Translations under genes and position numbers: made by a program | From: Firmicutes bacterium CAG:884 | Lineage (GTDB): Bacteria > Bacillota_I > Bacilli_A > RF39 > UBA660 | Assembly: GCA_000433875.1 (NCBI GenBank) | Contig: HF993331.1 | Span: 1,868 to 65,867, forward strand | Reading direction: 5' to 3' | DNA: 64,000 nt | In this document: positions 1-64,000 of the stretch, piece by piece | Numbering within the stretch: position 1 is the first letter of the stretch | Layout: each line of letters starts with the position of its first letter | Notes under the pieces: generated by a model | The model's input: only the letters and a program-made list of their open reading frames with translations | The model's database searches: none | Told to the model about the DNA's origin: nothing

Positions 1-1024
1 AGCAACCGAAATAAACAAAATGCCACACTTACTAGTATCAGGAACAACCGGTTCCGGAAAATCAGTATGTATAAATAGCTTTATCATATCAATATTAATG
101 CGAACAAAACCAGATGAAGTAAAATTAGTATTAGTTGACCCTAAAAAAGTTGAATTAAGCTGTTATAACGGAGTGCCACATCTATTAACACCAGTAGTAA
201 CTGATCCAAAAAAAGCCAATGTTGCCCTTAAAAAAATTGTTACTGAAATGGAAAGAAGATATGATGAATTTGAAAGAACTGGTAATAAAAATATAGCCGG
301 ATATAATATGTACATTGAAAAACAAAATAAAGTATTACCAGAAGAAGAAAAACTACATAAAATGCCATTTATAGTAGTTATCATCGATGAACTTGCAGAT
401 CTTATGTTAGTTGCCGCAAAAGAAGTTGAAGACTCAATTATGAGAATCACTCAAATGGCTCGTGCCGCAGGTATTCACTTAATCGTAGCAACCCAAAGAC
501 CATCAACAGATGTAATTACCGGATTAATTAAAGCAAATATTCCATCAAGAATTGCATTCGCTGTATCAAGTGGAATTGATTCAAGAACAATATTAGATGC
601 AACCGGTGCTGAAAAATTACTCGGAAAAGGTGATATGTTATTTTTCCCAATCGGTGATAGTACACCAACCCGTGTTCAAGGAACATTTGTATCAGAAGAT
701 GAAATCGCAGCAGTTGTTGACCACGTAATAAGACAACAAAAAGCTCACTATGATGAAACATTCCTTATGGATGATGAAGAAATGGGCGCAAAATCAAGCT
801 TTGATCAAACAGATGATTATGATGAACCATTATATAATCAAATCGTTGAATTTGTTGTTGAACAAGGAAAAGCAAGTGCCTCATTATTGCAACGTAAATT
901 TAGACTAGGATATAACAGAGCAGCTCGTGCAATAGATATCCTTGAAGAAAGAGGAATTATTGGACCAAATAATGGCTCAAAACCAAGAGAAGTCTTAGTT
1001 AAATTAGGATCAAAGGAGGAATAG
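1..1024 (+). CDS. ftsK: DNA translocase FtsK/SpoIIIE, C-terminal motor plus gamma domain (5' end lies outside the window)
   Basis: Walker A GTTGSGKS; FtsK-type motor region; winged-helix gamma domain at the C-terminus ([24 protein letters not shown]). Confidence 0.85.
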
Positions 1025-1027
1025 AAT

Positions 1028-2911
1028 ATGAAAAAGGACTTGTATATTATTTTATCATTAGCGTATCTAGAAGCAATGTATCATATATTAGCATTTTCAA
1101 ACATCAATATAATAGGTCCTATACTATCAATTGTATTTCTAAGTTTTATATTAATATTTATAAAAAATTTATTTAATCAAAAAGTAAACAAAATTTTATT
1201 TTTTATCCTATTTTTTACAATAACATTTATCTATGAATTACAATTTATTTACTATAAAATGATAGGATTTGTATGTTCAGTTGCATCTCTAACAATGGCT
1301 GGAGATGCCGCAACTGGCTACGAAAATATATTAGGTTATATGTATAGAAATTGGTATGCTGTATTACTCTTACTCTTACCATTTATATTACTATTAATCT
1401 TTAATAAAAAATTAGACTTTGAAAAAAAGATTGAATATAAAAAATTATTATATTCCCTCATAACATATATAATATTTGTTATATATTTGTTAATCGGAAA
1501 AAATGAAATTTATTCGAATTATAATTTATATTATAATCTTCCACAACCATTAATGATAACAAGAAAGCTAGGCGTATTAACAGAATTAAGATTAGATATT
1601 CAAAGAATGTTATTCGGACTAGATGAAAAAATAAGTCCAAGTAAAGAAACAAAATATGATGAAACATATAATATATTAGACATTGACTTTGATAAAAAAA
1701 CAAGTGTAAAAAAAATCGATGAATTAAATCAATACATAAAATATAATAAAGCAACAAAAAAGAATGAATATACAGGTATTTATAAAAATAAAAACGTTAT
1801 ATTCATACTAGCAGAATCTCTTTATCCAATCGCAATCGATAAAGAACTAACACCAACACTATACAAAATGACATATGAAGGATTTAACTTTACAAACTAC
1901 TATACACCACTATATTCTAAAAGTACAAGTGATGGTGAATATATGGCTGACTGGGGCTTACTACCAAAAGCTGACAATGAATCAAACTTAAAAGATTCAA
2001 TGAAAAATGCAAATCCATATATGTTAGTAAGTATGTTTAATAAAAACAACTATAATACATATGCATATCATAATTATTACGGCTATTTCTATGATAGAAA
2101 AACATATTTTCAAAATTTAGGCTTTAAAACATATAAGTTTTGTGAAGATAATATCGTAAAAAATTGTAAAATGGGTGACTTCTTCCACGCAAGTGATGAA
2201 GAAATGATGAAGAATACCATAAACGAATATATAAACGATGACAATTTCTTTGTTCACTATGTGACACTAAGTGCTCACGGCGTTTATAAATATGATAAAA
2301 ATGAAGTCGCACACAAATATTATGATCTAGTAAAAGATTATGATTATCCTGAAGAATTAAAAGTATACTTATCCGCAAACATCGATTTAGATAGAGGTTT
2401 AGAATATTTGGTAAATGAACTAGAAAAGAAAGATAAACTAAAAGATACAGTCTTTGTAATAACACCAGACCATTATCCTTACTATTTAAACCCATTAGGA
2501 CTTGATGTTTTAAACTTAAGAAGTGATGAAAATAAAAACGATAAATATAATTTGCATCACAATTCTCTAATAATATGGAATGAAAAAGATGAAAATAAAA
2601 ATATAGATAACTATGCAAGTAATATTGATATATTACCAACAATACTGAATCTATTTGGATTTGAATATGACTCTAGACTATTAATCGGAAAAGATATTCT
2701 ATCATCAAATGATGGACTTGTAATCTTCAGTGATAATAGTTGGATTAATAAAAATGGTAAATATGATGCAAATACAGATACATTTTTTTGCGCTGATAAA
2801 TGTATAGTTGATAAAACATATGTTGATGAAATAAATAATTATGTAAAAAATGCTACAGTAGCATCATCTCTAATTCAAAAATATGACTACTACAAATATA
2901 TACAAAAATAG
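1028..2911 (+). CDS. LtaS-family (sulfatase-like) polyglycerolphosphate synthase or phosphoglycerol transferase
   Basis: Five N-terminal TM helices followed by an extracellular sulfatase-like domain (ILAESLYP, TSDGEYMADWGLLP, ITPDHYPYY). Confidence 0.55.
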   Translation: MKKDLYIILSLAYLEAMYHILAFSNINIIGPILSIVFLSFILIFIKNLFNQKVNKILFFILFFTITFIYELQFIYYKMIGFVCSVASLTMAGDAATGYENILGYMYRNWYAVLLLLLPFILLLIFNKKLDFEKKIEYKKLLYSLITYIIFVIYLLIGKNEIYSNYNLYYNLPQPLMITRKLGVLTELRLDIQRMLFGLDEKISPSKETKYDETYNILDIDFDKKTSVKKIDELNQYIKYNKATKKNEYTGIYKNKNVIFILAESLYPIAIDKELTPTLYKMTYEGFNFTNYYTPLYSKSTSDGEYMADWGLLPKADNESNLKDSMKNANPYMLVSMFNKNNYNTYAYHNYYGYFYDRKTYFQNLGFKTYKFCEDNIVKNCKMGDFFHASDEEMMKNTINEYINDDNFFVHYVTLSAHGVYKYDKNEVAHKYYDLVKDYDYPEELKVYLSANIDLDRGLEYLVNELEKKDKLKDTVFVITPDHYPYYLNPLGLDVLNLRSDENKNDKYNLHHNSLIIWNEKDENKNIDNYASNIDILPTILNLFGFEYDSRLLIGKDILSSNDGLVIFSDNSWINKNGKYDANTDTFFCADKCIVDKTYVDEINNYVKNATVASSLIQKYDYYKYIQK

Positions 2912-2992
2912 GTTTTATTCCTCACCAATATTCATAGGACAGCATAAAATAATATGAATATAAACCACCCTATAGGGAAGAGAGGGAAAGGA

Positions 2993-3196
2993 ATGAAAAG
3001 TATTCTGACTAAACGTGAACGCGAAGTTTTTAAATTATTAGTTGAAAATAAAACAACATCTGATATAGCTGAAATATTAGAAATCAGCGAAAAAACAGTA
3101 CGAAATCATATATCAAATGTAATGCAAAAACTTGGCGTGAAAGGTCGAGCAGGAGCGGTAGTTGAACTTTTAAAACTTGGAGAAATTACTCTGTAA
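2993..3196 (+). CDS. LuxR/GerE-family HTH transcriptional regulator (small)
   Basis: REREVFKLLVENKTTSDIAEILEISEKTVRNHISNVMQKLGV is a typical LuxR-type HTH. ATG at 2993 follows the RBS agagggaaagg. Confidence 0.7.
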   Translation: MKSILTKREREVFKLLVENKTTSDIAEILEISEKTVRNHISNVMQKLGVKGRAGAVVELLKLGEITL

Positions 3197-3223
3197 AGCA
3201 CATAAAAATGTGCTTTTTTCATA
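3197..3223 (+). terminator. Intrinsic terminator hairpin aaagcacat/atgtgcttt plus T-run
   Basis: Perfect inverted repeat followed by tttttt immediately after the luxR-like stop. Confidence 0.5.
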
Positions 3224-3242
3224 TATTGAAATAGGTGATAAA

Positions 3243-4187
3243 ATGTTTTACAAAATGTCAATAAGAAAAATATTAATATCATTGTGCGCATTATTTGCAA
3301 TGACATTAATATACTTAATTCCAAAAGAAGAAAAATTTACCCAAGAATTAAACTATACAAAAGAAAACCTTGTATTTAATGATATATATTTATTAGATGG
3401 TTATAATTATGTAAGCTTAACAAAAGTACCAGTATCAGGAAAAGATGTTGTAGAAAAAGCAAAAGAATTACTATCAATCTTAACCCTTGAAGGAACATTT
3501 AATGAGTTTGTACCCAATGGCTTTAGAGCAACGATTCCAAGTGATACTAGAGTATTAAATGTAGATTATGTAGATAATATTTTGAAAGTAAACTTTAGTA
3601 AAGAATTTTTAGATATAAAAGAAGAAAATGAAGAAGATCTAATTTCAAGTATAGTATATACATTAACATCTCTTGAAGATGTAAAAGGAGTAATCCTATA
3701 TGTTGATGGTGAAATATTAACCTGTCTTCCAAGTGGTAGATTTTTACCAGCTTTACTAGATAGAAGTTATGGTGTAAATAGAATATATGATATAGAAAAT
3801 TATAAAAATGTAAAATCGGTAAATATATATTATACAGCTAAAAATAAAGATGATTACTATTATGTTCCTGTAACAAAATACGTAAATGATGACAGAGAAA
3901 AAATATCTGTAATAATAGAAGAATTAACAAGTATGAGTACGTATAATACCAATCTTTTAAGTTTTTTAAACAGCAATACTAAATTATTAAAAACAAGTAA
4001 TGAAGATGATATATTAACATTAACATTTAATAATTATATATTCGATGATATAGAAAATTCAAAAATATTAGAAGAAGTAATTCATACAATTTCTTTATCT
4101 GTAAAAGATAATTATGATGTAAAAGATGTTGTTTTTGTAGTAAATAATGAACAAATTTACAAAAGTGTGTTAAAAACACTTGATTAA
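3243..4187 (+). CDS. GerMN-domain protein (GerM-like sporulation/germination lipoprotein)
   Basis: N-terminal signal/TM. Two GerMN-like segments (VPVSGKDVVEKAKELLSILT...VDYVDNILKVNFSKEF; VKGVILYVDGEIL). Confidence 0.45.
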   Translation: MFYKMSIRKILISLCALFAMTLIYLIPKEEKFTQELNYTKENLVFNDIYLLDGYNYVSLTKVPVSGKDVVEKAKELLSILTLEGTFNEFVPNGFRATIPSDTRVLNVDYVDNILKVNFSKEFLDIKEENEEDLISSIVYTLTSLEDVKGVILYVDGEILTCLPSGRFLPALLDRSYGVNRIYDIENYKNVKSVNIYYTAKNKDDYYYVPVTKYVNDDREKISVIIEELTSMSTYNTNLLSFLNSNTKLLKTSNEDDILTLTFNNYIFDDIENSKILEEVIHTISLSVKDNYDVKDVVFVVNNEQIYKSVLKTLD

Positions 4188-4221
4188 AAAAAAAAAAAGA
4201 GTTATAATCAATCTAGTTGAT

Positions 4222-4298
4222 GTCTCAGTAGCTCAGCTGGATAGAGCAGTGCCCTTCTAAGGCAAAGGTCAGGGGTTCGAATCCCTTCTGGGACACCA
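4222..4298 (+). tRNA. tRNA-Arg (anticodon TCT)
   Basis: Cloverleaf: acceptor GTCTCAG/CTGGGAC, D-arm GCTC..GAGC, anticodon loop CTTCTAA, T-arm AGGGG-TTCGAAT-CCCTT, encoded CCA. A TATAAT -10 lies at 4203-4208. Confidence 0.9.
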
Positions 4299-4309
4299 TT
4301 AGATAATTA

Positions 4310-4337
4310 AAGCTCTTATTTAATAAGAGCTTTTATT
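4310..4337 (+). terminator. Intrinsic terminator aagctcttat-tta-ataagagctt plus T-run
   Basis: 10-bp perfect stem followed by ttttatt. Homologous to the hairpin after the second tRNA-Arg. Confidence 0.6.
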
Positions 4338-4403
4338 ATGCTTTGCCTTATATCAAAACTATTTTAAGCTGAGCTAAAGTAAGTTTTAATAAACTTATTT
4401 TTT

Positions 4404-5291
4404 TTAATTTGTATCTATTTGTTTTATATTTTCGTTGCTTTCTATATATCTACGATTAATGTTATTTTCTTTTGTAATGACACTTCTACCAAGTTCTTTT
4501 TCTAAATTATCACGAGTATTTTTAGCAATATTACCTCCGCGTTTGGCGATTTCTTTGTTTTGTATTAATCCTCGTGGATTATATTTTTTTGCTAGTTCTC
4601 TTGTAGCAGTTTCACCAATATCTGTTAATAGGATTTCTAAATCAGACATATTGTCTCTTAACGATTCTTTTCTAATTCCTTTATAATCTTTATACTCACT
4701 TGCTTTCATTCCAGACCAAGCCTTGTATATTTCATTTGTCAAGACACCATATTCCATAGGTTCACTTATACCACCAGATTTCCATACATCTGTTAATTGA
4801 AATCTATGTAATTGACCTTTTAATCTTTTTTCAATCCAAGCATCACTATAACCTTGTGATTTATAAATCATAATACTTCTATCAATTGCTTTGGATGGAT
4901 CAAATGTTTCATCAATTCTTTCGCTACCAACTTGAGCTAACCAAATTTTAAATGGTTCTGCTTTGGGGCTAGGTACAGTTTGTATAAGCCTTAGTATTCC
5001 TTTAGTGTCTAACACATCAGTATTATAAAACTTGCCATCTGATGATTGCATTTTCAGTTGACTACAAATTGTAGTCAACTCAGAACCTTCTTTATTTAAT
5101 CGTGTTTTAAGAACACTCCAATATTTTCTTGGATTTGAGCTATCAGTTAATGCTTTGATAACATCCACAACACTAAAATAGTAATCTTCTTTTTCAGCAT
5201 CCCATTTTGTTCTAATATTTGTTGTTTCAAATATTTTTATAATATTTTTCTTTTCTTCTAACTTGTTTTTCACTTTGACTTCAGTATTCAT
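4404..5291 (-). CDS. Bro-N domain protein (DinD / phage antirepressor-like)
   Basis: N-terminal Bro-N signature (KIFETTNIRTKWDAEKEDYYFSVVDVIKAL...ILRLIQTVPSPKAEPFKIWLAQ). Located next to a tRNA gene. Confidence 0.65.
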   Translation of the reverse strand: MNTEVKVKNKLEEKKNIIKIFETTNIRTKWDAEKEDYYFSVVDVIKALTDSSNPRKYWSVLKTRLNKEGSELTTICSQLKMQSSDGKFYNTDVLDTKGILRLIQTVPSPKAEPFKIWLAQVGSERIDETFDPSKAIDRSIMIYKSQGYSDAWIEKRLKGQLHRFQLTDVWKSGGISEPMEYGVLTNEIYKAWSGMKASEYKDYKGIRKESLRDNMSDLEILLTDIGETATRELAKKYNPRGLIQNKEIAKRGGNIAKNTRDNLEKELGRSVITKENNINRRYIESNENIKQIDTN

Positions 5292-5686
5292 TAATCCACG
5301 TCCTTTCCTTCAATGTTTATTTCTTTTGGTGTTTTTGAAAACTATCATTATCTTGTCCGTAATACAATAAATAAAATAGAACATTTTCCAAATATTTATA
5401 TACGATATCTAAATTAGCTCTTAAATATTTAATGTTTTACAAAAAATATTCATTGTACAATTACACGAAAAAATTACATAATGAAAAATATAAAAAGTCA
5501 ATAAAAAGTTGTAAAAAGTCAATATGTGTCAATCATGAGACACAATTTTATGATTAATCTTTTAACAAAATAATCTTAAGCAGAGCTAAAACAAGTTTTA
5601 CTAGACGTGTTTTTTATATCAATCTTCTTTATAAAAAAGTAATAAAAAAATACCTAACTCATATATTTTAATGAAAGTAGGTAAAT

Positions 5687-7156
5687 ATGGATAAATTAGA
5701 AATAATAAAAAGTATCACTGAAAGAACGAACGGTGATATATATTTTGGGGTAGTAGGAGCAGTAAGAACAGGAAAATCAACATTTATAAAGAAGGTTATT
5801 GAAACACTAGTCGTACCAAATATTGAAGATGAATATGAAAAGAAAAGATGTTTAGATGAGATTCCACAATCAGCTCAAGGAAAAACAATAATGACAACAG
5901 AACCAAAGTTCGTGCCATCAAATGCAGCAAATATCAAAATTGATAACTTTGAAGCAAGTGTTCGACTAGTTGATTGCGTAGGTTACGTAATAAAAGGTGC
6001 CAAAGGATATGAAGATGAAAATGGACCAAGAATGGTTCATACACCATGGTATGATGAAGCATTACCATTTGTAGAAGCAGCCGAAATAGGAACAGAAAAA
6101 GTTATTAAAGACCATTCAACAATTGGAATAGTTGTAACAACTGATGGATCAATAGGGGAGTTTGAAAGAGAAGAATATGTAGAATGTGAAAAAAGAGTTG
6201 TAACCGAATTAAAAGAAATCGGTAAACCATTCATCGTATTATTAAACTCAACACACCCAATGCTACCAGAAACAGAAAAATTATCAGAAAAATTAAGAGA
6301 AGAATACAATGTACCAACCTTACCAATAAATATTGAAAATATGAACGAAAAAGATATTTATGGAATCCTAAGAGAAGCACTATATGAATTCCCGGTATTA
6401 GAAGTTAAAGTAAATATGCCAGAATGGATAGCTTGTTTAGATGCAAATAATTGGCTAAAGAAAATATACATTGAAAAAATAAGAGAAAGCGTTGTTGAAG
6501 TCGATAAATTAAGAGATATTGAAACAATCAATAAACACTTTACAGACTGTGAATATATTGAAAAATCTTACATTTCAGAAGTAGACACCGGATCTGGAAT
6601 AGTAACTATATCATTAAAAGCACCAAAAGAATTATATAATACTGTTCTAAATGAAATAATTGGCGTAGAAATAAGAAATAAAACAGACCTTTTAAAACTA
6701 ATGCAAGAATACAATGAAGCAAAAGTAGAATATGACCAAGTAAAAACAGCTCTAAAAATGGTAAAAGCAACCGGGTATGGAATCGCAACCCCATCTCTAA
6801 AAGATATGAAACTAGATACACCAGAGGTAATTAAACAAGGAAGTAGATACGGAATTAGACTAAAAGCAGTCGCACCATCAATACATATGATAAGAGTTGA
6901 TGTTGACTCAACATTTGAACCAATTATCGGAACAGAAGTACAATCTAAAGAACTAATCGACCATCTAGTTAAAGATACTGATTCAAACAACGTATGGAAA
7001 TCAGAAATATTCGGAAGATCACTTGATGTAATCGTTCAAGAAGGAATTCAAACAAAACTTTCTATAATGCCAGAGACAATAAGATATAAATTACAACAAA
7101 CACTAACAAAAGTAGTAAACAAAGGTTCTTCAACAATGATAACCATAGTATTATAA
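5687..7156 (+). CDS. spoIVA: Stage IV sporulation protein A (spore coat morphogenetic ATPase)
   Basis: DIYFGVVGAVRTGKSTFIKK Walker A. Long collinear similarity to SpoIVA (IPQSAQGKTIMTTEPKFVP, RLVDCVGYVIKGAKGYEDENGPRMVHTPWY). RBS gtaggtaaat. Confidence 0.9.
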   Translation: MDKLEIIKSITERTNGDIYFGVVGAVRTGKSTFIKKVIETLVVPNIEDEYEKKRCLDEIPQSAQGKTIMTTEPKFVPSNAANIKIDNFEASVRLVDCVGYVIKGAKGYEDENGPRMVHTPWYDEALPFVEAAEIGTEKVIKDHSTIGIVVTTDGSIGEFEREEYVECEKRVVTELKEIGKPFIVLLNSTHPMLPETEKLSEKLREEYNVPTLPINIENMNEKDIYGILREALYEFPVLEVKVNMPEWIACLDANNWLKKIYIEKIRESVVEVDKLRDIETINKHFTDCEYIEKSYISEVDTGSGIVTISLKAPKELYNTVLNEIIGVEIRNKTDLLKLMQEYNEAKVEYDQVKTALKMVKATGYGIATPSLKDMKLDTPEVIKQGSRYGIRLKAVAPSIHMIRVDVDSTFEPIIGTEVQSKELIDHLVKDTDSNNVWKSEIFGRSLDVIVQEGIQTKLSIMPETIRYKLQQTLTKVVNKGSSTMITIVL

Positions 7157-7176
7157 ATGCCATTAAGGCATTTTTT
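7156..7176 (+). terminator. Terminator aatgcc-atta-ggcatt plus T-run after spoIVA
   Basis: Perfect 6-bp stem overlapping the stop codon, followed by tttttt. Confidence 0.5.
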
Positions 7177-7205
7177 ACATTTTTTGACAAAATTATCGAA
7201 AAACT

Positions 7206-7234
7206 ATTGCATACCTAAAAAAGATGTGCTACAA
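7206..7234 (+). promoter_or_regulatory. Sigma-A-type promoter TTGCAT-17-TG-n-TACAAT
   Basis: Near-consensus -35, 17-nt spacer and an extended -10 (tgcTACAAT). It sits about 530 nt upstream of hup. Confidence 0.5.
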
Positions 7235-7620
7235 TATAATTGCTTAGTAAGAGTAAACCCTAATAGGGTACTTAATATTTTATGATTTTATAAATTAATG
7301 TTTATTCTTTTGATTAAATGATTAATATTATAACTTATAAAATAACTAGTGATTTTATATCACGAATGACTGTCTGAAGATGGTCGGTATTATATAGAGT
7401 ATAATACAAGTCAGTACTTCTATAAAATAGGAATAAAGAAGCAGGAAAAATTTATTAATTGTTATTAATAAATCCTTATCAGCGCTAAGCAAAAGCAATT
7501 GTTTTATGAGAAAGTAAACTCAAATGATAAGACGTTGTGGTGAATACTGATAATATTCATTTAGTATTTATATTAGATAAAGCCTAATATAAATGGTACA
7601 ACAATTTCTAAAAAACTCAA

Positions 7621-7655
7621 AACAGTATAGTTTATCAGGCCGTACTGTTTTTTGG
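7621..7655 (+). terminator. Terminator-like hairpin acagta...tactgt plus T6 inside the spoIVA-hup spacer
   Basis: 6-bp stem with a long loop followed by tttttt. Lies upstream of the hup RBS. Confidence 0.35.
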
Positions 7656-7770
7656 TGTAAAAAAACAAAAACTATTAAAAAATAATAAAAAAGTGTTGCA
7701 TTTATTATATAAAAATGGTAACATTTAAATGTAGGCAAGATAAGCTTACTAACATGTATAGGAGGTAAAC

Positions 7771-8043
7771 ATGACAAAAACAGATTTAGTAAACTATATG
7801 GCTGAAGAAACAGGCATGACAAAAGCAGATGCAACACGTGCTTTAGAAGCAATGTTAAATGGCGTTGTAAAAGGTTTAAAAACAGAAAAGAAAGTTGCAT
7901 TAACAGGATTTATGACATTTACTGCTAAAGAAAAAGAAGCAGCAACTCGTCGTAATCCACGTACAGGTGAACCAGTTGAGACTCCTGCACATACTGCAGT
8001 TACATTTAAAGCAGGATCTAAATTAAAAGAAGCTTTAAATTAA
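7771..8043 (+). CDS. hup: HU-family nucleoid DNA-binding protein
   Basis: 90 aa. RNPRTGEPVETPAHTAVTFKAGSKLKEA is the HU arm signature. RBS taggaggtaaac. Confidence 0.9.
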   Translation: MTKTDLVNYMAEETGMTKADATRALEAMLNGVVKGLKTEKKVALTGFMTFTAKEKEAATRRNPRTGEPVETPAHTAVTFKAGSKLKEALN

Positions 8044-8066
8044 AAGGCATCACGCCTTTTTTTTCT
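8043..8066 (+). terminator. Terminator aaaggc-atcac-gccttt plus T-run after hup
   Basis: Seen directly in the sequence. Confidence 0.7.
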
Positions 8067-8083
8067 CGTAAAGGAATGATAAA

Positions 8084-9166
8084 ATGTATGAAAACGCAAT
8101 AGAAGTATTAAAAATACTAGAAAAGAATAACTATCAAGCATATATAGTAGGTGGATTTCCAAGAGACTTATATCTAAAAAGAAAAAGCTCTGATGTCGAT
8201 ATATGTACAAACGCAAGGCCAAAAGATTTAACCAATATATTTGATGATACTAAAATAACAAATATAGAATACGGATGTGTTATTGTAAAACATAAAGGAA
8301 CACTATTCGCTCTAACAACATTTAGAAGCGATAACAATTATAAGGACTTTAGAAAACCAGAAAGTATAAACTATGTCGATGACCTATTAGAAGACTTAAA
8401 TAGAAGAGACTTTATAATAAATACAATGTGTATAGATATAAATGGCAATCTAATAGATATGCTTGATGCCAAAAAAGATTTAGACAAAAAAATAATAAGA
8501 ACAGTTGGTGACAGTGATAAAAAAATAGAAGAAGATGCCCTAAGAATATTAAGAGCAGTTCGCTTTGCAACAACCCTTAACTTTAAATTAGATGAAAACT
8601 TAAAAAGTTCAATCATTAAATATAAAGATAATTTAAAAAAACTATCATACACAAGAAAAAAAGAAGAACTTGAAAAAATATTTTCATCCCCAAACAATAA
8701 TTACGGCATTAATCTATTAAAAGAATTAAAATTAGAAGAGCCCCTTGATATAAATCTTAATATCATTGTAACTCAATCATCTCTTGGAATATGGGCCCAA
8801 ATAAATAATGACAAATATCCATTTACCAAACAAGAAAAAGAAACAATTAAAAAAGTAAATGAAAGTTTAAATGAAAATATTTTGGAACCAAACACATTAT
8901 ATAAAAAAGGATTGTATGTAGCATCGCTAGTTGGTGAAATAAAACAAATACCAAAAAAAGAAATATTAAAAATATATAATGAATTACCAATCCACGACAA
9001 AATGGAAATAAATATTGAACCACTAGAAATATGCGAATATCTAAACATTGAACCAAGCTATGTTCTTCATCATATATTAGATGATATAGAAAATCAAATA
9101 ATAAATAAAAAATTCAAAAATGAAAAAGAAATTATCAAAAAATATTTAAATAAATATAAAAAATGA
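8084..9166 (+). CDS. cca: CCA-adding tRNA nucleotidyltransferase
   Basis: Pol-beta nucleotidyltransferase head (YIVGGFPRDLYLKRKSSDVDICT) and RNA-binding body (RILRAVRFAT). Confidence 0.8.
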   Translation: MYENAIEVLKILEKNNYQAYIVGGFPRDLYLKRKSSDVDICTNARPKDLTNIFDDTKITNIEYGCVIVKHKGTLFALTTFRSDNNYKDFRKPESINYVDDLLEDLNRRDFIINTMCIDINGNLIDMLDAKKDLDKKIIRTVGDSDKKIEEDALRILRAVRFATTLNFKLDENLKSSIIKYKDNLKKLSYTRKKEELEKIFSSPNNNYGINLLKELKLEEPLDINLNIIVTQSSLGIWAQINNDKYPFTKQEKETIKKVNESLNENILEPNTLYKKGLYVASLVGEIKQIPKKEILKIYNELPIHDKMEINIEPLEICEYLNIEPSYVLHHILDDIENQIINKKFKNEKEIIKKYLNKYKK

Positions 9167-9192
9167 TATAATATTAAGAAAGAAGGTGCAAG

Positions 9193-9813
9193 ATGATAGA
9201 TAAAATAACAAATATTTTAAAACAAAAACCATTAATAATACCACAAAGTTTGTTTTACAATTATAAAAAATTAAACATAAATGAACAAGACCTATTAGTA
9301 CTTATCTTTTTACTAAATAGCGAGGAAACATTCAACCCAATGTTAATATCATCAAATATGCAAATAAAAATAGATGAAGTAATGAAATCAATTAATAATC
9401 TAATAAATCAAAAACTAATAGAAATTGATACAATAAAAGAAAACAAAATAAAAGAAGTTACAAACCTAAATAAATTATATGAAAAACTTGCACTTCTCCT
9501 AAGTAATGAAAATAAAGAAAATAATAAAGATATCTATAAAAAATTTGAAGAGGAACTAGGTCGTACCCTTGCACCGACAGAAGTAACAATGATAGCCGAT
9601 TTAAAAGAAAATTATAGTGAAGAATTAATACTATATGCATTAAAAAACGCTATAATTAATGGAGCAAGAAATCTAAGATATATAGATTCAACCTTAAAAA
9701 ATTGGAAAACATCTGGATATAAAACAAAAGAAGACGTAGAAAATAATCAAAAAAAATTTAAACAAGAAAGAAAACCTGAAATAATAGATTACGATTGGTT
9801 AAATGAAAGCTGA
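9193..9813 (+). CDS. dnaD: DnaD-domain replication initiation / membrane attachment protein
   Basis: C-terminal DnaD domain (EVTMIADLKENYSEELILYALKNAIINGARNLRYIDSTLKNW). Conserved dnaD-nth synteny. Confidence 0.7.
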   Translation: MIDKITNILKQKPLIIPQSLFYNYKKLNINEQDLLVLIFLLNSEETFNPMLISSNMQIKIDEVMKSINNLINQKLIEIDTIKENKIKEVTNLNKLYEKLALLLSNENKENNKDIYKKFEEELGRTLAPTEVTMIADLKENYSEELILYALKNAIINGARNLRYIDSTLKNWKTSGYKTKEDVENNQKKFKQERKPEIIDYDWLNES

Positions 9814-10405
9814 AGAAATTGTAAAATATCTAGATGAAATAATACCAAACCCAAGATGTGAATTAAATTATAACAAAGATTATGAACTACTAATTGCAAC
9901 AGCCTTAAGTGCTCAAACAACTGATAAAAGAGTTAATGAAGTAACATCAGTTCTTTTCAAAAAATATCAGACACTTAAAGATTTAAAAAATGCTGATATA
10001 GAGGACATCAAAAAAATAATAAAACCACTCGGATCTTTTAATAAAAAAGCTGAATATGTTATTAATATAGCTGAAAAACTAGAACCATTAGGTTATGTTC
10101 CAAATGATAGAGCATTTCTTGAAAGTATAAAAGGTGTCGGAAGAAAAACAACCAATGTTGTATTAAGTAATATCTATGAAGCTCAGTTAATTGCTGTCGA
10201 TACTCACGTATGCAGAGTAAGCAAAAGAATGGAAATCGCCAAAGCTAATGATGATGTTCTAATTGTCGAAAAGAAACTGAATAAGTTCTTTAAAGGATAT
10301 GATTTATCAAGACTCCATCACCAATTAGTACTCTTTGGCAGATATCACTGCACGGCTAAAAAACCTAAATGTAAAGAGTGTAAATTAAATTGTAAACAGT
10401 TTTAA
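9803..10405 (+). CDS. nth: Endonuclease III (HhH-GPD base excision glycosylase, 4Fe-4S)
   Basis: LIATALSAQTTDKRVN and the HhH-GPD fold. C-terminal Cys ladder CTAKKPKCKECKLNC. Confidence 0.9.
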   Translation: MKAEEIVKYLDEIIPNPRCELNYNKDYELLIATALSAQTTDKRVNEVTSVLFKKYQTLKDLKNADIEDIKKIIKPLGSFNKKAEYVINIAEKLEPLGYVPNDRAFLESIKGVGRKTTNVVLSNIYEAQLIAVDTHVCRVSKRMEIAKANDDVLIVEKKLNKFFKGYDLSRLHHQLVLFGRYHCTAKKPKCKECKLNCKQF

Positions 10406-10433
10406 TTTATACTCCTTTTTCATATAATTTAAT

Positions 10434-11060
10434 ATGAAAAAAAGAATAAGACTAAAAAAGAAAAAAAATATAAAATGGACACTTATTATATTAGTACTAT
10501 TAATAACATTCATTATTTCCTTAGCATCCAAACAAATAAGAAAAAGTGCGCAAATCTATATAGAAGCAAAAACAAAAGAAATAGTATCAAAAGAAATAAC
10601 GTTAACAATAAAAGATTATTTGCCCAAAGAAAATATCTTTAAAATCGAAAAAGATGGAAATGAAATAATCGGTGCCAGTTTAGATAATGAAATAATGAAT
10701 CAAAAACTAGTATTAATAAATGAAAAAATAGAACAAAAACTAGATAGTATGAATAATACTATCATTTTTAAAATGCCATTACTTGCTTCAACGAACAATA
10801 TTTTTTTTGCAAATAAAGGACCAAAAATACCAATAAAATATATGTCAAACGGAAATATAATAAACAATATAAGAACCGAAGTAAAGAATTACGGATTGAA
10901 TAATGCACTCATAACAGCATATCTAGATTTAAACATTGAATGCAGTATTATCTTACCAATAACAATTAAAAAGGTTGAAGTAAATCAAACAATTGTATTA
11001 GGAACAAGAATAATTCAAGGGAAAATACCAAATTATTATGTCAGTAATAATACAATTTAG
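10434..11060 (+). CDS. YunB-like sporulation protein (N-terminal TM)
   Basis: Single TM. C-terminal pattern GPKIPIKYMSNG..ITAYLDLNIECSIILPITIKKVEVNQTIVLGTRIIQGKIPNYY resembles the YunB family. Confidence 0.45.
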   Translation: MKKRIRLKKKKNIKWTLIILVLLITFIISLASKQIRKSAQIYIEAKTKEIVSKEITLTIKDYLPKENIFKIEKDGNEIIGASLDNEIMNQKLVLINEKIEQKLDSMNNTIIFKMPLLASTNNIFFANKGPKIPIKYMSNGNIINNIRTEVKNYGLNNALITAYLDLNIECSIILPITIKKVEVNQTIVLGTRIIQGKIPNYYVSNNTI

Positions 11061-11116
11061 ATTTGACAATATTATTAAATATGATAAAATTAAATATAAC
11101 TAAGGGGGAATATATA

Positions 11117-11641
11117 ATGGCAAGAGTAAAAATGACAGAAAAAGAAAAACAATTAGGTCAATTATACAAAAGATTAAAAATCGTTTTAAAAGCATATAAT
11201 GAGGGAAAAACATATAAGGATTACGAATCAATTATTTATGATTTAAAAAAACAAATAGCTGAATTATCAAACAATAACCTATCAGATGGCATATTAAGTA
11301 TTAGAATCAAAACAATTAAAAATAAAACAACATTTTTTGATATCTATGAATTATTAACCGATGAAAAAATTGGTGAAGCAATTGTAGTAATGGAAGGAAA
11401 AAATGGATCAATGAACTACAACTTCACAACAACAAAAACTAAAGTAGGTTATGACTTAAGGGTAATAAAATTATTATGTATGGATATGACTGATAAAGGA
11501 ATAGAAATGGTTAATACAAGACAATCAAAAGAAAATATTGAAACAAACGCCGCACTTAACTCATATGGCGCTGTAAAACAATTAACCCAAGTAACGCCGT
11601 ATAATGAATATCAAATCAATTTAAATAAAAGAGGTAAATAA
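11117..11641 (+). CDS. Hypothetical protein, tandem paralog A
   Basis: RBS taagggggaatat. Shares YDLRVIKLLCMDM and PYNEYQI blocks with the next ORF. Confidence 0.5.
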   Translation: MARVKMTEKEKQLGQLYKRLKIVLKAYNEGKTYKDYESIIYDLKKQIAELSNNNLSDGILSIRIKTIKNKTTFFDIYELLTDEKIGEAIVVMEGKNGSMNYNFTTTKTKVGYDLRVIKLLCMDMTDKGIEMVNTRQSKENIETNAALNSYGAVKQLTQVTPYNEYQINLNKRGK

Positions 11642-11642
11642 A

Positions 11643-12143
11643 ATGAATAGATCACAAGAACTAGACCTTCTGCGCACACTTCATAAAAAAATTGAAAACG
11701 CTGAAAGATCATTAAAACTAGGAAAAACCAACAGAGATTATCTAGCAATCATTTATGATGCTAAAAAACAAATCCAAATGATTAATACAAAACTAGCAGA
11801 TGATAAAATCACATTAAGAATAAATAAAGTAGAAGAAGACACTATTTCCTTTATTGTTGATGAAAATTTAGCAAATGAAGAAATAGGTCACGCTAAAATA
11901 AAAATGGTTAAAAATGTTGGAATACTAGAATATTCCCTAACTCAAAAAGCAACTAAACAAAACTATGACTTAAGAATGATAAAATTATTATGTCAATTTA
12001 TGAAAAGACAAGGATTAACTGAAGTTAGAACAATGACATATAAAGAAGAAGTAGAAAAAAGCAACTGCTTATGTTTAGCAGGAGCTAAAACAGACCCAAC
12101 AAAAATAAGACCATACAATGTATATAGTTTGAAAATAAAGTAG
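11643..12143 (+). CDS. Hypothetical protein, tandem paralog B
   Basis: Starts 2 nt after paralog A. Shared blocks YDLRMIKLLCQFM and PYNVYSL. Confidence 0.5.
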   Translation: MNRSQELDLLRTLHKKIENAERSLKLGKTNRDYLAIIYDAKKQIQMINTKLADDKITLRINKVEEDTISFIVDENLANEEIGHAKIKMVKNVGILEYSLTQKATKQNYDLRMIKLLCQFMKRQGLTEVRTMTYKEEVEKSNCLCLAGAKTDPTKIRPYNVYSLKIK

Positions 12144-12216
12144 ATATTATCTACTTTTTATTTACATTTAATAAAAAAAATGCTACTCTATATGTACTAG
12201 TTAAGAAGGTGAAGAA

Positions 12217-14037
12217 ATGGACCTAAACAAAATAAAAGACCCATCTTTTTTAAAACAAATGAATAATGAAGAATTAGAAAAGTTAAGCGCGACAATAAGA
12301 AAAGAAATAATCGAAAAAGTATCAAAAACAGGCGGTCATTTATCAAGTAACCTAGGTATTGTTGATTTAACCCTAGCACTCTATAAAGCATTTAATCCCC
12401 CAAAAGATAAAATAATATTTGATGTTGGACACCAATGCTATACTCAAAAAATAATAACTGGAAGATATAAAGAATTTGATAAACTAAGAAAATATAAAGG
12501 ATTAAGTGGCTTTCAAAAAAGAAAAGAAAGTATCTATGATGTATATGAAGCTGGTCACTCATCAACAAGTATAAGTGCAGCCGCCGGCTTTGCCTATGCA
12601 AGAGATTTAAATAAAGAAAACTATAATGTAGTTGCAATTATAGGAGATGGCTCAATTGGAAATGGCCTAGCATATGAAGCATTAAACCATATAGGAGAAT
12701 TAAAAACTAAAATAATAGTAATATTAAATGATAACGAAATGAGTATTAATGAAAATATTGGAGCAATTCATAATTATTTAGACAAAATAAGAAGTGGTAA
12801 TGAATATGAAAAAACCAAAGAAAAAACCAAAACCATTCTCGATAAAATTCCTTTATTAGGAAAACCAATCAAAATAGTAACTAAAAATATTAAAAACTCT
12901 ATTAAAAGTATCTATTTAAAAGATGGTTACTTTTTTGAAGAATTAGGATTTAAATACTATGGACCAATAAACGGCCACGACTTTAAAGAAATGGAAACAT
13001 ATTTTAATCTTGCTCAAAAAGAAAATGGCCCTGTTCTAATCCATACAATAACCATAAAAGGAAAAGGCTTTGCACCGGCTTTAAATGATAAAAAAGGCAT
13101 ATGGCATGGTACACCTGCCTTTGATATAAACAATCCCGTAACAATATCTAAAAGTACCTGGCCAAACGTTATAACAAAACACCTAATCCAATTAGCACGC
13201 AATAATAAAAATATAATTGCCATAACACCAGCAATGGCAAGCGGAAGTAAATTATTAGAATTTAAAAATGAATTCAAAGAAAGATTCATTGATGTTGGAA
13301 TAGCTGAAGAACACGCAGTAGTAATGGCCAACTCCTTAAGCTTATCCGGAAAAATACCATTTGTCTTTATATATTCAACCTTCTTACAAAGAGCATATGA
13401 TGAAATAGAACACGATGTAGCTAGAATGAATACCCATACAATAATATGTATAGATAGATGTGGTATAGTAGGTCCAGATGGCGAAACTCATCAAGGAATA
13501 TATGATGTAAGTATGCTATTACCAATACCAAATCTAATAATATGCGCACCCTCAACAAATGAAGAAGCAGCTGATATGCTATATACAGCATCTATTACTA
13601 AAAAGCCATTCTGTATAAGATATTCCAAAGAAAAAAAAGAATATCATCAATGTAAAATGAAAAAAATAGAAATAGGAAGTTGGACAAAATTAAAAAAAGG
13701 CAAAGACGCCTATATTATAACCTATGGAGACTTTGTCCAAAATGCCCTTGAAATAAGTAATGAAAGTAAATATAGTATAGGAGTAATAAACGCTCGCTTT
13801 ATAAAACCAATCGATGAAAAAATGTTAAATAGCATTAATACACCAATATTTGTCTATGAAGAAGTCACGCAAATAGGTTCTTTAGGAAGTTATCTAAAAA
13901 CCAAAACCAATAAAGACATAACAATATATGCCATAAAAGATACATTTGTACAGCAAGGATCAAGAAAAGAAATATTAGAACACCTTGGATTAGATACCCA
14001 AAGTATTAAAACAAAAATCGAAAAAAAACTAAGTTAA
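12217..14037 (+). CDS. dxs: 1-deoxy-D-xylulose-5-phosphate synthase
   Basis: GHLSSNLGIVDLTLALY, GDGSIGNGLAYEALNH (ThDP motif), and a transketolase-like C-terminus. Confidence 0.9.
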   Translation: MDLNKIKDPSFLKQMNNEELEKLSATIRKEIIEKVSKTGGHLSSNLGIVDLTLALYKAFNPPKDKIIFDVGHQCYTQKIITGRYKEFDKLRKYKGLSGFQKRKESIYDVYEAGHSSTSISAAAGFAYARDLNKENYNVVAIIGDGSIGNGLAYEALNHIGELKTKIIVILNDNEMSINENIGAIHNYLDKIRSGNEYEKTKEKTKTILDKIPLLGKPIKIVTKNIKNSIKSIYLKDGYFFEELGFKYYGPINGHDFKEMETYFNLAQKENGPVLIHTITIKGKGFAPALNDKKGIWHGTPAFDINNPVTISKSTWPNVITKHLIQLARNNKNIIAITPAMASGSKLLEFKNEFKERFIDVGIAEEHAVVMANSLSLSGKIPFVFIYSTFLQRAYDEIEHDVARMNTHTIICIDRCGIVGPDGETHQGIYDVSMLLPIPNLIICAPSTNEEAADMLYTASITKKPFCIRYSKEKKEYHQCKMKKIEIGSWTKLKKGKDAYIITYGDFVQNALEISNESKYSIGVINARFIKPIDEKMLNSINTPIFVYEEVTQIGSLGSYLKTKTNKDITIYAIKDTFVQQGSRKEILEHLGLDTQSIKTKIEKKLS

Positions 14038-14089
14038 AATATGACAAAAAAATAAATATATGATAAACTTAATATGAGGGGGCAAAATA

Positions 14090-14272
14090 ATGAAAAAATT
14101 AATAATAGTATTAATATTATTTGTATTATGTATAGGAGTAGTAGATGCCAAAAGAAGAGATATGGTAAAAGTATCAAATGTAAAATATAAAACATACGAC
14201 GCAAACGGAAATGTCCAAGAAGGAAACTTAAAATTTAAAACAACTTACATATACGATATCAAAGAAATATAA
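14090..14272 (+). CDS. Small secreted protein (60 aa, signal peptide)
   Basis: Strong RBS atgagggggcaaaataATG. Hydrophobic N-terminus. Followed by a terminator. Confidence 0.4.
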   Translation: MKKLIIVLILFVLCIGVVDAKRRDMVKVSNVKYKTYDANGNVQEGNLKFKTTYIYDIKEI

Positions 14273-14293
14273 GCAAGTAAATCTTGCTTTTTA
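14271..14293 (+). terminator. Terminator aagcaag-taaat-cttgctt plus T-run
   Basis: Seen directly in the sequence. Confidence 0.55.
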
Positions 14294-14329
14294 TTAACCA
14301 TTAAATTATAATATTAGAGTGATTGGCAA

Positions 14330-15517
14330 ATGGAAAGAATTATAATGCATATAGATGTAAATAATGCATTCCTATCTTGGAGTGCAGTAGATTTACTAAA
14401 TAACGGATATAAATATGATATAAGAAATAGCTACGCAGTTATAGGCGGCGATGAATCAAGAAGAGCGGGTATAGTCTTAGCAAAAAGTACGCCCTGTAAA
14501 AAATTAGGCATCCAAACAGCTGAAACCCTATATCAAGCAAGAAAAAAATGTCGCGTTTTAAAAGTATTCCCACCCAATTATGCATTCTATCAAAAAATGA
14601 GTAAAGAACTATTTAAAATAATAAGTAAATATACACCAGATATTGAAGTTGCCTCAATTGATGAATGTTATATAGATTACGGAAAAAGTATGCTAATTAA
14701 TGGTGATCCCATAAAATTTGCTTATAAATTGCAAAAAGAAATAAATGATACATTACACTTTACAGTCAATATTGGAATCGCAAACAATAAATTATGTGCC
14801 AAAATGGCATCAGACTTTGAAAAACCCAATAAAGTTCATACACTATTTCAAAATGAAGTCAAAACAAAAATGTACCCATTACCCGTAGGAGATTTATTTG
14901 GAATCGGTAAAAAAAGTGTACTCAAACTAAATCAAATAGGAATACACAAAATAGAAGACTTAGCAAATTATGATGAAAAACACTTAGCATTCTTCTTTAA
15001 AAATCAAGCAAAACATATGATTGAACTTGCTCAAGGAATAGATGATACCGAAGTAGTAAGTGAAAGAGATGATTGCAAAAGTATAAGTATGACAACAACA
15101 CTACCAATTGACATAACACAAATCGATGATGCCTATGATGAATTAAGAAAAATAGCCGAAAAAATCGCTCAAAACCTTAGAAAAGAAGAAAAATATGCCT
15201 ATGTGATAGCGGTAATATTAAAAAGTAATAGCTTTGTAACTAAAAACCATCAAGCAAAATTAACAAATCCAACAAACATAGGAATTGAAATCTATAAAAA
15301 AGCCAAACAATTACTAAAAGAAATGTGGGATGATGAACCAATTAGATTAATAGGAATTAGACTAGATAATTTGGTTGTGAATTATGGCTATCAAGCATCA
15401 ATATTTGAAAATGTTGATGAAAAAATTAAAAATGAAAAACTAGAAAAAGTAATTGACCAAATAAAGAAAAAATACGGAAACAAAAGTATAAATATAGCAA
15501 AATTAAAAAAGGAGTAA
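14330..15517 (+). CDS. dinB: DNA polymerase IV (Y-family translesion polymerase)
   Basis: [20 protein letters not shown], and a little-finger domain. Start may be the ATG at 14345. Confidence 0.8.
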
Positions 15518-15521
15518 AATT

Positions 15522-16544
15522 ATGAAAACAGATGATTTTGATTACAATTTACCAGAAGAATTAATCGCCCAAGTACCATTAAATGATAGAACATCATCTA
15601 AATTAATGGTTCTAGATAGAAAAACAGGCGAAATCGAACATAAACATTTCTATGATATAATTGAATATCTAGAAAAAGGTGATGTCTTAGTAATAAACGA
15701 TACCAAAGTAATGCCAGCTAGATTAATGGGAACCAAAGAAGAAACAAAAGCCCATATTGAAATATTAATGCTAAAAAACCTAGAAAAAGATACCTGGGAA
15801 TGCTTAGTTAAACCAGCCAAAAGAGTAAAAGAAGGAACCATAATTGATTTTGGCGGAATTCTAAAAGGAAAATGCACTAAAGTATTAGATGAAGGAATAA
15901 GACATATAGAATTTGAATATGATGGAATCTTTTATGAAATACTAGATAAACTAGGTGAAATGCCATTACCACCATATATCCACGAAAAATTAAAAGATAA
16001 AGATAGATATCAAACAGTATATGCTAAAGAAATAGGAAGCGCAGCAGCACCAACAGCCGGTTTGCACTTTACTAAAGAATTAATGGAAAAAATAAAAGAA
16101 AAAGGAATAATTATAACAAACGTAACCCTTCATGTAGGACTTGGAACCTTTAGGCCAGTAAACGTAGAAGATGTAACGAAACACGAAATGCATAGTGAAT
16201 TCTATCAAATGACTAAAGAAACAGCCGATATTTTAAACAAAGCAAAAGAAGAAAAAAGAAGAATTATAAGTGTTGGTACAACAAGCACAAGAACTCTAGA
16301 AACCGTAATGGAATTATATGGAACCTTTAAGGAATGTAGTGGATGGACTAAAATATTTATATATCCAGGCTTTAAATTCAAAGCAATTGATGGATTAATA
16401 ACAAATTTTCATCTCCCAAAATCAACTCTTGTAATGCTAGTAAGTGCCTTTGCATCCAAAGAAATTATCCTAAACGCCTATAATATAGCCGTTGAAAACC
16501 ATTATCGCTTTTTCTCATTTGGCGATGCAATGTTTATAAGGTAA
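15522..16544 (+). CDS. queA: S-adenosylmethionine:tRNA ribosyltransferase-isomerase
   Basis: [25 protein letters not shown], and [10 protein letters not shown] motifs. Confidence 0.9.
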
Positions 16545-16546
16545 AT

Positions 16547-17425
16547 ATGGTAATAGTAATAACAGGACCAACCGGAGTTGGTAAAACAAAACTAAGTATT
16601 GAACTAGCAAAAAAAATGAACGGCGAAATTATAAATGCTGATAGCACACAAATATTTAAAGGATTAGATATTGCAACAGCAAAAGTAACAAATGAAGAAA
16701 AAGAAAATATTATTCACAACTTAATAGATATAAAAGAAATATCGGAAGATTATACCGTATATGATTATCAAAAAGATGCCAGAAAAAAAATAGATGAAAT
16801 TATTAAAAAAAATAAAACACCAATTATAGTAGGTGGAACTGGACTTTATATAAAAGCAGCCTTATATGATTATAAGTTTAATGAAGAAAAAAACAAATTA
16901 ACATATGACAATATAGAAACAAATGAATTATATAAAGAATTATTGAAAGTAGATGAAAAAACAAATATTCATCCCAATAACCGTAAAAGAATTATAAGAG
17001 CATTAAACTATTATAATGAAAATAATGAACCATTATCAAGTAAAGAAAAAACAGATAAACTATTATATGATACCCTATTTATAGGCCTTACAACAAATAG
17101 AGCAAACCTATATGAAAAAATAAATAAAAGAGTAGATAAAATGATAGATGAAGGCCTATTAGAAGAAGCAAAAAAAATATATGAAACTAATATAAGAACA
17201 AAAGCCGTATTAACACCAATAGGGTATAAAGAACTATTTCCATACTTTGAAAACAAACAAACATTAGAAGAAGCAATTGATAAAATAAAACAAAAATCAA
17301 GAAACTATGCCAAAAGACAATATACTTGGTTTAATCATCAATTAAATATTAAATGGTTTGATGTCGACTACGATAATTTTGAAAACACAATAAAAGAAGT
17401 ATATGAATATATAGAAAAAAAGTGA
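16547..17425 (+). CDS. miaA: tRNA dimethylallyltransferase
   Basis: ITGPTGVGKTKLSIELA P-loop and ADSTQIFKGLDIATAK. Confidence 0.9.
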   Translation: MVIVITGPTGVGKTKLSIELAKKMNGEIINADSTQIFKGLDIATAKVTNEEKENIIHNLIDIKEISEDYTVYDYQKDARKKIDEIIKKNKTPIIVGGTGLYIKAALYDYKFNEEKNKLTYDNIETNELYKELLKVDEKTNIHPNNRKRIIRALNYYNENNEPLSSKEKTDKLLYDTLFIGLTTNRANLYEKINKRVDKMIDEGLLEEAKKIYETNIRTKAVLTPIGYKELFPYFENKQTLEEAIDKIKQKSRNYAKRQYTWFNHQLNIKWFDVDYDNFENTIKEVYEYIEKK

Positions 17426-17426
17426 C

Positions 17427-19085
17427 TTATTTAACAGCCACTTTTTCTTCGATCTCTGTAATAATAGGTAAAATAATAGGATTTCTACCAGTTTCACTCT
17501 TAATATAATTAGATAAATTTAAAATAATATCAGCTTTTATATCATTTTTACTTTTCTTAATAGATTTCATAACAACATTAGCACATATATTCTCTAAATT
17601 TTTAAGAATATTTTCACTTTCATTAACAGTAACAAAACCCCTAGTAGTAATATTAGGCCTAGTAAGTAATTTATTATTAGCAATAGTAGCGCATGCAATA
17701 ACAATACCATCATTACTCATAGCTCTTCTATCTCTCATAACAGAATTAGAAACATCACCTAAACGATTTCCATCAACATATATATCATTAGCAGGAACTG
17801 TACCTTCTTGATGGATAACGCCATCTTTCATAACAAGGACATCACCATTATTTAAAACAAATGTATTTTCTTCAGGAATACCACATTCTTGAGCAATTTC
17901 AGCATGCCTTTTTAACATACGATATTCACCATGCGCTGGCATAAAGTATTTAGGTTTAATTAATCTTAACATAAGCTTTAATTCTTCTTCACTACCATGA
18001 CCTGTTGTATGTATATCATTGAAAGAAGAATTAGTATATACATTAACGCCTTTTAAATATAATTTATTAATAGTTCTTGAAATGCTAAGAGCATTACCAG
18101 GAATTGTAGAAGAAGAAAATATAACAGTATCTCCTTCCATAATCTTAATTTGTTTGTGGCTTCCATCAGCAATTCTTGTTAAAGCAGCAAGTGGTTCTCC
18201 TTGGGAACCAGTACAAAGTAAACAAACCTTATTTAAAGGAAGTTTATTAGCTTCTTCAGGCGTAACAAATATATCTTTATGTTTTATGTAGCCACCCTCA
18301 ATAGAAATCTCAATATTATTTTCCATACTTCTACCAAAGATTGCAATTTTTCTACCCCTTTTATAACAAGTATCAACAATATGTTTTAATCTATAAATAT
18401 TAGAAGCAAATGTTGCAATTATAATTCTACCATCAGTACAATCAAAAATATCATTTAAAGCTTCATCAACCTTCGACTCAGATTTACTCATTCCCGGATT
18501 TAAAGCATTTGTACTATCACTTAATAATAGCGTAACACCATCATTACCAATACTAGCCATTTTATGTAAGTTCGCAACCGGACCAATTGGCGTTAAATCA
18601 AACTTAAAGTCACCAGTTACAACAACTGTACCATTAGGTGTATGAACACATATACCATGTGAATCAGGAATAGAGTGGGTAGTTATAAAGAATTCAACCG
18701 AAAATCTTTTAGTCTTAACAACTGTTTTTTCCGTATAAACAATTAAATTCTTATAAGGAATATTCTTTTCAGCAATTTTCTTTCTAATTAAACCACAAGC
18801 TTGATTAGGAGCATATATATAAGGAACATTTACTGTTTGAAGTAAAGAAACAATTCCTCCAATATGATCTTCATGTCCGTGAGTTATAAATAAAGCCTTA
18901 ATTTTACTCTCATTTTGCTTTAAAAAAGTATAATCAGGAATAACATAATCAACACCCTTGATGTCACTTTCTGGAAAAATAACACCAGCATCAACAATGA
19001 TAATTTCATCATCGTGCCAAATAACATACATATTTTTTCCAACCTCACATAAACCACCAAGAGCAAATATTTTAGTTTCGTTCAT
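17427..19085 (-). CDS. rnj: Ribonuclease J (metallo-beta-lactamase / beta-CASP)
   Basis: KIFALGGLCEVGKNMYV and HGHEDHIGG motifs. 552 aa. Confidence 0.9.
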   Translation of the reverse strand: MNETKIFALGGLCEVGKNMYVIWHDDEIIIVDAGVIFPESDIKGVDYVIPDYTFLKQNESKIKALFITHGHEDHIGGIVSLLQTVNVPYIYAPNQACGLIRKKIAEKNIPYKNLIVYTEKTVVKTKRFSVEFFITTHSIPDSHGICVHTPNGTVVVTGDFKFDLTPIGPVANLHKMASIGNDGVTLLLSDSTNALNPGMSKSESKVDEALNDIFDCTDGRIIIATFASNIYRLKHIVDTCYKRGRKIAIFGRSMENNIEISIEGGYIKHKDIFVTPEEANKLPLNKVCLLCTGSQGEPLAALTRIADGSHKQIKIMEGDTVIFSSSTIPGNALSISRTINKLYLKGVNVYTNSSFNDIHTTGHGSEEELKLMLRLIKPKYFMPAHGEYRMLKRHAEIAQECGIPEENTFVLNNGDVLVMKDGVIHQEGTVPANDIYVDGNRLGDVSNSVMRDRRAMSNDGIVIACATIANNKLLTRPNITTRGFVTVNESENILKNLENICANVVMKSIKKSKNDIKADIILNLSNYIKSETGRNPIILPIITEIEEKVAVK

Positions 19086-19223
19086 AATTTCCCTCCTTTC
19101 ATTAAAATTTCGACTTTATAATTATATACTTTTTTTTTATCTTTTGCAAGTTCAACATATTTGAAAAAAAATCATTGAAAAAAAAGCCAAAATATGGTAT
19201 AAATATAATAGGGAGTGTAAAAT

Positions 19224-19772
19224 ATGAAACGAAATTTACTATCAATATCAATAATATGTGCCTTATTAGGATTTTTCCTTATTTTATTTGGTTCCGTTGC
19301 CTACTATTCAACAACAAAAACAGGAAATGTAACATCAACGACAAAAAAAATATCATTTGATGTATATCATAATAATAAACAAATAGAAACAATAAATCTT
19401 TATGATACTATTGAAGCAAAATCAGAAAGAAGTGGCGAAGTAATTATACCAGGTGACAAAGGAAAGTTTGAATTAGTTGTACTAGGAACCGGATCAGAAG
19501 TTAATATAAAATATGAAATAAAACTAACAGGAACAGAGGTACCAACAAACATGAACTTTTATGTTGATGAAAAAACAGCTAACAATTTAATAAATATAAC
19601 CGACCATACTATTGAAGGAACAATGAAAGTCGGAGAAAGTATGACAAAAAATCATACAATATATTGGGAGTGGCCTTATGATAATGGTGAAGCTAACCAA
19701 CACGACTATAATTATCAAGGAAAAACATTTAACATAAGCATATCTGCAATAGGTATCCAAACAATTGATTAA
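19224..19772 (+). CDS. TasA/camelysin-like (SipW-cognate signal class) secreted protein
   Basis: Signal with ...LFGSVAYYSTTKTG (compare GTFAxFxD). PGDKGKFELVVLGTGS and YQGKTFNISISAIGIQ resemble TasA/CalY blocks. Confidence 0.4.
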   Translation: MKRNLLSISIICALLGFFLILFGSVAYYSTTKTGNVTSTTKKISFDVYHNNKQIETINLYDTIEAKSERSGEVIIPGDKGKFELVVLGTGSEVNIKYEIKLTGTEVPTNMNFYVDEKTANNLINITDHTIEGTMKVGESMTKNHTIYWEWPYDNGEANQHDYNYQGKTFNISISAIGIQTID

Positions 19773-19870
19773 TAAAATAATGAAAGTTTTATATAATATA
19801 AAACTTTTTCTTTATAAAAAAGTAGAAAAAATAAAAAAAATAAGTTATAATTATATTAGAGGTGTTAAAA

Positions 19871-20845
19871 ATGGGAATATTCGACAAGTTTAAAAACATA
19901 TTTACAAAGAAAGATATAAACGAGTATGACAAAGCATTAGAAAAAACAAGAAATAGCTTTACATCAAAATTAGGTAACCTATCAAAAAAATATAAAGAAT
20001 TAACAAATGAATATTTTGAAGAATTAGAAGAAATTCTTATAATGGCTGATATTGGCGTAGATACAGTAGTAAAACTAGTAGACCGCTTAAAAAGAAGAGT
20101 AAAAGAAGAAAAAATAACAAGTCCAGAAGAATTGAAAGAAATAATTGTTGACGAAATGTTTATTATATATGTTGATGGTGATATCTTAACAAATAAAATA
20201 AACACAAACAAAGAAGGACCAACAGTATTATTATTTGTGGGTGTAAATGGTGTAGGAAAAACAACAACAATTGGTAAAATCGCATATCAATTAACAAGTA
20301 AAGGCAAAAAAGTCTTATTAATAGCCGGCGATACATTTAGAGCAGGCGCTGTTGAACAAATTCAAGAATGGGGAAGAAAATCGGGAGCAGACGTTTATTA
20401 TAAAGAAAAAGCTGACCCTGCAAGCGTTGTATATGATGGCTTAAAAAAAGGCTTGGATTATGATGTAATACTAATTGATACAGCAGGAAGACTTCAAAAC
20501 AAAGTAAACCTAATGAATGAACTAGCAAAAATAAATAAAGTAATAAAACAAATAATACCATCCGCTCCTCACGAAACATTACTTGTAATAGATGCAACAA
20601 CAGGTCAAAACGGAATATCACAAGCTAAAAATTTTAAAGAAATAACAGACATAACAGGAATTGTTTTAACAAAACTAGATGGAAGCGCTAAAGGCGGAAT
20701 TGTTCTTGCAATTAAAGATGAAGTTAAAATACCAGTAAAATACATTGGTTTAGGTGAAGGATATAATGATTTAAAATCATTTGATATTGAAGCATATATA
20801 TATGGCTTATTTAAGGATCTAGGTGATAAATATGATGAAAAGTAG
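19871..20845 (+). CDS. ftsY: Signal recognition particle receptor FtsY
   Basis: NG domain. GVNGVGKTTTIGKIA and DTAGR motifs. RBS agaggtg. Confidence 0.9.
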   Translation: MGIFDKFKNIFTKKDINEYDKALEKTRNSFTSKLGNLSKKYKELTNEYFEELEEILIMADIGVDTVVKLVDRLKRRVKEEKITSPEELKEIIVDEMFIIYVDGDILTNKINTNKEGPTVLLFVGVNGVGKTTTIGKIAYQLTSKGKKVLLIAGDTFRAGAVEQIQEWGRKSGADVYYKEKADPASVVYDGLKKGLDYDVILIDTAGRLQNKVNLMNELAKINKVIKQIIPSAPHETLLVIDATTGQNGISQAKNFKEITDITGIVLTKLDGSAKGGIVLAIKDEVKIPVKYIGLGEGYNDLKSFDIEAYIYGLFKDLGDKYDEK

Positions 20846-21131
20846 TACTGATAGTGCGAAAGTAACTAAAAAAATAAAAGATTATAAAATGAAAGATTGG
20901 TTATTTTTCACGCAAATTTTACTAGTAATAATTACAATTGGAACATTTATTTATACATATTTAGTTGAGCGTAACTATAAATATTTAACTGATTTTATGG
21001 TAAGTTTATTACTATTTAATCTTGCCCTTAACAATAAAAAAATATATAAAAGGAAAAACTTTACAACAATATATATAATTTTTGGTATATTCTTTGTTCT
21101 ATCAGGAATATGGGGAATCTTCAATGGATAA
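20832..21131 (+). CDS. Small hypothetical membrane protein
   Basis: Two hydrophobic helices. Overlaps the ftsY end in another frame, so the call is weak. Confidence 0.3.
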   Translation: MMKSSTDSAKVTKKIKDYKMKDWLFFTQILLVIITIGTFIYTYLVERNYKYLTDFMVSLLLFNLALNNKKIYKRKNFTTIYIIFGIFFVLSGIWGIFNG

Positions 21132-21414
21132 TGTATTAAAATATACTGAATTATTTGATTACTATGGAAACTTATTAACTGAAAAAGAAAAAATATATTT
21201 TAAAGACTATTATTTTGAAAATTTTTCATTAAGTGAAATTGCTGAAAATAATGGAATAAGTAGAAATGCAATCCATAAACAAATAAAATCAGCAGAACAA
21301 AAATTAGAAGAATATGAAGAAAAACTAAATATGATAAAAAGAGATCAAAAAATAAAAAAAATATTAAATGAAATAAAAGATGAAAGGGTTTCTAAAATAT
21401 TAGAAATAATGTGA
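21124..21414 (+). CDS. ylxM: YlxM/UPF0122 putative DNA-binding protein of the SRP operon
   Basis: ELFDYYGNLLTEKEKIYFKDYYFENFSLSEIAENNGISRNAIHKQIKSAEQKLEEYEEKL collinear with B. subtilis YlxM. Confidence 0.7.
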   Translation: MDNVLKYTELFDYYGNLLTEKEKIYFKDYYFENFSLSEIAENNGISRNAIHKQIKSAEQKLEEYEEKLNMIKRDQKIKKILNEIKDERVSKILEIM

Positions 21415-21418
21415 TAAT

Positions 21419-23176
21419 ATGTTTGGAAAAATACTATATATAGGAGATAATATAGCACGTGTCGCTTTAATAGAAGGTGCAGTTGTAAGTGATATAATGA
21501 ACTTACACGTAATATTTGAAGATGAAAAAAAACAAATATTAGGCGAAGTAGATGATATAAGTGAAAAAGAAATTAAAATATCTTTCCTAGGAGAAATTGT
21601 AAACGGAATTTTTATTGGTGGTGTAATAAGAAAACCAAGCCTAACAAGTAAAATAAGACCAATTAAACCAGAAGAAATGAAACTTATAATAGGTGATGAA
21701 GGAAATGATACAATGTTACTAGGATATTCACCATTATATGATGCCTGTCCAATTAGAGTAAAATATAATGATTTATTCAGTAATCATATGGCTATATTTG
21801 GTAATACCGGTTCCGGTAAATCTTGTGGTGTAGCCCGCTTACTTCAAAATGTGTTTAATAATAAAACATATTTACCATTTAGATCAAATATATTTTTGTT
21901 TGATGCTTATGGAGAATATCATAATGCATTTAGAGATTTAAACAAATATAATATAAATTTAAACTTTAAATACTATACAACTAATTTGCACGATTCAGAA
22001 GGTGAAATATTAAGAATACCATTATGGTTATTAGATGTTGATGACCTAGCTATTTTACTAGGTGCAACAAACCACGGCCAAATAACTATTCTTGAAAGAG
22101 CACTTAAATTAGTTGAAATATTTGCTGAAAATGATGAAGGTGCAAGAAAATACAAAAATCATTTAATAGCAAAAGCAATAATGACAATACTATATACAAA
22201 TCAAACATCAGCATCTAAAAGAAATGATATATTTAGTATAATTCAAACTTGTTCAACACCAGAATTTAATTTGGAAACAATTATACAAGGAATAGGTTAT
22301 CAAAGAAGATTTAGAGAATGTTTTATAATTGACACTGCCGGAAACTTCTGTGAAAGCGTTTTGATTACTCAATATATTCAAGGATTTATTAATGATGAAC
22401 TTGAAAAATATGAAGCAAAAAGTGAAAATTATTATACATTAGATGATTTTGAACAAGCTCTATCATTTACATTAATAAGTGAAGGATTTTTAAGAAATGA
22501 ACAAACATATGGTGATGCAGTAACATTAAAAGTAAAATTACACGCTTTAGTAATAGGTGAAAATAAAGAATACTTTAATTTACCATCTTATATAACAAGA
22601 GAAAAATATATTGCATCATTAATATCATCAGGAAATAAAAAAGTTCAAATAATTAACTTTAACCTAGAAGAAGTAGATGACCATTTTGCAAAAGCAGTAA
22701 CAAAAATATTTACAAAAATGCTATTTAATTTTGCAAAATCACTAAAAACAAGAGCATCAATACCATTCCATATATTCTTAGAAGAAGCTCATAGATATGT
22801 TAAAAATGATGAAGATACATATTTAATAGGTTATAATATTTTTGAAAGAGTTGCAAAAGAAGGAAGAAAATACGGAGTATTATTGAATCTAATATCTCAA
22901 AGACCAGTTGAACTTTCAGAAACAGTAATATCACAATGTTCTAACTTTATGATATTTAAAATGAATCACCCAAGAGATTTAGAATACATTAAAATGATGC
23001 TACCAAATATTAATAATGAAATAGTTGAAAAACAAAAATCATTACAACCAGGAACATGTGTAGCATTCGGTAAAGCATTTAAAATACCAATGATAGTTAA
23101 AATGCAAATGCCAGATCCGGCACCATATAGTTCTAGCTGTAATGTTTATGAAACTTGGAAAGCAAATAGAGAATAA
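21419..23176 (+). CDS. HerA/DUF87-like P-loop ATPase
   Basis: N-terminal HAS-barrel-like segment. Walker A FGNTGSGKS. Walker B/DEAH-like HIFLEEAHRY. Arginine-finger region GVLLNLISQRP. Confidence 0.6.
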   Translation: MFGKILYIGDNIARVALIEGAVVSDIMNLHVIFEDEKKQILGEVDDISEKEIKISFLGEIVNGIFIGGVIRKPSLTSKIRPIKPEEMKLIIGDEGNDTMLLGYSPLYDACPIRVKYNDLFSNHMAIFGNTGSGKSCGVARLLQNVFNNKTYLPFRSNIFLFDAYGEYHNAFRDLNKYNINLNFKYYTTNLHDSEGEILRIPLWLLDVDDLAILLGATNHGQITILERALKLVEIFAENDEGARKYKNHLIAKAIMTILYTNQTSASKRNDIFSIIQTCSTPEFNLETIIQGIGYQRRFRECFIIDTAGNFCESVLITQYIQGFINDELEKYEAKSENYYTLDDFEQALSFTLISEGFLRNEQTYGDAVTLKVKLHALVIGENKEYFNLPSYITREKYIASLISSGNKKVQIINFNLEEVDDHFAKAVTKIFTKMLFNFAKSLKTRASIPFHIFLEEAHRYVKNDEDTYLIGYNIFERVAKEGRKYGVLLNLISQRPVELSETVISQCSNFMIFKMNHPRDLEYIKMMLPNINNEIVEKQKSLQPGTCVAFGKAFKIPMIVKMQMPDPAPYSSSCNVYETWKANRE

Positions 23177-23196
23177 TATTGTTATTCTCTTTTTAA
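23168..23196 (+). terminator. Terminator agagaataa-tattg-ttattctct plus T-run
   Basis: Perfect 9-bp stem that includes the stop codon of the ATPase gene. Confidence 0.6.
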
Positions 23197-23245
23197 TTTG
23201 AATATTTAATATTGTGTGATATAATTATGATGTAGGGGGATATCT

Positions 23246-24190
23246 ATGGAAGAATTTAATAAACTAAACATACTACAAAAAAGAAAGATGGCTATTGAAG
23301 ATCTTGTTAAATATTATGCTGATTATAGAATATATTGCTATAACAATAATGAGAAATTAAAAGGAATAGAACTAAGAAAAAAAATACATTTTCTTATTGA
23401 TTTAATTTTACAAATTGACAAATTAGTATCTAAAGAAAATAACATTATAATAGGAAATGAAAATAAAGCAATAAAAGATGAACCAAAAATATTTGCGTGT
23501 ACACATATTGGTGGAAATGATATTCAAAGAACTTTACAAATAATTAAAGAACCAGCATATTTAATGCTAGGTGATCCAGGTATTTTATATAGAAAACTAA
23601 TATATCAAGGATTGAAATTAAACGGAGTTATTCCATTAGAAACAAAAAACAAAGTTGATAGAAAAGTAGCATATAATAGATCAATAGAACTTTTAAATAA
23701 TGGTGGTAATTTATTGATATATCCAGAAGGTGCTTGGAATGTTTCACCTAATGAATTAGTTATGAAAACCTTTGTCGGAACAGTTAGAATGGCTAGAGAA
23801 ACAGGAGTACAAATAGTACCAATAGCAGTTGAACAATATGGTAAAAATTTTTATTTTAATATCGGTAAAAATTATGGCATTGCAAAAAATTCGAACAAAA
23901 CTGAAAAAGAATTAAATAATGAATTAAGAGATAAACTTGTAACACTTAAATGGCATATTCTTGAAACACAGAAAACACTAAAAAGAAAAGATTTGCCAAG
24001 CGACTATATTCATAAGTTTCAATCCGAGATAGTAGATAAATGTAACTATGGATATGGTTTTTCTTTAGAGGATGCCTTAAGTGAAAGATTTCACGATAAG
24101 AGTATAATATCAGAAGCGGAAGTATTTAGTTTTCTAGATAATTTAAAAATTAATAAAAATAATGCATTTTTGTTAAGATACAAAAGATAA
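23246..24190 (+). CDS. LPLAT-family acyltransferase (PlsC-like)
   Basis: H(X)4D motif in FACTHIGGNDI. PEG motif in LLIYPEGAWN. Own extended -10 TGTGATATAAT at 23215-23225. Confidence 0.6.
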   Translation: MEEFNKLNILQKRKMAIEDLVKYYADYRIYCYNNNEKLKGIELRKKIHFLIDLILQIDKLVSKENNIIIGNENKAIKDEPKIFACTHIGGNDIQRTLQIIKEPAYLMLGDPGILYRKLIYQGLKLNGVIPLETKNKVDRKVAYNRSIELLNNGGNLLIYPEGAWNVSPNELVMKTFVGTVRMARETGVQIVPIAVEQYGKNFYFNIGKNYGIAKNSNKTEKELNNELRDKLVTLKWHILETQKTLKRKDLPSDYIHKFQSEIVDKCNYGYGFSLEDALSERFHDKSIISEAEVFSFLDNLKINKNNAFLLRYKR

Positions 24191-24199
24191 AAGAGAGGG

Positions 24200-26035
24200 T
24201 TGATTATTGTGCAAGCAATTGTTTTACAAATTGTTGGACTATTAATAGTCACAACATTATTAATTATGTTTTTTACTAAACCTAATGTAGAAAATAAAGA
24301 AACAAAAACGTATTCAAAGTTGCTAATTTTAAACTTAATATTTATACTTGTTGGTATAGCAACATATTTTGTTGCTCATTTAACTAAAAAATACACATAT
24401 ATAATGATGCTTCAAAAAATATATATGAGTGTTTTGGCATTACTTAATATGTACTCAATGTTTTACTGTATTTCTATATATGATAAAGACAATAAGTATC
24501 AAAAAATTAAAACTATGCTACTTGTAATTACCTTAATATCAATATTATTAATTATAGTATTACCACTAAATGTAATTTTTGAAGGTAATTTACTTGATGG
24601 TGATGGTCCTTCATATGATGTTGCAATTGGTCACACAATTTTAAGCTTTAGTTTTTTCATAATTGTAACCATATATTTTTTAATAAAGAAATATTCAATA
24701 AAAAAAATCTTGCCTTACATTATTCTAATAACATTATATTTGTTAGGATTTCTTATTAGAACATTTTATAAGGAACTAATATTTGAAGGCTTCTTTTATT
24801 CATATATCTTACTTATTATGTTTAACACAATAGAAAATCCCGATGTAAAAATGGCTAAAGAATTAGCATTTCAAAAGGAATTAGCATTGGATTCATCAAA
24901 AAAAACAATGGAATTACTTGAAGAAATGGCTAATGAACTAAAATCGACAATTAAAGAATTAGTTTTAATTGAAAATGTCAAAATAGATGAGAATAATATA
25001 AATGATGTGAATAATACATTATCAAAATTTCAAAATAGGGCAATTATATTAAGGGATAAGATTACAAGTATTTTAGATCTTGCAATGGTGAAAAGTGACA
25101 CAAAAGTTGTTACATACAAATATGAAACATATGATATGATTGATAGATTAAAACAATTATTGTCAAATGAAGAAAGTATGCACTCTACAAAAATGAATGT
25201 TGACGTAGAAAAAAACATGCCACAAGTACTTTATGGTGATGAAAATAATGTTTTAAAAGTTACGATAGCTTTCTTCAACTTTCTATCATCGATAATTGAA
25301 AATAAAAAAATAGAACTAAAAATTAATAGTATTAAAGTTGGAAATTTTGCAAAAATAAGATTTAATTTTATAACAGATGATAAATTAGTTGAGGATTATA
25401 TTGTAGAGAATAAGCATACAAAAAAACTAAGAATCGAAAAAGACAATGATATGAACTATGAAATGATAAAATATTTATTAGCAAAATTAGATGGCACAAT
25501 CACTATTAATAAAAGTGAAAATATAATAACTATTTCCTTAAATATAAATCAAAGATTAGTAAGTGAATATGATGTTATAAGTAATAAAAAAGAAAATCAG
25601 AATATTAAAATTAAATATCATAATTATAGTGATAAGAGAATATTAATTGTAGATAATAATAATCTAAAAATTAAAGAACTTAAAATATTATTAAGTCCAT
25701 ATAATGTTCAAACCATATCTACAAACAACTTATCAGAAATGTGTGATGCTATAAATGATAATGAAACTTTTGATTTGGTTTTTATTGATGATATAATACC
25801 AGGAGATAGTATTAATGAGTTTTCAAAAATGCTTATTAAGGATAATGGTGTTTTAAACTACATTAGAAGAGAAACAAAATATCCAATCACTACTATTGTA
25901 ATGATTACGCCGAATATTAATAACAATGAAAAAGAGTATTTAAAACTAGGATTTAGTGATTACATTATAAAACCAATTAACAAGAAAAACTTAGATGATA
26001 TTCTAAATAAATATTTTCAAAAAAATAATGATTGA
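24200..26035 (+). CDS. Polytopic membrane protein with degenerate histidine-kinase-like core and C-terminal receiver domain
   Basis: About 7 TM helices. Helical region lacks the phospho-His. C-terminal REC-like region (RILIVDNNN...FDLVFIDDIIPG...IIKPI). Probable GTG start at 24209. Confidence 0.5.
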   Translation: MIIVQAIVLQIVGLLIVTTLLIMFFTKPNVENKETKTYSKLLILNLIFILVGIATYFVAHLTKKYTYIMMLQKIYMSVLALLNMYSMFYCISIYDKDNKYQKIKTMLLVITLISILLIIVLPLNVIFEGNLLDGDGPSYDVAIGHTILSFSFFIIVTIYFLIKKYSIKKILPYIILITLYLLGFLIRTFYKELIFEGFFYSYILLIMFNTIENPDVKMAKELAFQKELALDSSKKTMELLEEMANELKSTIKELVLIENVKIDENNINDVNNTLSKFQNRAIILRDKITSILDLAMVKSDTKVVTYKYETYDMIDRLKQLLSNEESMHSTKMNVDVEKNMPQVLYGDENNVLKVTIAFFNFLSSIIENKKIELKINSIKVGNFAKIRFNFITDDKLVEDYIVENKHTKKLRIEKDNDMNYEMIKYLLAKLDGTITINKSENIITISLNINQRLVSEYDVISNKKENQNIKIKYHNYSDKRILIVDNNNLKIKELKILLSPYNVQTISTNNLSEMCDAINDNETFDLVFIDDIIPGDSINEFSKMLIKDNGVLNYIRRETKYPITTIVMITPNINNNEKEYLKLGFSDYIIKPINKKNLDDILNKYFQKNND

Positions 26036-26080
26036 TAATTTGTAAGTTTTAGATCAAAAATCACTATTATATAAGTTATT

Positions 26081-26103
26081 AGAGTTCACAAAACTCTTTT
26101 TTT
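26081..26103 (+). terminator. Terminator agagtt-cacaa-aactct plus T7
   Basis: Seen directly. Separates the sensor gene from ffh. Confidence 0.55.
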
Positions 26104-26161
26104 CATAAAAACCTTTATTTTTTAATAATTATTTGTTAAAATTAGAAAGAGGGTGATTAAA

Positions 26162-27469
26162 ATGTTTGAATCATTAGGAGAAAGATTACAAAACGCAATA
26201 AAGAAAATAAAAGGGTATGGAAAAATAACCGAAGAAAATATAAGTGATGTAACAAGAGAAATTAGACTCGCACTTCTAGAAGCTGATGTAAACTATAAAG
26301 TTGTAAAAGAGTTTATTGATAATGTTAAAACAAAAGCTTTAGGTGAAGAAGTTGCAAAAGCTCTAAATCCAGGCGAAGTATTTGTAAAAATATTAAAAGA
26401 TGAATTAGTTGACTTACTAGGCGGAAATAAAGAAGATTTAAAAATAGATGGAAATCCAACAGTACTAATGTTAGTTGGTTTACAAGGATCTGGTAAAACA
26501 ACAACAATTGGTAAACTAGCTAATTTATTAAGAAAAAAATATAAGAAAAAGCCACTTTTAGTAGCATGTGATATTTATAGACCAGCAGCAATTGATCAAT
26601 TAAAACAACTAGGAAAAGAACTAAACATCGAAGTATATGAAGAAGGAAAAAATAATCCTGTAGAAACAAGTAAAAATGCTGTTGAATATGCCAAAAATAA
26701 TAATTATGATTATGTATTAATTGATACAGCCGGACGCTTACACATAGATGAACAATTGATGGATGAATTAAAAAATATCGAAGAAACAGTTAAACCTGAT
26801 GAAGTCCTATTAGTACTAGATAGTATGATTGGACAAGATGCAATTAATGTTATCAATGGTTTTAACGAAAAATTAAAACTAACTGGGGCAATACTAACTA
26901 AACTAGATGGAAGTGCTAAGGGTGGTGTCGCACTATCAGTAAGACACTTAACAAATATTCCAATCAAATTTATAGGAACAAGTGAACGCTTAGATGGCTT
27001 AGAAGAATTCTACCCAGAAAGAATGGCAAGCCGTATTCTTGATATGGGTGATCTAATGTCAATGGTTGAAAAAGCTGAATCAGTAATTGATGAAAAAGAA
27101 GCCGAAGACCTAGCAAAGAAAATGCAAAAAGGAAAATTTGATTTAGAAGATTTCTTAAAACAAATGAACCAAATAAAGAAACTAGGACCACTAGAAAATC
27201 TAATTAAACTATTACCAGGCGCAAATAAAATGGGATTAAATAATATTCAAGTAAATCCTAAAGATATGGCTCATATAGAAGCAATTATTCTATCAATGAC
27301 ACCATATGAAAGAAAACATCCCGAAGTATTAAAAGCAAGCCGTAAAATGAGAATTGCAAAAGGTTCAGGAAGAAGTGTTGAAGAAGTAAATAGACTTTTA
27401 AAACAATTTGAGCAAATGAAAGAAATGATGAAAAGACTTCAAAACGGGAGTATGAAATTACCATTTTAA
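26162..27469 (+). CDS. ffh: Signal recognition particle protein Ffh
   Basis: GLQGSGKTTTIGKLA and DTAGRLHID motifs. M domain with a Met-rich C-terminus. ATG at 26162 after RBS aagagggtg. Confidence 0.9.
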   Translation: MFESLGERLQNAIKKIKGYGKITEENISDVTREIRLALLEADVNYKVVKEFIDNVKTKALGEEVAKALNPGEVFVKILKDELVDLLGGNKEDLKIDGNPTVLMLVGLQGSGKTTTIGKLANLLRKKYKKKPLLVACDIYRPAAIDQLKQLGKELNIEVYEEGKNNPVETSKNAVEYAKNNNYDYVLIDTAGRLHIDEQLMDELKNIEETVKPDEVLLVLDSMIGQDAINVINGFNEKLKLTGAILTKLDGSAKGGVALSVRHLTNIPIKFIGTSERLDGLEEFYPERMASRILDMGDLMSMVEKAESVIDEKEAEDLAKKMQKGKFDLEDFLKQMNQIKKLGPLENLIKLLPGANKMGLNNIQVNPKDMAHIEAIILSMTPYERKHPEVLKASRKMRIAKGSGRSVEEVNRLLKQFEQMKEMMKRLQNGSMKLPF

Positions 27470-27470
27470 T

Positions 27471-27815
27471 ATGAATGAAATATTATATAAATTATCTAAA
27501 TCAAAATTTAGAAGTAGTTTTAAATTAAAAGAAAAAGATAAAAAATATATTGAAGAAAAAACACTATCAAAAATAAGAGAACATGCGTATGATTTCATTA
27601 ATAAAAGGCTAAAAGATGTCTCAAATATAAATGATGGCAAACAAACACCAATGAAAGGCCATCCAGTCTTTGTAGCCCAGCACGCAACAGCAACATGTTG
27701 TAGATCTTGTTTGGAAAAATGGCACCATATAAGTAAAAATAAAGTACTTTCAAATGAAGAAGTAGATTATATTGTAAATATAATAATGAAATGGATTGAA
27801 AATCAAATATCATAA
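27471..27815 (+). CDS. DUF4186-family protein
   Basis: GHPVFVAQHATATCCRSCLEKWH signature. Starts 2 nt after the ffh stop. Confidence 0.5.
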   Translation: MNEILYKLSKSKFRSSFKLKEKDKKYIEEKTLSKIREHAYDFINKRLKDVSNINDGKQTPMKGHPVFVAQHATATCCRSCLEKWHHISKNKVLSNEEVDYIVNIIMKWIENQIS

Positions 27816-27849
27816 AATAATCAATTTGAAAAGTGAAACGAATAAAAAT

Positions 27850-28104
27850 ATGATTATAGAAATGAATAAAATTTTAAAAAGAAACACAAGTGGTGAAGAA
27901 GATCCAAGGTATAATGTTGGAGGCTTTAAAATTGTTCCCAATATGATAGGCGTAGTCAACATAATAGAAACAACAAAACCAGAAAATGCTTTAAAAGAAA
28001 TAACGGAATTACTGAAAGAATATAATTCCAAAAAAACAATAAAAATAGAAGATATAATTGATTTTCACTTTAGATTTGAAAGAATACATCCATTTGGTGA
28101 TTAG
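27850..28104 (+). pseudogene. Fic-family gene, N-terminal fragment ending inside the Fic motif (…IHPFGD*)
   Basis: ORF ends FHFRFERIHPFGD then TAG. The rest of the HPFxDGNGR motif is 1.15 kb downstream. Confidence 0.45.
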
Positions 28105-28214
28105 GATGAACACTTAAGACAGAAAATGGCATACTTTCAAAATTCACATATAAGTAGTGGAATGTTCTGATATAATATGTTTATTAATGTAATTAAATCA
28201 GGAGGTAAAGAATT

Positions 28215-29232
28215 ATGCAAACATTACAAATAAGAAATTCAACAGCAGAATTTTTGATATTTACAAAACAAAATAAAGAAAAGACAATAGAAGTGATTGT
28301 TGATGAAGAATCAGTATAGCTTAGTCAAAAATTGATGGCCGAGCTTTTCGGAACAACGAGAAATAATATAACAATGCATCTTTCTAATATTTTTGAAAAA
28401 GAATTAAGTGAGGATTCAGTATGTAAGGAATTCTTACATACTGCTAGAGATGAAAAAAATTATAAAACAAAATATTATAATTTAGATGCTATTATTGCTG
28501 TTGGATTTAAAGTTAATAGCAAAAGAGCAATTGATTTTAGATTGTGGGCAATCAATATTTTAAAACAATATTCTGTAAAAGGATATGTATTAGATAAAGA
28601 AAGACTTAAAAATGGAACATTTTTAAATGAAAATTATTTTGATGAATTATTACAAGAAATAAGAGAAATAAGAATTAGTGAAAGGAATTTTTATCAAAAG
28701 ATTACCGATATATACACAACAAGTTTAGATTATAATGTATCTTCACCAATAACAAAAGATTTTTTTTAAAACAGTTCAAAATAAAATGCATTATGCTGTT
28801 CATGGAAATACGACTGCAGAAGTTATAGTGAACCGTGCTAATCATAAAAAGGCGCATATGGGATTAACAAATTGGAAAAATTCACCTAATGGCAAAATAA
28901 TTGCATCTGATGTTATAGTTGCTAAAAATTATCTAACTAAAGAAGAATTAAAATCTTTAGAAAGAATTGTTACAATGTATTTAGATTACGCAGAGGATCA
29001 AGCTGAAAGACATATTCCTATGACAATGGAAGACTGGAAAGGTAAGCTAGATGTATTTTTACAATTTAATGAAAGAGATGTACTTGATAATCCTGGTAAA
29101 GTATCTCATAAGGTAGCAGAAAGTTTTGCACTTTCTGAATTTGAAAAGTATAGAATTACTCAAGATAAATTATTTGAATCTGACTTTGATAAATTTATGA
29201 TTGAAATGGAAAATGAGGATATCAGTTGTTAA
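28215..29232 (+). pseudogene. rhuM: RhuM-family gene with an in-frame amber codon and a +1 frameshift
   Basis: Collinear RhuM similarity across three frames. TAG at 28317-28319 falls where the RhuM alignment has Trp (ESV*LSQKLMAELF). Frame change in the T8 run at 28760-28767 (…TKDFF / KTVQNKMHYAVHG…). Confidence 0.65.
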
Positions 29233-29507
29233 AAAAAATTTGTTCTTAAATATCATCCTCAGACGGAAATGGTCGTGTTGGAAGAATTATTATGTTTAAA
29301 GAATGCTTAAAAAATAATATTATGTCATTTATTATATTAGATGAAGATAAATCGTATTATTTAAGAGGATTAAAAGAATATGAAAATGACAAAATGTTTT
29401 TAATTGACACTATAAAAAACGAACAAGATTTGTATGAAAAAATATGTGAAGAATTATTAAATTTTGAAATAAAAGAAACAAATGACCCATTAACCAATGA
29501 CAAATAA
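29233..29507 (+). pseudogene. Fic-family gene, C-terminal fragment (…KYHPQ/DGNGRVGRIIMFKE…)
   Basis: DGNGRVGR completes the Fic motif but needs a -1 shift after HPQ. Annotated ORF 29292-29507 continues this frame. Confidence 0.45.
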
Positions 29508-29558
29508 CTTATACAAAAAAATAAAAACCTCATATTATAAAGTAGTTAGGAGGTTTTT

Positions 29559-29825
29559 ATGCTATTTGGATTTGGAAGAAGGAACAACGGATGTGGATGC
29601 GGATGCAATCAAAATATGGATCCATGCCGTCAAAATGAAGTAATTGAACCAACAATTACAAAATGTGTAGAAAAAGAATTCTATCACGAAGTACCACACA
29701 TATGCCCAATACATACACATGTTGTAAATAAACATATTTATAATCATACATATAGACCAGAGTATACTTGCTCAGAAGAAAACGTTGTCGTTAATAATGA
29801 TTGCAACAAATGTAGTGGATTTTAA
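29559..29825 (+). CDS. Small Cys/His-rich protein, possibly CotD-family spore coat protein
   Basis: Strong RBS agttaggaggtttttATG. His/Cys-rich repeats (PHICPIHTHVVNKHIYNHTYRPEY). Followed by a terminator. Confidence 0.35.
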   Translation: MLFGFGRRNNGCGCGCNQNMDPCRQNEVIEPTITKCVEKEFYHEVPHICPIHTHVVNKHIYNHTYRPEYTCSEENVVVNNDCNKCSGF

Positions 29826-29828
29826 AAT

Positions 29829-29848
29829 AAGGCCTAAAAGGCCTTTTA
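29829..29848 (+). terminator. Terminator aaggcc-taaaa-ggcctt plus T-run
   Basis: Seen directly in the sequence. Confidence 0.6.
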
Positions 29849-29892
29849 AATTTGTTCAAATAATGATATAATCAAAAACAGGAGTGATAAAA

Positions 29893-30741
29893 ATGTTTAA
29901 AGGAAAACCATTCGTAAAATGGGCCGGAGGAAAAAGACAAATTATAGATAAATTAAAAGAGTATGTACCAGATGAATATGATACTTACTATGAACCATTT
30001 GTAGGCGGAGGCGCATTACTTTTTGAACTAGCACCTAAAAAAGCTGTTATAAATGACCTAAATGAAGAATTAATGAATGTATATAATTGTTTATGTAATG
30101 AAGAAAAGTTCAAAAAAATGTGTAACTTATTAAATCATTATGAAGCTGAACATTCAGAAGAGTTTTATTACGAAATAAGAAATAAAGACAAAAATAAAAA
30201 TGCATATAATCGTTTATCTGACTATACTAAGGCAGCCCGTACAATATATTTGAATAAAGCTTGTTTTAACGGATTATATCGCGTCAATAGCAAGAATGAA
30301 TTCAATGTACCATTCGGTAAAAAAACAAAAATTAATACTTATGAAGGAAGTAATCTAATAACAGTAAGCAATTATTTAACAATGAACGATATAAAAATAC
30401 AAAGTGTAGATTTTGAAGAATCTTTAAAAACAGCTAAAAAAGGTGATTTTGTTTATATAGATCCACCATATGACTCAGACACATCAACATTCAATAACTA
30501 TACAGAAGATGGCTTTGGAAAAGAAGAACAAAGAAGACTAGCCAAAGTATATAAAGATTTAGACAAAAGAGGAGTATATGTTATGCTTTCAAACCATAAT
30601 ACAAACCTAATAAATGAACTTTACAAAGACTATCATATTCATATAATAGAAGCAAAAAGAAATATAAACGCAAATGGAAAAAAAAGAGGTAAAGTAGAAG
30701 AAGTAATTATAACAAATTACGAAAATAAAAGAGATTTTTAA
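29893..30741 (+). CDS. dam: Dam-family (DpnM/M.MboI-like) N6-adenine DNA methyltransferase, probably GATC-specific
   Basis: KWAGGKRQ, EPFVGGGA (motif I), YIDPPY (motif IV). C-terminus YVMLSNHNTNLINELYKDYHIHIIEAKRNINANGKKRGKVEEVIITNYE recalled as DpnM-like. Confidence 0.85.
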   Translation: MFKGKPFVKWAGGKRQIIDKLKEYVPDEYDTYYEPFVGGGALLFELAPKKAVINDLNEELMNVYNCLCNEEKFKKMCNLLNHYEAEHSEEFYYEIRNKDKNKNAYNRLSDYTKAARTIYLNKACFNGLYRVNSKNEFNVPFGKKTKINTYEGSNLITVSNYLTMNDIKIQSVDFEESLKTAKKGDFVYIDPPYDSDTSTFNNYTEDGFGKEEQRRLAKVYKDLDKRGVYVMLSNHNTNLINELYKDYHIHIIEAKRNINANGKKRGKVEEVIITNYENKRDF

Positions 30742-30760
30742 AATCAAACGAGGTGGAAAT

Positions 30761-31675
30761 ATGAATGATGAATTTCATAATCTAATAAAAGAAATATGTG
30801 AAAAACATAATATAAAATATAATCTTATTTCAAATGGTTGGGTAATGGTTCTTGAAAAAAACAATATAAAAGAAATAATAGTAGGCTATAAGTTTGAAAA
30901 TAATAATCATGCAATCGGTAAAATATTTGATGACAAATATGCAACATATGAATTACTTAATCTATATAATATCCCAGTAGTAGAGCATAGTATTGTTTAT
31001 AGCTTATCAAACAAAAATGAATATGCTAAAAAATATAATAGTGCAAAATACATTGAAAAATTATTCAATAAATATAATAAAGATATCGTTATAAAAGAAA
31101 ATACTGGATCAGGCGGAAAACAAGTTAAAAGATTTAATGATTTGAATGAATTAACAAAATACCATATAAAGATCGAGGATAATAACTCATATAGTATTAC
31201 ACCATTTTATAATATTGAAAATGAATATAGAACAATCATTTTAAATAATCAAATAAAATTAATGTATAAAAAAGAATTACCAGTAGTATATGGTGATGGT
31301 AGAACTAAAATAGAAGATTTATTAAAAAAATTTAATTATGAATACTTTAAAAATATAAAAGATGAAAGAATCTTAAAAAAGGGTGAAAAATATGCATACG
31401 ACTGGAAGTTTAATCTAGCCCGCGGATCAAGAGCAAACTTTGAAATAGAAGAAAATGATAAAAAACAAATATTAGACATAATAAATAAAATACTAAATAA
31501 TTTCAAAATAGGATTTTGTAGCATTGATATAATTAAAACAGAAAGTAAGTTTATGGTTCTTGAAATCAATAGTGGGGTTATGATGACAAACCTAATAAAA
31601 GAAAATATAGATGGTAAAAATATAGCATTTAAAATATATGAAGAAGAAATACTAAATATCTTTGGAGAAAAATAA
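30761..31675 (+). CDS. ATP-grasp-like protein (an unrecognised type II restriction endonuclease is the alternative)
   Basis: IVIKENTGSGGKQVKRF, EYRTIILNNQI and SKFMVLEINSGVMM match the ATP-grasp K-loop, central and Mg-binding patterns. RBS gaggtgg. Positioned like an R gene after the Dam methyltransferase. Confidence 0.45.
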   Translation: MNDEFHNLIKEICEKHNIKYNLISNGWVMVLEKNNIKEIIVGYKFENNNHAIGKIFDDKYATYELLNLYNIPVVEHSIVYSLSNKNEYAKKYNSAKYIEKLFNKYNKDIVIKENTGSGGKQVKRFNDLNELTKYHIKIEDNNSYSITPFYNIENEYRTIILNNQIKLMYKKELPVVYGDGRTKIEDLLKKFNYEYFKNIKDERILKKGEKYAYDWKFNLARGSRANFEIEENDKKQILDIINKILNNFKIGFCSIDIIKTESKFMVLEINSGVMMTNLIKENIDGKNIAFKIYEEEILNIFGEK

Positions 31676-31676
31676 T

Positions 31677-32465
31677 ATGGAATTTATAAAAACACTAATT
31701 GAAAGTATAAAAAGTAATTATGTAACATATCTTTTTTACTCTTGGTTCTTTTGTTTTCTTATGTATGCCCTATATAAAATAACAAGTCATTATTATCCCC
31801 AACTAAGAGGCTTTTGGGGTGAAAGATGGGTTAAAGACGAATTAAATAAACTACCCAAAACAAATTACAAAATATTAAACAACATAACAATATCTGATGA
31901 AAAAGGAATTCATCAAATTGACCATATCGTAGTTTCAAAATATGGAATATTTGTTATTGAAATGAAAAATTACTACGGATTAATAAGAGGAAATGAATAC
32001 TGGGATTATTGGATGCAATATGTAGGTAAAAATAAAAGAACATTTAAAAATCCCATTTATCAAAATTATGGCCACATAAAAGCCCTAGCAAATCTATTAG
32101 ATATAGATGAAAATAAATTCTTTTCAATAATCTGTTTTTCAAATCAAGCCAAATTAAAAGTTATATGTAAAACACCAATTGTACAAACATATGAAATCGC
32201 GCTTACAATAGGAAAATATCAAGAAGAAATACTAGATAATATAGAGCAAATAAGCGAAACAATAATAAAGAATAATATTAAAGATAAAAAAGTAAAAAAA
32301 GAACATACTAGTAAAATACAAAACCAAATAAGACTAACAGAAGAAAAAATAAGCAAAAACATATGTCCAAAATGTGGAAGTAAATTAGTTGAACGAAAAA
32401 GCAAATATGGATCATTCCTTGGCTGTTCTTCATATCCGAAATGTAAATTTACTAAACAATTATGA
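31677..32465 (+). CDS. NERD-domain nuclease-like protein with C-terminal topoisomerase-type C4 zinc ribbon
   Basis: NERD pattern (GERWVKDEL...IHQIDHIVVSKYGIFVIEMKNYYG...NPIYQNYGH). CPKCGSKLVERKSKYGSFLGCSSYPKC. Confidence 0.7.
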   Translation: MEFIKTLIESIKSNYVTYLFYSWFFCFLMYALYKITSHYYPQLRGFWGERWVKDELNKLPKTNYKILNNITISDEKGIHQIDHIVVSKYGIFVIEMKNYYGLIRGNEYWDYWMQYVGKNKRTFKNPIYQNYGHIKALANLLDIDENKFFSIICFSNQAKLKVICKTPIVQTYEIALTIGKYQEEILDNIEQISETIIKNNIKDKKVKKEHTSKIQNQIRLTEEKISKNICPKCGSKLVERKSKYGSFLGCSSYPKCKFTKQL

Positions 32466-32474
32466 AAGGATAAT

Positions 32475-32851
32475 ATGAAAGCATTAACTATAAAAGAACC
32501 ATGGGCTAGTTTAATCATAAACGGTTATAAAAAATATGAATTTAGATCTTGGAAAACCCATTATCGCGGTAAAATTCTAATCCATACAAGTCAAAAAATT
32601 GAAAAAAAATGTTACCAAGATTCCAAAAATATAATGTAAAATATACTGAAGGCGCTATAATAGGTGAAGCAGAACTAGTAGATTGTATTTTAGTAGACGA
32701 AAATTTTCAAAATAAATTAAGAAAAATAGATGAAAAAATATATGAAAGAAGTAACCATACAGAAAAATATGCTTGGAAACTTGAAAATGTAAAAAAATAT
32801 GATAAACCAATCTATATGAAAGGAAAACTAGGACTATGGAACATAGAATGA
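32475..32851 (+). pseudogene. ASCH-domain protein gene frameshifted in an A8 run
   Basis: MKALTIKEPWASLIINGYKKYEFRSWKTHYRGKILIHT...IEKK reads on in the +1 frame as MLPRFQKYNVKYTEGAIIGEAELVD... after A8 at 32602-32609. Confidence 0.55.
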
Positions 32852-33165
32852 AATTAAGAAATAAACCATTTGAACAAATAAAAAACAACAAAAAAACAAT
32901 CGAAATGCGTTTATATGATGAAAAAAGAAAACAAATAAAAGAAAAAGATACAATAATATTCACAAATATTGAAACAAACGAAGAATTAAAAGTAGAAGTA
33001 GAAAAATTATATATTTTTAATAACTTTGAAGAATTATATAATTATTTTGATAAAAAAGAATTAGGCTATGAAAATGAAGAAGCATCATATAAAGATATGG
33101 AAGCCTATTATTCAAAACAAAATCAAAAAGAATATGGTGTTGTTGGCATAAAAATAAAAAAATAA
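32836..33165 (+). CDS. ASCH-domain protein (second copy)
   Basis: MKLRNKPFEQIKNNKKTIEMRLYDEKRKQIKEKDTIIF...YGVVGIKIK is the typical ASCH/PUA-like pattern. Confidence 0.5.
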   Translation: MEHRMKLRNKPFEQIKNNKKTIEMRLYDEKRKQIKEKDTIIFTNIETNEELKVEVEKLYIFNNFEELYNYFDKKELGYENEEASYKDMEAYYSKQNQKEYGVVGIKIKK

Positions 33166-33253
33166 ACAAAAACTTAAAAAATGATGTTTATTAATATAAA
33201 ATATTGTGTTAAAATATAATTGTTAGTACAAAATAACAATGGAAGGTGAAAAT

Positions 33254-33802
33254 ATGTTAAAAAAAATAAACAAATTATTTTGGATGACAATACTATTTTC
33301 AGTACTACTATTAGTAGTAGGCGTATTATTTGTAGCATTTCCAAATGTTTCAATTAATGCACTATCAATCCTAATTGCTTCATCATTATTAGCATTTGGG
33401 CTAATATTAGTATTAGACTATAAATCCAGAATATTCTATATGCAATTTGTAACACTAGGAGTAATATTTATTATATTAGGTGCAATACTTTTACTTCACA
33501 CTGATATAGTACAATCACTAGTACCAATCATAATAGGAGCATACATTATAGTAAATGAAATTATTAATATGCAAATATCATTAAAACTAATGAAATATAG
33601 TAATAAATTAGTATGGGCATTTATCTTATCATTACTATCTTGTATATGTGGATGCTTTATGATAATATATCCAACAAACGGAGCATTAGCGATTACACTA
33701 TATATGGGAATTGTTTTAATTATCTATTCAGTATCAGTACTAACAAATATGATAATATTCAAAAAACATATCAATGATATAGTAAAAATCGCACAAAACT
33801 AG
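33254..33802 (+). CDS. HdeD/DUF308-family membrane protein
   Basis: Six TM helices with repeated small-residue motifs. RBS ggaaggtgaaaat. Confidence 0.55.
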   Translation: MLKKINKLFWMTILFSVLLLVVGVLFVAFPNVSINALSILIASSLLAFGLILVLDYKSRIFYMQFVTLGVIFIILGAILLLHTDIVQSLVPIIIGAYIIVNEIINMQISLKLMKYSNKLVWAFILSLLSCICGCFMIIYPTNGALAITLYMGIVLIIYSVSVLTNMIIFKKHINDIVKIAQN

Positions 33803-33834
33803 GGACCATATAGTCCCTTTAATTAAGGAGTTAT

Positions 33835-34509
33835 ATGCAAAAATTATTCATTTTATTCATAATATATTCATTCATCGGTTGGAGTATGGAAGTAATATGT
33901 AAATTAGTTCAAAAAGGAAGATTTATAAATAGAGGATTTTTAATCGGGCCTTGGTGTCCTATATATGGAATCGGATGCGTTCTTTTAACTCTTCTTTTAA
34001 CAAGATATAAAGCAAATCCATTATTACTATTTATAATGGCAATAATTATATGTTCATTCCTTGAATATATGACAAGCTATATAATGGAAAAAATATTTGG
34101 AGCAAGATGGTGGGATTATTCAACCAAAAAGTTTAATATAAATGGAAGAATATGCGCGGAAACAATGATTCCATTTGGTTTGCTAGGACTATTAGTAATA
34201 TACTTTTTAAACCCATTTCTAATAAAACAAATCGATAAAGTAGATCCAAATGTTCTAAATATAATATCAATAATTATTCTTATTATATTTATACTAGACT
34301 TAATAATATCATTTACAATAATCTTTAATTTTAAATCAACAATAAAAAAGACTGAAAAAGATTCAACCGAAGAAATAACAAAAAAGGTAAAAGAAATATT
34401 CTTATCAAAGAGTATCTTACATAGAAGATTAGTAAAAGCTTTCCCAGACCTTAAAAACAAAACCAAAAAAATAAAAGAAAAATTAAAGGCAAGGTATGAA
34501 ATAAAGTAA
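33835..34509 (+). CDS. Polytopic membrane protein (DUF1113 / putative ABC-transporter type IV family-like)
   Basis: FIGWSMEVICKLVQKGRFINRGFLIGPWCPIYGIGCVL signature. Four to five TM helices. Basic C-terminal tail. Confidence 0.4.
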   Translation: MQKLFILFIIYSFIGWSMEVICKLVQKGRFINRGFLIGPWCPIYGIGCVLLTLLLTRYKANPLLLFIMAIIICSFLEYMTSYIMEKIFGARWWDYSTKKFNINGRICAETMIPFGLLGLLVIYFLNPFLIKQIDKVDPNVLNIISIIILIIFILDLIISFTIIFNFKSTIKKTEKDSTEEITKKVKEIFLSKSILHRRLVKAFPDLKNKTKKIKEKLKARYEIK

Positions 34510-34677
34510 AAAAATAATAAAAGGTATAATATTATACCTTGACTATTCAAACTAAAGGTATGAAAAATACCTTTTTTTGATGAATATAAATAAAACTTTC
34601 AAAAAAAATAAAAAAATTTGAAAAATAAAAAGTTTTAAGACTATTTACCTCGTATAGTATATTTGAGGAGGAAAAAT

Positions 34678-36948
34678 ATGTTAAAAACAATAATAATAAT
34701 TTTAAGTACTTTATTATGTATAACAAATACAAATGCCAGTGCGAAAATAGAAAAACAAAACATTTACTATGCAAGATATGGAGGAGGTAAACCATATTTA
34801 TCAGATAAAGTTGAATACTTTGAAATAGACGGCAACACGGCTTACTGTATTGAACCAGGAATGCCAATATCAACAACTGACTATATAGAAATGAATGAAT
34901 TACCATATTCAAATGACATAATTGAAAAAATAAAACTAATAGGCTATTATGGCTATAATTATGAAAACCATAAAACAAATAACTATCGCCTAGCAACCCA
35001 AGCACTTATATGGAATCTAATAGGTGGACAAAAAGTTGACTTTTATACTAAACAATATGGTTATGGTGATTATATTGATATATCCAAAGAAAAAGAAGAA
35101 ATCCAAAATCTAATAAATAAACACTACCTAAAACCAACTATAAATGATATAGAAGAATTTTATAATAATGAAATCATAATAAAAGATGCAAATGAAGTAT
35201 TAGATAACTATGAAATTGAATATCAAGGAAAAAATAATGTTCAAATTAAAAATAATACCCTAATAATCAAAATACTAAAACAAGATAAATTAATCCTTAA
35301 AAGAAAAAAATATGATAATAAAACGTCTGTATTTTATGAAGGAAACAATATAAAATCGCAAATGATAGCAGTTTTAACATTAGATGAAATAGATAAAATA
35401 GAAATAAACCTATCTCCAATATTTGGTGAATTAAAAATAAATAAAAAAAGTAATAAAGAAAGTATTTATACTTTAAAAGATGCCATTTATGGAATATATG
35501 ATCTAGAAAATAATTTAATAAAAGAAATTAAAACAGATGAGAAAGGAAACGCTCAAGCAAAATTAACCAAAGGAAAATATTATTTAAAAGAAATAAAAGC
35601 ACCATTAGGTTATCATTTAGACGAAACTAAACATTACTTTGAAATAGATAAAGAAAATCTAATAAAAGAACTTATTCTTGAAGAAGAAGTAATTGAAAGT
35701 AAAATAAAACTTAAAAAAAGGTATGGTAATTCAAGTAAAGAATTATATGATGAACCAAACATAACATTTTTAGTATATAAAAACAATGAATTAATAAATA
35801 AAATAACAACAAATGAAATAGGGGAAGCAACAATTATCTTACCATATGGAAAATATACTATAAAACAAGAAAATACCAAAGAAGGATATTTAAAAGTAAA
35901 TGATTTTGAAATTACTGTAGATGGAAAAAATAAAGAATTAAAATATGAATTAGTAGATGAAGAAATAAATGCTTTTGTCAAAATTATAAAAAAAGATTAT
36001 GAAACAAATGAAACAATAAAACAAAAAGGAATAAAATTTAAAATCAAAAATTTAGATAAAAATGAATATATATGTGAAAATAAAGAATGTACATATGAAA
36101 CAAACGAAGAAGGCTATATAATAACATCTGAGCGTTTAAAAGGTAATCTTTTAATTGAAGAATGTAAACAATACTTGAATGGTTATATATGGAACAAAGA
36201 AAAAATTAAAATATTTATAGGTGATAAAATAATAGATACATATACTATTGAATTCAAAAATAAAAGAGTAAAAGGTCAAATAAAAATCCTAAAACAAGGT
36301 GAAAATGAATTATTAGAAAATGTTAAATTTAATTTATATGCTAAAGATAATATTATCATCAATAATAAAATAATATATAAAAAAAATGAATTAATTTTAA
36401 CAAAAACAACAAACAAAGAAGGAATAATTATATTTGATAATTTAGAATTAGGAAACTATTATATAAAAGAAATAGAAACAAATAATAACTATATACTAGA
36501 TGATAAAGAATATGAAATATCATTAAAATACAAAGACGAAGAAACAAGTATTATTAAAGAATATATAGAAATTAAAAATTATCTAAAAAGAGGGAAATTA
36601 GTATTTTATAAAATAGATTCCTTAACAAAAGAAAAACTAGAAAATGCTGTTATTCAAATATATAAAGATAATGAATTAATAAAAGAAGAAGTAACAAATA
36701 TAGATGGATTAATAGAACTAAGTAATCTTTTAATAGGTAATTACTATATTATTGAAAAAGAAGCCCCCAAAGGGTATATAAAATCTGAAAATATAATAGA
36801 GTTTGAAATAAAGTATAACGAAGTAACGGAAATAACTATGGAAAATGATCCTATAATAGAAGTACCAAATACAATAAAAAACTCCAATTATAAAATAATA
36901 ACTTTACTCATAATAGGACTATTAAAAAAATATGAAGAAACTAATTAG
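34678..36948 (+). CDS. Cell-surface adhesin: signal peptide, thioester-like domain, Cna-B/SpaA-type repeats, atypical sorting signal
   Basis: RBS gaggagg. YCIEPG and TQALIW in the first 120 aa. Repeats carry G(K/N)YY(L/I)KE(I/T)(K/E)AP-GY. C-terminus EVPNTIKNSNYKIITLLIIGLLKKYEETN. Confidence 0.6.
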   Translation: MLKTIIIILSTLLCITNTNASAKIEKQNIYYARYGGGKPYLSDKVEYFEIDGNTAYCIEPGMPISTTDYIEMNELPYSNDIIEKIKLIGYYGYNYENHKTNNYRLATQALIWNLIGGQKVDFYTKQYGYGDYIDISKEKEEIQNLINKHYLKPTINDIEEFYNNEIIIKDANEVLDNYEIEYQGKNNVQIKNNTLIIKILKQDKLILKRKKYDNKTSVFYEGNNIKSQMIAVLTLDEIDKIEINLSPIFGELKINKKSNKESIYTLKDAIYGIYDLENNLIKEIKTDEKGNAQAKLTKGKYYLKEIKAPLGYHLDETKHYFEIDKENLIKELILEEEVIESKIKLKKRYGNSSKELYDEPNITFLVYKNNELINKITTNEIGEATIILPYGKYTIKQENTKEGYLKVNDFEITVDGKNKELKYELVDEEINAFVKIIKKDYETNETIKQKGIKFKIKNLDKNEYICENKECTYETNEEGYIITSERLKGNLLIEECKQYLNGYIWNKEKIKIFIGDKIIDTYTIEFKNKRVKGQIKILKQGENELLENVKFNLYAKDNIIINNKIIYKKNELILTKTTNKEGIIIFDNLELGNYYIKEIETNNNYILDDKEYEISLKYKDEETSIIKEYIEIKNYLKRGKLVFYKIDSLTKEKLENAVIQIYKDNELIKEEVTNIDGLIELSNLLIGNYYIIEKEAPKGYIKSENIIEFEIKYNEVTEITMENDPIIEVPNTIKNSNYKIITLLIIGLLKKYEETN

Positions 36949-37441
36949 TATAATTCTTTTATTAAACATATTAAGATTTAAATATATAGAATATAGAATT
37001 CCTGTGAAAGAAGAAAATAAAATAATTACAAAAGAAACAACTAATGAAGAAAAATATTTATTAACTCTTGAAATACCAAAAATCAAATTGAAAAGAAAAA
37101 TATATAATTTAGAAAGTAAAAATAATAATGTAAACAAAAATATTGAATTATTAAAACCATTTATTGAACCAAGTAATAAAAATGGTATTATCATTTTAGC
37201 AGGTCATAATGGTAATTCAAATGTATCATATTTTAACAAATTATATAAATTAAATATAAATGATAATATAATAATAGAATATAAACAAAAAAAATATGTT
37301 TACCAAATAGTAAACATATATGATATTTTAAAAACAGGGAAAGCTCTAATTAAAACCTCTAATTATAATAATATAATTGTACTTATAACCTGTAAAGGAC
37401 GGAATAAACAAACCATTTATATAGCATCACTTATTAGCTAA
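36932..37441 (+). CDS. Sortase (small, SrtA-like fold)
   Basis: ILAGHNG (His), VLITC (TLXTC Cys), downstream Arg (GRNKQTIYIA). Overlaps the adhesin stop by 17 nt. Confidence 0.7.
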   Translation: MKKLISIILLLNILRFKYIEYRIPVKEENKIITKETTNEEKYLLTLEIPKIKLKRKIYNLESKNNNVNKNIELLKPFIEPSNKNGIIILAGHNGNSNVSYFNKLYKLNINDNIIIEYKQKKYVYQIVNIYDILKTGKALIKTSNYNNIIVLITCKGRNKQTIYIASLIS

Positions 37442-38467
37442 AAAATATTCATAATACTCATCATAAGTAATACCTGTTTTGTAAATATATTCAGCAACTT
37501 CTGAACCAACATACCTATAATGCCAAGGCTCATAAACATAACCAGTTAAGTTTGTGTACTCTTTAGGATATCTCAAAATAAAACCATATCTATAAGCATT
37601 ATCTTTAAGCCATTTAAACTCATTTGTGTTACTAAAATTATATGAAATATCATTTAAATCAATAGCAAGCCCCGTTTGATGTTCTGAATGACCTGGTCTT
37701 GCAGAGTAAGTATCAGCCTCAGCCTTACCATCTCTATTTACATATTGATTATATAATACCTTTTGATAATCATAACTTCTGTAACCAGAAGCAATATAAA
37801 TATTTAATCCTAAAACTCTTGCATCATCAGCCATCTTTTTAAAGTTTTCAAATAATGTCTTATCAACCTTACCATATCCATAACCAGAAGTAATATTAAC
37901 TAAAGTAGTAGGTTCATATTTCTCATCTAATGCATAAAACTTATTAACAATAACAAGTAAATCATTTTGATTCTTAGATTGTTTAATATTATTATAATAA
38001 CCATAATCAATATTAGCATTTACACTAGCAACAATATCTCTAACCTTTAAATCTGAATGATTATTTAAATACTCCAAATATCTATTAGTATTACTTAAAA
38101 TAAAATAACTATCATTTTTAATATTGTATAAATTATCGCTATAATCATAATTATCAAGATTAGCGTTAACCATCTCAATCGCACGCTCATAATCAATTTT
38201 ATTCTTTGTAATATATTTTATATAAACACACTTTTTAGAACTATCAAAATTTTCATTATCAATTAAACTATCAATATTATCTATATAATTATCATATAGA
38301 CAATTAACATCCTCACCAAACACACTAAATAACTTATCAGCAGTTTCTTTGGTATAACCAATTTTTACAAGTTCATTATCCATCTCTTTATCACCACTAA
38401 AATATATTATGCAAGTAATGATTAAAATAATTGCAATAACAAAACTAAATATAATATTCTTTTTCAT
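37427..38467 (-). CDS. VanY-type D-alanyl-D-alanine carboxypeptidase (peptidase M15B), N-terminal membrane anchor
   Basis: SGYRSYDYQ, SARPGHSEHQTGLAIDL, GFILRYP and EPWHYRYVG motifs. Confidence 0.75.
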   Translation of the reverse strand: MKKNIIFSFVIAIILIITCIIYFSGDKEMDNELVKIGYTKETADKLFSVFGEDVNCLYDNYIDNIDSLIDNENFDSSKKCVYIKYITKNKIDYERAIEMVNANLDNYDYSDNLYNIKNDSYFILSNTNRYLEYLNNHSDLKVRDIVASVNANIDYGYYNNIKQSKNQNDLLVIVNKFYALDEKYEPTTLVNITSGYGYGKVDKTLFENFKKMADDARVLGLNIYIASGYRSYDYQKVLYNQYVNRDGKAEADTYSARPGHSEHQTGLAIDLNDISYNFSNTNEFKWLKDNAYRYGFILRYPKEYTNLTGYVYEPWHYRYVGSEVAEYIYKTGITYDEYYEYFLANK

Positions 38468-38528
38468 AAACGCTCCTTTTATATAACATATCTAATTATA
38501 TTATATCATATATTTTATTGGTGATGAT

Positions 38529-39671
38529 ATGAAAAAAATAATAATTATATTTACAGGAATACTTTTATGTATATCAAAAGTAAATGCAGATGAAATATTC
38601 GCTCCATCAAGTAAAAGTGCGATCCTAATAGAAGCCTCAACTGGTGAAGTATTATATGAAAAGAATGCAAATGAAAAATTAAAACCAGCGTCAATGACTA
38701 AGATGATGACTCTTTTATTAACATTTGAAGCAATTGAAAGAGGCGATTTAAAATTAACAGATGAAGTAATTGTATCAATTAATGCATCAGGAATGGGTGG
38801 AAGCCAAATATTACTTGAAACCGGTGAAAAAATGACGGTTGATAACCTAATAAAAGGTGTAGCAATTGCAAGTGGTAATGATGCTGCTGTCGCTTTAGCT
38901 GAAAAAATAGGTGGAACTGAAGATTATTTTGTTGAACTTATGAATAAAAGAGCAACTGAATTAGGTTTAAAAAATACCCATTTTCAAAATGCTCATGGTA
39001 TTGATGCCGAGAACCATTATTCAACAGCATATGATATGAGTGTAATTGCTCGTGAACTTTTAAAACACGAAAAAATAACTGATTATACAAAAATATATGA
39101 AATGTATCTAAGGGAAAACACTAATCGAAAAGTTTGGCTTGTTAATACAAATAAATTAGTTAGATTTTATGATTATATAGATGGACTTAAAACAGGCTAT
39201 ACAAGAGGAGCAGGTTATTGTATAACATTAACCGGAATGAAAAATGGTATGCGTTTAATTGCTGTAACAATGGATGAACCAAGTATTGAAAGTAGAAATA
39301 GAGAAACATTAGGTTTAATTGATTATGGCTTTGCACAATATGAATTGGAAACATTATTATCAAAAGAAAGTATAATTGCAACAAAAACAATCGCAAAATC
39401 AATTCAAAGAAAGGTTGATGTTGTACCTTTAGAAGATATAAAAGTATTAAATAAAAAAATGCAAAATAAAAAGACAGTTACATATAAAATTGACATAAAT
39501 AATATAGAAGCACCAGTTAATAAAGGAAATGTAGTCGGAAGTATTACATTAATTGAAAACGATAAAGAAACAAGAACAATACCATTAACTGTAAAAGAAA
39601 GTATAAAAAAAGCTAACATATTTGAATTGTATTTAAGAAATATGAAAGAATTACTGTTAGGCCAAATATAA
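38529..39671 (+). CDS. Serine-type D-alanyl-D-alanine carboxypeptidase (peptidase S11, DacB-like)
   Basis: Signal peptide. SMTKMMT (SxxK), SGN, KTG motifs. C-terminal PBP5-like domain. Confidence 0.85.
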   Translation: MKKIIIIFTGILLCISKVNADEIFAPSSKSAILIEASTGEVLYEKNANEKLKPASMTKMMTLLLTFEAIERGDLKLTDEVIVSINASGMGGSQILLETGEKMTVDNLIKGVAIASGNDAAVALAEKIGGTEDYFVELMNKRATELGLKNTHFQNAHGIDAENHYSTAYDMSVIARELLKHEKITDYTKIYEMYLRENTNRKVWLVNTNKLVRFYDYIDGLKTGYTRGAGYCITLTGMKNGMRLIAVTMDEPSIESRNRETLGLIDYGFAQYELETLLSKESIIATKTIAKSIQRKVDVVPLEDIKVLNKKMQNKKTVTYKIDINNIEAPVNKGNVVGSITLIENDKETRTIPLTVKESIKKANIFELYLRNMKELLLGQI

Positions 39672-39752
39672 TACTTAGTTAAGTCTAAGTATTTTTTATA
39701 ATAATTAAATATTTTATGTTATAATTATTAAAGCATTAGAAAAGAGGAAAAA

Positions 39753-40316
39753 ATGAATACCACAATCCAAATAAGAAAAAAAGGAAAAAGTTTAATAAAA
39801 ATACCAAGCAGATTTGTTGTATTTGACATAGAAACAACTGGATTAAATCCAGCAACTGATGAAATAATTGAAATAAGTGCTATTAAAGTAAGAGATAATG
39901 TAATAGAAGATACCTTTTCCTATTTAATAAAACCAAACAATGAAATACCATATTTTATAACAGAATTAACAAAAATAACCAATGAAATGGTAGAAAACGC
40001 TCTATCAATCGAAGAAGTTTTACCAAGATTTATAGACTTTATAGAAGATGAAATATTAGTAGGTCATAACGTAAATTTTGATATTAATTTTATTTATGAT
40101 AATTTAATTAAATTAGGAAAAGAACCATTAAAAAATGACTTTGTAGATACTCTAAGATTAAGTAGAAAACTATTACCCAATTTAAATCATCACCGCTTAT
40201 CTGACCTAACAAATTATTATAAAATAAACAATAAAGGAAGCCATAGAGCAATGCGGGATACCGAAATGACTCTAGAAGTTTTACAAATGCTTGTAAAGGG
40301 AAAAAATAAATTATAG
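39753..40316 (+). CDS. DEDDh 3'-5' exonuclease (DnaQ / Pol III epsilon-like)
   Basis: Exo I FVVFDIETTGL, Exo II LVGHNVNFDINF, Exo III HRAMRD. Confidence 0.7.
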   Translation: MNTTIQIRKKGKSLIKIPSRFVVFDIETTGLNPATDEIIEISAIKVRDNVIEDTFSYLIKPNNEIPYFITELTKITNEMVENALSIEEVLPRFIDFIEDEILVGHNVNFDINFIYDNLIKLGKEPLKNDFVDTLRLSRKLLPNLNHHRLSDLTNYYKINNKGSHRAMRDTEMTLEVLQMLVKGKNKL

Positions 40317-40370
40317 ACAATTAAATAAAAAACTAGTACAATATATATAAAATAATATAGGAGTAAAAAA

Positions 40371-42809
40371 ATGAAAAAGAAAATAATAATCTTTATAATT
40401 GCTATAATTTTAATAATCACACTTGATAGAATCATTTGCCCTAAAAAAGAAAAAAATCAAAATCCGAAAAGACTAAGTATTAATGAAATAGTAACAATAC
40501 CAGAAACAAATATTATGGTAGCAGATTCATTTTACATTAAAAGAAATAATAACGGGTTTATAGTATATGATGAAAATAATAACAAGTTATATGAATTTAC
40601 TGAAGAAAATAATTACTATGAAATATTAGGTAACAAATATATAATGATAAATAAAAATGATGAAACATTAATAATAGATAAAAATGGCAATCAAATTAAA
40701 AAAGGTACATACCAAGAAGTACATGATCCAGTATCTAATGATAAATACTTTATAATGGATAACAAAATATATAATAATAAAATAGAAGAAGTATATGACT
40801 TACCATCAACTATAGATATCAATAATGTTGAATTCTTCTTTATATTAAATAATAATTTATATGTAAAAAATATGGATAAAGAAAAAAACATAATTGTCGA
40901 TCTTGAAAACCAAAAAACAATCTATTCTAATTTTGAAGACTACACTCAAATAAGTCAAGATTATGTAGCAATCAAAAAAGATAAAACATATGACATATAT
41001 AATATAAAAGATAAAAAAATAGAATTAGAAAATGTTGATTTTGATGAAAGATATATTATCAAAAAAGATAATCAAGTAATGTATATTTATAATAATAAAA
41101 TATATAAAGATAAAACTAAAATAAATGATAAATATCATATGAGTACTAATGATTGTAGTGAAGGCGGGAAACTGCTAGATAAAAACGATAACATTATAAT
41201 TAATAAATGTATGCTTTACTATGAAGAACCACTGGAAGATATAATAACCGGATATAGTATAAAAGAAAGTATATTATATTTAAAAGGTAAAGAAATAACT
41301 ACAGACACAATTCTAAAAGTAGGAAATTATATAGTAACTTATGATTATAAGGAAAATGAGACAATCTATAAAATCTATGATAAGAATGGCAATGAAAAAA
41401 ATATAGACGGTTATATAGCCTATATAGGAAATGGTATTTATTACTTACAAAAACCACGAAACCATTCATTCCTAGATAGTAATTTAAATGTTATTGAAGG
41501 TAATTTAGATAGTGTCACCTGCTATTATAATGATTACTGTATTGTATCAGATGAAAATGAAAATAAAAAACTTTATAGAGATGGAAAAAGAATAACAACC
41601 AACACCTATGATGATATTATAATAAATAAAGATACTATAATCGCACAGACCATATTTAATACATATATCTATAAATTAGGTGAAGATAATGAAATAAATA
41701 TAGATACAAAAGAAGAAGTAAATATTGACATAAATGAAATTATAAAAAAATATGAATTAGAAGATATAGAAAATTTAATAAAAAATAATGAAGAACTATT
41801 TAAAAAATATGCCTATATAATTGAAAACAATAATGATTTATTAAACTATAAAAAAGAAGTAATGGATTTATTTATTATATTAGGAAACAATAAAAACTAT
41901 TTAAACGAAATGTTTTTCTTAAAAAAACTAAAAAAATTGAGTATAGCCAAAGTATCTGATCTAGGACCAGGAGTAGGTGCAACTTATGCGGATAGTGAAG
42001 TCAAAGTAAGATTAGTTGACAAATACAATATTACAATATATCACGAATTAACGCATTTTATTGATTTCTCAATTAATAATAAAAATAACATATATTATCT
42101 ATTTGATTGTAACGGTGAATATGTCATAAAAAAGGAATTTACAAATGCTTGCTCACTAGTTAACATAGATACAAACTTTATAACCGAAGCCGGAGCTGAA
42201 TTATACTCAGGAAAATACCTTACAAACGAACTTGAAGCTTATAATCCAGCACCATCAATTTTATCAGCAATGGAATATATACTTGGAAAAGAAGAAATAA
42301 ATAAATGGTATTTTGAAAATGACGCTTACTTTAAAAAATTATGGCTGGATATGGGATATAGTATTGATGAAACCAAAAAAATAATAAAATATATGACAAA
42401 TACAACACAAATAAACTCAAATGCAAGTGACAATATAATATATATTATAGATACACTAATCGATTTATATAAAAACAAAAAAGATGAAAATTTTATGAAT
42501 GATAAAGCATTTGTTTATATATTAAGAAATCTAATAGACTACCAAACAGATTTTAAAGCATCTAAATATGAATCAGAATTAAATAGTATTATTAACAAAG
42601 AAAATAATATACTAAATCAAGTAAATGAAAAAATAAAAGATTATTACCTATATGAATCATATGGAGATTTCTTAATAGAAAACAATAAATATTATATTCT
42701 AATATTTTGCTCAAAAGATAATACATCAGGATATTTGGCGATAAATTATGATTTTGAAAATGATAAAATCATAGACTATACCTTCACGCCAAGAAGAGTA
42801 TTAGAATAA
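40371..42809 (+). CDS. Large hypothetical membrane-anchored or secreted protein (812 aa) with a zincin-like HExxH motif
   Basis: N-terminal TM. HELTHFIDF ... EAGAE region. No other recognisable family. Terminator hairpin at about 42888-42920. Confidence 0.4.
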   Translation: MKKKIIIFIIAIILIITLDRIICPKKEKNQNPKRLSINEIVTIPETNIMVADSFYIKRNNNGFIVYDENNNKLYEFTEENNYYEILGNKYIMINKNDETLIIDKNGNQIKKGTYQEVHDPVSNDKYFIMDNKIYNNKIEEVYDLPSTIDINNVEFFFILNNNLYVKNMDKEKNIIVDLENQKTIYSNFEDYTQISQDYVAIKKDKTYDIYNIKDKKIELENVDFDERYIIKKDNQVMYIYNNKIYKDKTKINDKYHMSTNDCSEGGKLLDKNDNIIINKCMLYYEEPLEDIITGYSIKESILYLKGKEITTDTILKVGNYIVTYDYKENETIYKIYDKNGNEKNIDGYIAYIGNGIYYLQKPRNHSFLDSNLNVIEGNLDSVTCYYNDYCIVSDENENKKLYRDGKRITTNTYDDIIINKDTIIAQTIFNTYIYKLGEDNEINIDTKEEVNIDINEIIKKYELEDIENLIKNNEELFKKYAYIIENNNDLLNYKKEVMDLFIILGNNKNYLNEMFFLKKLKKLSIAKVSDLGPGVGATYADSEVKVRLVDKYNITIYHELTHFIDFSINNKNNIYYLFDCNGEYVIKKEFTNACSLVNIDTNFITEAGAELYSGKYLTNELEAYNPAPSILSAMEYILGKEEINKWYFENDAYFKKLWLDMGYSIDETKKIIKYMTNTTQINSNASDNIIYIIDTLIDLYKNKKDENFMNDKAFVYILRNLIDYQTDFKASKYESELNSIINKENNILNQVNEKIKDYYLYESYGDFLIENNKYYILIFCSKDNTSGYLAINYDFENDKIIDYTFTPRRVLE

Positions 42810-43018
42810 TAAAAAGAAAGAAAAAAATATGAATAAAACTAACTTTCTAGCAAAGAAAGCATACAAAGATCTTGATATTTAAAAAATATTAAACTCGTTT
42901 CTATGATTAAGAAATGAGTTTTATTATTATATTTTAATATGCCCCATAATAATTCTTAATAATTTTATAATTGTTTAATAATAATTAAATGGTATCATTA
43001 ATTACAGAGGTGGTTTTT

Positions 43019-43699
43019 ATGGATTATTTTATAATATATGGTCTTACATATTTAGCGCTTTTCATAACCTTAGGCGCTAATATATTAATAAATGTAAGAT
43101 ATGAAAAATATTCAAAAATAAAAAACAAAAGGAATGTCACAGGATATGAAACAGCACGAACAATCCTTGATAAAAATGGCCTAACAAATGTAAAAATAGA
43201 AAGCGTATCTGGAAAACTTACAGATCATTATGATCCCAAAAGTAAAACAGTTAGACTATCTAATAACATTTATAATGGAGCAAGTATAGCAAGCACAGCT
43301 GTAGCAGCTCATGAATGTGGCCACGCAATTCAAGATAAAGAAAATTATACATTTTTGCGCATTCGTGCAGCACTTGTACCTTTTGTTAATTTATCATCAC
43401 GAGCAGGCTATGTAGCAATCTTGCTAGGTCTACTATTTGGCTACTTAAATCTAATTTGGATTGGAATAGTATTTGAATTAGTAATACTCCTATTCCAAAT
43501 AGTAACACTCCCTGTAGAAATAAATGCCAGCGCGAAAGCCTTAAAAGAACTAGATAACACTCATATTCTAAATAGTAACGAACTAAAATCAAGCAAAAAG
43601 GTCCTAGCCGCTGCAGCAATGACTTATATAGCAAGCGTAGCATCTGCAATCTTGCAAATATTAAGATTAATACTAATGTTTGGAAGAAAAAATGATTAA
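43019..43699 (+). CDS. YugP-family putative zinc metallopeptidase (membrane)
   Basis: AAHECGHAIQ motif with flanking TM helices. RBS acagaggtgg. Confidence 0.7.
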   Translation: MDYFIIYGLTYLALFITLGANILINVRYEKYSKIKNKRNVTGYETARTILDKNGLTNVKIESVSGKLTDHYDPKSKTVRLSNNIYNGASIASTAVAAHECGHAIQDKENYTFLRIRAALVPFVNLSSRAGYVAILLGLLFGYLNLIWIGIVFELVILLFQIVTLPVEINASAKALKELDNTHILNSNELKSSKKVLAAAAMTYIASVASAILQILRLILMFGRKND

Positions 43700-43893
43700 G
43701 GTAATTTCTTACTAAATAAACTACTTCAAATCTTTTCGTACTACAATAGAAAAGAAAACTCCCATAAAAAACCACCCCTATAATTAAAGAAAATTACTCC
43801 TTCCGAAAACAGATGAAAAATCATCTGTTTTATTTTATAACAAAATATAAAAAATATGGTATAATTAAGAAGTAAACATTAGAAGGTGATATT

Positions 43894-46170
43894 ATGTATG
43901 GATTAACTGATAAAGAAATTGAAAAAAGAAAACAAGAAGGTCTAGTTAATACCGATAATACAGTTAAAACAAAAAGTATAAAAAAAATAATATTAGATAA
44001 TTCATTTAACATATTTAATATAGTAAACTCTATATTAGGCTTACTAATTATAATATCAGGAATTATCTTTAAAATATATTGGATTGATATAATAAAAAGT
44101 GTCACATTTATGTTCGTAATGATAATAAATACCCTAATAAGTATATATCAAGAAATATCAAGTAAATTAATAGTCGATAAATTATCAATCATAAGCAAAT
44201 CTCCCGTATGGGCAATAAGAAATAGAAAAGAAACTCAAATTGATGTAAATGATATAGTAATTGATGATGCCCTAAAATTTAAAATAGGCGCGCAAGTAGT
44301 AGTAGATAGTATTGTACTATCCGGAAATGCCGAAGTAAATGAATCATTTATAACCGGAGAATCAAAAAATGTCTATAAAAGAAAAGGTGATAAAATCTTG
44401 TCCGGATCTTTTATAGTAAGTGGTGAAGTAACTGTAAAAGTAGTAGCAGTCGGAAGCGATAACTATACGTCAAAAATAACAGCATCAACAAAGAAAAAAA
44501 ACAAAGTCAATTCAGAACTAATGGATTCATTAAACTTTATTATAAAAAACATATCAAAAATAATAATACCAGTAGGAATTATAATGTTTATTAAACAATA
44601 TAGCATTCTTACAAACGATTTCTATAACGCACTAATAAGAACCGTCGCTTCACTCGTTATGATGATACCAGAAGGATTAGTCCTATTAACAAGTACTGTT
44701 CTAGCTGTAAGTGTTATTAGATTAAGTAAAGTAAAAGTTCTAGTCCAAGAATTATATTGCATTGAAACACTTGCCCGAGTAGATACATTATGTCTAGATA
44801 AGACAGGAACCCTAACCGAAGGCATAATGGAAGTATATGATGTTATAAAATATGATGACATTGATGTAAAAAAAATAATTGCATCCTTCTCATCAAATCT
44901 AGTCCATAATAATACTCTAGATGCACTAGACAAGAAATTCGGTCATAACGGAATAGAAGCAAGAAAAAAAGAAGAATTTTCATCAAACAAAAAATACTCA
45001 ATGATAAATTATGACGGAAATGACTATTATTTAGGAGCACCCGAAATATTGTTTCCCGGAATAGATATAAAAGACTATAGTGATTATAGAGTTTTAAGTT
45101 TAGGCTATAAAAAAGAAAAAGAAGCTTCTTTAAAACTAGGAGCCCTAATATTGTTACAAGACAAAATAAGAGAAAATGCTAAAGAAACCCTTGATTACTT
45201 CAAAAAACAAGGAGTTGATATTAAAATCATATCCGGTGATAGCACGCAAATGCTTGTCAAAATTGCTGAAAGATTAAATATTAACATTAAAGGTTATATT
45301 GATATGAAAAATGTAAATGTAATAGATGAAAATATTGTTAATAATACAATCTTCGGAAGAGTAAGTCCATTTCAAAAGAAAGAATTAGTCGAAAAAATGA
45401 AATTACTTGGACATACAGTTGCAATGACAGGAGATGGTGTCAATGATGTACTAGCTCTAAAAGAAGCAGATTGTAGTATTGCAATCGCAAGTGGTTCCGA
45501 TGCAGCCAAAGCCGTATCAAGATTAGTACTATTAGACTCTAACTTTGATAGCATTCCAAACATTGTATATGAAGGAAGAAGAACAATCAACAACATCACA
45601 AGAAGTGCAAGCTTATTTTTATCAAAAACAGGATATGCCATATTATTTGCAATAATTTATTTATTTTTAAATGTAAGTTATCCATTTGAACCAGTCCAAA
45701 TATCACTAATAAGTTCTCTTACAATAGGTATACCATCATTTGTCCTAGCACTCGAAGACAATAAAGATAGATTAAATGGAAGTTTTTTAAAAAATGTCTT
45801 ATATAAATCTATTCCCGTAAGTATAACAAGTGTGTTAATGGTTCTAATAGTAGAAATAATCGGATCAATATTTGGTCTTTCTCAAGAACAAAAATCAACA
45901 ATTGATGTCATACTAATTGAAACAATCGGCTTTATGCTAATATTTAAAATATCCATTCCATTTAACAAAATTAGAAAAATACTATTTTATTTTTGCATAA
46001 TATGTTTTATAATATGTAGTATATTTCTAAGAAAGTTTTATTCACTTACAATATTAAGTGGCGAATTATTACTAATGACATTCGCTCTAATTACTCTTAG
46101 CATATATATACTAATATATTTATACAAAATATTTAATAAATTAATAGAAAAATGGGAGGCAAAAAAATGA
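43894..46170 (+). CDS. P-type cation-transporting ATPase (P2/P3 type, Ca2+ or Mg2+ class)
   Basis: PEGL in TM4, DKTGTLT, MTGDGVNDVLALKEAD. No CPC heavy-metal motif. Confidence 0.85.
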   Translation: MYGLTDKEIEKRKQEGLVNTDNTVKTKSIKKIILDNSFNIFNIVNSILGLLIIISGIIFKIYWIDIIKSVTFMFVMIINTLISIYQEISSKLIVDKLSIISKSPVWAIRNRKETQIDVNDIVIDDALKFKIGAQVVVDSIVLSGNAEVNESFITGESKNVYKRKGDKILSGSFIVSGEVTVKVVAVGSDNYTSKITASTKKKNKVNSELMDSLNFIIKNISKIIIPVGIIMFIKQYSILTNDFYNALIRTVASLVMMIPEGLVLLTSTVLAVSVIRLSKVKVLVQELYCIETLARVDTLCLDKTGTLTEGIMEVYDVIKYDDIDVKKIIASFSSNLVHNNTLDALDKKFGHNGIEARKKEEFSSNKKYSMINYDGNDYYLGAPEILFPGIDIKDYSDYRVLSLGYKKEKEASLKLGALILLQDKIRENAKETLDYFKKQGVDIKIISGDSTQMLVKIAERLNINIKGYIDMKNVNVIDENIVNNTIFGRVSPFQKKELVEKMKLLGHTVAMTGDGVNDVLALKEADCSIAIASGSDAAKAVSRLVLLDSNFDSIPNIVYEGRRTINNITRSASLFLSKTGYAILFAIIYLFLNVSYPFEPVQISLISSLTIGIPSFVLALEDNKDRLNGSFLKNVLYKSIPVSITSVLMVLIVEIIGSIFGLSQEQKSTIDVILIETIGFMLIFKISIPFNKIRKILFYFCIICFIICSIFLRKFYSLTILSGELLLMTFALITLSIYILIYLYKIFNKLIEKWEAKK

Positions 46171-47054
46171 AATCAGGATTTGTTGGAATAATAGGCAGAA
46201 CAAACGTAGGAAAATCTACATTAATAAACAATTTAATAGGAAGAAAAGTTGCAATTACATCAGATAAAGTACAAACAACCAGAAACATAATACAAGGAAT
46301 ATATAATGATGAAGATAGCCAAATTGTCTTTGTTGATACCCCAGGCATTCATAAACCAACACATAAACTAGGTAATTATTTAAATAAAGAGGCCTATTTT
46401 AGTATTGATGATGTTGATATCATATTATTCGTTGTTGACGGAAGCGTTAGCATTGGTCCAGGCGATAAGTTTGTAATCGAAAAACTAAAAAGCGTTCAAA
46501 AAGATGTTATATTAGTTATAAACAAAATCGATAAAATGACTAATGAATATATAATGAAAAAAATCCTTGAATACAAAGATTTATATGATTTTAAAGAAAT
46601 TGTACCAATGAGTGCCTTAAAAGGGAAAAATAAAGATGAACTTTTAAAAACAATAAAAGAATACTTACCAGATAATGTTAAATACTATGGAGATGATGTT
46701 TTCACAAATAAACCAGTGCAGTTCTTAATAAGTGAATTAATCCGTGAAAAAATATTTAATTTAACAAGAGAAGAAATACCACATTCCGTAACAGTAGTAA
46801 TTGAACAAATGAAAAGAAAAAATGGCAATTTAATTATAAACGCAATGATAGTTGTTGATAGAGATGCCGTTAAAAAAATTATCGTTGGCCATAATGGCTT
46901 TATGATAAAAGAAATAGGTACTCTTGCAAGAAAAGATATTGAAGAACTACTAGGAGAAAAAGTATATCTAGAACTATTTGTTAAAACAATTGAATCTTGG
47001 AGAGATATGGATAAATATCTAAAAGAATTCGGTTATAATGAAATAGATGAATAA
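46167..47054 (+). CDS. era: GTPase Era
   Basis: GRTNVGKSTLIN, DTPG, NKID, and a C-terminal KH domain. Confidence 0.9.
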   Translation: MKSGFVGIIGRTNVGKSTLINNLIGRKVAITSDKVQTTRNIIQGIYNDEDSQIVFVDTPGIHKPTHKLGNYLNKEAYFSIDDVDIILFVVDGSVSIGPGDKFVIEKLKSVQKDVILVINKIDKMTNEYIMKKILEYKDLYDFKEIVPMSALKGKNKDELLKTIKEYLPDNVKYYGDDVFTNKPVQFLISELIREKIFNLTREEIPHSVTVVIEQMKRKNGNLIINAMIVVDRDAVKKIIVGHNGFMIKEIGTLARKDIEELLGEKVYLELFVKTIESWRDMDKYLKEFGYNEIDE

Positions 47055-47162
47055 AAAATAAATAAGTAATCATAATTATATTGGTGATAAAAATGAAAGA
47101 AATGTTATGGTTACTTTTTGAAAATACAGGGAAAATAGAATATTATTTAAAATATAAGGAGC

Positions 47163-47897
47163 TTGATGATGGACAAAGTAGAGGGAATAGTAGTAAGTGA
47201 AATAGATTACCGCGATACAAGTAAAATTATTAATGTACTTTCGCCAAATGGCTTAATAGGAATGATAGCCAAAGGCTGTAAAAGCCCTAAAAGTGTATTA
47301 AGATCTTGCACTGATAAATTAACTTATGGTAATTTTTATATAAAATATAAAGAAAATAAATTATCAACTCTAAATAACTTTGATAATTTAAACAGCTTTA
47401 AAAATATAAGAACCGACTTTATAAAGTTAGGCTTCAGTATGTATTTACTCGATCTAAGTTATCAAGTAGCACGCGATAATTTTAACTCCCAAATCTATTA
47501 TGATTTAATCGAATCTCTAAAAAAAATAGATAACAATATCAACCCCTTAATGATAACTAATATTCTCGAACTTAAATATTTAAACATCCTTGGCGTAAGC
47601 CCAATACTAGATAGATGCGCTATATGTAATAGCAAAAATAATATTGTTGGCCTATCAAGTAGCAAAGGTGGCCTCATCTGCGCTAATTGCTTTAATAATG
47701 ATATGGAAGTAAGTGAAAAAGCAATTAAATTAATAAGACTATACTATTTAGTTGATATAAAAAAAATTGAAAGTTTTAACGTTAGTAAATCTATAGTAAA
47801 TGAAATAAATAGATTTATCGATGACTATTATGAAAGATATACAGGATTATATTTAAACAGTAAAAAAATAGTAAATAATATGTTTGACTTGACATAA
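47163..47897 (+). CDS. recO: DNA repair protein RecO
   Basis: OB-fold N-terminus. Zn finger CAICNSK...CANC. era-recO synteny. Confidence 0.8.
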   Translation: MMMDKVEGIVVSEIDYRDTSKIINVLSPNGLIGMIAKGCKSPKSVLRSCTDKLTYGNFYIKYKENKLSTLNNFDNLNSFKNIRTDFIKLGFSMYLLDLSYQVARDNFNSQIYYDLIESLKKIDNNINPLMITNILELKYLNILGVSPILDRCAICNSKNNIVGLSSSKGGLICANCFNNDMEVSEKAIKLIRLYYLVDIKKIESFNVSKSIVNEINRFIDDYYERYTGLYLNSKKIVNNMFDLT

Positions 47898-47936
47898 AAA
47901 ATGTGGTATTATATCTATCTATTAGGGGGAATAGAT

Positions 47937-48344
47937 ATGATTAATAATGGTTGGATAGATGCTAATGGAAATATAATTTCGGTTAAAGAAAATATAAATG
48001 ATAGTGCATTTAATTATTGTGAAAAATATTTGCCGCCACATATAAAAAACATATTACATTTATATATAATTAAATATGGTAACATAAGTGAAATTGAAAG
48101 AAAAAAAGATGTATATGCTGATTTTCTAGTTATAGTATTAGGCTTCATTAAAATAAGTAATGGTAAAGTATGTGTTCCCGAACACAGATACGAAGACTAT
48201 ACAAAAAAATATAAAAAAATATATGACCATTTCAATTTTAAAGAAATGATTTACCCAAAACTTATCTTTAATAGAACTAATGGTGAATTTATGAGTTATA
48301 ATGAAAAATCAATGTCATTTAAAAAAAATGTTGCAAGTGCATAA
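47937..48344 (+). CDS. Hypothetical protein
   Basis: ORF with RBS agggggaatagat. No recognisable motifs. Confidence 0.3.
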   Translation: MINNGWIDANGNIISVKENINDSAFNYCEKYLPPHIKNILHLYIIKYGNISEIERKKDVYADFLVIVLGFIKISNGKVCVPEHRYEDYTKKYKKIYDHFNFKEMIYPKLIFNRTNGEFMSYNEKSMSFKKNVASA

Positions 48345-48349
48345 AAATG

Positions 48350-48487
48350 TGTTATAATTTATTTATGAATGCGATGAAGGCGTGGAAAACTGGAGCAATG
48401 TATTTTAAAGATTCTCTATAGAATAAAGTAGGGTGGAACCACGAAAAATCGTCCCTATAAATATAGGGAATCTTTTATTTTAAGGAG
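48350..48487 (+). promoter_or_regulatory. T-box riboswitch leader of glyQS
   Basis: T-box core agtagggtggaaccacg at about 48427-48445. Terminator ccctat-aaat-ataggg plus T-run immediately upstream of the glyQS RBS. Confidence 0.6.
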
Positions 48488-48492
48488 GATAT

Positions 48493-49872
48493 ATGGAAAA
48501 AATAACAATGGATGATTTAGTTAATTATTCAAAACAATATGGATTTGTATTTCAAGGAAGTGAAATATATGGAGGACTTGCAAATAGTTTCGATTTCGGT
48601 CCATTAGGAACAGAACTTAAAAATAACATTAAAAAAGCTTGGATGAAAAAATTTGTTGAAGAAGATATTAATAACGTTAAACTTGATAGCGCTATTCTTA
48701 TGAATCCAAAAGTTTGGGAAGCAAGTGGTCACTTATCAACATTTGCTGATCCATTAATCGATTGCCGTGAATGTAAAAGTAGATATAGAGCAGATAAATT
48801 AATCGAAGACTATACAAAAGGCGAAATTACCGGTGATGGAATGAGTAATGAAGAACTTATTAACTATATAAATGAACATAATATCGTTTGTCCAAAATGC
48901 GGTAAACTTAATTATACAGATATAAGACAATTCAATTTAATGTTTAAAACATTTCAAGGTGTTACTGAAGATTCGAAAAATACTATCTATTTAAGACCAG
49001 AAACCGCACAAGGAATATTTACAAACTTTATGAATGTTCAAAGAAGTATGAGATTAAAAGTACCATTTGGTATTGGTCAAATAGGTAAAAGTTTTAGAAA
49101 TGAAATAACTCCAGGTAATTTTATATTTAGAGTTCGTGAATTCGAGCAAATGGAACTTGAGTTCTTCTGTAAACCAGGAACAGAATTAGAATGGTTCAAC
49201 TATTATAAAAATGCATGTTTTAACTTTTTACTAAGTTTAGGTATTAAGAAAGAAAACTTAAGAATGCGTGATCACTCTAAAGAAGAACTATGTTTCTATA
49301 GTAATGCAACAACAGATATTGAATATAATTTTCCATTCGGATTCGGTGAATTATGGGGAATCGCTAGTAGAACTGATTATGACTTAAAACAACACACAAA
49401 GTTCTCTGGCGAAAATCTATCATATTTAGATCCAGAAACTAATGAAAGATATGTTCCATATGTAATTGAACCATCATTAGGAGTTGAAAGATTATTCTTA
49501 ACAATACTAAGTGATGCCTATACAAAAGAAGAATTAGAAAATGGTGAAGTAAGAGAAGTTTTAAAAATTCATCCTTTCCTAGCACCTTACAAAGTTTGTA
49601 TCTTACCATTAATTAAGAAAAATCATAGTTCTAAAGCAATGGAAGTTTATAAAAACTTATGCTCTCATTTTCCAGTTAGCTATGATGAATCAGGTAATAT
49701 TGGTAAAAGATATAGAAGATCAGATGCAATAGGTACACCATTTGCAATCACAATTGATGATAATACAATTAATGATAATACAGTAACAGTTCGTGATCGC
49801 GATACAATGAAACAGGAAGTTGTAAACATTGATGATTTGGTAAACTATATTGAAGAAAAGATAAAGTTTTAG
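48493..49872 (+). CDS. glyQS: Glycine--tRNA ligase (alpha2 class II type)
   Basis: Class II motifs. Collinear GlyRS similarity ([43 protein letters not shown]). Confidence 0.9.
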
Positions 49873-49964
49873 GACATTTAGATGTCCTTTTTTGTTAGTT
49901 TTGACTTTAATTGACTATTTTTGTGGAAATATATACATTTTTAAGAAAAAAATGCTAAAAAAAT

Positions 49965-49994
49965 GTTGAAAAAAAATATTTGTAGTGCTATAAT
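49965..49994 (+). promoter_or_regulatory. Sigma-A promoter TTGAAA-18-TATAAT upstream of rpsU
   Basis: Seen directly in the sequence. Confidence 0.55.
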
Positions 49995-50026
49995 ACAACT
50001 AGAAAAAGGGGAGAGGAGGGATTAGA

Positions 50027-50218
50027 ATGACAAAAGTTATAGTTAGAAATGGTAATGTTGATTCAGCTTTACGTACATTTAAGCAAAAGACTGTTAAAGA
50101 GGGCCTCCTAAAAGAAGTTAGAAAAAAAGAAAGTTATATGAAACCTGGCGAAAAGCGTAGGGAAGCTAAAAAAGAGGCTATTAAAAATAGTCGTCGTAGA
50201 GAAAGAAATAGGGGCTAA
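50027..50218 (+). CDS. rpsU: 30S ribosomal protein S21
   Basis: 63 aa, basic. ALRTFKQKTVKEGLLKEVRKKESYMKPGEKRRE matches the S21 family. RBS aaaaaggggagaggaggg. Confidence 0.85.
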   Translation: MTKVIVRNGNVDSALRTFKQKTVKEGLLKEVRKKESYMKPGEKRREAKKEAIKNSRRRERNRG

Positions 50219-50249
50219 GGCTCCTTTTATTGTAAAGAAAGGGATAAAT

Positions 50250-50687
50250 ATGAAAGAAAGAATATTAGAAGATTTAAAAAATGCTATGAAAAATCAAGAT
50301 AAAGAAACTTTATCTACTATTAGAATGTTAAAAGGTGCATTACAATTAGAAGAAATTAATAAAAAGCAAGAATTAACTGATGATGAAGTAATCACAATAG
50401 TTGGTAAACAAATAAAAACAAGAAAAGAATCTATTCTTGAATTTGAAAAAGCAGGAAGAACTGATTTAGCTGATAAAACAAAAGCTGAGATTGTTATTTT
50501 AGAAAAATATTTGCCAGAACAATTAAGTTTAGAAGAAGTTAATAAAATAATTGATGAAGCGTTTGATAAAATTAAACCAACAAGTATGAAAGATATGAAA
50601 GACCTTATGGCTTATATAAATCCACTTGTTAAAGGTAAAGCAGATATGGGTTATGTAAGTAAATCAATAAAAGATAGGTTAAATTAA
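50250..50687 (+). CDS. yqeY: GatB/YqeY-domain protein
   Basis: Conserved rpsU-yqeY pair. YqeY-like helical pattern. Confidence 0.7.
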   Translation: MKERILEDLKNAMKNQDKETLSTIRMLKGALQLEEINKKQELTDDEVITIVGKQIKTRKESILEFEKAGRTDLADKTKAEIVILEKYLPEQLSLEEVNKIIDEAFDKIKPTSMKDMKDLMAYINPLVKGKADMGYVSKSIKDRLN

Positions 50688-50806
50688 TAAATATTTTTTA
50701 TATAATGTGCATATATATAATTAGAAAAATATGCGTTCTAGTTTGACATTTATATGGTTATTATGGTATCATTATAATGTCTTAGGACAATAAGGGTGAT
50801 AATTTA

Positions 50807-51310
50807 ATGAATCATATATTAGATGATAAAGAATACTATGACATAGTTTCTGACATTATAAATAATGATGAATTTGATAAAATAAAGAAAATTGAACATC
50901 ACGGAATAACAAGATATGAACACAGTTTAAAAGTTTCTTATAGAGCATATAAGATTGCTAAATTTCTTAAACTTAATGCTTATGAAACAGCAAGAGCTGG
51001 TTTACTTCACGATTTTTTTATTAGTTCAAATAATCAAAGTAAGATGAAAAAATGTATTTCTACATTTACTCATCCATATAAAGCAGTAAAAACAGTTAGC
51101 AAAAACTTTAATGTAAGTGATAGGGAACTTGATATTATTAAAACACATATGTTTCCTGTTAACTTATCAATTCCCAAATATGCTGAAAGTTGGGTTGTCA
51201 ATTTAGTTGACAAATGTATTGGTACTTATGAGTTTTCAGTAAAGTTTGGTAATAAGTTTAATTATGCTGCTAACCTAGCAATAGTATTATTTATGAATAT
51301 TATGAAATAA
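50807..51310 (+). CDS. HD-domain phosphohydrolase-like protein
   Basis: EHHGITRYEHSLKVS and LLHDFF match the H...HD...D pattern. Confidence 0.6.
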   Translation: MNHILDDKEYYDIVSDIINNDEFDKIKKIEHHGITRYEHSLKVSYRAYKIAKFLKLNAYETARAGLLHDFFISSNNQSKMKKCISTFTHPYKAVKTVSKNFNVSDRELDIIKTHMFPVNLSIPKYAESWVVNLVDKCIGTYEFSVKFGNKFNYAANLAIVLFMNIMK

Positions 51311-51332
51311 CTATGGTAACATAGTTATTTTT
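51309..51332 (+). terminator. Terminator aactatg-gtaa-catagtt plus T-run
   Basis: Perfect 7-bp stem overlapping the HD gene stop. Confidence 0.55.
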
Positions 51333-51351
51333 GTGTTATAATGTACTTGTT

Positions 51352-51428
51352 GTCTCCGTAGCTCAGTAGGATAGAGCGACTCCCTCCTAAGGAGTAGGTC
51401 GTTGGTTCGATTCCAATCGGGGACACCA
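51352..51428 (+). tRNA. tRNA-Arg (anticodon CCT)
   Basis: Cloverleaf: acceptor GTCTCCG/CGGGGAC, anticodon stem ACTCC/GGAGT, loop CTCCTAA, T-loop TTCGATT, encoded CCA. Extended -10 TGTTATAAT at 51333-51341. Confidence 0.9.
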
Positions 51429-51438
51429 TTAGTTATTT

Positions 51439-51465
51439 AGTTCTTATTTTATAAGAACTTTTTAT
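51439..51465 (+). terminator. Terminator agttcttat-ttt-ataagaact plus T5
   Basis: 9-bp perfect stem. Homologous to the hairpin after tRNA-Arg(TCT). Confidence 0.55.
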
Positions 51466-51776
51466 ATTAATAAGTTCGTTGGCTCTCATAATATAATCAT
51501 CATCATATTCGTTAATATTGCAGCCTTTAGGTAGAAAAATACGTAGTAATTTATTGCCGTTTTCATTTGAGCCTCTTTTGCAAGATGAATAATGATGAGC
51601 AAAGTAAGTTTTAGTTTTAAGATATTTCTCAATGTTTTTCCATTTGGAAAACCCAACACCATTATCAAAAGTAATGGTTTTAAATATGTCTGATAGTTTA
51701 TAATCATTTAATTCAGGACATTTTTTTTAATAACTTAACAGCTTTATAAACAGTATTTGACTGTCTATCTTTCATT
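51460..51776 (-). mobile_element. IS30-family transposase gene remnant (C-terminal DDE region, frameshifted, no start)
   Basis: Minus-strand frame reads KTITFDNGVGFSKWKNIEKYLKTKTYFAHHYSSCKRGSNENGNKLLRIFLPKGCNINEYDDDYIMRANELIN (compare the IS30 block YFAxPYxSWxRGxNENxNGLLRxxxPKG). The upstream piece MKDRQSNTVYKAVKLLKK is in another frame across the homopolymer at 51721-51728. Confidence 0.55.
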
Positions 51777-52098
51777 TTATCCTTCCTTTCTGGAAAGAAA
51801 AAATGAAAGATGCTCAGACAGATTTTGTAGATTTTTACGAGATGGTAAAATTTCGAAGTGTTATTATCCATTGTTAATAGAATTACTGAATAAAAAATCA
51901 GGTATGAATTTTGAGGTTAGTAAAGATGACTATATTGAATTAAGAGATATTGTAAATGGCTGGGATGCTGTAGAAAAAATGAATGGTGATATTCCTTTCT
52001 GTGAGTATTGTAGAGAGTATTTAGATGAGTATAAATGGGAAGCACATCATAAAAATGATAGTGATTATTCTAGCTATGTATTAAAAAAGAGAATGTGA
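51757..52098 (+). CDS. Hypothetical Cys-rich small protein
   Basis: ORF with CSDRFCRF and FCEYCREY pairs. Start uncertain. Overlaps the IS remnant region. Confidence 0.3.
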   Translation: MTVYLSFYPSFLERKNERCSDRFCRFLRDGKISKCYYPLLIELLNKKSGMNFEVSKDDYIELRDIVNGWDAVEKMNGDIPFCEYCREYLDEYKWEAHHKNDSDYSSYVLKKRM

Positions 52099-52132
52099 TA
52101 TAATTATTTTATAATATAGAAGGGATGAAATA

Positions 52133-52579
52133 ATGAAACAATTTAAACATTTAGGAGCTTATGGTTTAATAATAAAAGATGAAAAAATAGTTTTGATAAA
52201 AAAGGTAGGAGGCCCTTATAATGGAAAATTAGACCTACCGGGAGGAACTATAGAATGGGGTGAAACTCCAGAGCAAACATTAATTAGAGAATTAAATGAG
52301 GAAGTAGGAATTGATGTAATTAAATATGAACTGTTTGATGCTAATTCAATTGTATTTGAATGGATACATAAAGAAGAATTAGAGAGAGGTCATCATTTAG
52401 GAATTTTTTATAAAGTGTTAGACTATAATAATGAATTGTTAGAAGATATTAAAATAGATGAAAAAAATGATGATTCACTTGGAGCCAAATTCTATGAAAT
52501 AGGTAAATTAAAGAAAAGTGAACTATCAGATATAGCAAATTTAGAAATTGAAAAATTAGGGTATAAATTAGAAGATTAA
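52133..52579 (+). CDS. NUDIX hydrolase
   Basis: Nudix box GGTIEWGETPEQTLIRELNEEVGI. Confidence 0.8.
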   Translation: MKQFKHLGAYGLIIKDEKIVLIKKVGGPYNGKLDLPGGTIEWGETPEQTLIRELNEEVGIDVIKYELFDANSIVFEWIHKEELERGHHLGIFYKVLDYNNELLEDIKIDEKNDDSLGAKFYEIGKLKKSELSDIANLEIEKLGYKLED

Positions 52580-52883
52580 TATTAGGAGTTTTTTATGGAT
52601 TCCTTATTATATAGCATTCTCTGCTTGGGCAAACTTAATTACTTGTTTGTTTATAGTTATATCTAATGTTGTTTCTATAATAAGATATGATATAAAAAAG
52701 AGCTAATTTTTAGCATAATTTAATAAAAAACTCTTGACAATATATTCACAAATATAATATATTGAATATGACGTTTTGCAAAGAATCTACATTTTTAATA
52801 AAAACAACTTTGACTACATATTAAATATGTGGTTTTTTGCGTTTCATTTTGTCAGGTTCTTTGCTATGGAAGGAGTTGATAAA

Positions 52884-53852
52884 ATGTCATTCATCGAAGT
52901 TAAAAACATATCTAAAACATTTAAAGTTCCAATTAAACAAGGAATTTTAAAAGATTTCTTTAATAGGAAATATAGGTATATTAAAGCAATTGATAATATA
53001 TCGTTTTCTATTAAGAAAGGAGAAATTGTCGGTTACATTGGACCAAATGGTGCCGGAAAATCAACAACAATTAAAATACTATCCGGTATTCTACATCCAG
53101 ATTCTGGAAAAGTTGTAATTGATAAAAAAGTACCATATGAAGAAAGAATCAAATATGTTAAAGAAATTGGCGTAGTATTTGGTCAAAGAAGTCAACTATG
53201 GTGGGATGTACCAGCAATCGATTCATTTAATTTATTAAAAGAAATATATAAATTAGATGATAATGTATTTAAAGAAACTCTAAACGAATTAATCGAAATA
53301 TTATCTCTAAAAGATATAATAAATATTCCAGTTAGACAATTAAGTTTAGGATCAAGAATGAAACTTGAAATAGCAGCATCACTAATCCACAAACCCAAAA
53401 TACTATTTTTAGATGAACCAACCATTGGACTTGATGCCATCTCTAAAAAAGATGTAAGAGAATTTATTAAAAAAATAAATAAGAAAAATAATATAACAAT
53501 TATTCTTACAACCCATGATATGAATGATATAGAAGCTCTTGCAAAAAGAATTATTTTAATCGGAAAAGGTAAGAAATTATACGATGGAACACTAAATGAA
53601 CTCAAAAAAGATTACGGCTATATAAGAACAATAAGTGTTAAAACAAAAGATAAAATAAATATCAAAAAAAATTATATAGTCTCGCAAAAGAAAAATGATG
53701 ATACCATAGAATTTAAAATTGATACCAGAAAAATTGAAATAAATAAGTTTATTAATAATTTAACAAACAATATCTCTATTATTGACTTAGAAATTGACGA
53801 TAATAATATGGATGATATTGTAGTTAAATTATATAAGGATTTTAATATATGA
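52884..53852 (+). CDS. ABC transporter ATP-binding protein with C-terminal extension
   Basis: GPNGAGKSTT Walker A, LSLGSRMKLEIA signature, ILFLDEPT Walker B. RBS ggaaggag before the ATG at 52884. Confidence 0.8.
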   Translation: MSFIEVKNISKTFKVPIKQGILKDFFNRKYRYIKAIDNISFSIKKGEIVGYIGPNGAGKSTTIKILSGILHPDSGKVVIDKKVPYEERIKYVKEIGVVFGQRSQLWWDVPAIDSFNLLKEIYKLDDNVFKETLNELIEILSLKDIINIPVRQLSLGSRMKLEIAASLIHKPKILFLDEPTIGLDAISKKDVREFIKKINKKNNITIILTTHDMNDIEALAKRIILIGKGKKLYDGTLNELKKDYGYIRTISVKTKDKINIKKNYIVSQKKNDDTIEFKIDTRKIEINKFINNLTNNISIIDLEIDDNNMDDIVVKLYKDFNI

Positions 53853-54646
53853 TAGCATATTTCAAAATGAAGTTTATAGTAGGACTTCAATATAGAGCAT
53901 CAGCATTTGCAGCAATTTTAACACAAATATTTTTTGGCATTGTATATATATCAGTCTATTTAGCCTGTTATGAATCAGGAACAACATCTAATTTACCAAT
54001 GCCACTTAATGAACTAGTTAGTTATCTCTGGCTAAATCAAATCTTTTTCGCACTTATTTATCTATGGTATAAAGATAATGAGATACTTACTTTAATTAAA
54101 ACAGGAAATATCTCATATGAATTATGTAGACCACAAGACTTATATAATATGTGGTTTTCTAAAATACTAGGTGAAAGACTATCTAGTGTTACCCTTAGAT
54201 TTCCCCTAGTATTAATACTAGCAATCTTACTTCCAAAACCATATAATTTAACAATTGACTTAAATTTAATAAAGATAATTGTATTTTTAATAACCTTTAT
54301 ACTCGGTATATTCCTGATGGTATCCTTTACAATGTTTTATCATACCATTTGCTTAATAACACTTGATGAAAAAGGAATTATAAATATTATAATGGTCCTT
54401 GCTGATATTTTATCAGGCTTAACATTACCAATTCCATTTTTTCCACTATTCTTAAGAAATATATGTAATATTTTACCATTTAGATATATAAGTGATTTGT
54501 CATTTCGATTACTCGTTGGTAATATTGCCATAAAAGAAGGATTAATAGGAATTATAATTCAAATAATATGGATTATTATGTTTATAATTGCCGGAAGATT
54601 AATTGTCAAAAAATCATTAAAGAAAGTAGTACTACAAGGAGGTTAA
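53849..54646 (+). CDS. ABC-2 family exporter membrane protein
   Basis: Six TM helices. Overlaps the ATPase stop. Confidence 0.5.
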   Translation: MIAYFKMKFIVGLQYRASAFAAILTQIFFGIVYISVYLACYESGTTSNLPMPLNELVSYLWLNQIFFALIYLWYKDNEILTLIKTGNISYELCRPQDLYNMWFSKILGERLSSVTLRFPLVLILAILLPKPYNLTIDLNLIKIIVFLITFILGIFLMVSFTMFYHTICLITLDEKGIINIIMVLADILSGLTLPIPFFPLFLRNICNILPFRYISDLSFRLLVGNIAIKEGLIGIIIQIIWIIMFIIAGRLIVKKSLKKVVLQGG

Positions 54647-54647
54647 A

Positions 54648-55421
54648 ATGAAATTATACTTTAAATTTATGAAAATGCATTTAAACTGTCAATTACAATA
54701 TAAAATCTCATTTATTCTATCATTCATCTCTCAGTTTTTTGTTTTTTTCGGATACTATTTCACTATAATATGTTTATTTGATACCTTTTCAAGTGTTAAA
54801 GGATTTACCCTATATGAAGTCTTGTTAACATTTTCTATAATTCAATTTGGCTTTGCCTTTTGCGAAACTTTCTTTCGGGGCATAGATACATTTGATAAAC
54901 TAATTATAAGTGGAAACTTTGATAAAATCTTATTAAGACCACGAAATATATTGCTCCAAACATTTGCTGAAGAAGTCAACTTTACTAAACTATCTCGTTT
55001 GTTACAAGCCTTTATTATACTAATTATTTCTATCATAAAAATAGATGTCAAATGGAATACATTAAAAGCTTTAACCCTTATATTTATGGTTATAAGTTCC
55101 ATTATTATATTTTTAGGAGTATTTATCCTAGCAGCATCGTATTGCTTTTTTACAATCAAAGGCTTAGAAGTAAGAAACATCTTTACAGACGGAGGTAAAC
55201 ATATGGCTCAGTGGCCAATCGGTATATTTAAAAAAGGATTTGTCTTTATTTTTACATTTATAATACCATATGGCTTTGTTAATTATTATCCACTTTTATA
55301 TCTATTAGATAAAGAAAAAAATAATTTATTCATTTTTTCACCACTAATAACAATAATCTATTTAATTCCTTGTATTTTACTTTTCTATAAAGGAATCAAA
55401 AAATATTCGAGCACAGGCTGA
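54648..55421 (+). CDS. ABC-2 family exporter membrane protein (second subunit)
   Basis: Six TM helices. Starts 2 nt after the previous gene. Confidence 0.5.
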   Translation: MKLYFKFMKMHLNCQLQYKISFILSFISQFFVFFGYYFTIICLFDTFSSVKGFTLYEVLLTFSIIQFGFAFCETFFRGIDTFDKLIISGNFDKILLRPRNILLQTFAEEVNFTKLSRLLQAFIILIISIIKIDVKWNTLKALTLIFMVISSIIIFLGVFILAASYCFFTIKGLEVRNIFTDGGKHMAQWPIGIFKKGFVFIFTFIIPYGFVNYYPLLYLLDKEKNNLFIFSPLITIIYLIPCILLFYKGIKKYSSTG

Positions 55422-55479
55422 TTTTTATTTACTTTATATTTCACATTTGCTATAATCTAAGTATAATGATGGAGGAAAT

Positions 55480-56688
55480 ATGAATAAAAAAATACTAATA
55501 AGCACTAATATTGCTATTTATATAGTTATAATATTTTTATCTTGCTACTTTATTATGATACCAAATATAAAAAAACTAAACGAAACAAATAAAACGAAGG
55601 TATATACTAATGAAGAAAGAGTTAATCTAATAAATGAAACAAATAGAAAATATGACGAATTAGAAAAACAAAAATCAAACGAATATATTGATAAAAAAAC
55701 AGAAATACAAAATAAATATGATAAGCTTAATGAAGAAGTAAAAACAAAATATGATAGATTAATTAGTGAGATGAACTCTAAATATGATAAAAAATACAAA
55801 GAATACAGTAATAAAATGGCTAATGTTGAATCATCTAAAAATAGAGAGTTTTGGGCAAACGGATTCAGTAAAAGATTTTATGAACTAGACAATGAATATG
55901 TATCATTAGCGAAGGCAAGAGGAAAAATCGAAACTGAAAGAGCCGAAGAAAAAAGAAATTATGAAAGTGAAAAATATAATGAAACAGCTAGAAACAATGA
56001 ATTATTAGAAGATGAAATTGCAAATAATTCAAAAGAAAGAGAAAAAGAATTAGATAGTCTTTATACACTTAGAACAAATGAATTAAATAAAATTAATTCA
56101 AACAATAGAAAAATAAGAGAATTAAAAAGAAGTTATATACTATGTATTATAATAAGTATAGTAATAATTGTTTTACCTCTAATATATGTTGTATTCATAT
56201 ATAACTATTTTACAAAACTATTAAATAATGTAAAAGAAAAATGGAGTCAAGTAGAAGTAATGCTAAAACAAAGAACTGATTTAATCCCAAATATTGTAGA
56301 AACAGTTAAAGGTTACTCTAATTATGAAAAAAAGACTCTAACAGAAGTAATTAATGCAAGAAATGAAGCCATAAAATCATCTAATAAAGAAGATGAAATT
56401 GAAACAAATAAAAAACTAGGTAACCTAGTTAAAAAAATGATTGTTTCATTTGAAAAATATCCAGAATTAAAAGCTGACAAAAACTTTATGGACTTACAAA
56501 ACAACTTAGTTAATATAGAAAATAGTCTATCATTAGCACGAAGTCGTTACAATAGAGCAGTTTTAGCCTATAAAAACTCACTTGAAATGTTTCCATCAAA
56601 TATGTTTGGCATAATATTTAATTTTAAACCAGAAATGTTTTTTGAAATGTCAAAAGATGAAGCTGAAACAATTAAAATAAAGTTTTAA
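55480..56688 (+). CDS. LemA-family protein with long N-terminal TM plus coiled-coil extension
   Basis: C-terminal LemA domain (EKWSQVEVMLKQRTDLIPNIVETVKGY...YNRAVLAYKNSLEMFPSNMFG). Two TM helices flank a 190-aa coiled coil. Confidence 0.6.
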   Translation: MNKKILISTNIAIYIVIIFLSCYFIMIPNIKKLNETNKTKVYTNEERVNLINETNRKYDELEKQKSNEYIDKKTEIQNKYDKLNEEVKTKYDRLISEMNSKYDKKYKEYSNKMANVESSKNREFWANGFSKRFYELDNEYVSLAKARGKIETERAEEKRNYESEKYNETARNNELLEDEIANNSKEREKELDSLYTLRTNELNKINSNNRKIRELKRSYILCIIISIVIIVLPLIYVVFIYNYFTKLLNNVKEKWSQVEVMLKQRTDLIPNIVETVKGYSNYEKKTLTEVINARNEAIKSSNKEDEIETNKKLGNLVKKMIVSFEKYPELKADKNFMDLQNNLVNIENSLSLARSRYNRAVLAYKNSLEMFPSNMFGIIFNFKPEMFFEMSKDEAETIKIKF

Positions 56689-56788
56689 TCAAACTATGTT
56701 TATAAAGCATAGTTTTTTTAATATTTAAATTTGACTGATATTTGATAGTATGATACTATTTATATGTATTAAAAAAGGGGGAAAACTT

Positions 56789-58015
56789 ATGAATACAAAA
56801 TCTTTAATTATTAACGCAGGTAGTTCATCATTAAAGTTTAGTTTGTATGAAATGCCTGAAAAAAAAGAATTAATTAATGGTAATGTTGAAAAAATTGGTT
56901 TAGAAGATTCTTTCGTAACATTAAAACTAAATGGAGAAAAAATTAAGCACAAGTTTGTTGTAAAAGATCATAGTGATGCCGCTATGGTAATGATAAAAGA
57001 ACTAATTGATAATAAAGTAATAGAAAATATCAATGATATTAATGATATAGGTCATCGTATTTTACACGGCGGTGAGTTCTATGCTGATTCAGTTGTAATT
57101 GATGAAGAAGTTCTAAATAATATTGTTTATTTAACTAAATTAGGACCTTTACATCATCCAGGTGAAATCGCAGTTATCAAAAAAATGATGGAACTTTTAC
57201 CTAATACACCAAATGTTGCTGTATTTGATACAGCATTCCATCAAACAATGCCAAAAGAAAGTTATATTTATGCAGTTCCCTATGAATGGTATACAAAATA
57301 TGGCGTAAGAAAATATGGTTTTCACGGAACAAGCCATAAGTATATTACAAGTGTAATGCAAGAAAAATTAAACAAAGAAGATGTCAATATAATTAGCTGT
57401 CATCTAGGTAGTGGTGCATCTATAGCTTGTATAAAAGATGGCAAAGTATATGATACAACAATGGGTATTACTCCTTTAGATGGAATTATTATGGGTACTA
57501 GATCTGGTTCAATCGATCCTTCAATTATTACTTATATGATGCAAGAATCAGGTAAAACAGCTTATGAAGTTATTGATGACTTAAATAAGAAAAGTGGTTT
57601 ACTTGGTATTTGTTCTAAAAGTGACTTTAGAGATGTTGAAGATTTAATTAGTAAAAATGATCAAAATGCAATGCTTGCCTTTAAAAAGTTTAGAAACTCA
57701 GTAGCGCATGCAATTGCCAATTATTATGTTGATTTAGATGCTAATGTTGATGCAATTATTTTTACAGCCGGAATTGGTGAAAATGTAGAAAGTATCAGAG
57801 CAGCAATTATAAATATGCTTGCAAAAAGTTTGCATCTTGAACTAGATAAAATAGAAAATAGTAAAATAGCAAAATTCAAAGAAAAACACGAAGGAATTAT
57901 TACAACAAGTAATTCAAGTATCCCTGTTTATGTTATTCCAACAGATGAAGAATCTATGATTCTAAATGATACTTATGAATTAGCCAATTCAAAAAAATTA
58001 AGTTTTAAGAAATAG
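56789..58015 (+). CDS. ackA: Acetate kinase
   Basis: LIINAGSSSLKFSLY, HRILHGG, FDTAFHQTMP, and GFHGTSH motifs. RBS aaggggg. Confidence 0.9.
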   Translation: MNTKSLIINAGSSSLKFSLYEMPEKKELINGNVEKIGLEDSFVTLKLNGEKIKHKFVVKDHSDAAMVMIKELIDNKVIENINDINDIGHRILHGGEFYADSVVIDEEVLNNIVYLTKLGPLHHPGEIAVIKKMMELLPNTPNVAVFDTAFHQTMPKESYIYAVPYEWYTKYGVRKYGFHGTSHKYITSVMQEKLNKEDVNIISCHLGSGASIACIKDGKVYDTTMGITPLDGIIMGTRSGSIDPSIITYMMQESGKTAYEVIDDLNKKSGLLGICSKSDFRDVEDLISKNDQNAMLAFKKFRNSVAHAIANYYVDLDANVDAIIFTAGIGENVESIRAAIINMLAKSLHLELDKIENSKIAKFKEKHEGIITTSNSSIPVYVIPTDEESMILNDTYELANSKKLSFKK

Positions 58016-58023
58016 GTGATTTT

Positions 58024-58647
58024 ATGGATAGAGTATTAGAGTTTATTGATGATAATATAGCAAGTAGTATTTATGGAAGAAAAACAGTAAATGGTAGATA
58101 TCATCATAATAGTAGTTATTCTTCTGCAAACAGTATTGTTAAACATGGTATTTTATCAATGAAAGATTTACATAATTCAGGTATAAATATTTATTCTTTA
58201 GATGCTTTAGAAAGAGCAAGTAATCATTTATCACACATTAATGGTAATGATGGTATTTCTTTAGCAGTTGTTGGATTAACTGATTTATATAAAGATGAAG
58301 ATGAATATGATCCATATAAACTAGAATGTGTTGACTTTGTTGTTGATGATAGTATTAAAGCTTGCCGTTCAACTTTACATTACGGTAATGAATTCATTAG
58401 TTATAATTCAATTCCAAACGATAAAATAAATGCTGTTGATATCAGATTAAGAAAGTATTTAAGATTAGCATCTAATATAAATGATGTTAATAAAGCAATT
58501 AGATATTATGAAGACTTAAGAGAAATAGCAAGTGCCTTAAAAGAATGTTCACTTGATATTCCTTTAAGAGAAATGTCAAGCGATAATTATGTACTTGATA
58601 TAGATAGGGTATCAAATATGCCTAAAATAAAGACTTTATTCAAATAA
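58024..58647 (+). CDS. Hypothetical protein (207 aa)
   Basis: ORF only. Confidence 0.35.
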   Translation: MDRVLEFIDDNIASSIYGRKTVNGRYHHNSSYSSANSIVKHGILSMKDLHNSGINIYSLDALERASNHLSHINGNDGISLAVVGLTDLYKDEDEYDPYKLECVDFVVDDSIKACRSTLHYGNEFISYNSIPNDKINAVDIRLRKYLRLASNINDVNKAIRYYEDLREIASALKECSLDIPLREMSSDNYVLDIDRVSNMPKIKTLFK

Positions 58648-58716
58648 AGTCTTTTTATTATATTTGACAGTATATAATATAAATTGTATAATAAATCTAA
58701 TTTTGAGTGAGGTTTT

Positions 58717-60552
58717 ATGGAAAAGAATATAAATGATTTTTATAAGGAAATATTAAAAGGAAAAGATGTTAGTATTCCTAACATTAAAAGCTGGGAATTA
58801 ATAAAAGAAAAAAATAAAAATAATTCGGATTTAATCGCATTAAGCGAAGCTGACAAAAAAATAACATATGGAGAAATGTTTGATAATTTTGAAAAAAATG
58901 CAAAAGCCTTTTCATCACTAGGAATAAATCGTCATAATAATTCAAGAGTGCTTGTATTGATGCCAAATGTTGCTGAAACTTGTTATATTGATTATGCCTT
59001 GGATATGACAGGAGCAGTATGCGATTTCATTGATCCAACATCTTCGTACGATAAGGTAAAAAAATATGTGGAAAATGAAAAAATAACAGATATTATTTCT
59101 CTTGATCTAATGTTTTTAAAAACACTATATAATAAAAGAAAAGAATTAAAAGAAAAGTATGGAATCAAGAATATGATAATATATCATAGTGATTTTATGA
59201 CTAAGGTGTTACCAAGAAGCATAAGAATATATTCAGAACTTATAAATAAAGTAATTGATAAAAAAGTTCTAAAAATGGAAAATATTATTAATGATAGTAG
59301 ATATGAAAATATTACATATGACCATTTAGATTCTAAAAATTTATCTCTAATCACTCATACATCTGGAACAACAACCGGAATAGGAAAACCAATTACCCTT
59401 ACGGATTATAATCGAAATGCACTTGCTAAACAATATGAATTAGCCTGTTTTAATTATAAACCAGGTATGAAAATGATGCATTTTATTCCATACTTTGCAA
59501 GTTATGGTTCAGTAAATACAACTAATTTAGGATTAGTAGAAGGTATGGAATTAATGGAAATTCCTTTGTTTAGTCCAGATAAGTTTGCAGAAATATTATT
59601 AAAATTGAAACCTAATATCGTTTTAGCGAACACTCCTTGTTGGCTTAATTTGATTAAAAGTTCATATGCACAAAATGCTGATTTATCATTTCTTACTTAT
59701 GCGTCAAGTGGTGGAATGAATACATCAGTTGAAGATGAGGAAAAAATAAATGATTTTCTTAAAAAACATAATGCTTCAGTTGCGCTTACGAAAGGTTATG
59801 GACTATCAGAACTTGGTGGATGTTCAGTTACAACTATCGATGGATTTAATAAAGTAGGAAGTCCTGGTGTACCTCTTCCTTTAGTTGATATTAAAATAAG
59901 AAATCTTGAAATAAATTGTTTTGAGAAACTATATGAAAAAGATGTTCAAGGAGAAGCATTTATTCATACTGAAACAATGACTAGTGGTATTTTAGATGAT
60001 AAAAGAATAATTGATATTAAAGAAATTGACGGCAAGAATTATTTGCCAACAAAAGATGTTTTAAAAATATATAAAAATGGTTTTGTTGAATATATTGAAA
60101 GAATCGATAGAATGTTTCCAAGATATGATGGATACAATGTATACCCCAGACCAATTGAAGAATATATAAAAAAAGATAGTAGAGTAAATAATTGTGTCAT
60201 TGTTCCATTATTTGATAGTGAAAAAAATGGAATGGTTCCTCGCGTATATATTGAAGAAAAAGAAATAATAGAAGATAAAAATAAATTTATTAAAAATATT
60301 ATTGATAATTTCTTTATAAAAAGTATAGGTGAATATAAAGCTAATTTTAGAGACATTCCCCATAGTTGGGTTTTTGCCAACATTCCTAAAAATACAATGG
60401 GAAAAGATGATTATTACTCTTTAAAGAATGGACTTATTCAAGGGGAAGAATATAAAATTATTATTATTGAAAACAATATGAATGTAAAAAGTATAAGTGT
60501 ACAAAGAGTAAATAATAGAATAAGCAAATGTTTGACTAAATCTATCATTTAA
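58717..60552 (+). CDS. AMP-dependent synthetase/ligase (ANL superfamily), paralog 1
   Basis: LITHTSGTTTGIGKPI (A3), GYGLSELGG (A5), IPKNTMGK (A10 Lys). A7/A8 partly degenerate. Confidence 0.7.
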   Translation: MEKNINDFYKEILKGKDVSIPNIKSWELIKEKNKNNSDLIALSEADKKITYGEMFDNFEKNAKAFSSLGINRHNNSRVLVLMPNVAETCYIDYALDMTGAVCDFIDPTSSYDKVKKYVENEKITDIISLDLMFLKTLYNKRKELKEKYGIKNMIIYHSDFMTKVLPRSIRIYSELINKVIDKKVLKMENIINDSRYENITYDHLDSKNLSLITHTSGTTTGIGKPITLTDYNRNALAKQYELACFNYKPGMKMMHFIPYFASYGSVNTTNLGLVEGMELMEIPLFSPDKFAEILLKLKPNIVLANTPCWLNLIKSSYAQNADLSFLTYASSGGMNTSVEDEEKINDFLKKHNASVALTKGYGLSELGGCSVTTIDGFNKVGSPGVPLPLVDIKIRNLEINCFEKLYEKDVQGEAFIHTETMTSGILDDKRIIDIKEIDGKNYLPTKDVLKIYKNGFVEYIERIDRMFPRYDGYNVYPRPIEEYIKKDSRVNNCVIVPLFDSEKNGMVPRVYIEEKEIIEDKNKFIKNIIDNFFIKSIGEYKANFRDIPHSWVFANIPKNTMGKDDYYSLKNGLIQGEEYKIIIIENNMNVKSISVQRVNNRISKCLTKSII

Positions 60553-60593
60553 AATATAATATTTGTAATTAAAAGAAATGGAAGGAATAGTTT

Positions 60594-62165
60594 ATGAATA
60601 AAACCGGATATGCATCGGTTGATAAACCGTGGTTAAATAAGAAAAAATATAATAATGTTGTACCAGATGTCAATATGACATTATATAATTTTTTATATGA
60701 ATCAAACAAAAACAATTTAGATGATGTCGCCTTAATATATGATGCATCAGTTGATGTTGCTCCGACAAAAATAACATATAGAAAATTATTTGAAATGATT
60801 GATTTGTGTGCTAGAAGTTATGCTAGTATAGGTGTAAAAAAAGGAGATATTGTTACAGTTTCTCTTCCGAGCTCTATAGAAAATATCGTAAGCTTTTATG
60901 CTTTAAATAAAATAGGAGCAGTAACTAACCAAATACATCCCCAAGTAAGTCAAGATGAACTTGACTTTTATCTAGAAGAAGCAGAATCTAGTATCTTTGT
61001 TGGATACGGAAATATTAGAGAAAAAATAGATAAACTAAATTACAAAGGGTTAAAAAATGTTATAATTGTTGACTTAAAAGATAAAATTAAAGCAATAAGT
61101 AAAATTAAACTATTAATAAAATCATTAAAAACAAAAAAATTAAAAGAATTAAAAAAAGAAAAATTGAATAATGATATGTATATGTATTTTGATGATTTTA
61201 TGAAACAAGGTTTAAAATACGAAGATTTAAATATTAACTATGATGGCACATTACTTGCGACACTTACTCATACAAGTGGAACATCAGGCAAATCAAAAGC
61301 AGTAATGACAGATTCAATTGCTTTTAATAGTTCAGTATGTTCAATAATGAAAGAAACGAATCTATTTAAAAGACACGATAAAGAATTACTTGCACTTCCA
61401 CCATTTCCTCTTTATATATTAAATAATGTAGTTCATTTATCTTTATCAGTCGGAATTGAGCTTGTTGTTGTACCAAAAATAAATTATGATTGTTTAAGTG
61501 ATTATTTTAAAAAGTATCAATTAAATCACATAAAAGGTATTCCGTTTATTATGCAAAAAATAGTTAATGATAAAGGATTTGACAACATTAAATTAAATAA
61601 GTTTAAGTTTTTAATATCAGGTGGTGGAAAACTTACAAATGAAACAGAAGTAAATGACTTTTTAAAAAATCACGGATGTAAATATAAAATCGCGAATGGT
61701 TATGGAATGTCAGAAGTAGGTGGATGTGCAACCTGTATGTTTGATAACACTTTTGAGTTTGGAACCGTTGGCCGACCATTAATAGGATATGATGCTAAAA
61801 TAATGAATTTTGATGGAAATGAAGAAATTAAATATACATCAAACGAAAATGGTGAAATATGGCTTGGTGGTCCTGGTGTAATGCAAGGATATTATAAAAA
61901 CGAAAACGAAACATCAAAAGTTATGGTAATTGATTCTGATAATAAAAGATGGATTAAAACAGGAGATTTAGGAAGAATAACTGATGAAGGAAACATAAAA
62001 GTCATTGGTAGAATAAAAAGAATGACCTTCATATTTGATTCTAGTACAAATACTGCATCAAAAGTAAGCCACGATTATGTTGAAAGTTATGAAAATGGAA
62101 ATAGAGATAACCCTAAAATGAAGGTACTATATAAAAGGAAAGTAAAAGGAAATAGATATGATTAA
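60594..62165 (+). CDS. AMP-dependent synthetase/ligase (ANL superfamily), paralog 2
   Basis: LTHTSGTSGKSKAV, GYGMSEVGG, WIKTGDLGRITDEGNIKVIGRIK. Confidence 0.7.
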   Translation: MNKTGYASVDKPWLNKKKYNNVVPDVNMTLYNFLYESNKNNLDDVALIYDASVDVAPTKITYRKLFEMIDLCARSYASIGVKKGDIVTVSLPSSIENIVSFYALNKIGAVTNQIHPQVSQDELDFYLEEAESSIFVGYGNIREKIDKLNYKGLKNVIIVDLKDKIKAISKIKLLIKSLKTKKLKELKKEKLNNDMYMYFDDFMKQGLKYEDLNINYDGTLLATLTHTSGTSGKSKAVMTDSIAFNSSVCSIMKETNLFKRHDKELLALPPFPLYILNNVVHLSLSVGIELVVVPKINYDCLSDYFKKYQLNHIKGIPFIMQKIVNDKGFDNIKLNKFKFLISGGGKLTNETEVNDFLKNHGCKYKIANGYGMSEVGGCATCMFDNTFEFGTVGRPLIGYDAKIMNFDGNEEIKYTSNENGEIWLGGPGVMQGYYKNENETSKVMVIDSDNKRWIKTGDLGRITDEGNIKVIGRIKRMTFIFDSSTNTASKVSHDYVESYENGNRDNPKMKVLYKRKVKGNRYD

Positions 62166-63924
62166 TAATTATGAAAAATATTATAGAAAAGAGCCAATAA
62201 AAGAATTCAATTTAAATCAAACCATGTATTCACTTGTAAAAAATGAAACTATTGGTAATGAAAAAGAATATGCAACAGGATTTATGGGTAATAATATGAC
62301 ATATGGTGAATTATTTAAGTTTGCCGATAATTTAGCAGCTGCTCTTTATAAAGAAGGAGTAAGAGAAGGAAAAACTGTAACAATATTAACAATAAATATG
62401 CCTGTAGTTCAAGAATGCTTATTAGCGCTTTCAAAACTAGGATGTACATCTTCTTGGATTGATTTAAGAGCAAAGGGAAAAGATTTAATAAAATATATCA
62501 ATTCCACATCAAGTGAAATTTTGATCGTTTTTGAAGACTTTGTTCCAATTGTAAATGATATTATAAATGAAACAAATGTAAAAAAAGTAATAGTATGTTC
62601 ACCGAAAGACTACTTGAATCCAGTTATAAAAGTACTTGCTAATATTAAAGATAAAAAAGAATGTAAAAAAATTATTTTACCTGATAAAAGATTCATAAAG
62701 ATGAAGAACTTTATAAAGAACTGTGAAAATGTAAATGTTTTCCCAGCAAGTTTTGAAAAAGATAGACCATCTCAAATTGTTCAATCAAGTGGAAGTACAG
62801 GAAAACCAAAACAAATAGTGCATACAGAATACAATTTTAATTCAGCTGTTCAAAAAATGGCATATACAGATTTACCATTCTATAAAGGAAATGCAATGCA
62901 TATTTCAGTACCGCCTTTTATAATATATGGACTTGGTAATTCAATATATGCAAGTATGGCATTCACAATGAAAGCAGAAATGAATCCATTTATTGATGAA
63001 AATACTGTATTTAATGATTTAGGAAAGTTTGATATTGCTTTAGCAGCACCACTTCATTATAGATATATTTATAATAAGTTATGTGATTTAGAAAAGGAAA
63101 TATCCACAGAAGTAGATAAAAGAAAATTAGAAAGTAAAATCAAACAATACAAAAAAATATTAGAAGGTTTAAAAAGAGTTCAAGCATTTGTATCTGGCGG
63201 AGATAAAATAAGTGCTGAAGAAATAATAGAAATGCAACAAAAGTTTAATACAATACTTATAAATGGTTATGGCAATAATGAAGATTTAGGTGCCGCTTTA
63301 GTAACACCAATGTTTGCTGGTAAACCAGGAAGCATAGGTATTCCAATGAAAGGCATTGATATAAAGATAGTTAATGAAAAAAACGAAGAAGTTAGCCAAG
63401 GTGAGTTGGGTGAATTAAAAATATCATCAGATAATTTATTTGTAAAATATCTAAATAATCCAATAGAAACAGCAAAAATAAAAGAAAAAGATGAAAATGG
63501 TAAGGAATGGGTAAAATCAGGTGATCTATGTTATATAGATAGTGATGGGTTTGTATTTACTAAAGGAAGAACTAGAAGAATGATAAAGAAAGATGCCTTT
63601 AAAATATGTCCTGATACCATAGAAGAAGTAATTATGAATTTACCTTTTATAAAAGAGTGTGTTGTTGTTGGAGTTAATGATCAAAAATCAATAAGTGTAC
63701 CAATGGCCTTTGTAGTAATAGATGAAAGTATTAATGATTTAGAAGAAATAAAAAGAATTATATTGGAAAAATGCACATTAGAGTTACCAGATTATGAAGT
63801 TCCAAGTTATGTGGAAGTTGTTTCTAAAATGCCATACACAAAGAATAATAAGTATAATTTTATAGAGCTTGAAAATATTGGTAATCAAATTGTAGAAAAT
63901 AATGTAAAAAAAATATTAAAATAA
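62158..63924 (+). CDS. AMP-dependent synthetase/ligase (ANL superfamily), paralog 3
   Basis: QSSGSTGKPKQI, WVKSGDLCYIDSDGFVFTKGRTRRMIK, MPYTKNNK. Confidence 0.7.
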   Translation: MINNYEKYYRKEPIKEFNLNQTMYSLVKNETIGNEKEYATGFMGNNMTYGELFKFADNLAAALYKEGVREGKTVTILTINMPVVQECLLALSKLGCTSSWIDLRAKGKDLIKYINSTSSEILIVFEDFVPIVNDIINETNVKKVIVCSPKDYLNPVIKVLANIKDKKECKKIILPDKRFIKMKNFIKNCENVNVFPASFEKDRPSQIVQSSGSTGKPKQIVHTEYNFNSAVQKMAYTDLPFYKGNAMHISVPPFIIYGLGNSIYASMAFTMKAEMNPFIDENTVFNDLGKFDIALAAPLHYRYIYNKLCDLEKEISTEVDKRKLESKIKQYKKILEGLKRVQAFVSGGDKISAEEIIEMQQKFNTILINGYGNNEDLGAALVTPMFAGKPGSIGIPMKGIDIKIVNEKNEEVSQGELGELKISSDNLFVKYLNNPIETAKIKEKDENGKEWVKSGDLCYIDSDGFVFTKGRTRRMIKKDAFKICPDTIEEVIMNLPFIKECVVVGVNDQKSISVPMAFVVIDESINDLEEIKRIILEKCTLELPDYEVPSYVEVVSKMPYTKNNKYNFIELENIGNQIVENNVKKILK

Positions 63925-64000
63925 AGTAAATGATGTACACATTTGCTTTTTTCGTGTTATACTTGATATATGAAGATGAGGGAGTAATATGGGTGCTAGT

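Follow-up and report, generated by a model that had tools for sequence, protein, structure and literature searches.

Results

The SRP locus and its transcription unit

The canonical gene cluster for the signal recognition particle (SRP) in Firmicutes is ftsY-ylxM-ffh. The analysed DNA, a 64,000-nucleotide stretch hereafter called the window, carries these three genes with their order retained and all on one strand (Table 1). It departs from the canonical cluster by an additional small membrane ORF between ftsY and ylxM, by a gene for a HerA-type ATPase between ylxM and ffh, which is found there across the lineage, and by two further genes between herA and ffh. The immediate neighbours of herA are thus ylxM upstream and an acyltransferase gene downstream, and ffh, whose product matches Pfam SRP54 (265.5 bits), SRP_SPB (120.3 bits) and SRP54_N (83.8 bits), is separated from herA by 2977 nt. 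The ylxM product scores 89.9 bits against PF04297 (UPF0122; cutoff 22.7) and 93 bits against the NCBIfam YlxM model NF045758 (cutoff 80), a match at equivalog level, and its gene follows ftsY. The initial annotation, which described the ATPase gene as coupled to ylxM, is borne out: ylxM is genuine and the coupling tight, the gap between the ylxM stop and the herA start being 4 nt. The small membrane ORF overlaps the 3′ end of ftsY, and its stop codon overlaps the ylxM ATG; in relatives this slot is taken by a small ORF of 76-145 aa that is weakly conserved (28-76% identity where detectable).

Table 1. Features of the SRP locus and of the HerA protein in the window
Feature	Position	Strand	Basis or remark
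ftsK/SpoIIIE gene, 3′ part (motor and gamma domain)	2..1024	+	Truncated at window edge; outside ftsY operon
Promoter-like TAGAAA-17-TATAAT, candidate operon promoter	19823..19851	+	Just 5′ of ftsY; consensus scan 10/12
ftsY (SRP receptor), opens transcription unit	19862..20845	+	Pfam SRP54 246.8 bits, SRP54_N 62.8 bits
Predicted small membrane protein, ftsY-ylxM interval	20823..21131	+	ORF list and sequence; start uncertain
ylxM (UPF0122, sigma-70 region-4-like HTH protein, SRP operon)	21124..21414	+	PF04297, NF045758
herA, stand-alone HerA-family ATPase, 585 aa	21419..23176	+	PF01935, PADLOC PDLC04102, PDB profile, AF2/Foldseek
HAS-barrel-like N-terminal beta-barrel, residues 1-82	21419..21664	+	AF2: seven strands within residues 2-81
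Walker A GNTGSGKS, residues 128-135 (FGNTGSGKS 127-135)	21800..21823	+	Sequence
Walker B HIFLEEAH, residues 451-458 (HIFLEEAHRY 451-460)	22769..22792	+	Sequence
SQRP sensor motif, residues 493-496 (LISQRP 491-496)	22895..22906	+	Sequence
herA terminator-like hairpin, 10-bp stem, 3-nt loop and T-tract	23168..23199	+	RNA fold; inverted repeat I1
Extended -10 promoter-like TTGAAT-16-TG-TATAAT, 5′ of acyltransferase gene	23198..23225	+	Consensus scan 10/12 with TG
Acyltransferase gene	23246-24190	+	Pfam Acyltransferase
Membrane protein with receiver domain (response-regulator gene)	24200-26035	+	Pfam Response_reg
ffh (SRP54), displaced last SRP gene	26153..27469	+	Pfam matches

The terminator attributed to the ATPase gene by the initial annotation is supported by direct folding. 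Positions 23168-23177 pair with 23181-23190 in a hairpin that overlaps the herA stop codon and is followed by UUUUU; its folding energy is -10 kcal/mol (z = -3.7), and none of 200 shuffled sequences was equally stable. Having two G-C pairs, it escaped the consensus terminator scan, which demands at least three. The promoter-like site upstream of ftsY is weak evidence, since such sites were no more numerous in the scan than expected from shuffled sequence. Taken together, ftsY, the small membrane ORF, ylxM and herA would form one transcription unit, with herA as its last gene and its own hairpin as the predicted terminator.

Elsewhere in the window, the fragment at the left edge is a genuine FtsK/SpoIIIE, with 50% identity to the E. 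coli FtsK motor (tblastn, E 4e-102) and Pfam matches to FtsK_SpoIIIE (201.6 bits) and FtsK_gamma (98.5 bits). Defence-like genes, namely a split RhuM, a Dam methylase and a NERD gene, lie 5-9 kb downstream of herA. The host carries the sporulation genes for SpoIVA, GerM and YunB and is thus a spore former.

Assignment of the ATPase to the HerA family

Sequence and fold agree on the family of the ATPase. The protein matches PF01935, the HerA central domain, with 75.7 bits (gathering cutoff 23.2) and the PADLOC HerA model PDLC04102 over its full length (E 4.5e-109), and a profile search of PDB sequences returned HerA-type chains only (9c1m at E 2e-56, 8xau, 8ziq, 8wiv, 4d2i). The AF2 monomer model (pLDDT 81, pTM 0.81) consists of an N-terminal beta-barrel followed by a RecA-like alpha/beta core with a helical insert (helices 207-401). 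Its best Foldseek matches in the PDB are all HerA structures, with TM scores of 0.55-0.75 and alignments of 595-661 columns, i.e. full length. The HerA-like assignment, the HAS-barrel-like N-terminus and all three motifs named in the initial annotation are thereby confirmed. Across 45 orthologues, G128, N129, G131, S132, G133 and K134 of Walker A, E455, E456 and H458 of Walker B, and P496 of the SQRP motif are invariant, while at least 90% of the sequences keep Q494 and R495. With its motifs intact, the ATPase belongs to the HerA family and, judging from that family, most likely forms a hexameric ring with DNA as substrate.

The protein does not qualify as an FtsK/SpoIIIE translocase: its FtsK_SpoIIIE (PF01580) score of 16.6 bits stays below the cutoff of 24 and is confined to the P-loop, and Pfam detects no gamma domain. 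HerA and FtsK/SpoIIIE belong to the same superfamily of ring-shaped P-loop pumps; the HAS barrel of HerA is, however, missing from the FtsK fragment of the window.

herA is a probable ancestral member of the operon

At least 233 species-level genomes of GTDB encode a relative of this HerA, and neighbourhoods were counted in the best 80 of these. ylxM lies directly upstream of herA in 68 of the 80, and ffh follows within 5.1 kb in 38 and within 200 nt in nine. A scan anchored on FtsY, and hence unbiased for HerA, found ylxM and then herA at 35 of 65 usable loci. At these loci the distribution does not look patchy, mobile or island-like. The two genes are at most 30 nt apart at 100 of the 104 distinct loci. 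In the clade of the window the gap is 3-4 nt with no visible Shine-Dalgarno sequence. Adjacency to ylxM persists down to 57% HerA identity (P0122) and is kept far more often than the junction between herA and ffh, which has been broken repeatedly. Exceptions exist in either direction: two loci (L051, L055) retain herA-ffh without ylxM, whereas related genomes without herA there have ffh or other genes behind ylxM, three of them (L129, L139, L179) having the canonical ftsY-ylxM-ffh order. All relatives come from metagenomes or MAGs, with thousands of further metagenomic sequences. We infer that ftsY-ylxM-herA-ffh was the ancestral order in this uncultured lineage of low-GC, spore-forming gut Bacilli.

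What was inserted in the window is the pair of genes downstream of herA. The acyltransferase and response-regulator genes are shared by four relatives (L005, L007, L008, L010), and in L009, the closest relative without them (92% identity), only 61 nt separate herA from ffh, which identifies the pair, and not herA, as a clade-specific insertion. The mean p-distance of HerA (0.30) is close to those of FtsY (0.26) and RNase J (0.24), that of YlxM being 0.43, and HerA distances correlate with those of FtsY (r 0.60), RNase J (r 0.74) and YlxM (r 0.60). HerA thus diverges about as slowly as FtsY and RNase J, and its distances track theirs, as would be expected of a vertically inherited gene that is strongly constrained. 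No anomaly in GC content was seen, and no close relative of HerA was found in phages; relatives on plasmids reach no more than 31% identity. We reject a recent insertion or island on account of the lineage-wide synteny, the normal GC content and the co-divergence with FtsY and RNase J. The initial annotation had suggested that the ATPase gene might be an insertion where ffh is expected; its homologues turn out to lie routinely after ylxM and before ffh, to evolve like core genes and, as we argue below, probably to serve a housekeeping role.

Outside the SRP operon herA has no constant partner

At 39-45% identity, orthologues occur at loci without ylxM, in the arrangements rpmH|herA|dnaA(-dnaN), rmuC-herA, parA-like-herA and PP2C-herA-sepF-divIVA; a subclade at 63-64% identity shows rny|herA|recA, and one orthologue is solitary. 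These six further neighbourhood types have no neighbour in common. At the rpmH|herA|dnaA locus of a sister clade, herA is divergently adjacent to rpmH-rnpA-yidC-jag. The initial annotation likened the pairing of a small HTH protein with HerA to defence or DNA-processing modules, a comparison that these loci do not support, and YlxM is a non-obligate partner of HerA because sister-clade orthologues do without it. Neither SIR2, DUF4297, NurA, Mre11 nor Rad50, nor any nuclease or NADase effector, was encoded beside herA in the window or in any orthologue context examined, and no effector adjoins it in the window or at about 180 related loci; as a positive control, plasmid HerA loci did reveal SIR2 upstream. 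Several members carry long low-complexity tails, which we take to resemble the linkers of FtsK.

The contexts at dnaA, sepF-divIVA and a parA-like gene had raised the idea that HerA replaces a missing FtsK/SpoIIIE; the FtsK gene at 2-1024 rules this out.

Discussion

Bacterial HerA is currently understood as the partner of an adjacent enzyme, which is NurA where DNA ends are resected and SIR2 or DUF4297 in systems directed against phages. The clade described here is large, tightly conserved, placed inside a core operon and evolving like a core gene, without an adjacent partner, and in this it is unlike the HerAs that are paired with a neighbouring enzyme. Full-text searches of the literature on HerA with ylxM found no description of the arrangement, in agreement with the initial annotation, and those covering FtsK in Mollicutes and stand-alone HAS-barrel HerA found none of this clade.

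The window protein has the same architecture and length as the HerAs of SIR2-HerA (Nezha-type) and DUF4297-HerA systems (8yhx, 8wld, 8j4u, 8sub, 9c1m, 8xau, 8ziq), of which 8yhx comes from a study of Sir2-HerA (PMC11514289). Defence HerAs are its best fold matches (TM 0.6-0.75), and 9c1m is its best PDB sequence match. Its nearest characterised relatives are SIR2-associated HerAs on plasmids of Enterococcus and Listeria, at about 31% identity and collinear over residues 52-580, while no alignment is obtained over the first ~50 residues. Common to both are the two Walker motifs, SQRP and a C-terminal P-x-P-x-P…W tail. Unlike these systems, the herA of the window is chromosomal, vertically inherited, evolves like a core gene and has no effector beside it, and its product reaches 162 and 177 bits against the anti-phage HerA equivalogs NF042943 and NF042944, whose cutoffs are 800 and 850. 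With the HerA of HerA-NurA, a DNA end-resection helicase studied in Deinococcus (PMC9960219) and in Sulfolobus (PDB 4d2i), it shares the HAS barrel, the RecA-like core and the helical domain; the Foldseek match has E 2e-24, with TM scores of 0.55 for the query and 0.68-0.70 for the target, and the profile match has E 1.9e-37. The window protein is nevertheless longer (585 vs 500 aa), has no NurA, Mre11 or Rad50 gene nearby and scores 90 and 116 bits against the repair equivalogs NF040819 and NF040937 (cutoffs 970 and 800).

On balance, we favour the reading that this is a stand-alone, housekeeping nucleic-acid motor of HerA type, co-transcribed with ftsY and ylxM, vertically inherited and acting without an adjacent effector. 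By analogy with its family, the hexamer would be an ATP-driven enzyme that translocates or unwinds nucleic acid, with dsDNA as its most probable substrate. A likely setting would be chromosome maintenance, be it repair, recombination or segregation, without a dedicated adjacent effector; the role thus proposed is the housekeeping role in DNA maintenance held by HerA-NurA. Purifying selection on the gene would match in strength that acting on FtsY and RNase J. Its link to ylxM would come from being transcribed and translated together in an operon tied to growth, and not from a two-protein machine. Counting against this reading, the closest characterised relatives are anti-phage HerAs, and housekeeping neighbours are weak evidence because most genes are housekeeping in genomes of ~1.2-1.5 Mb. 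The ylxM-herA adjacency that outlasts the junction to ffh could also reflect a functional tie that our preferred reading plays down.

Such a tie would exist if YlxM and HerA were a dedicated two-component module in which the HTH protein recruits or regulates the ring ATPase towards an SRP, DNA or RNA target. The short gaps, the lack of a visible Shine-Dalgarno sequence in the clade of the window and the persistence of the pair while the junction to ffh breaks all argue for it, as does the same upstream, overlapping position held by the partner in SIR2-HerA. We nonetheless consider it unlikely, given orthologues in at least six other contexts without ylxM, two loci that keep herA-ffh without it, related genomes with ylxM and no herA, a YlxM of ordinary UPF0122 length that scores above its equivalog cutoff, and a YlxM-HerA correlation not above that of HerA with FtsY. 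Quite improbable, in our estimate, is the related proposal that the coupling is functional in the sense that a HerA ring motor has been recruited as an accessory factor of the YlxM/SRP operon, where it would, for example, link co-translational membrane targeting or transertion to the handling of chromosome or RNA. The weaker claim, which sees here the first bacterial HerA with a housekeeping role and no effector, of shared ancestry with SIR2-HerA defence, is likelier than this accessory role. A motor acting on protein or RNA in membrane-protein biogenesis would explain both the position within ftsY-ylxM-ffh in most species and the divergent adjacency to rpmH-rnpA-yidC-jag, but we regard this as very improbable: the solved HerA-type relatives retrieved are all DNA-end-processing or anti-phage complexes, several of them DNA-bound, other clades show recA, rmuC and sepF contexts, and the proximity to yidC is incidental because the origin canonically lies in the interval between rpmH and dnaA.

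Two further readings were weighed. HerA could be a cell-cycle DNA pump like or beside FtsK/SpoIIIE that acts in segregation at division or sporulation, a notion encouraged by its membership of the FtsK-HerA superfamily, by the long tails of several members, by a spore-forming host and by sister-clade orthologues that directly precede sepF-divIVA, lie at the origin with rpmH and dnaA on either side, or follow a ParA/MinD-like gene. It appears rather unlikely in view of the genuine FtsK/SpoIIIE with gamma domain in the same window and a HerA that lacks a Pfam-detectable gamma domain and, by eye, any obvious hydrophobic segment; moreover, the contexts vary by clade and may be chance in small genomes. 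Alternatively, it could be an anti-phage HerA, fixed in the lineage and still serving immunity, whose SIR2 or DUF4297 effector has been lost or unlinked. That defence HerAs head its matches in PADLOC, among PDB sequences and by fold, that it is collinear with the SIR2-linked plasmid proteins and that defence-like genes lie downstream in the window would be in keeping with this. We judge it distinctly unlikely, however, as the related loci provide no adjoining effector, the scores fall far below the anti-phage equivalog cutoffs, the core-operon position is fixed across many species, divergence is about that of FtsY and RNase J with distances that track theirs, and phages and plasmids carry no close homologue.

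For genome annotation, the clade indicates that a PADLOC-positive HerA is not automatically a defence gene and that Firmicutes vary in the make-up of the ftsY-ylxM-ffh cluster. The action of a HerA ring alone can be studied cleanly in this clade. If the coupling to YlxM proves to be functional, a new shared role would emerge for YlxM, which is poorly understood, and for a stand-alone bacterial HerA. If the role is truly housekeeping, a HerA scaffold of the defence type would also be used, or would have been domesticated, for a basic cellular task, and this in a major uncultured group of spore-forming gut Bacilli.

Results

In the window, ftsY, a small membrane ORF, ylxM and the 585-aa ATPase gene (herA) lie head to tail on the plus strand. 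The near-contact of ylxM and the ATPase gene described in the initial annotation was borne out, as 4 nt separate the ylxM TGA from the ATPase ATG and the upstream gene is a genuine ylxM, above both the Pfam UPF0122 and the NCBIfam YlxM equivalog cutoffs. The terminator it had assigned to herA is likewise supported by RNA folding (-10 kcal/mol, z -3.7), and a consensus scan placed an extended -10 promoter-like site before the next gene. By Pfam, an acyltransferase gene and a receiver-domain membrane-protein gene stand between herA and ffh; the two genes are preceded by a promoter-like site of their own and occur in the closest relatives only (loci L005, L007, L008 and L010; missing from L009), and no recognisable kinase domain was detected. 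Lineage-wide, the slot between ftsY and ylxM holds a poorly conserved small membrane ORF of 76-145 aa (also in L001, L002, L144 and L183), which in the window overlaps both neighbours.

Features of the window
Feature	Position	Strand	Remarks
FtsK/SpoIIIE	2-1024	+	motor and gamma domain; window starts inside gene; 50% identity to E. coli FtsK motor
GerM-like (Germane)	3177-4187		sporulation
SpoIVA	5687-7156		sporulation
YunB	10434-11060		sporulation
ftsY	19862-20845	+	
small membrane ORF	20823-21131	+	stop overlaps ylxM ATG
ylxM	21124-21414	+	
herA	21419-23176	+	585-aa ORF
AU-rich hairpin	23168-23199	+	10 bp, then U-run; herA end
acyltransferase and receiver genes	23246-26035	+	receiver domain C-terminal in 611-aa multi-pass membrane protein
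ffh	26153-27469	+	2977 nt downstream of herA
defence- or mobile-looking patch	27796-32465	+	downstream of ffh-DUF4186
truncated Fic fragment	27796-28104	+	
RhuM, split in two	28332-28769 and 28786-29232	+	
small Cys/His-rich CotD-like protein	29559-29825		sporulation
D12-class Dam methyltransferase	29884-30741	+	
ATP-grasp protein	30761-31675	+	
NERD nuclease	31662-32465	+	with Top1 zinc ribbon
SpaA-type pilin	34663-36948		cell wall
812-aa ORF	40371-42809	+	no Pfam match at E 0.01 or better

The protein carries the motifs FGNTGSGKS, HIFLEEAHRY and LISQRP, scores 75.7 bits against the HerA central domain (PF01935, cutoff 23.2) and is covered end to end by a PADLOC HerA model (E 4.5e-109). A profile built from 45 orthologues retrieved only HerA-type chains from the PDB, including 9c1m (E 2e-56), 8xau, 8ziq, 8wiv, 4d2i and 8j4u. 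In the AF2 model (pLDDT 81, pTM 0.81) seven strands form a barrel at the N-terminus (residues 1-82), followed by a RecA-like core with a helical insert at roughly residues 207-401, and the best 50 Foldseek matches of the model in the PDB are all HerA structures (TM 0.55-0.75), from SIR2-HerA and DUF4297-HerA systems and from Sulfolobus; the HerA-like fold with a HAS-barrel-like N-terminus proposed earlier agrees with PF01935, Foldseek and the modelled barrel. The 45 orthologues show no variation in Walker A, Walker B or the SQRP residue P496, and conservation is complete or at least 90% at Q494, R495 and several arginine and lysine positions. Given this motif conservation and the HerA-only structure matches, the protein is a true HerA-family ATPase and apparently active; an FtsK identity is ruled out (PF01580 16.6 versus cutoff 24). 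Its scores lie far under all the curated NCBIfam HerA equivalog cutoffs, which places it in a distinct HerA subfamily.

The initial annotation placed herA where ffh was expected and asked whether it was an insertion; two independent scans and an unremarkable GC content show that it is not. Among GTDB species representatives, at least 233 stretches encode relatives. The best 80 of these (63-93% identical to the window protein) are without exception MAGs from gut or rumen, under the labels Bacilli, Tenericutes, Mollicutes or Candidatus Fimihabitans; ylxM lies directly 5' of herA with ftsY before it in 68, and ffh follows within 5.1 kb in 38, in nine of them within 200 nt. At L009 (92% identity) ffh starts 61 nt after herA, so the acyltransferase and receiver genes that intervene in L008, L010 and the window are the insertion and herA is not. 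An FtsY-anchored metagenome scan, which does not select for HerA, gave 65 loci with sufficient downstream sequence: ylxM was followed by herA in 35, by ffh, the canonical order, in 3, and by other genes in 27, mostly from one population. The ylxM stop lies at most 30 nt from the herA start in 100 of 104 distinct loci (median 13 nt), usually with a Shine-Dalgarno sequence ahead of herA.

Across 64 loci the mean pairwise p-distance was 0.30 for HerA, 0.26 for FtsY, 0.24 for RNase J and 0.43 for YlxM. HerA distances correlated with those of FtsY (r 0.60) and RNase J (r 0.74), compared with r 0.82 between the latter two, and on these grounds herA appears to be inherited vertically under strong constraint. 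No close relative was found among 50,697 phage records, and plasmid relatives reach at most 31% identity.

Clustering at 50% left no more than about a dozen full-length clusters with 39% identity or higher, below which similarity falls to generic 600-700-aa HerAs.

Gene contexts of orthologues (P, orthologue clusters; L, loci)
Orthologue	Identity to window protein	Context
L051, L055	65-66%	herA-ffh without ylxM
nine GTDB species (L063…L082)	63-64%	rny / herA / recA
P0122	57%	RNase J / ftsY-134-aa ORF-ylxM-herA
P0125	45%	rmuC-herA
P0126	44%	PP2C-herA-sepF-divIVA-ileS
P0127, P0378, P0281	42% (P0127)	rpmH-rnpA-yidC-jag / herA / ~450 bp / dnaA-dnaN-recF-gyrB
P0128	41%	solitary herA
P0132	39%	parA/minD-like-herA, CotE nearby

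A search for recurrent partners found no neighbour common to these contexts, and none of them has a SIR2, DUF4297 or NurA gene beside herA. In the origin-context clade (L096-L102) herA has been inserted between rpmH and dnaA, some 420-540 bp short of dnaA, and dnaN is separated from recF by a ComK-like gene; a reorganised DnaA-box region is possible there. Low-complexity S/N/T/P/Q-rich extensions of 80-360 aa, absent from the window protein, occur in P0121, P0122, P0124 and P0126 (C-terminal; N-terminal in P0124), and NCBIfam 'ser_rich_anae_1' has the C-terminal ATPase segment in common. The divergent cluster P0129 (943 aa), with a degenerate Walker B (HLLIDNAH), no SQRP motif and an acidic, Ser-rich tail of 360 aa, may be a pseudo-ATPase.

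Although public entries for close relatives bear the names Tenericutes, Mollicutes or Mycoplasmatota, the sporulation and wall genes (sortase, pilin, VanY and PBP5) in the window make the host look like a walled bacterium that forms endospores. Behind ffh, L051, L055 and L083 likewise have CotD-like ORFs.

Discussion

The window holds an intact HerA-type ATPase gene in a predicted co-transcription unit with ftsY and ylxM, with core-like conservation and no adjacent effector, and it is probably translationally coupled to these genes. We infer that HerA would assemble into a hexameric ring moving along nucleic acid, most probably dsDNA, that its activity would serve housekeeping chromosome maintenance, and that operon membership would signify co-expression and not a YlxM-HerA machine. 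A true YlxM-HerA module is a less likely rival, with the conserved ylxM-herA spacing in its favour and the orthologues that stand without ylxM against it. The DNA-related sister contexts with recA, dnaA, rmuC, a parA-like gene or sepF-divIVA are suggestive, but they carry little weight, since housekeeping genes make up most of such small genomes.

Replacement of a missing FtsK is rejected, since the window encodes an FtsK/SpoIIIE motor with gamma domain; a cell-cycle or sporulation pump working beside FtsK is a separate rival, as is a motor linked to SRP or YidC. An orphan defence HerA, a further rival, would be in keeping with the structural matches; the window HerA, broadly a member of the HerA family and working like one, differs from SIR2- and DUF4297-HerA systems in lacking an effector, in not being mobile and in falling under the equivalog cutoffs, and from NurA-HerA in having no NurA nearby. 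Plasmid HerAs of Enterococcus and Listeria (roughly 31% identity) each have an overlapping SIR2 gene upstream, which the window clade lacks.

Literature searches returned nothing on this HerA clade or on a HerA within an SRP operon. Synteny and core-like divergence remove the reading as a defence-like insertion. What is new is a HerA that stands alone, is inherited vertically and forms part of a core operon, and the lead that remains is its clade, which is large, core-like and uncharacterised, in a lineage of uncultured gut bacteria.
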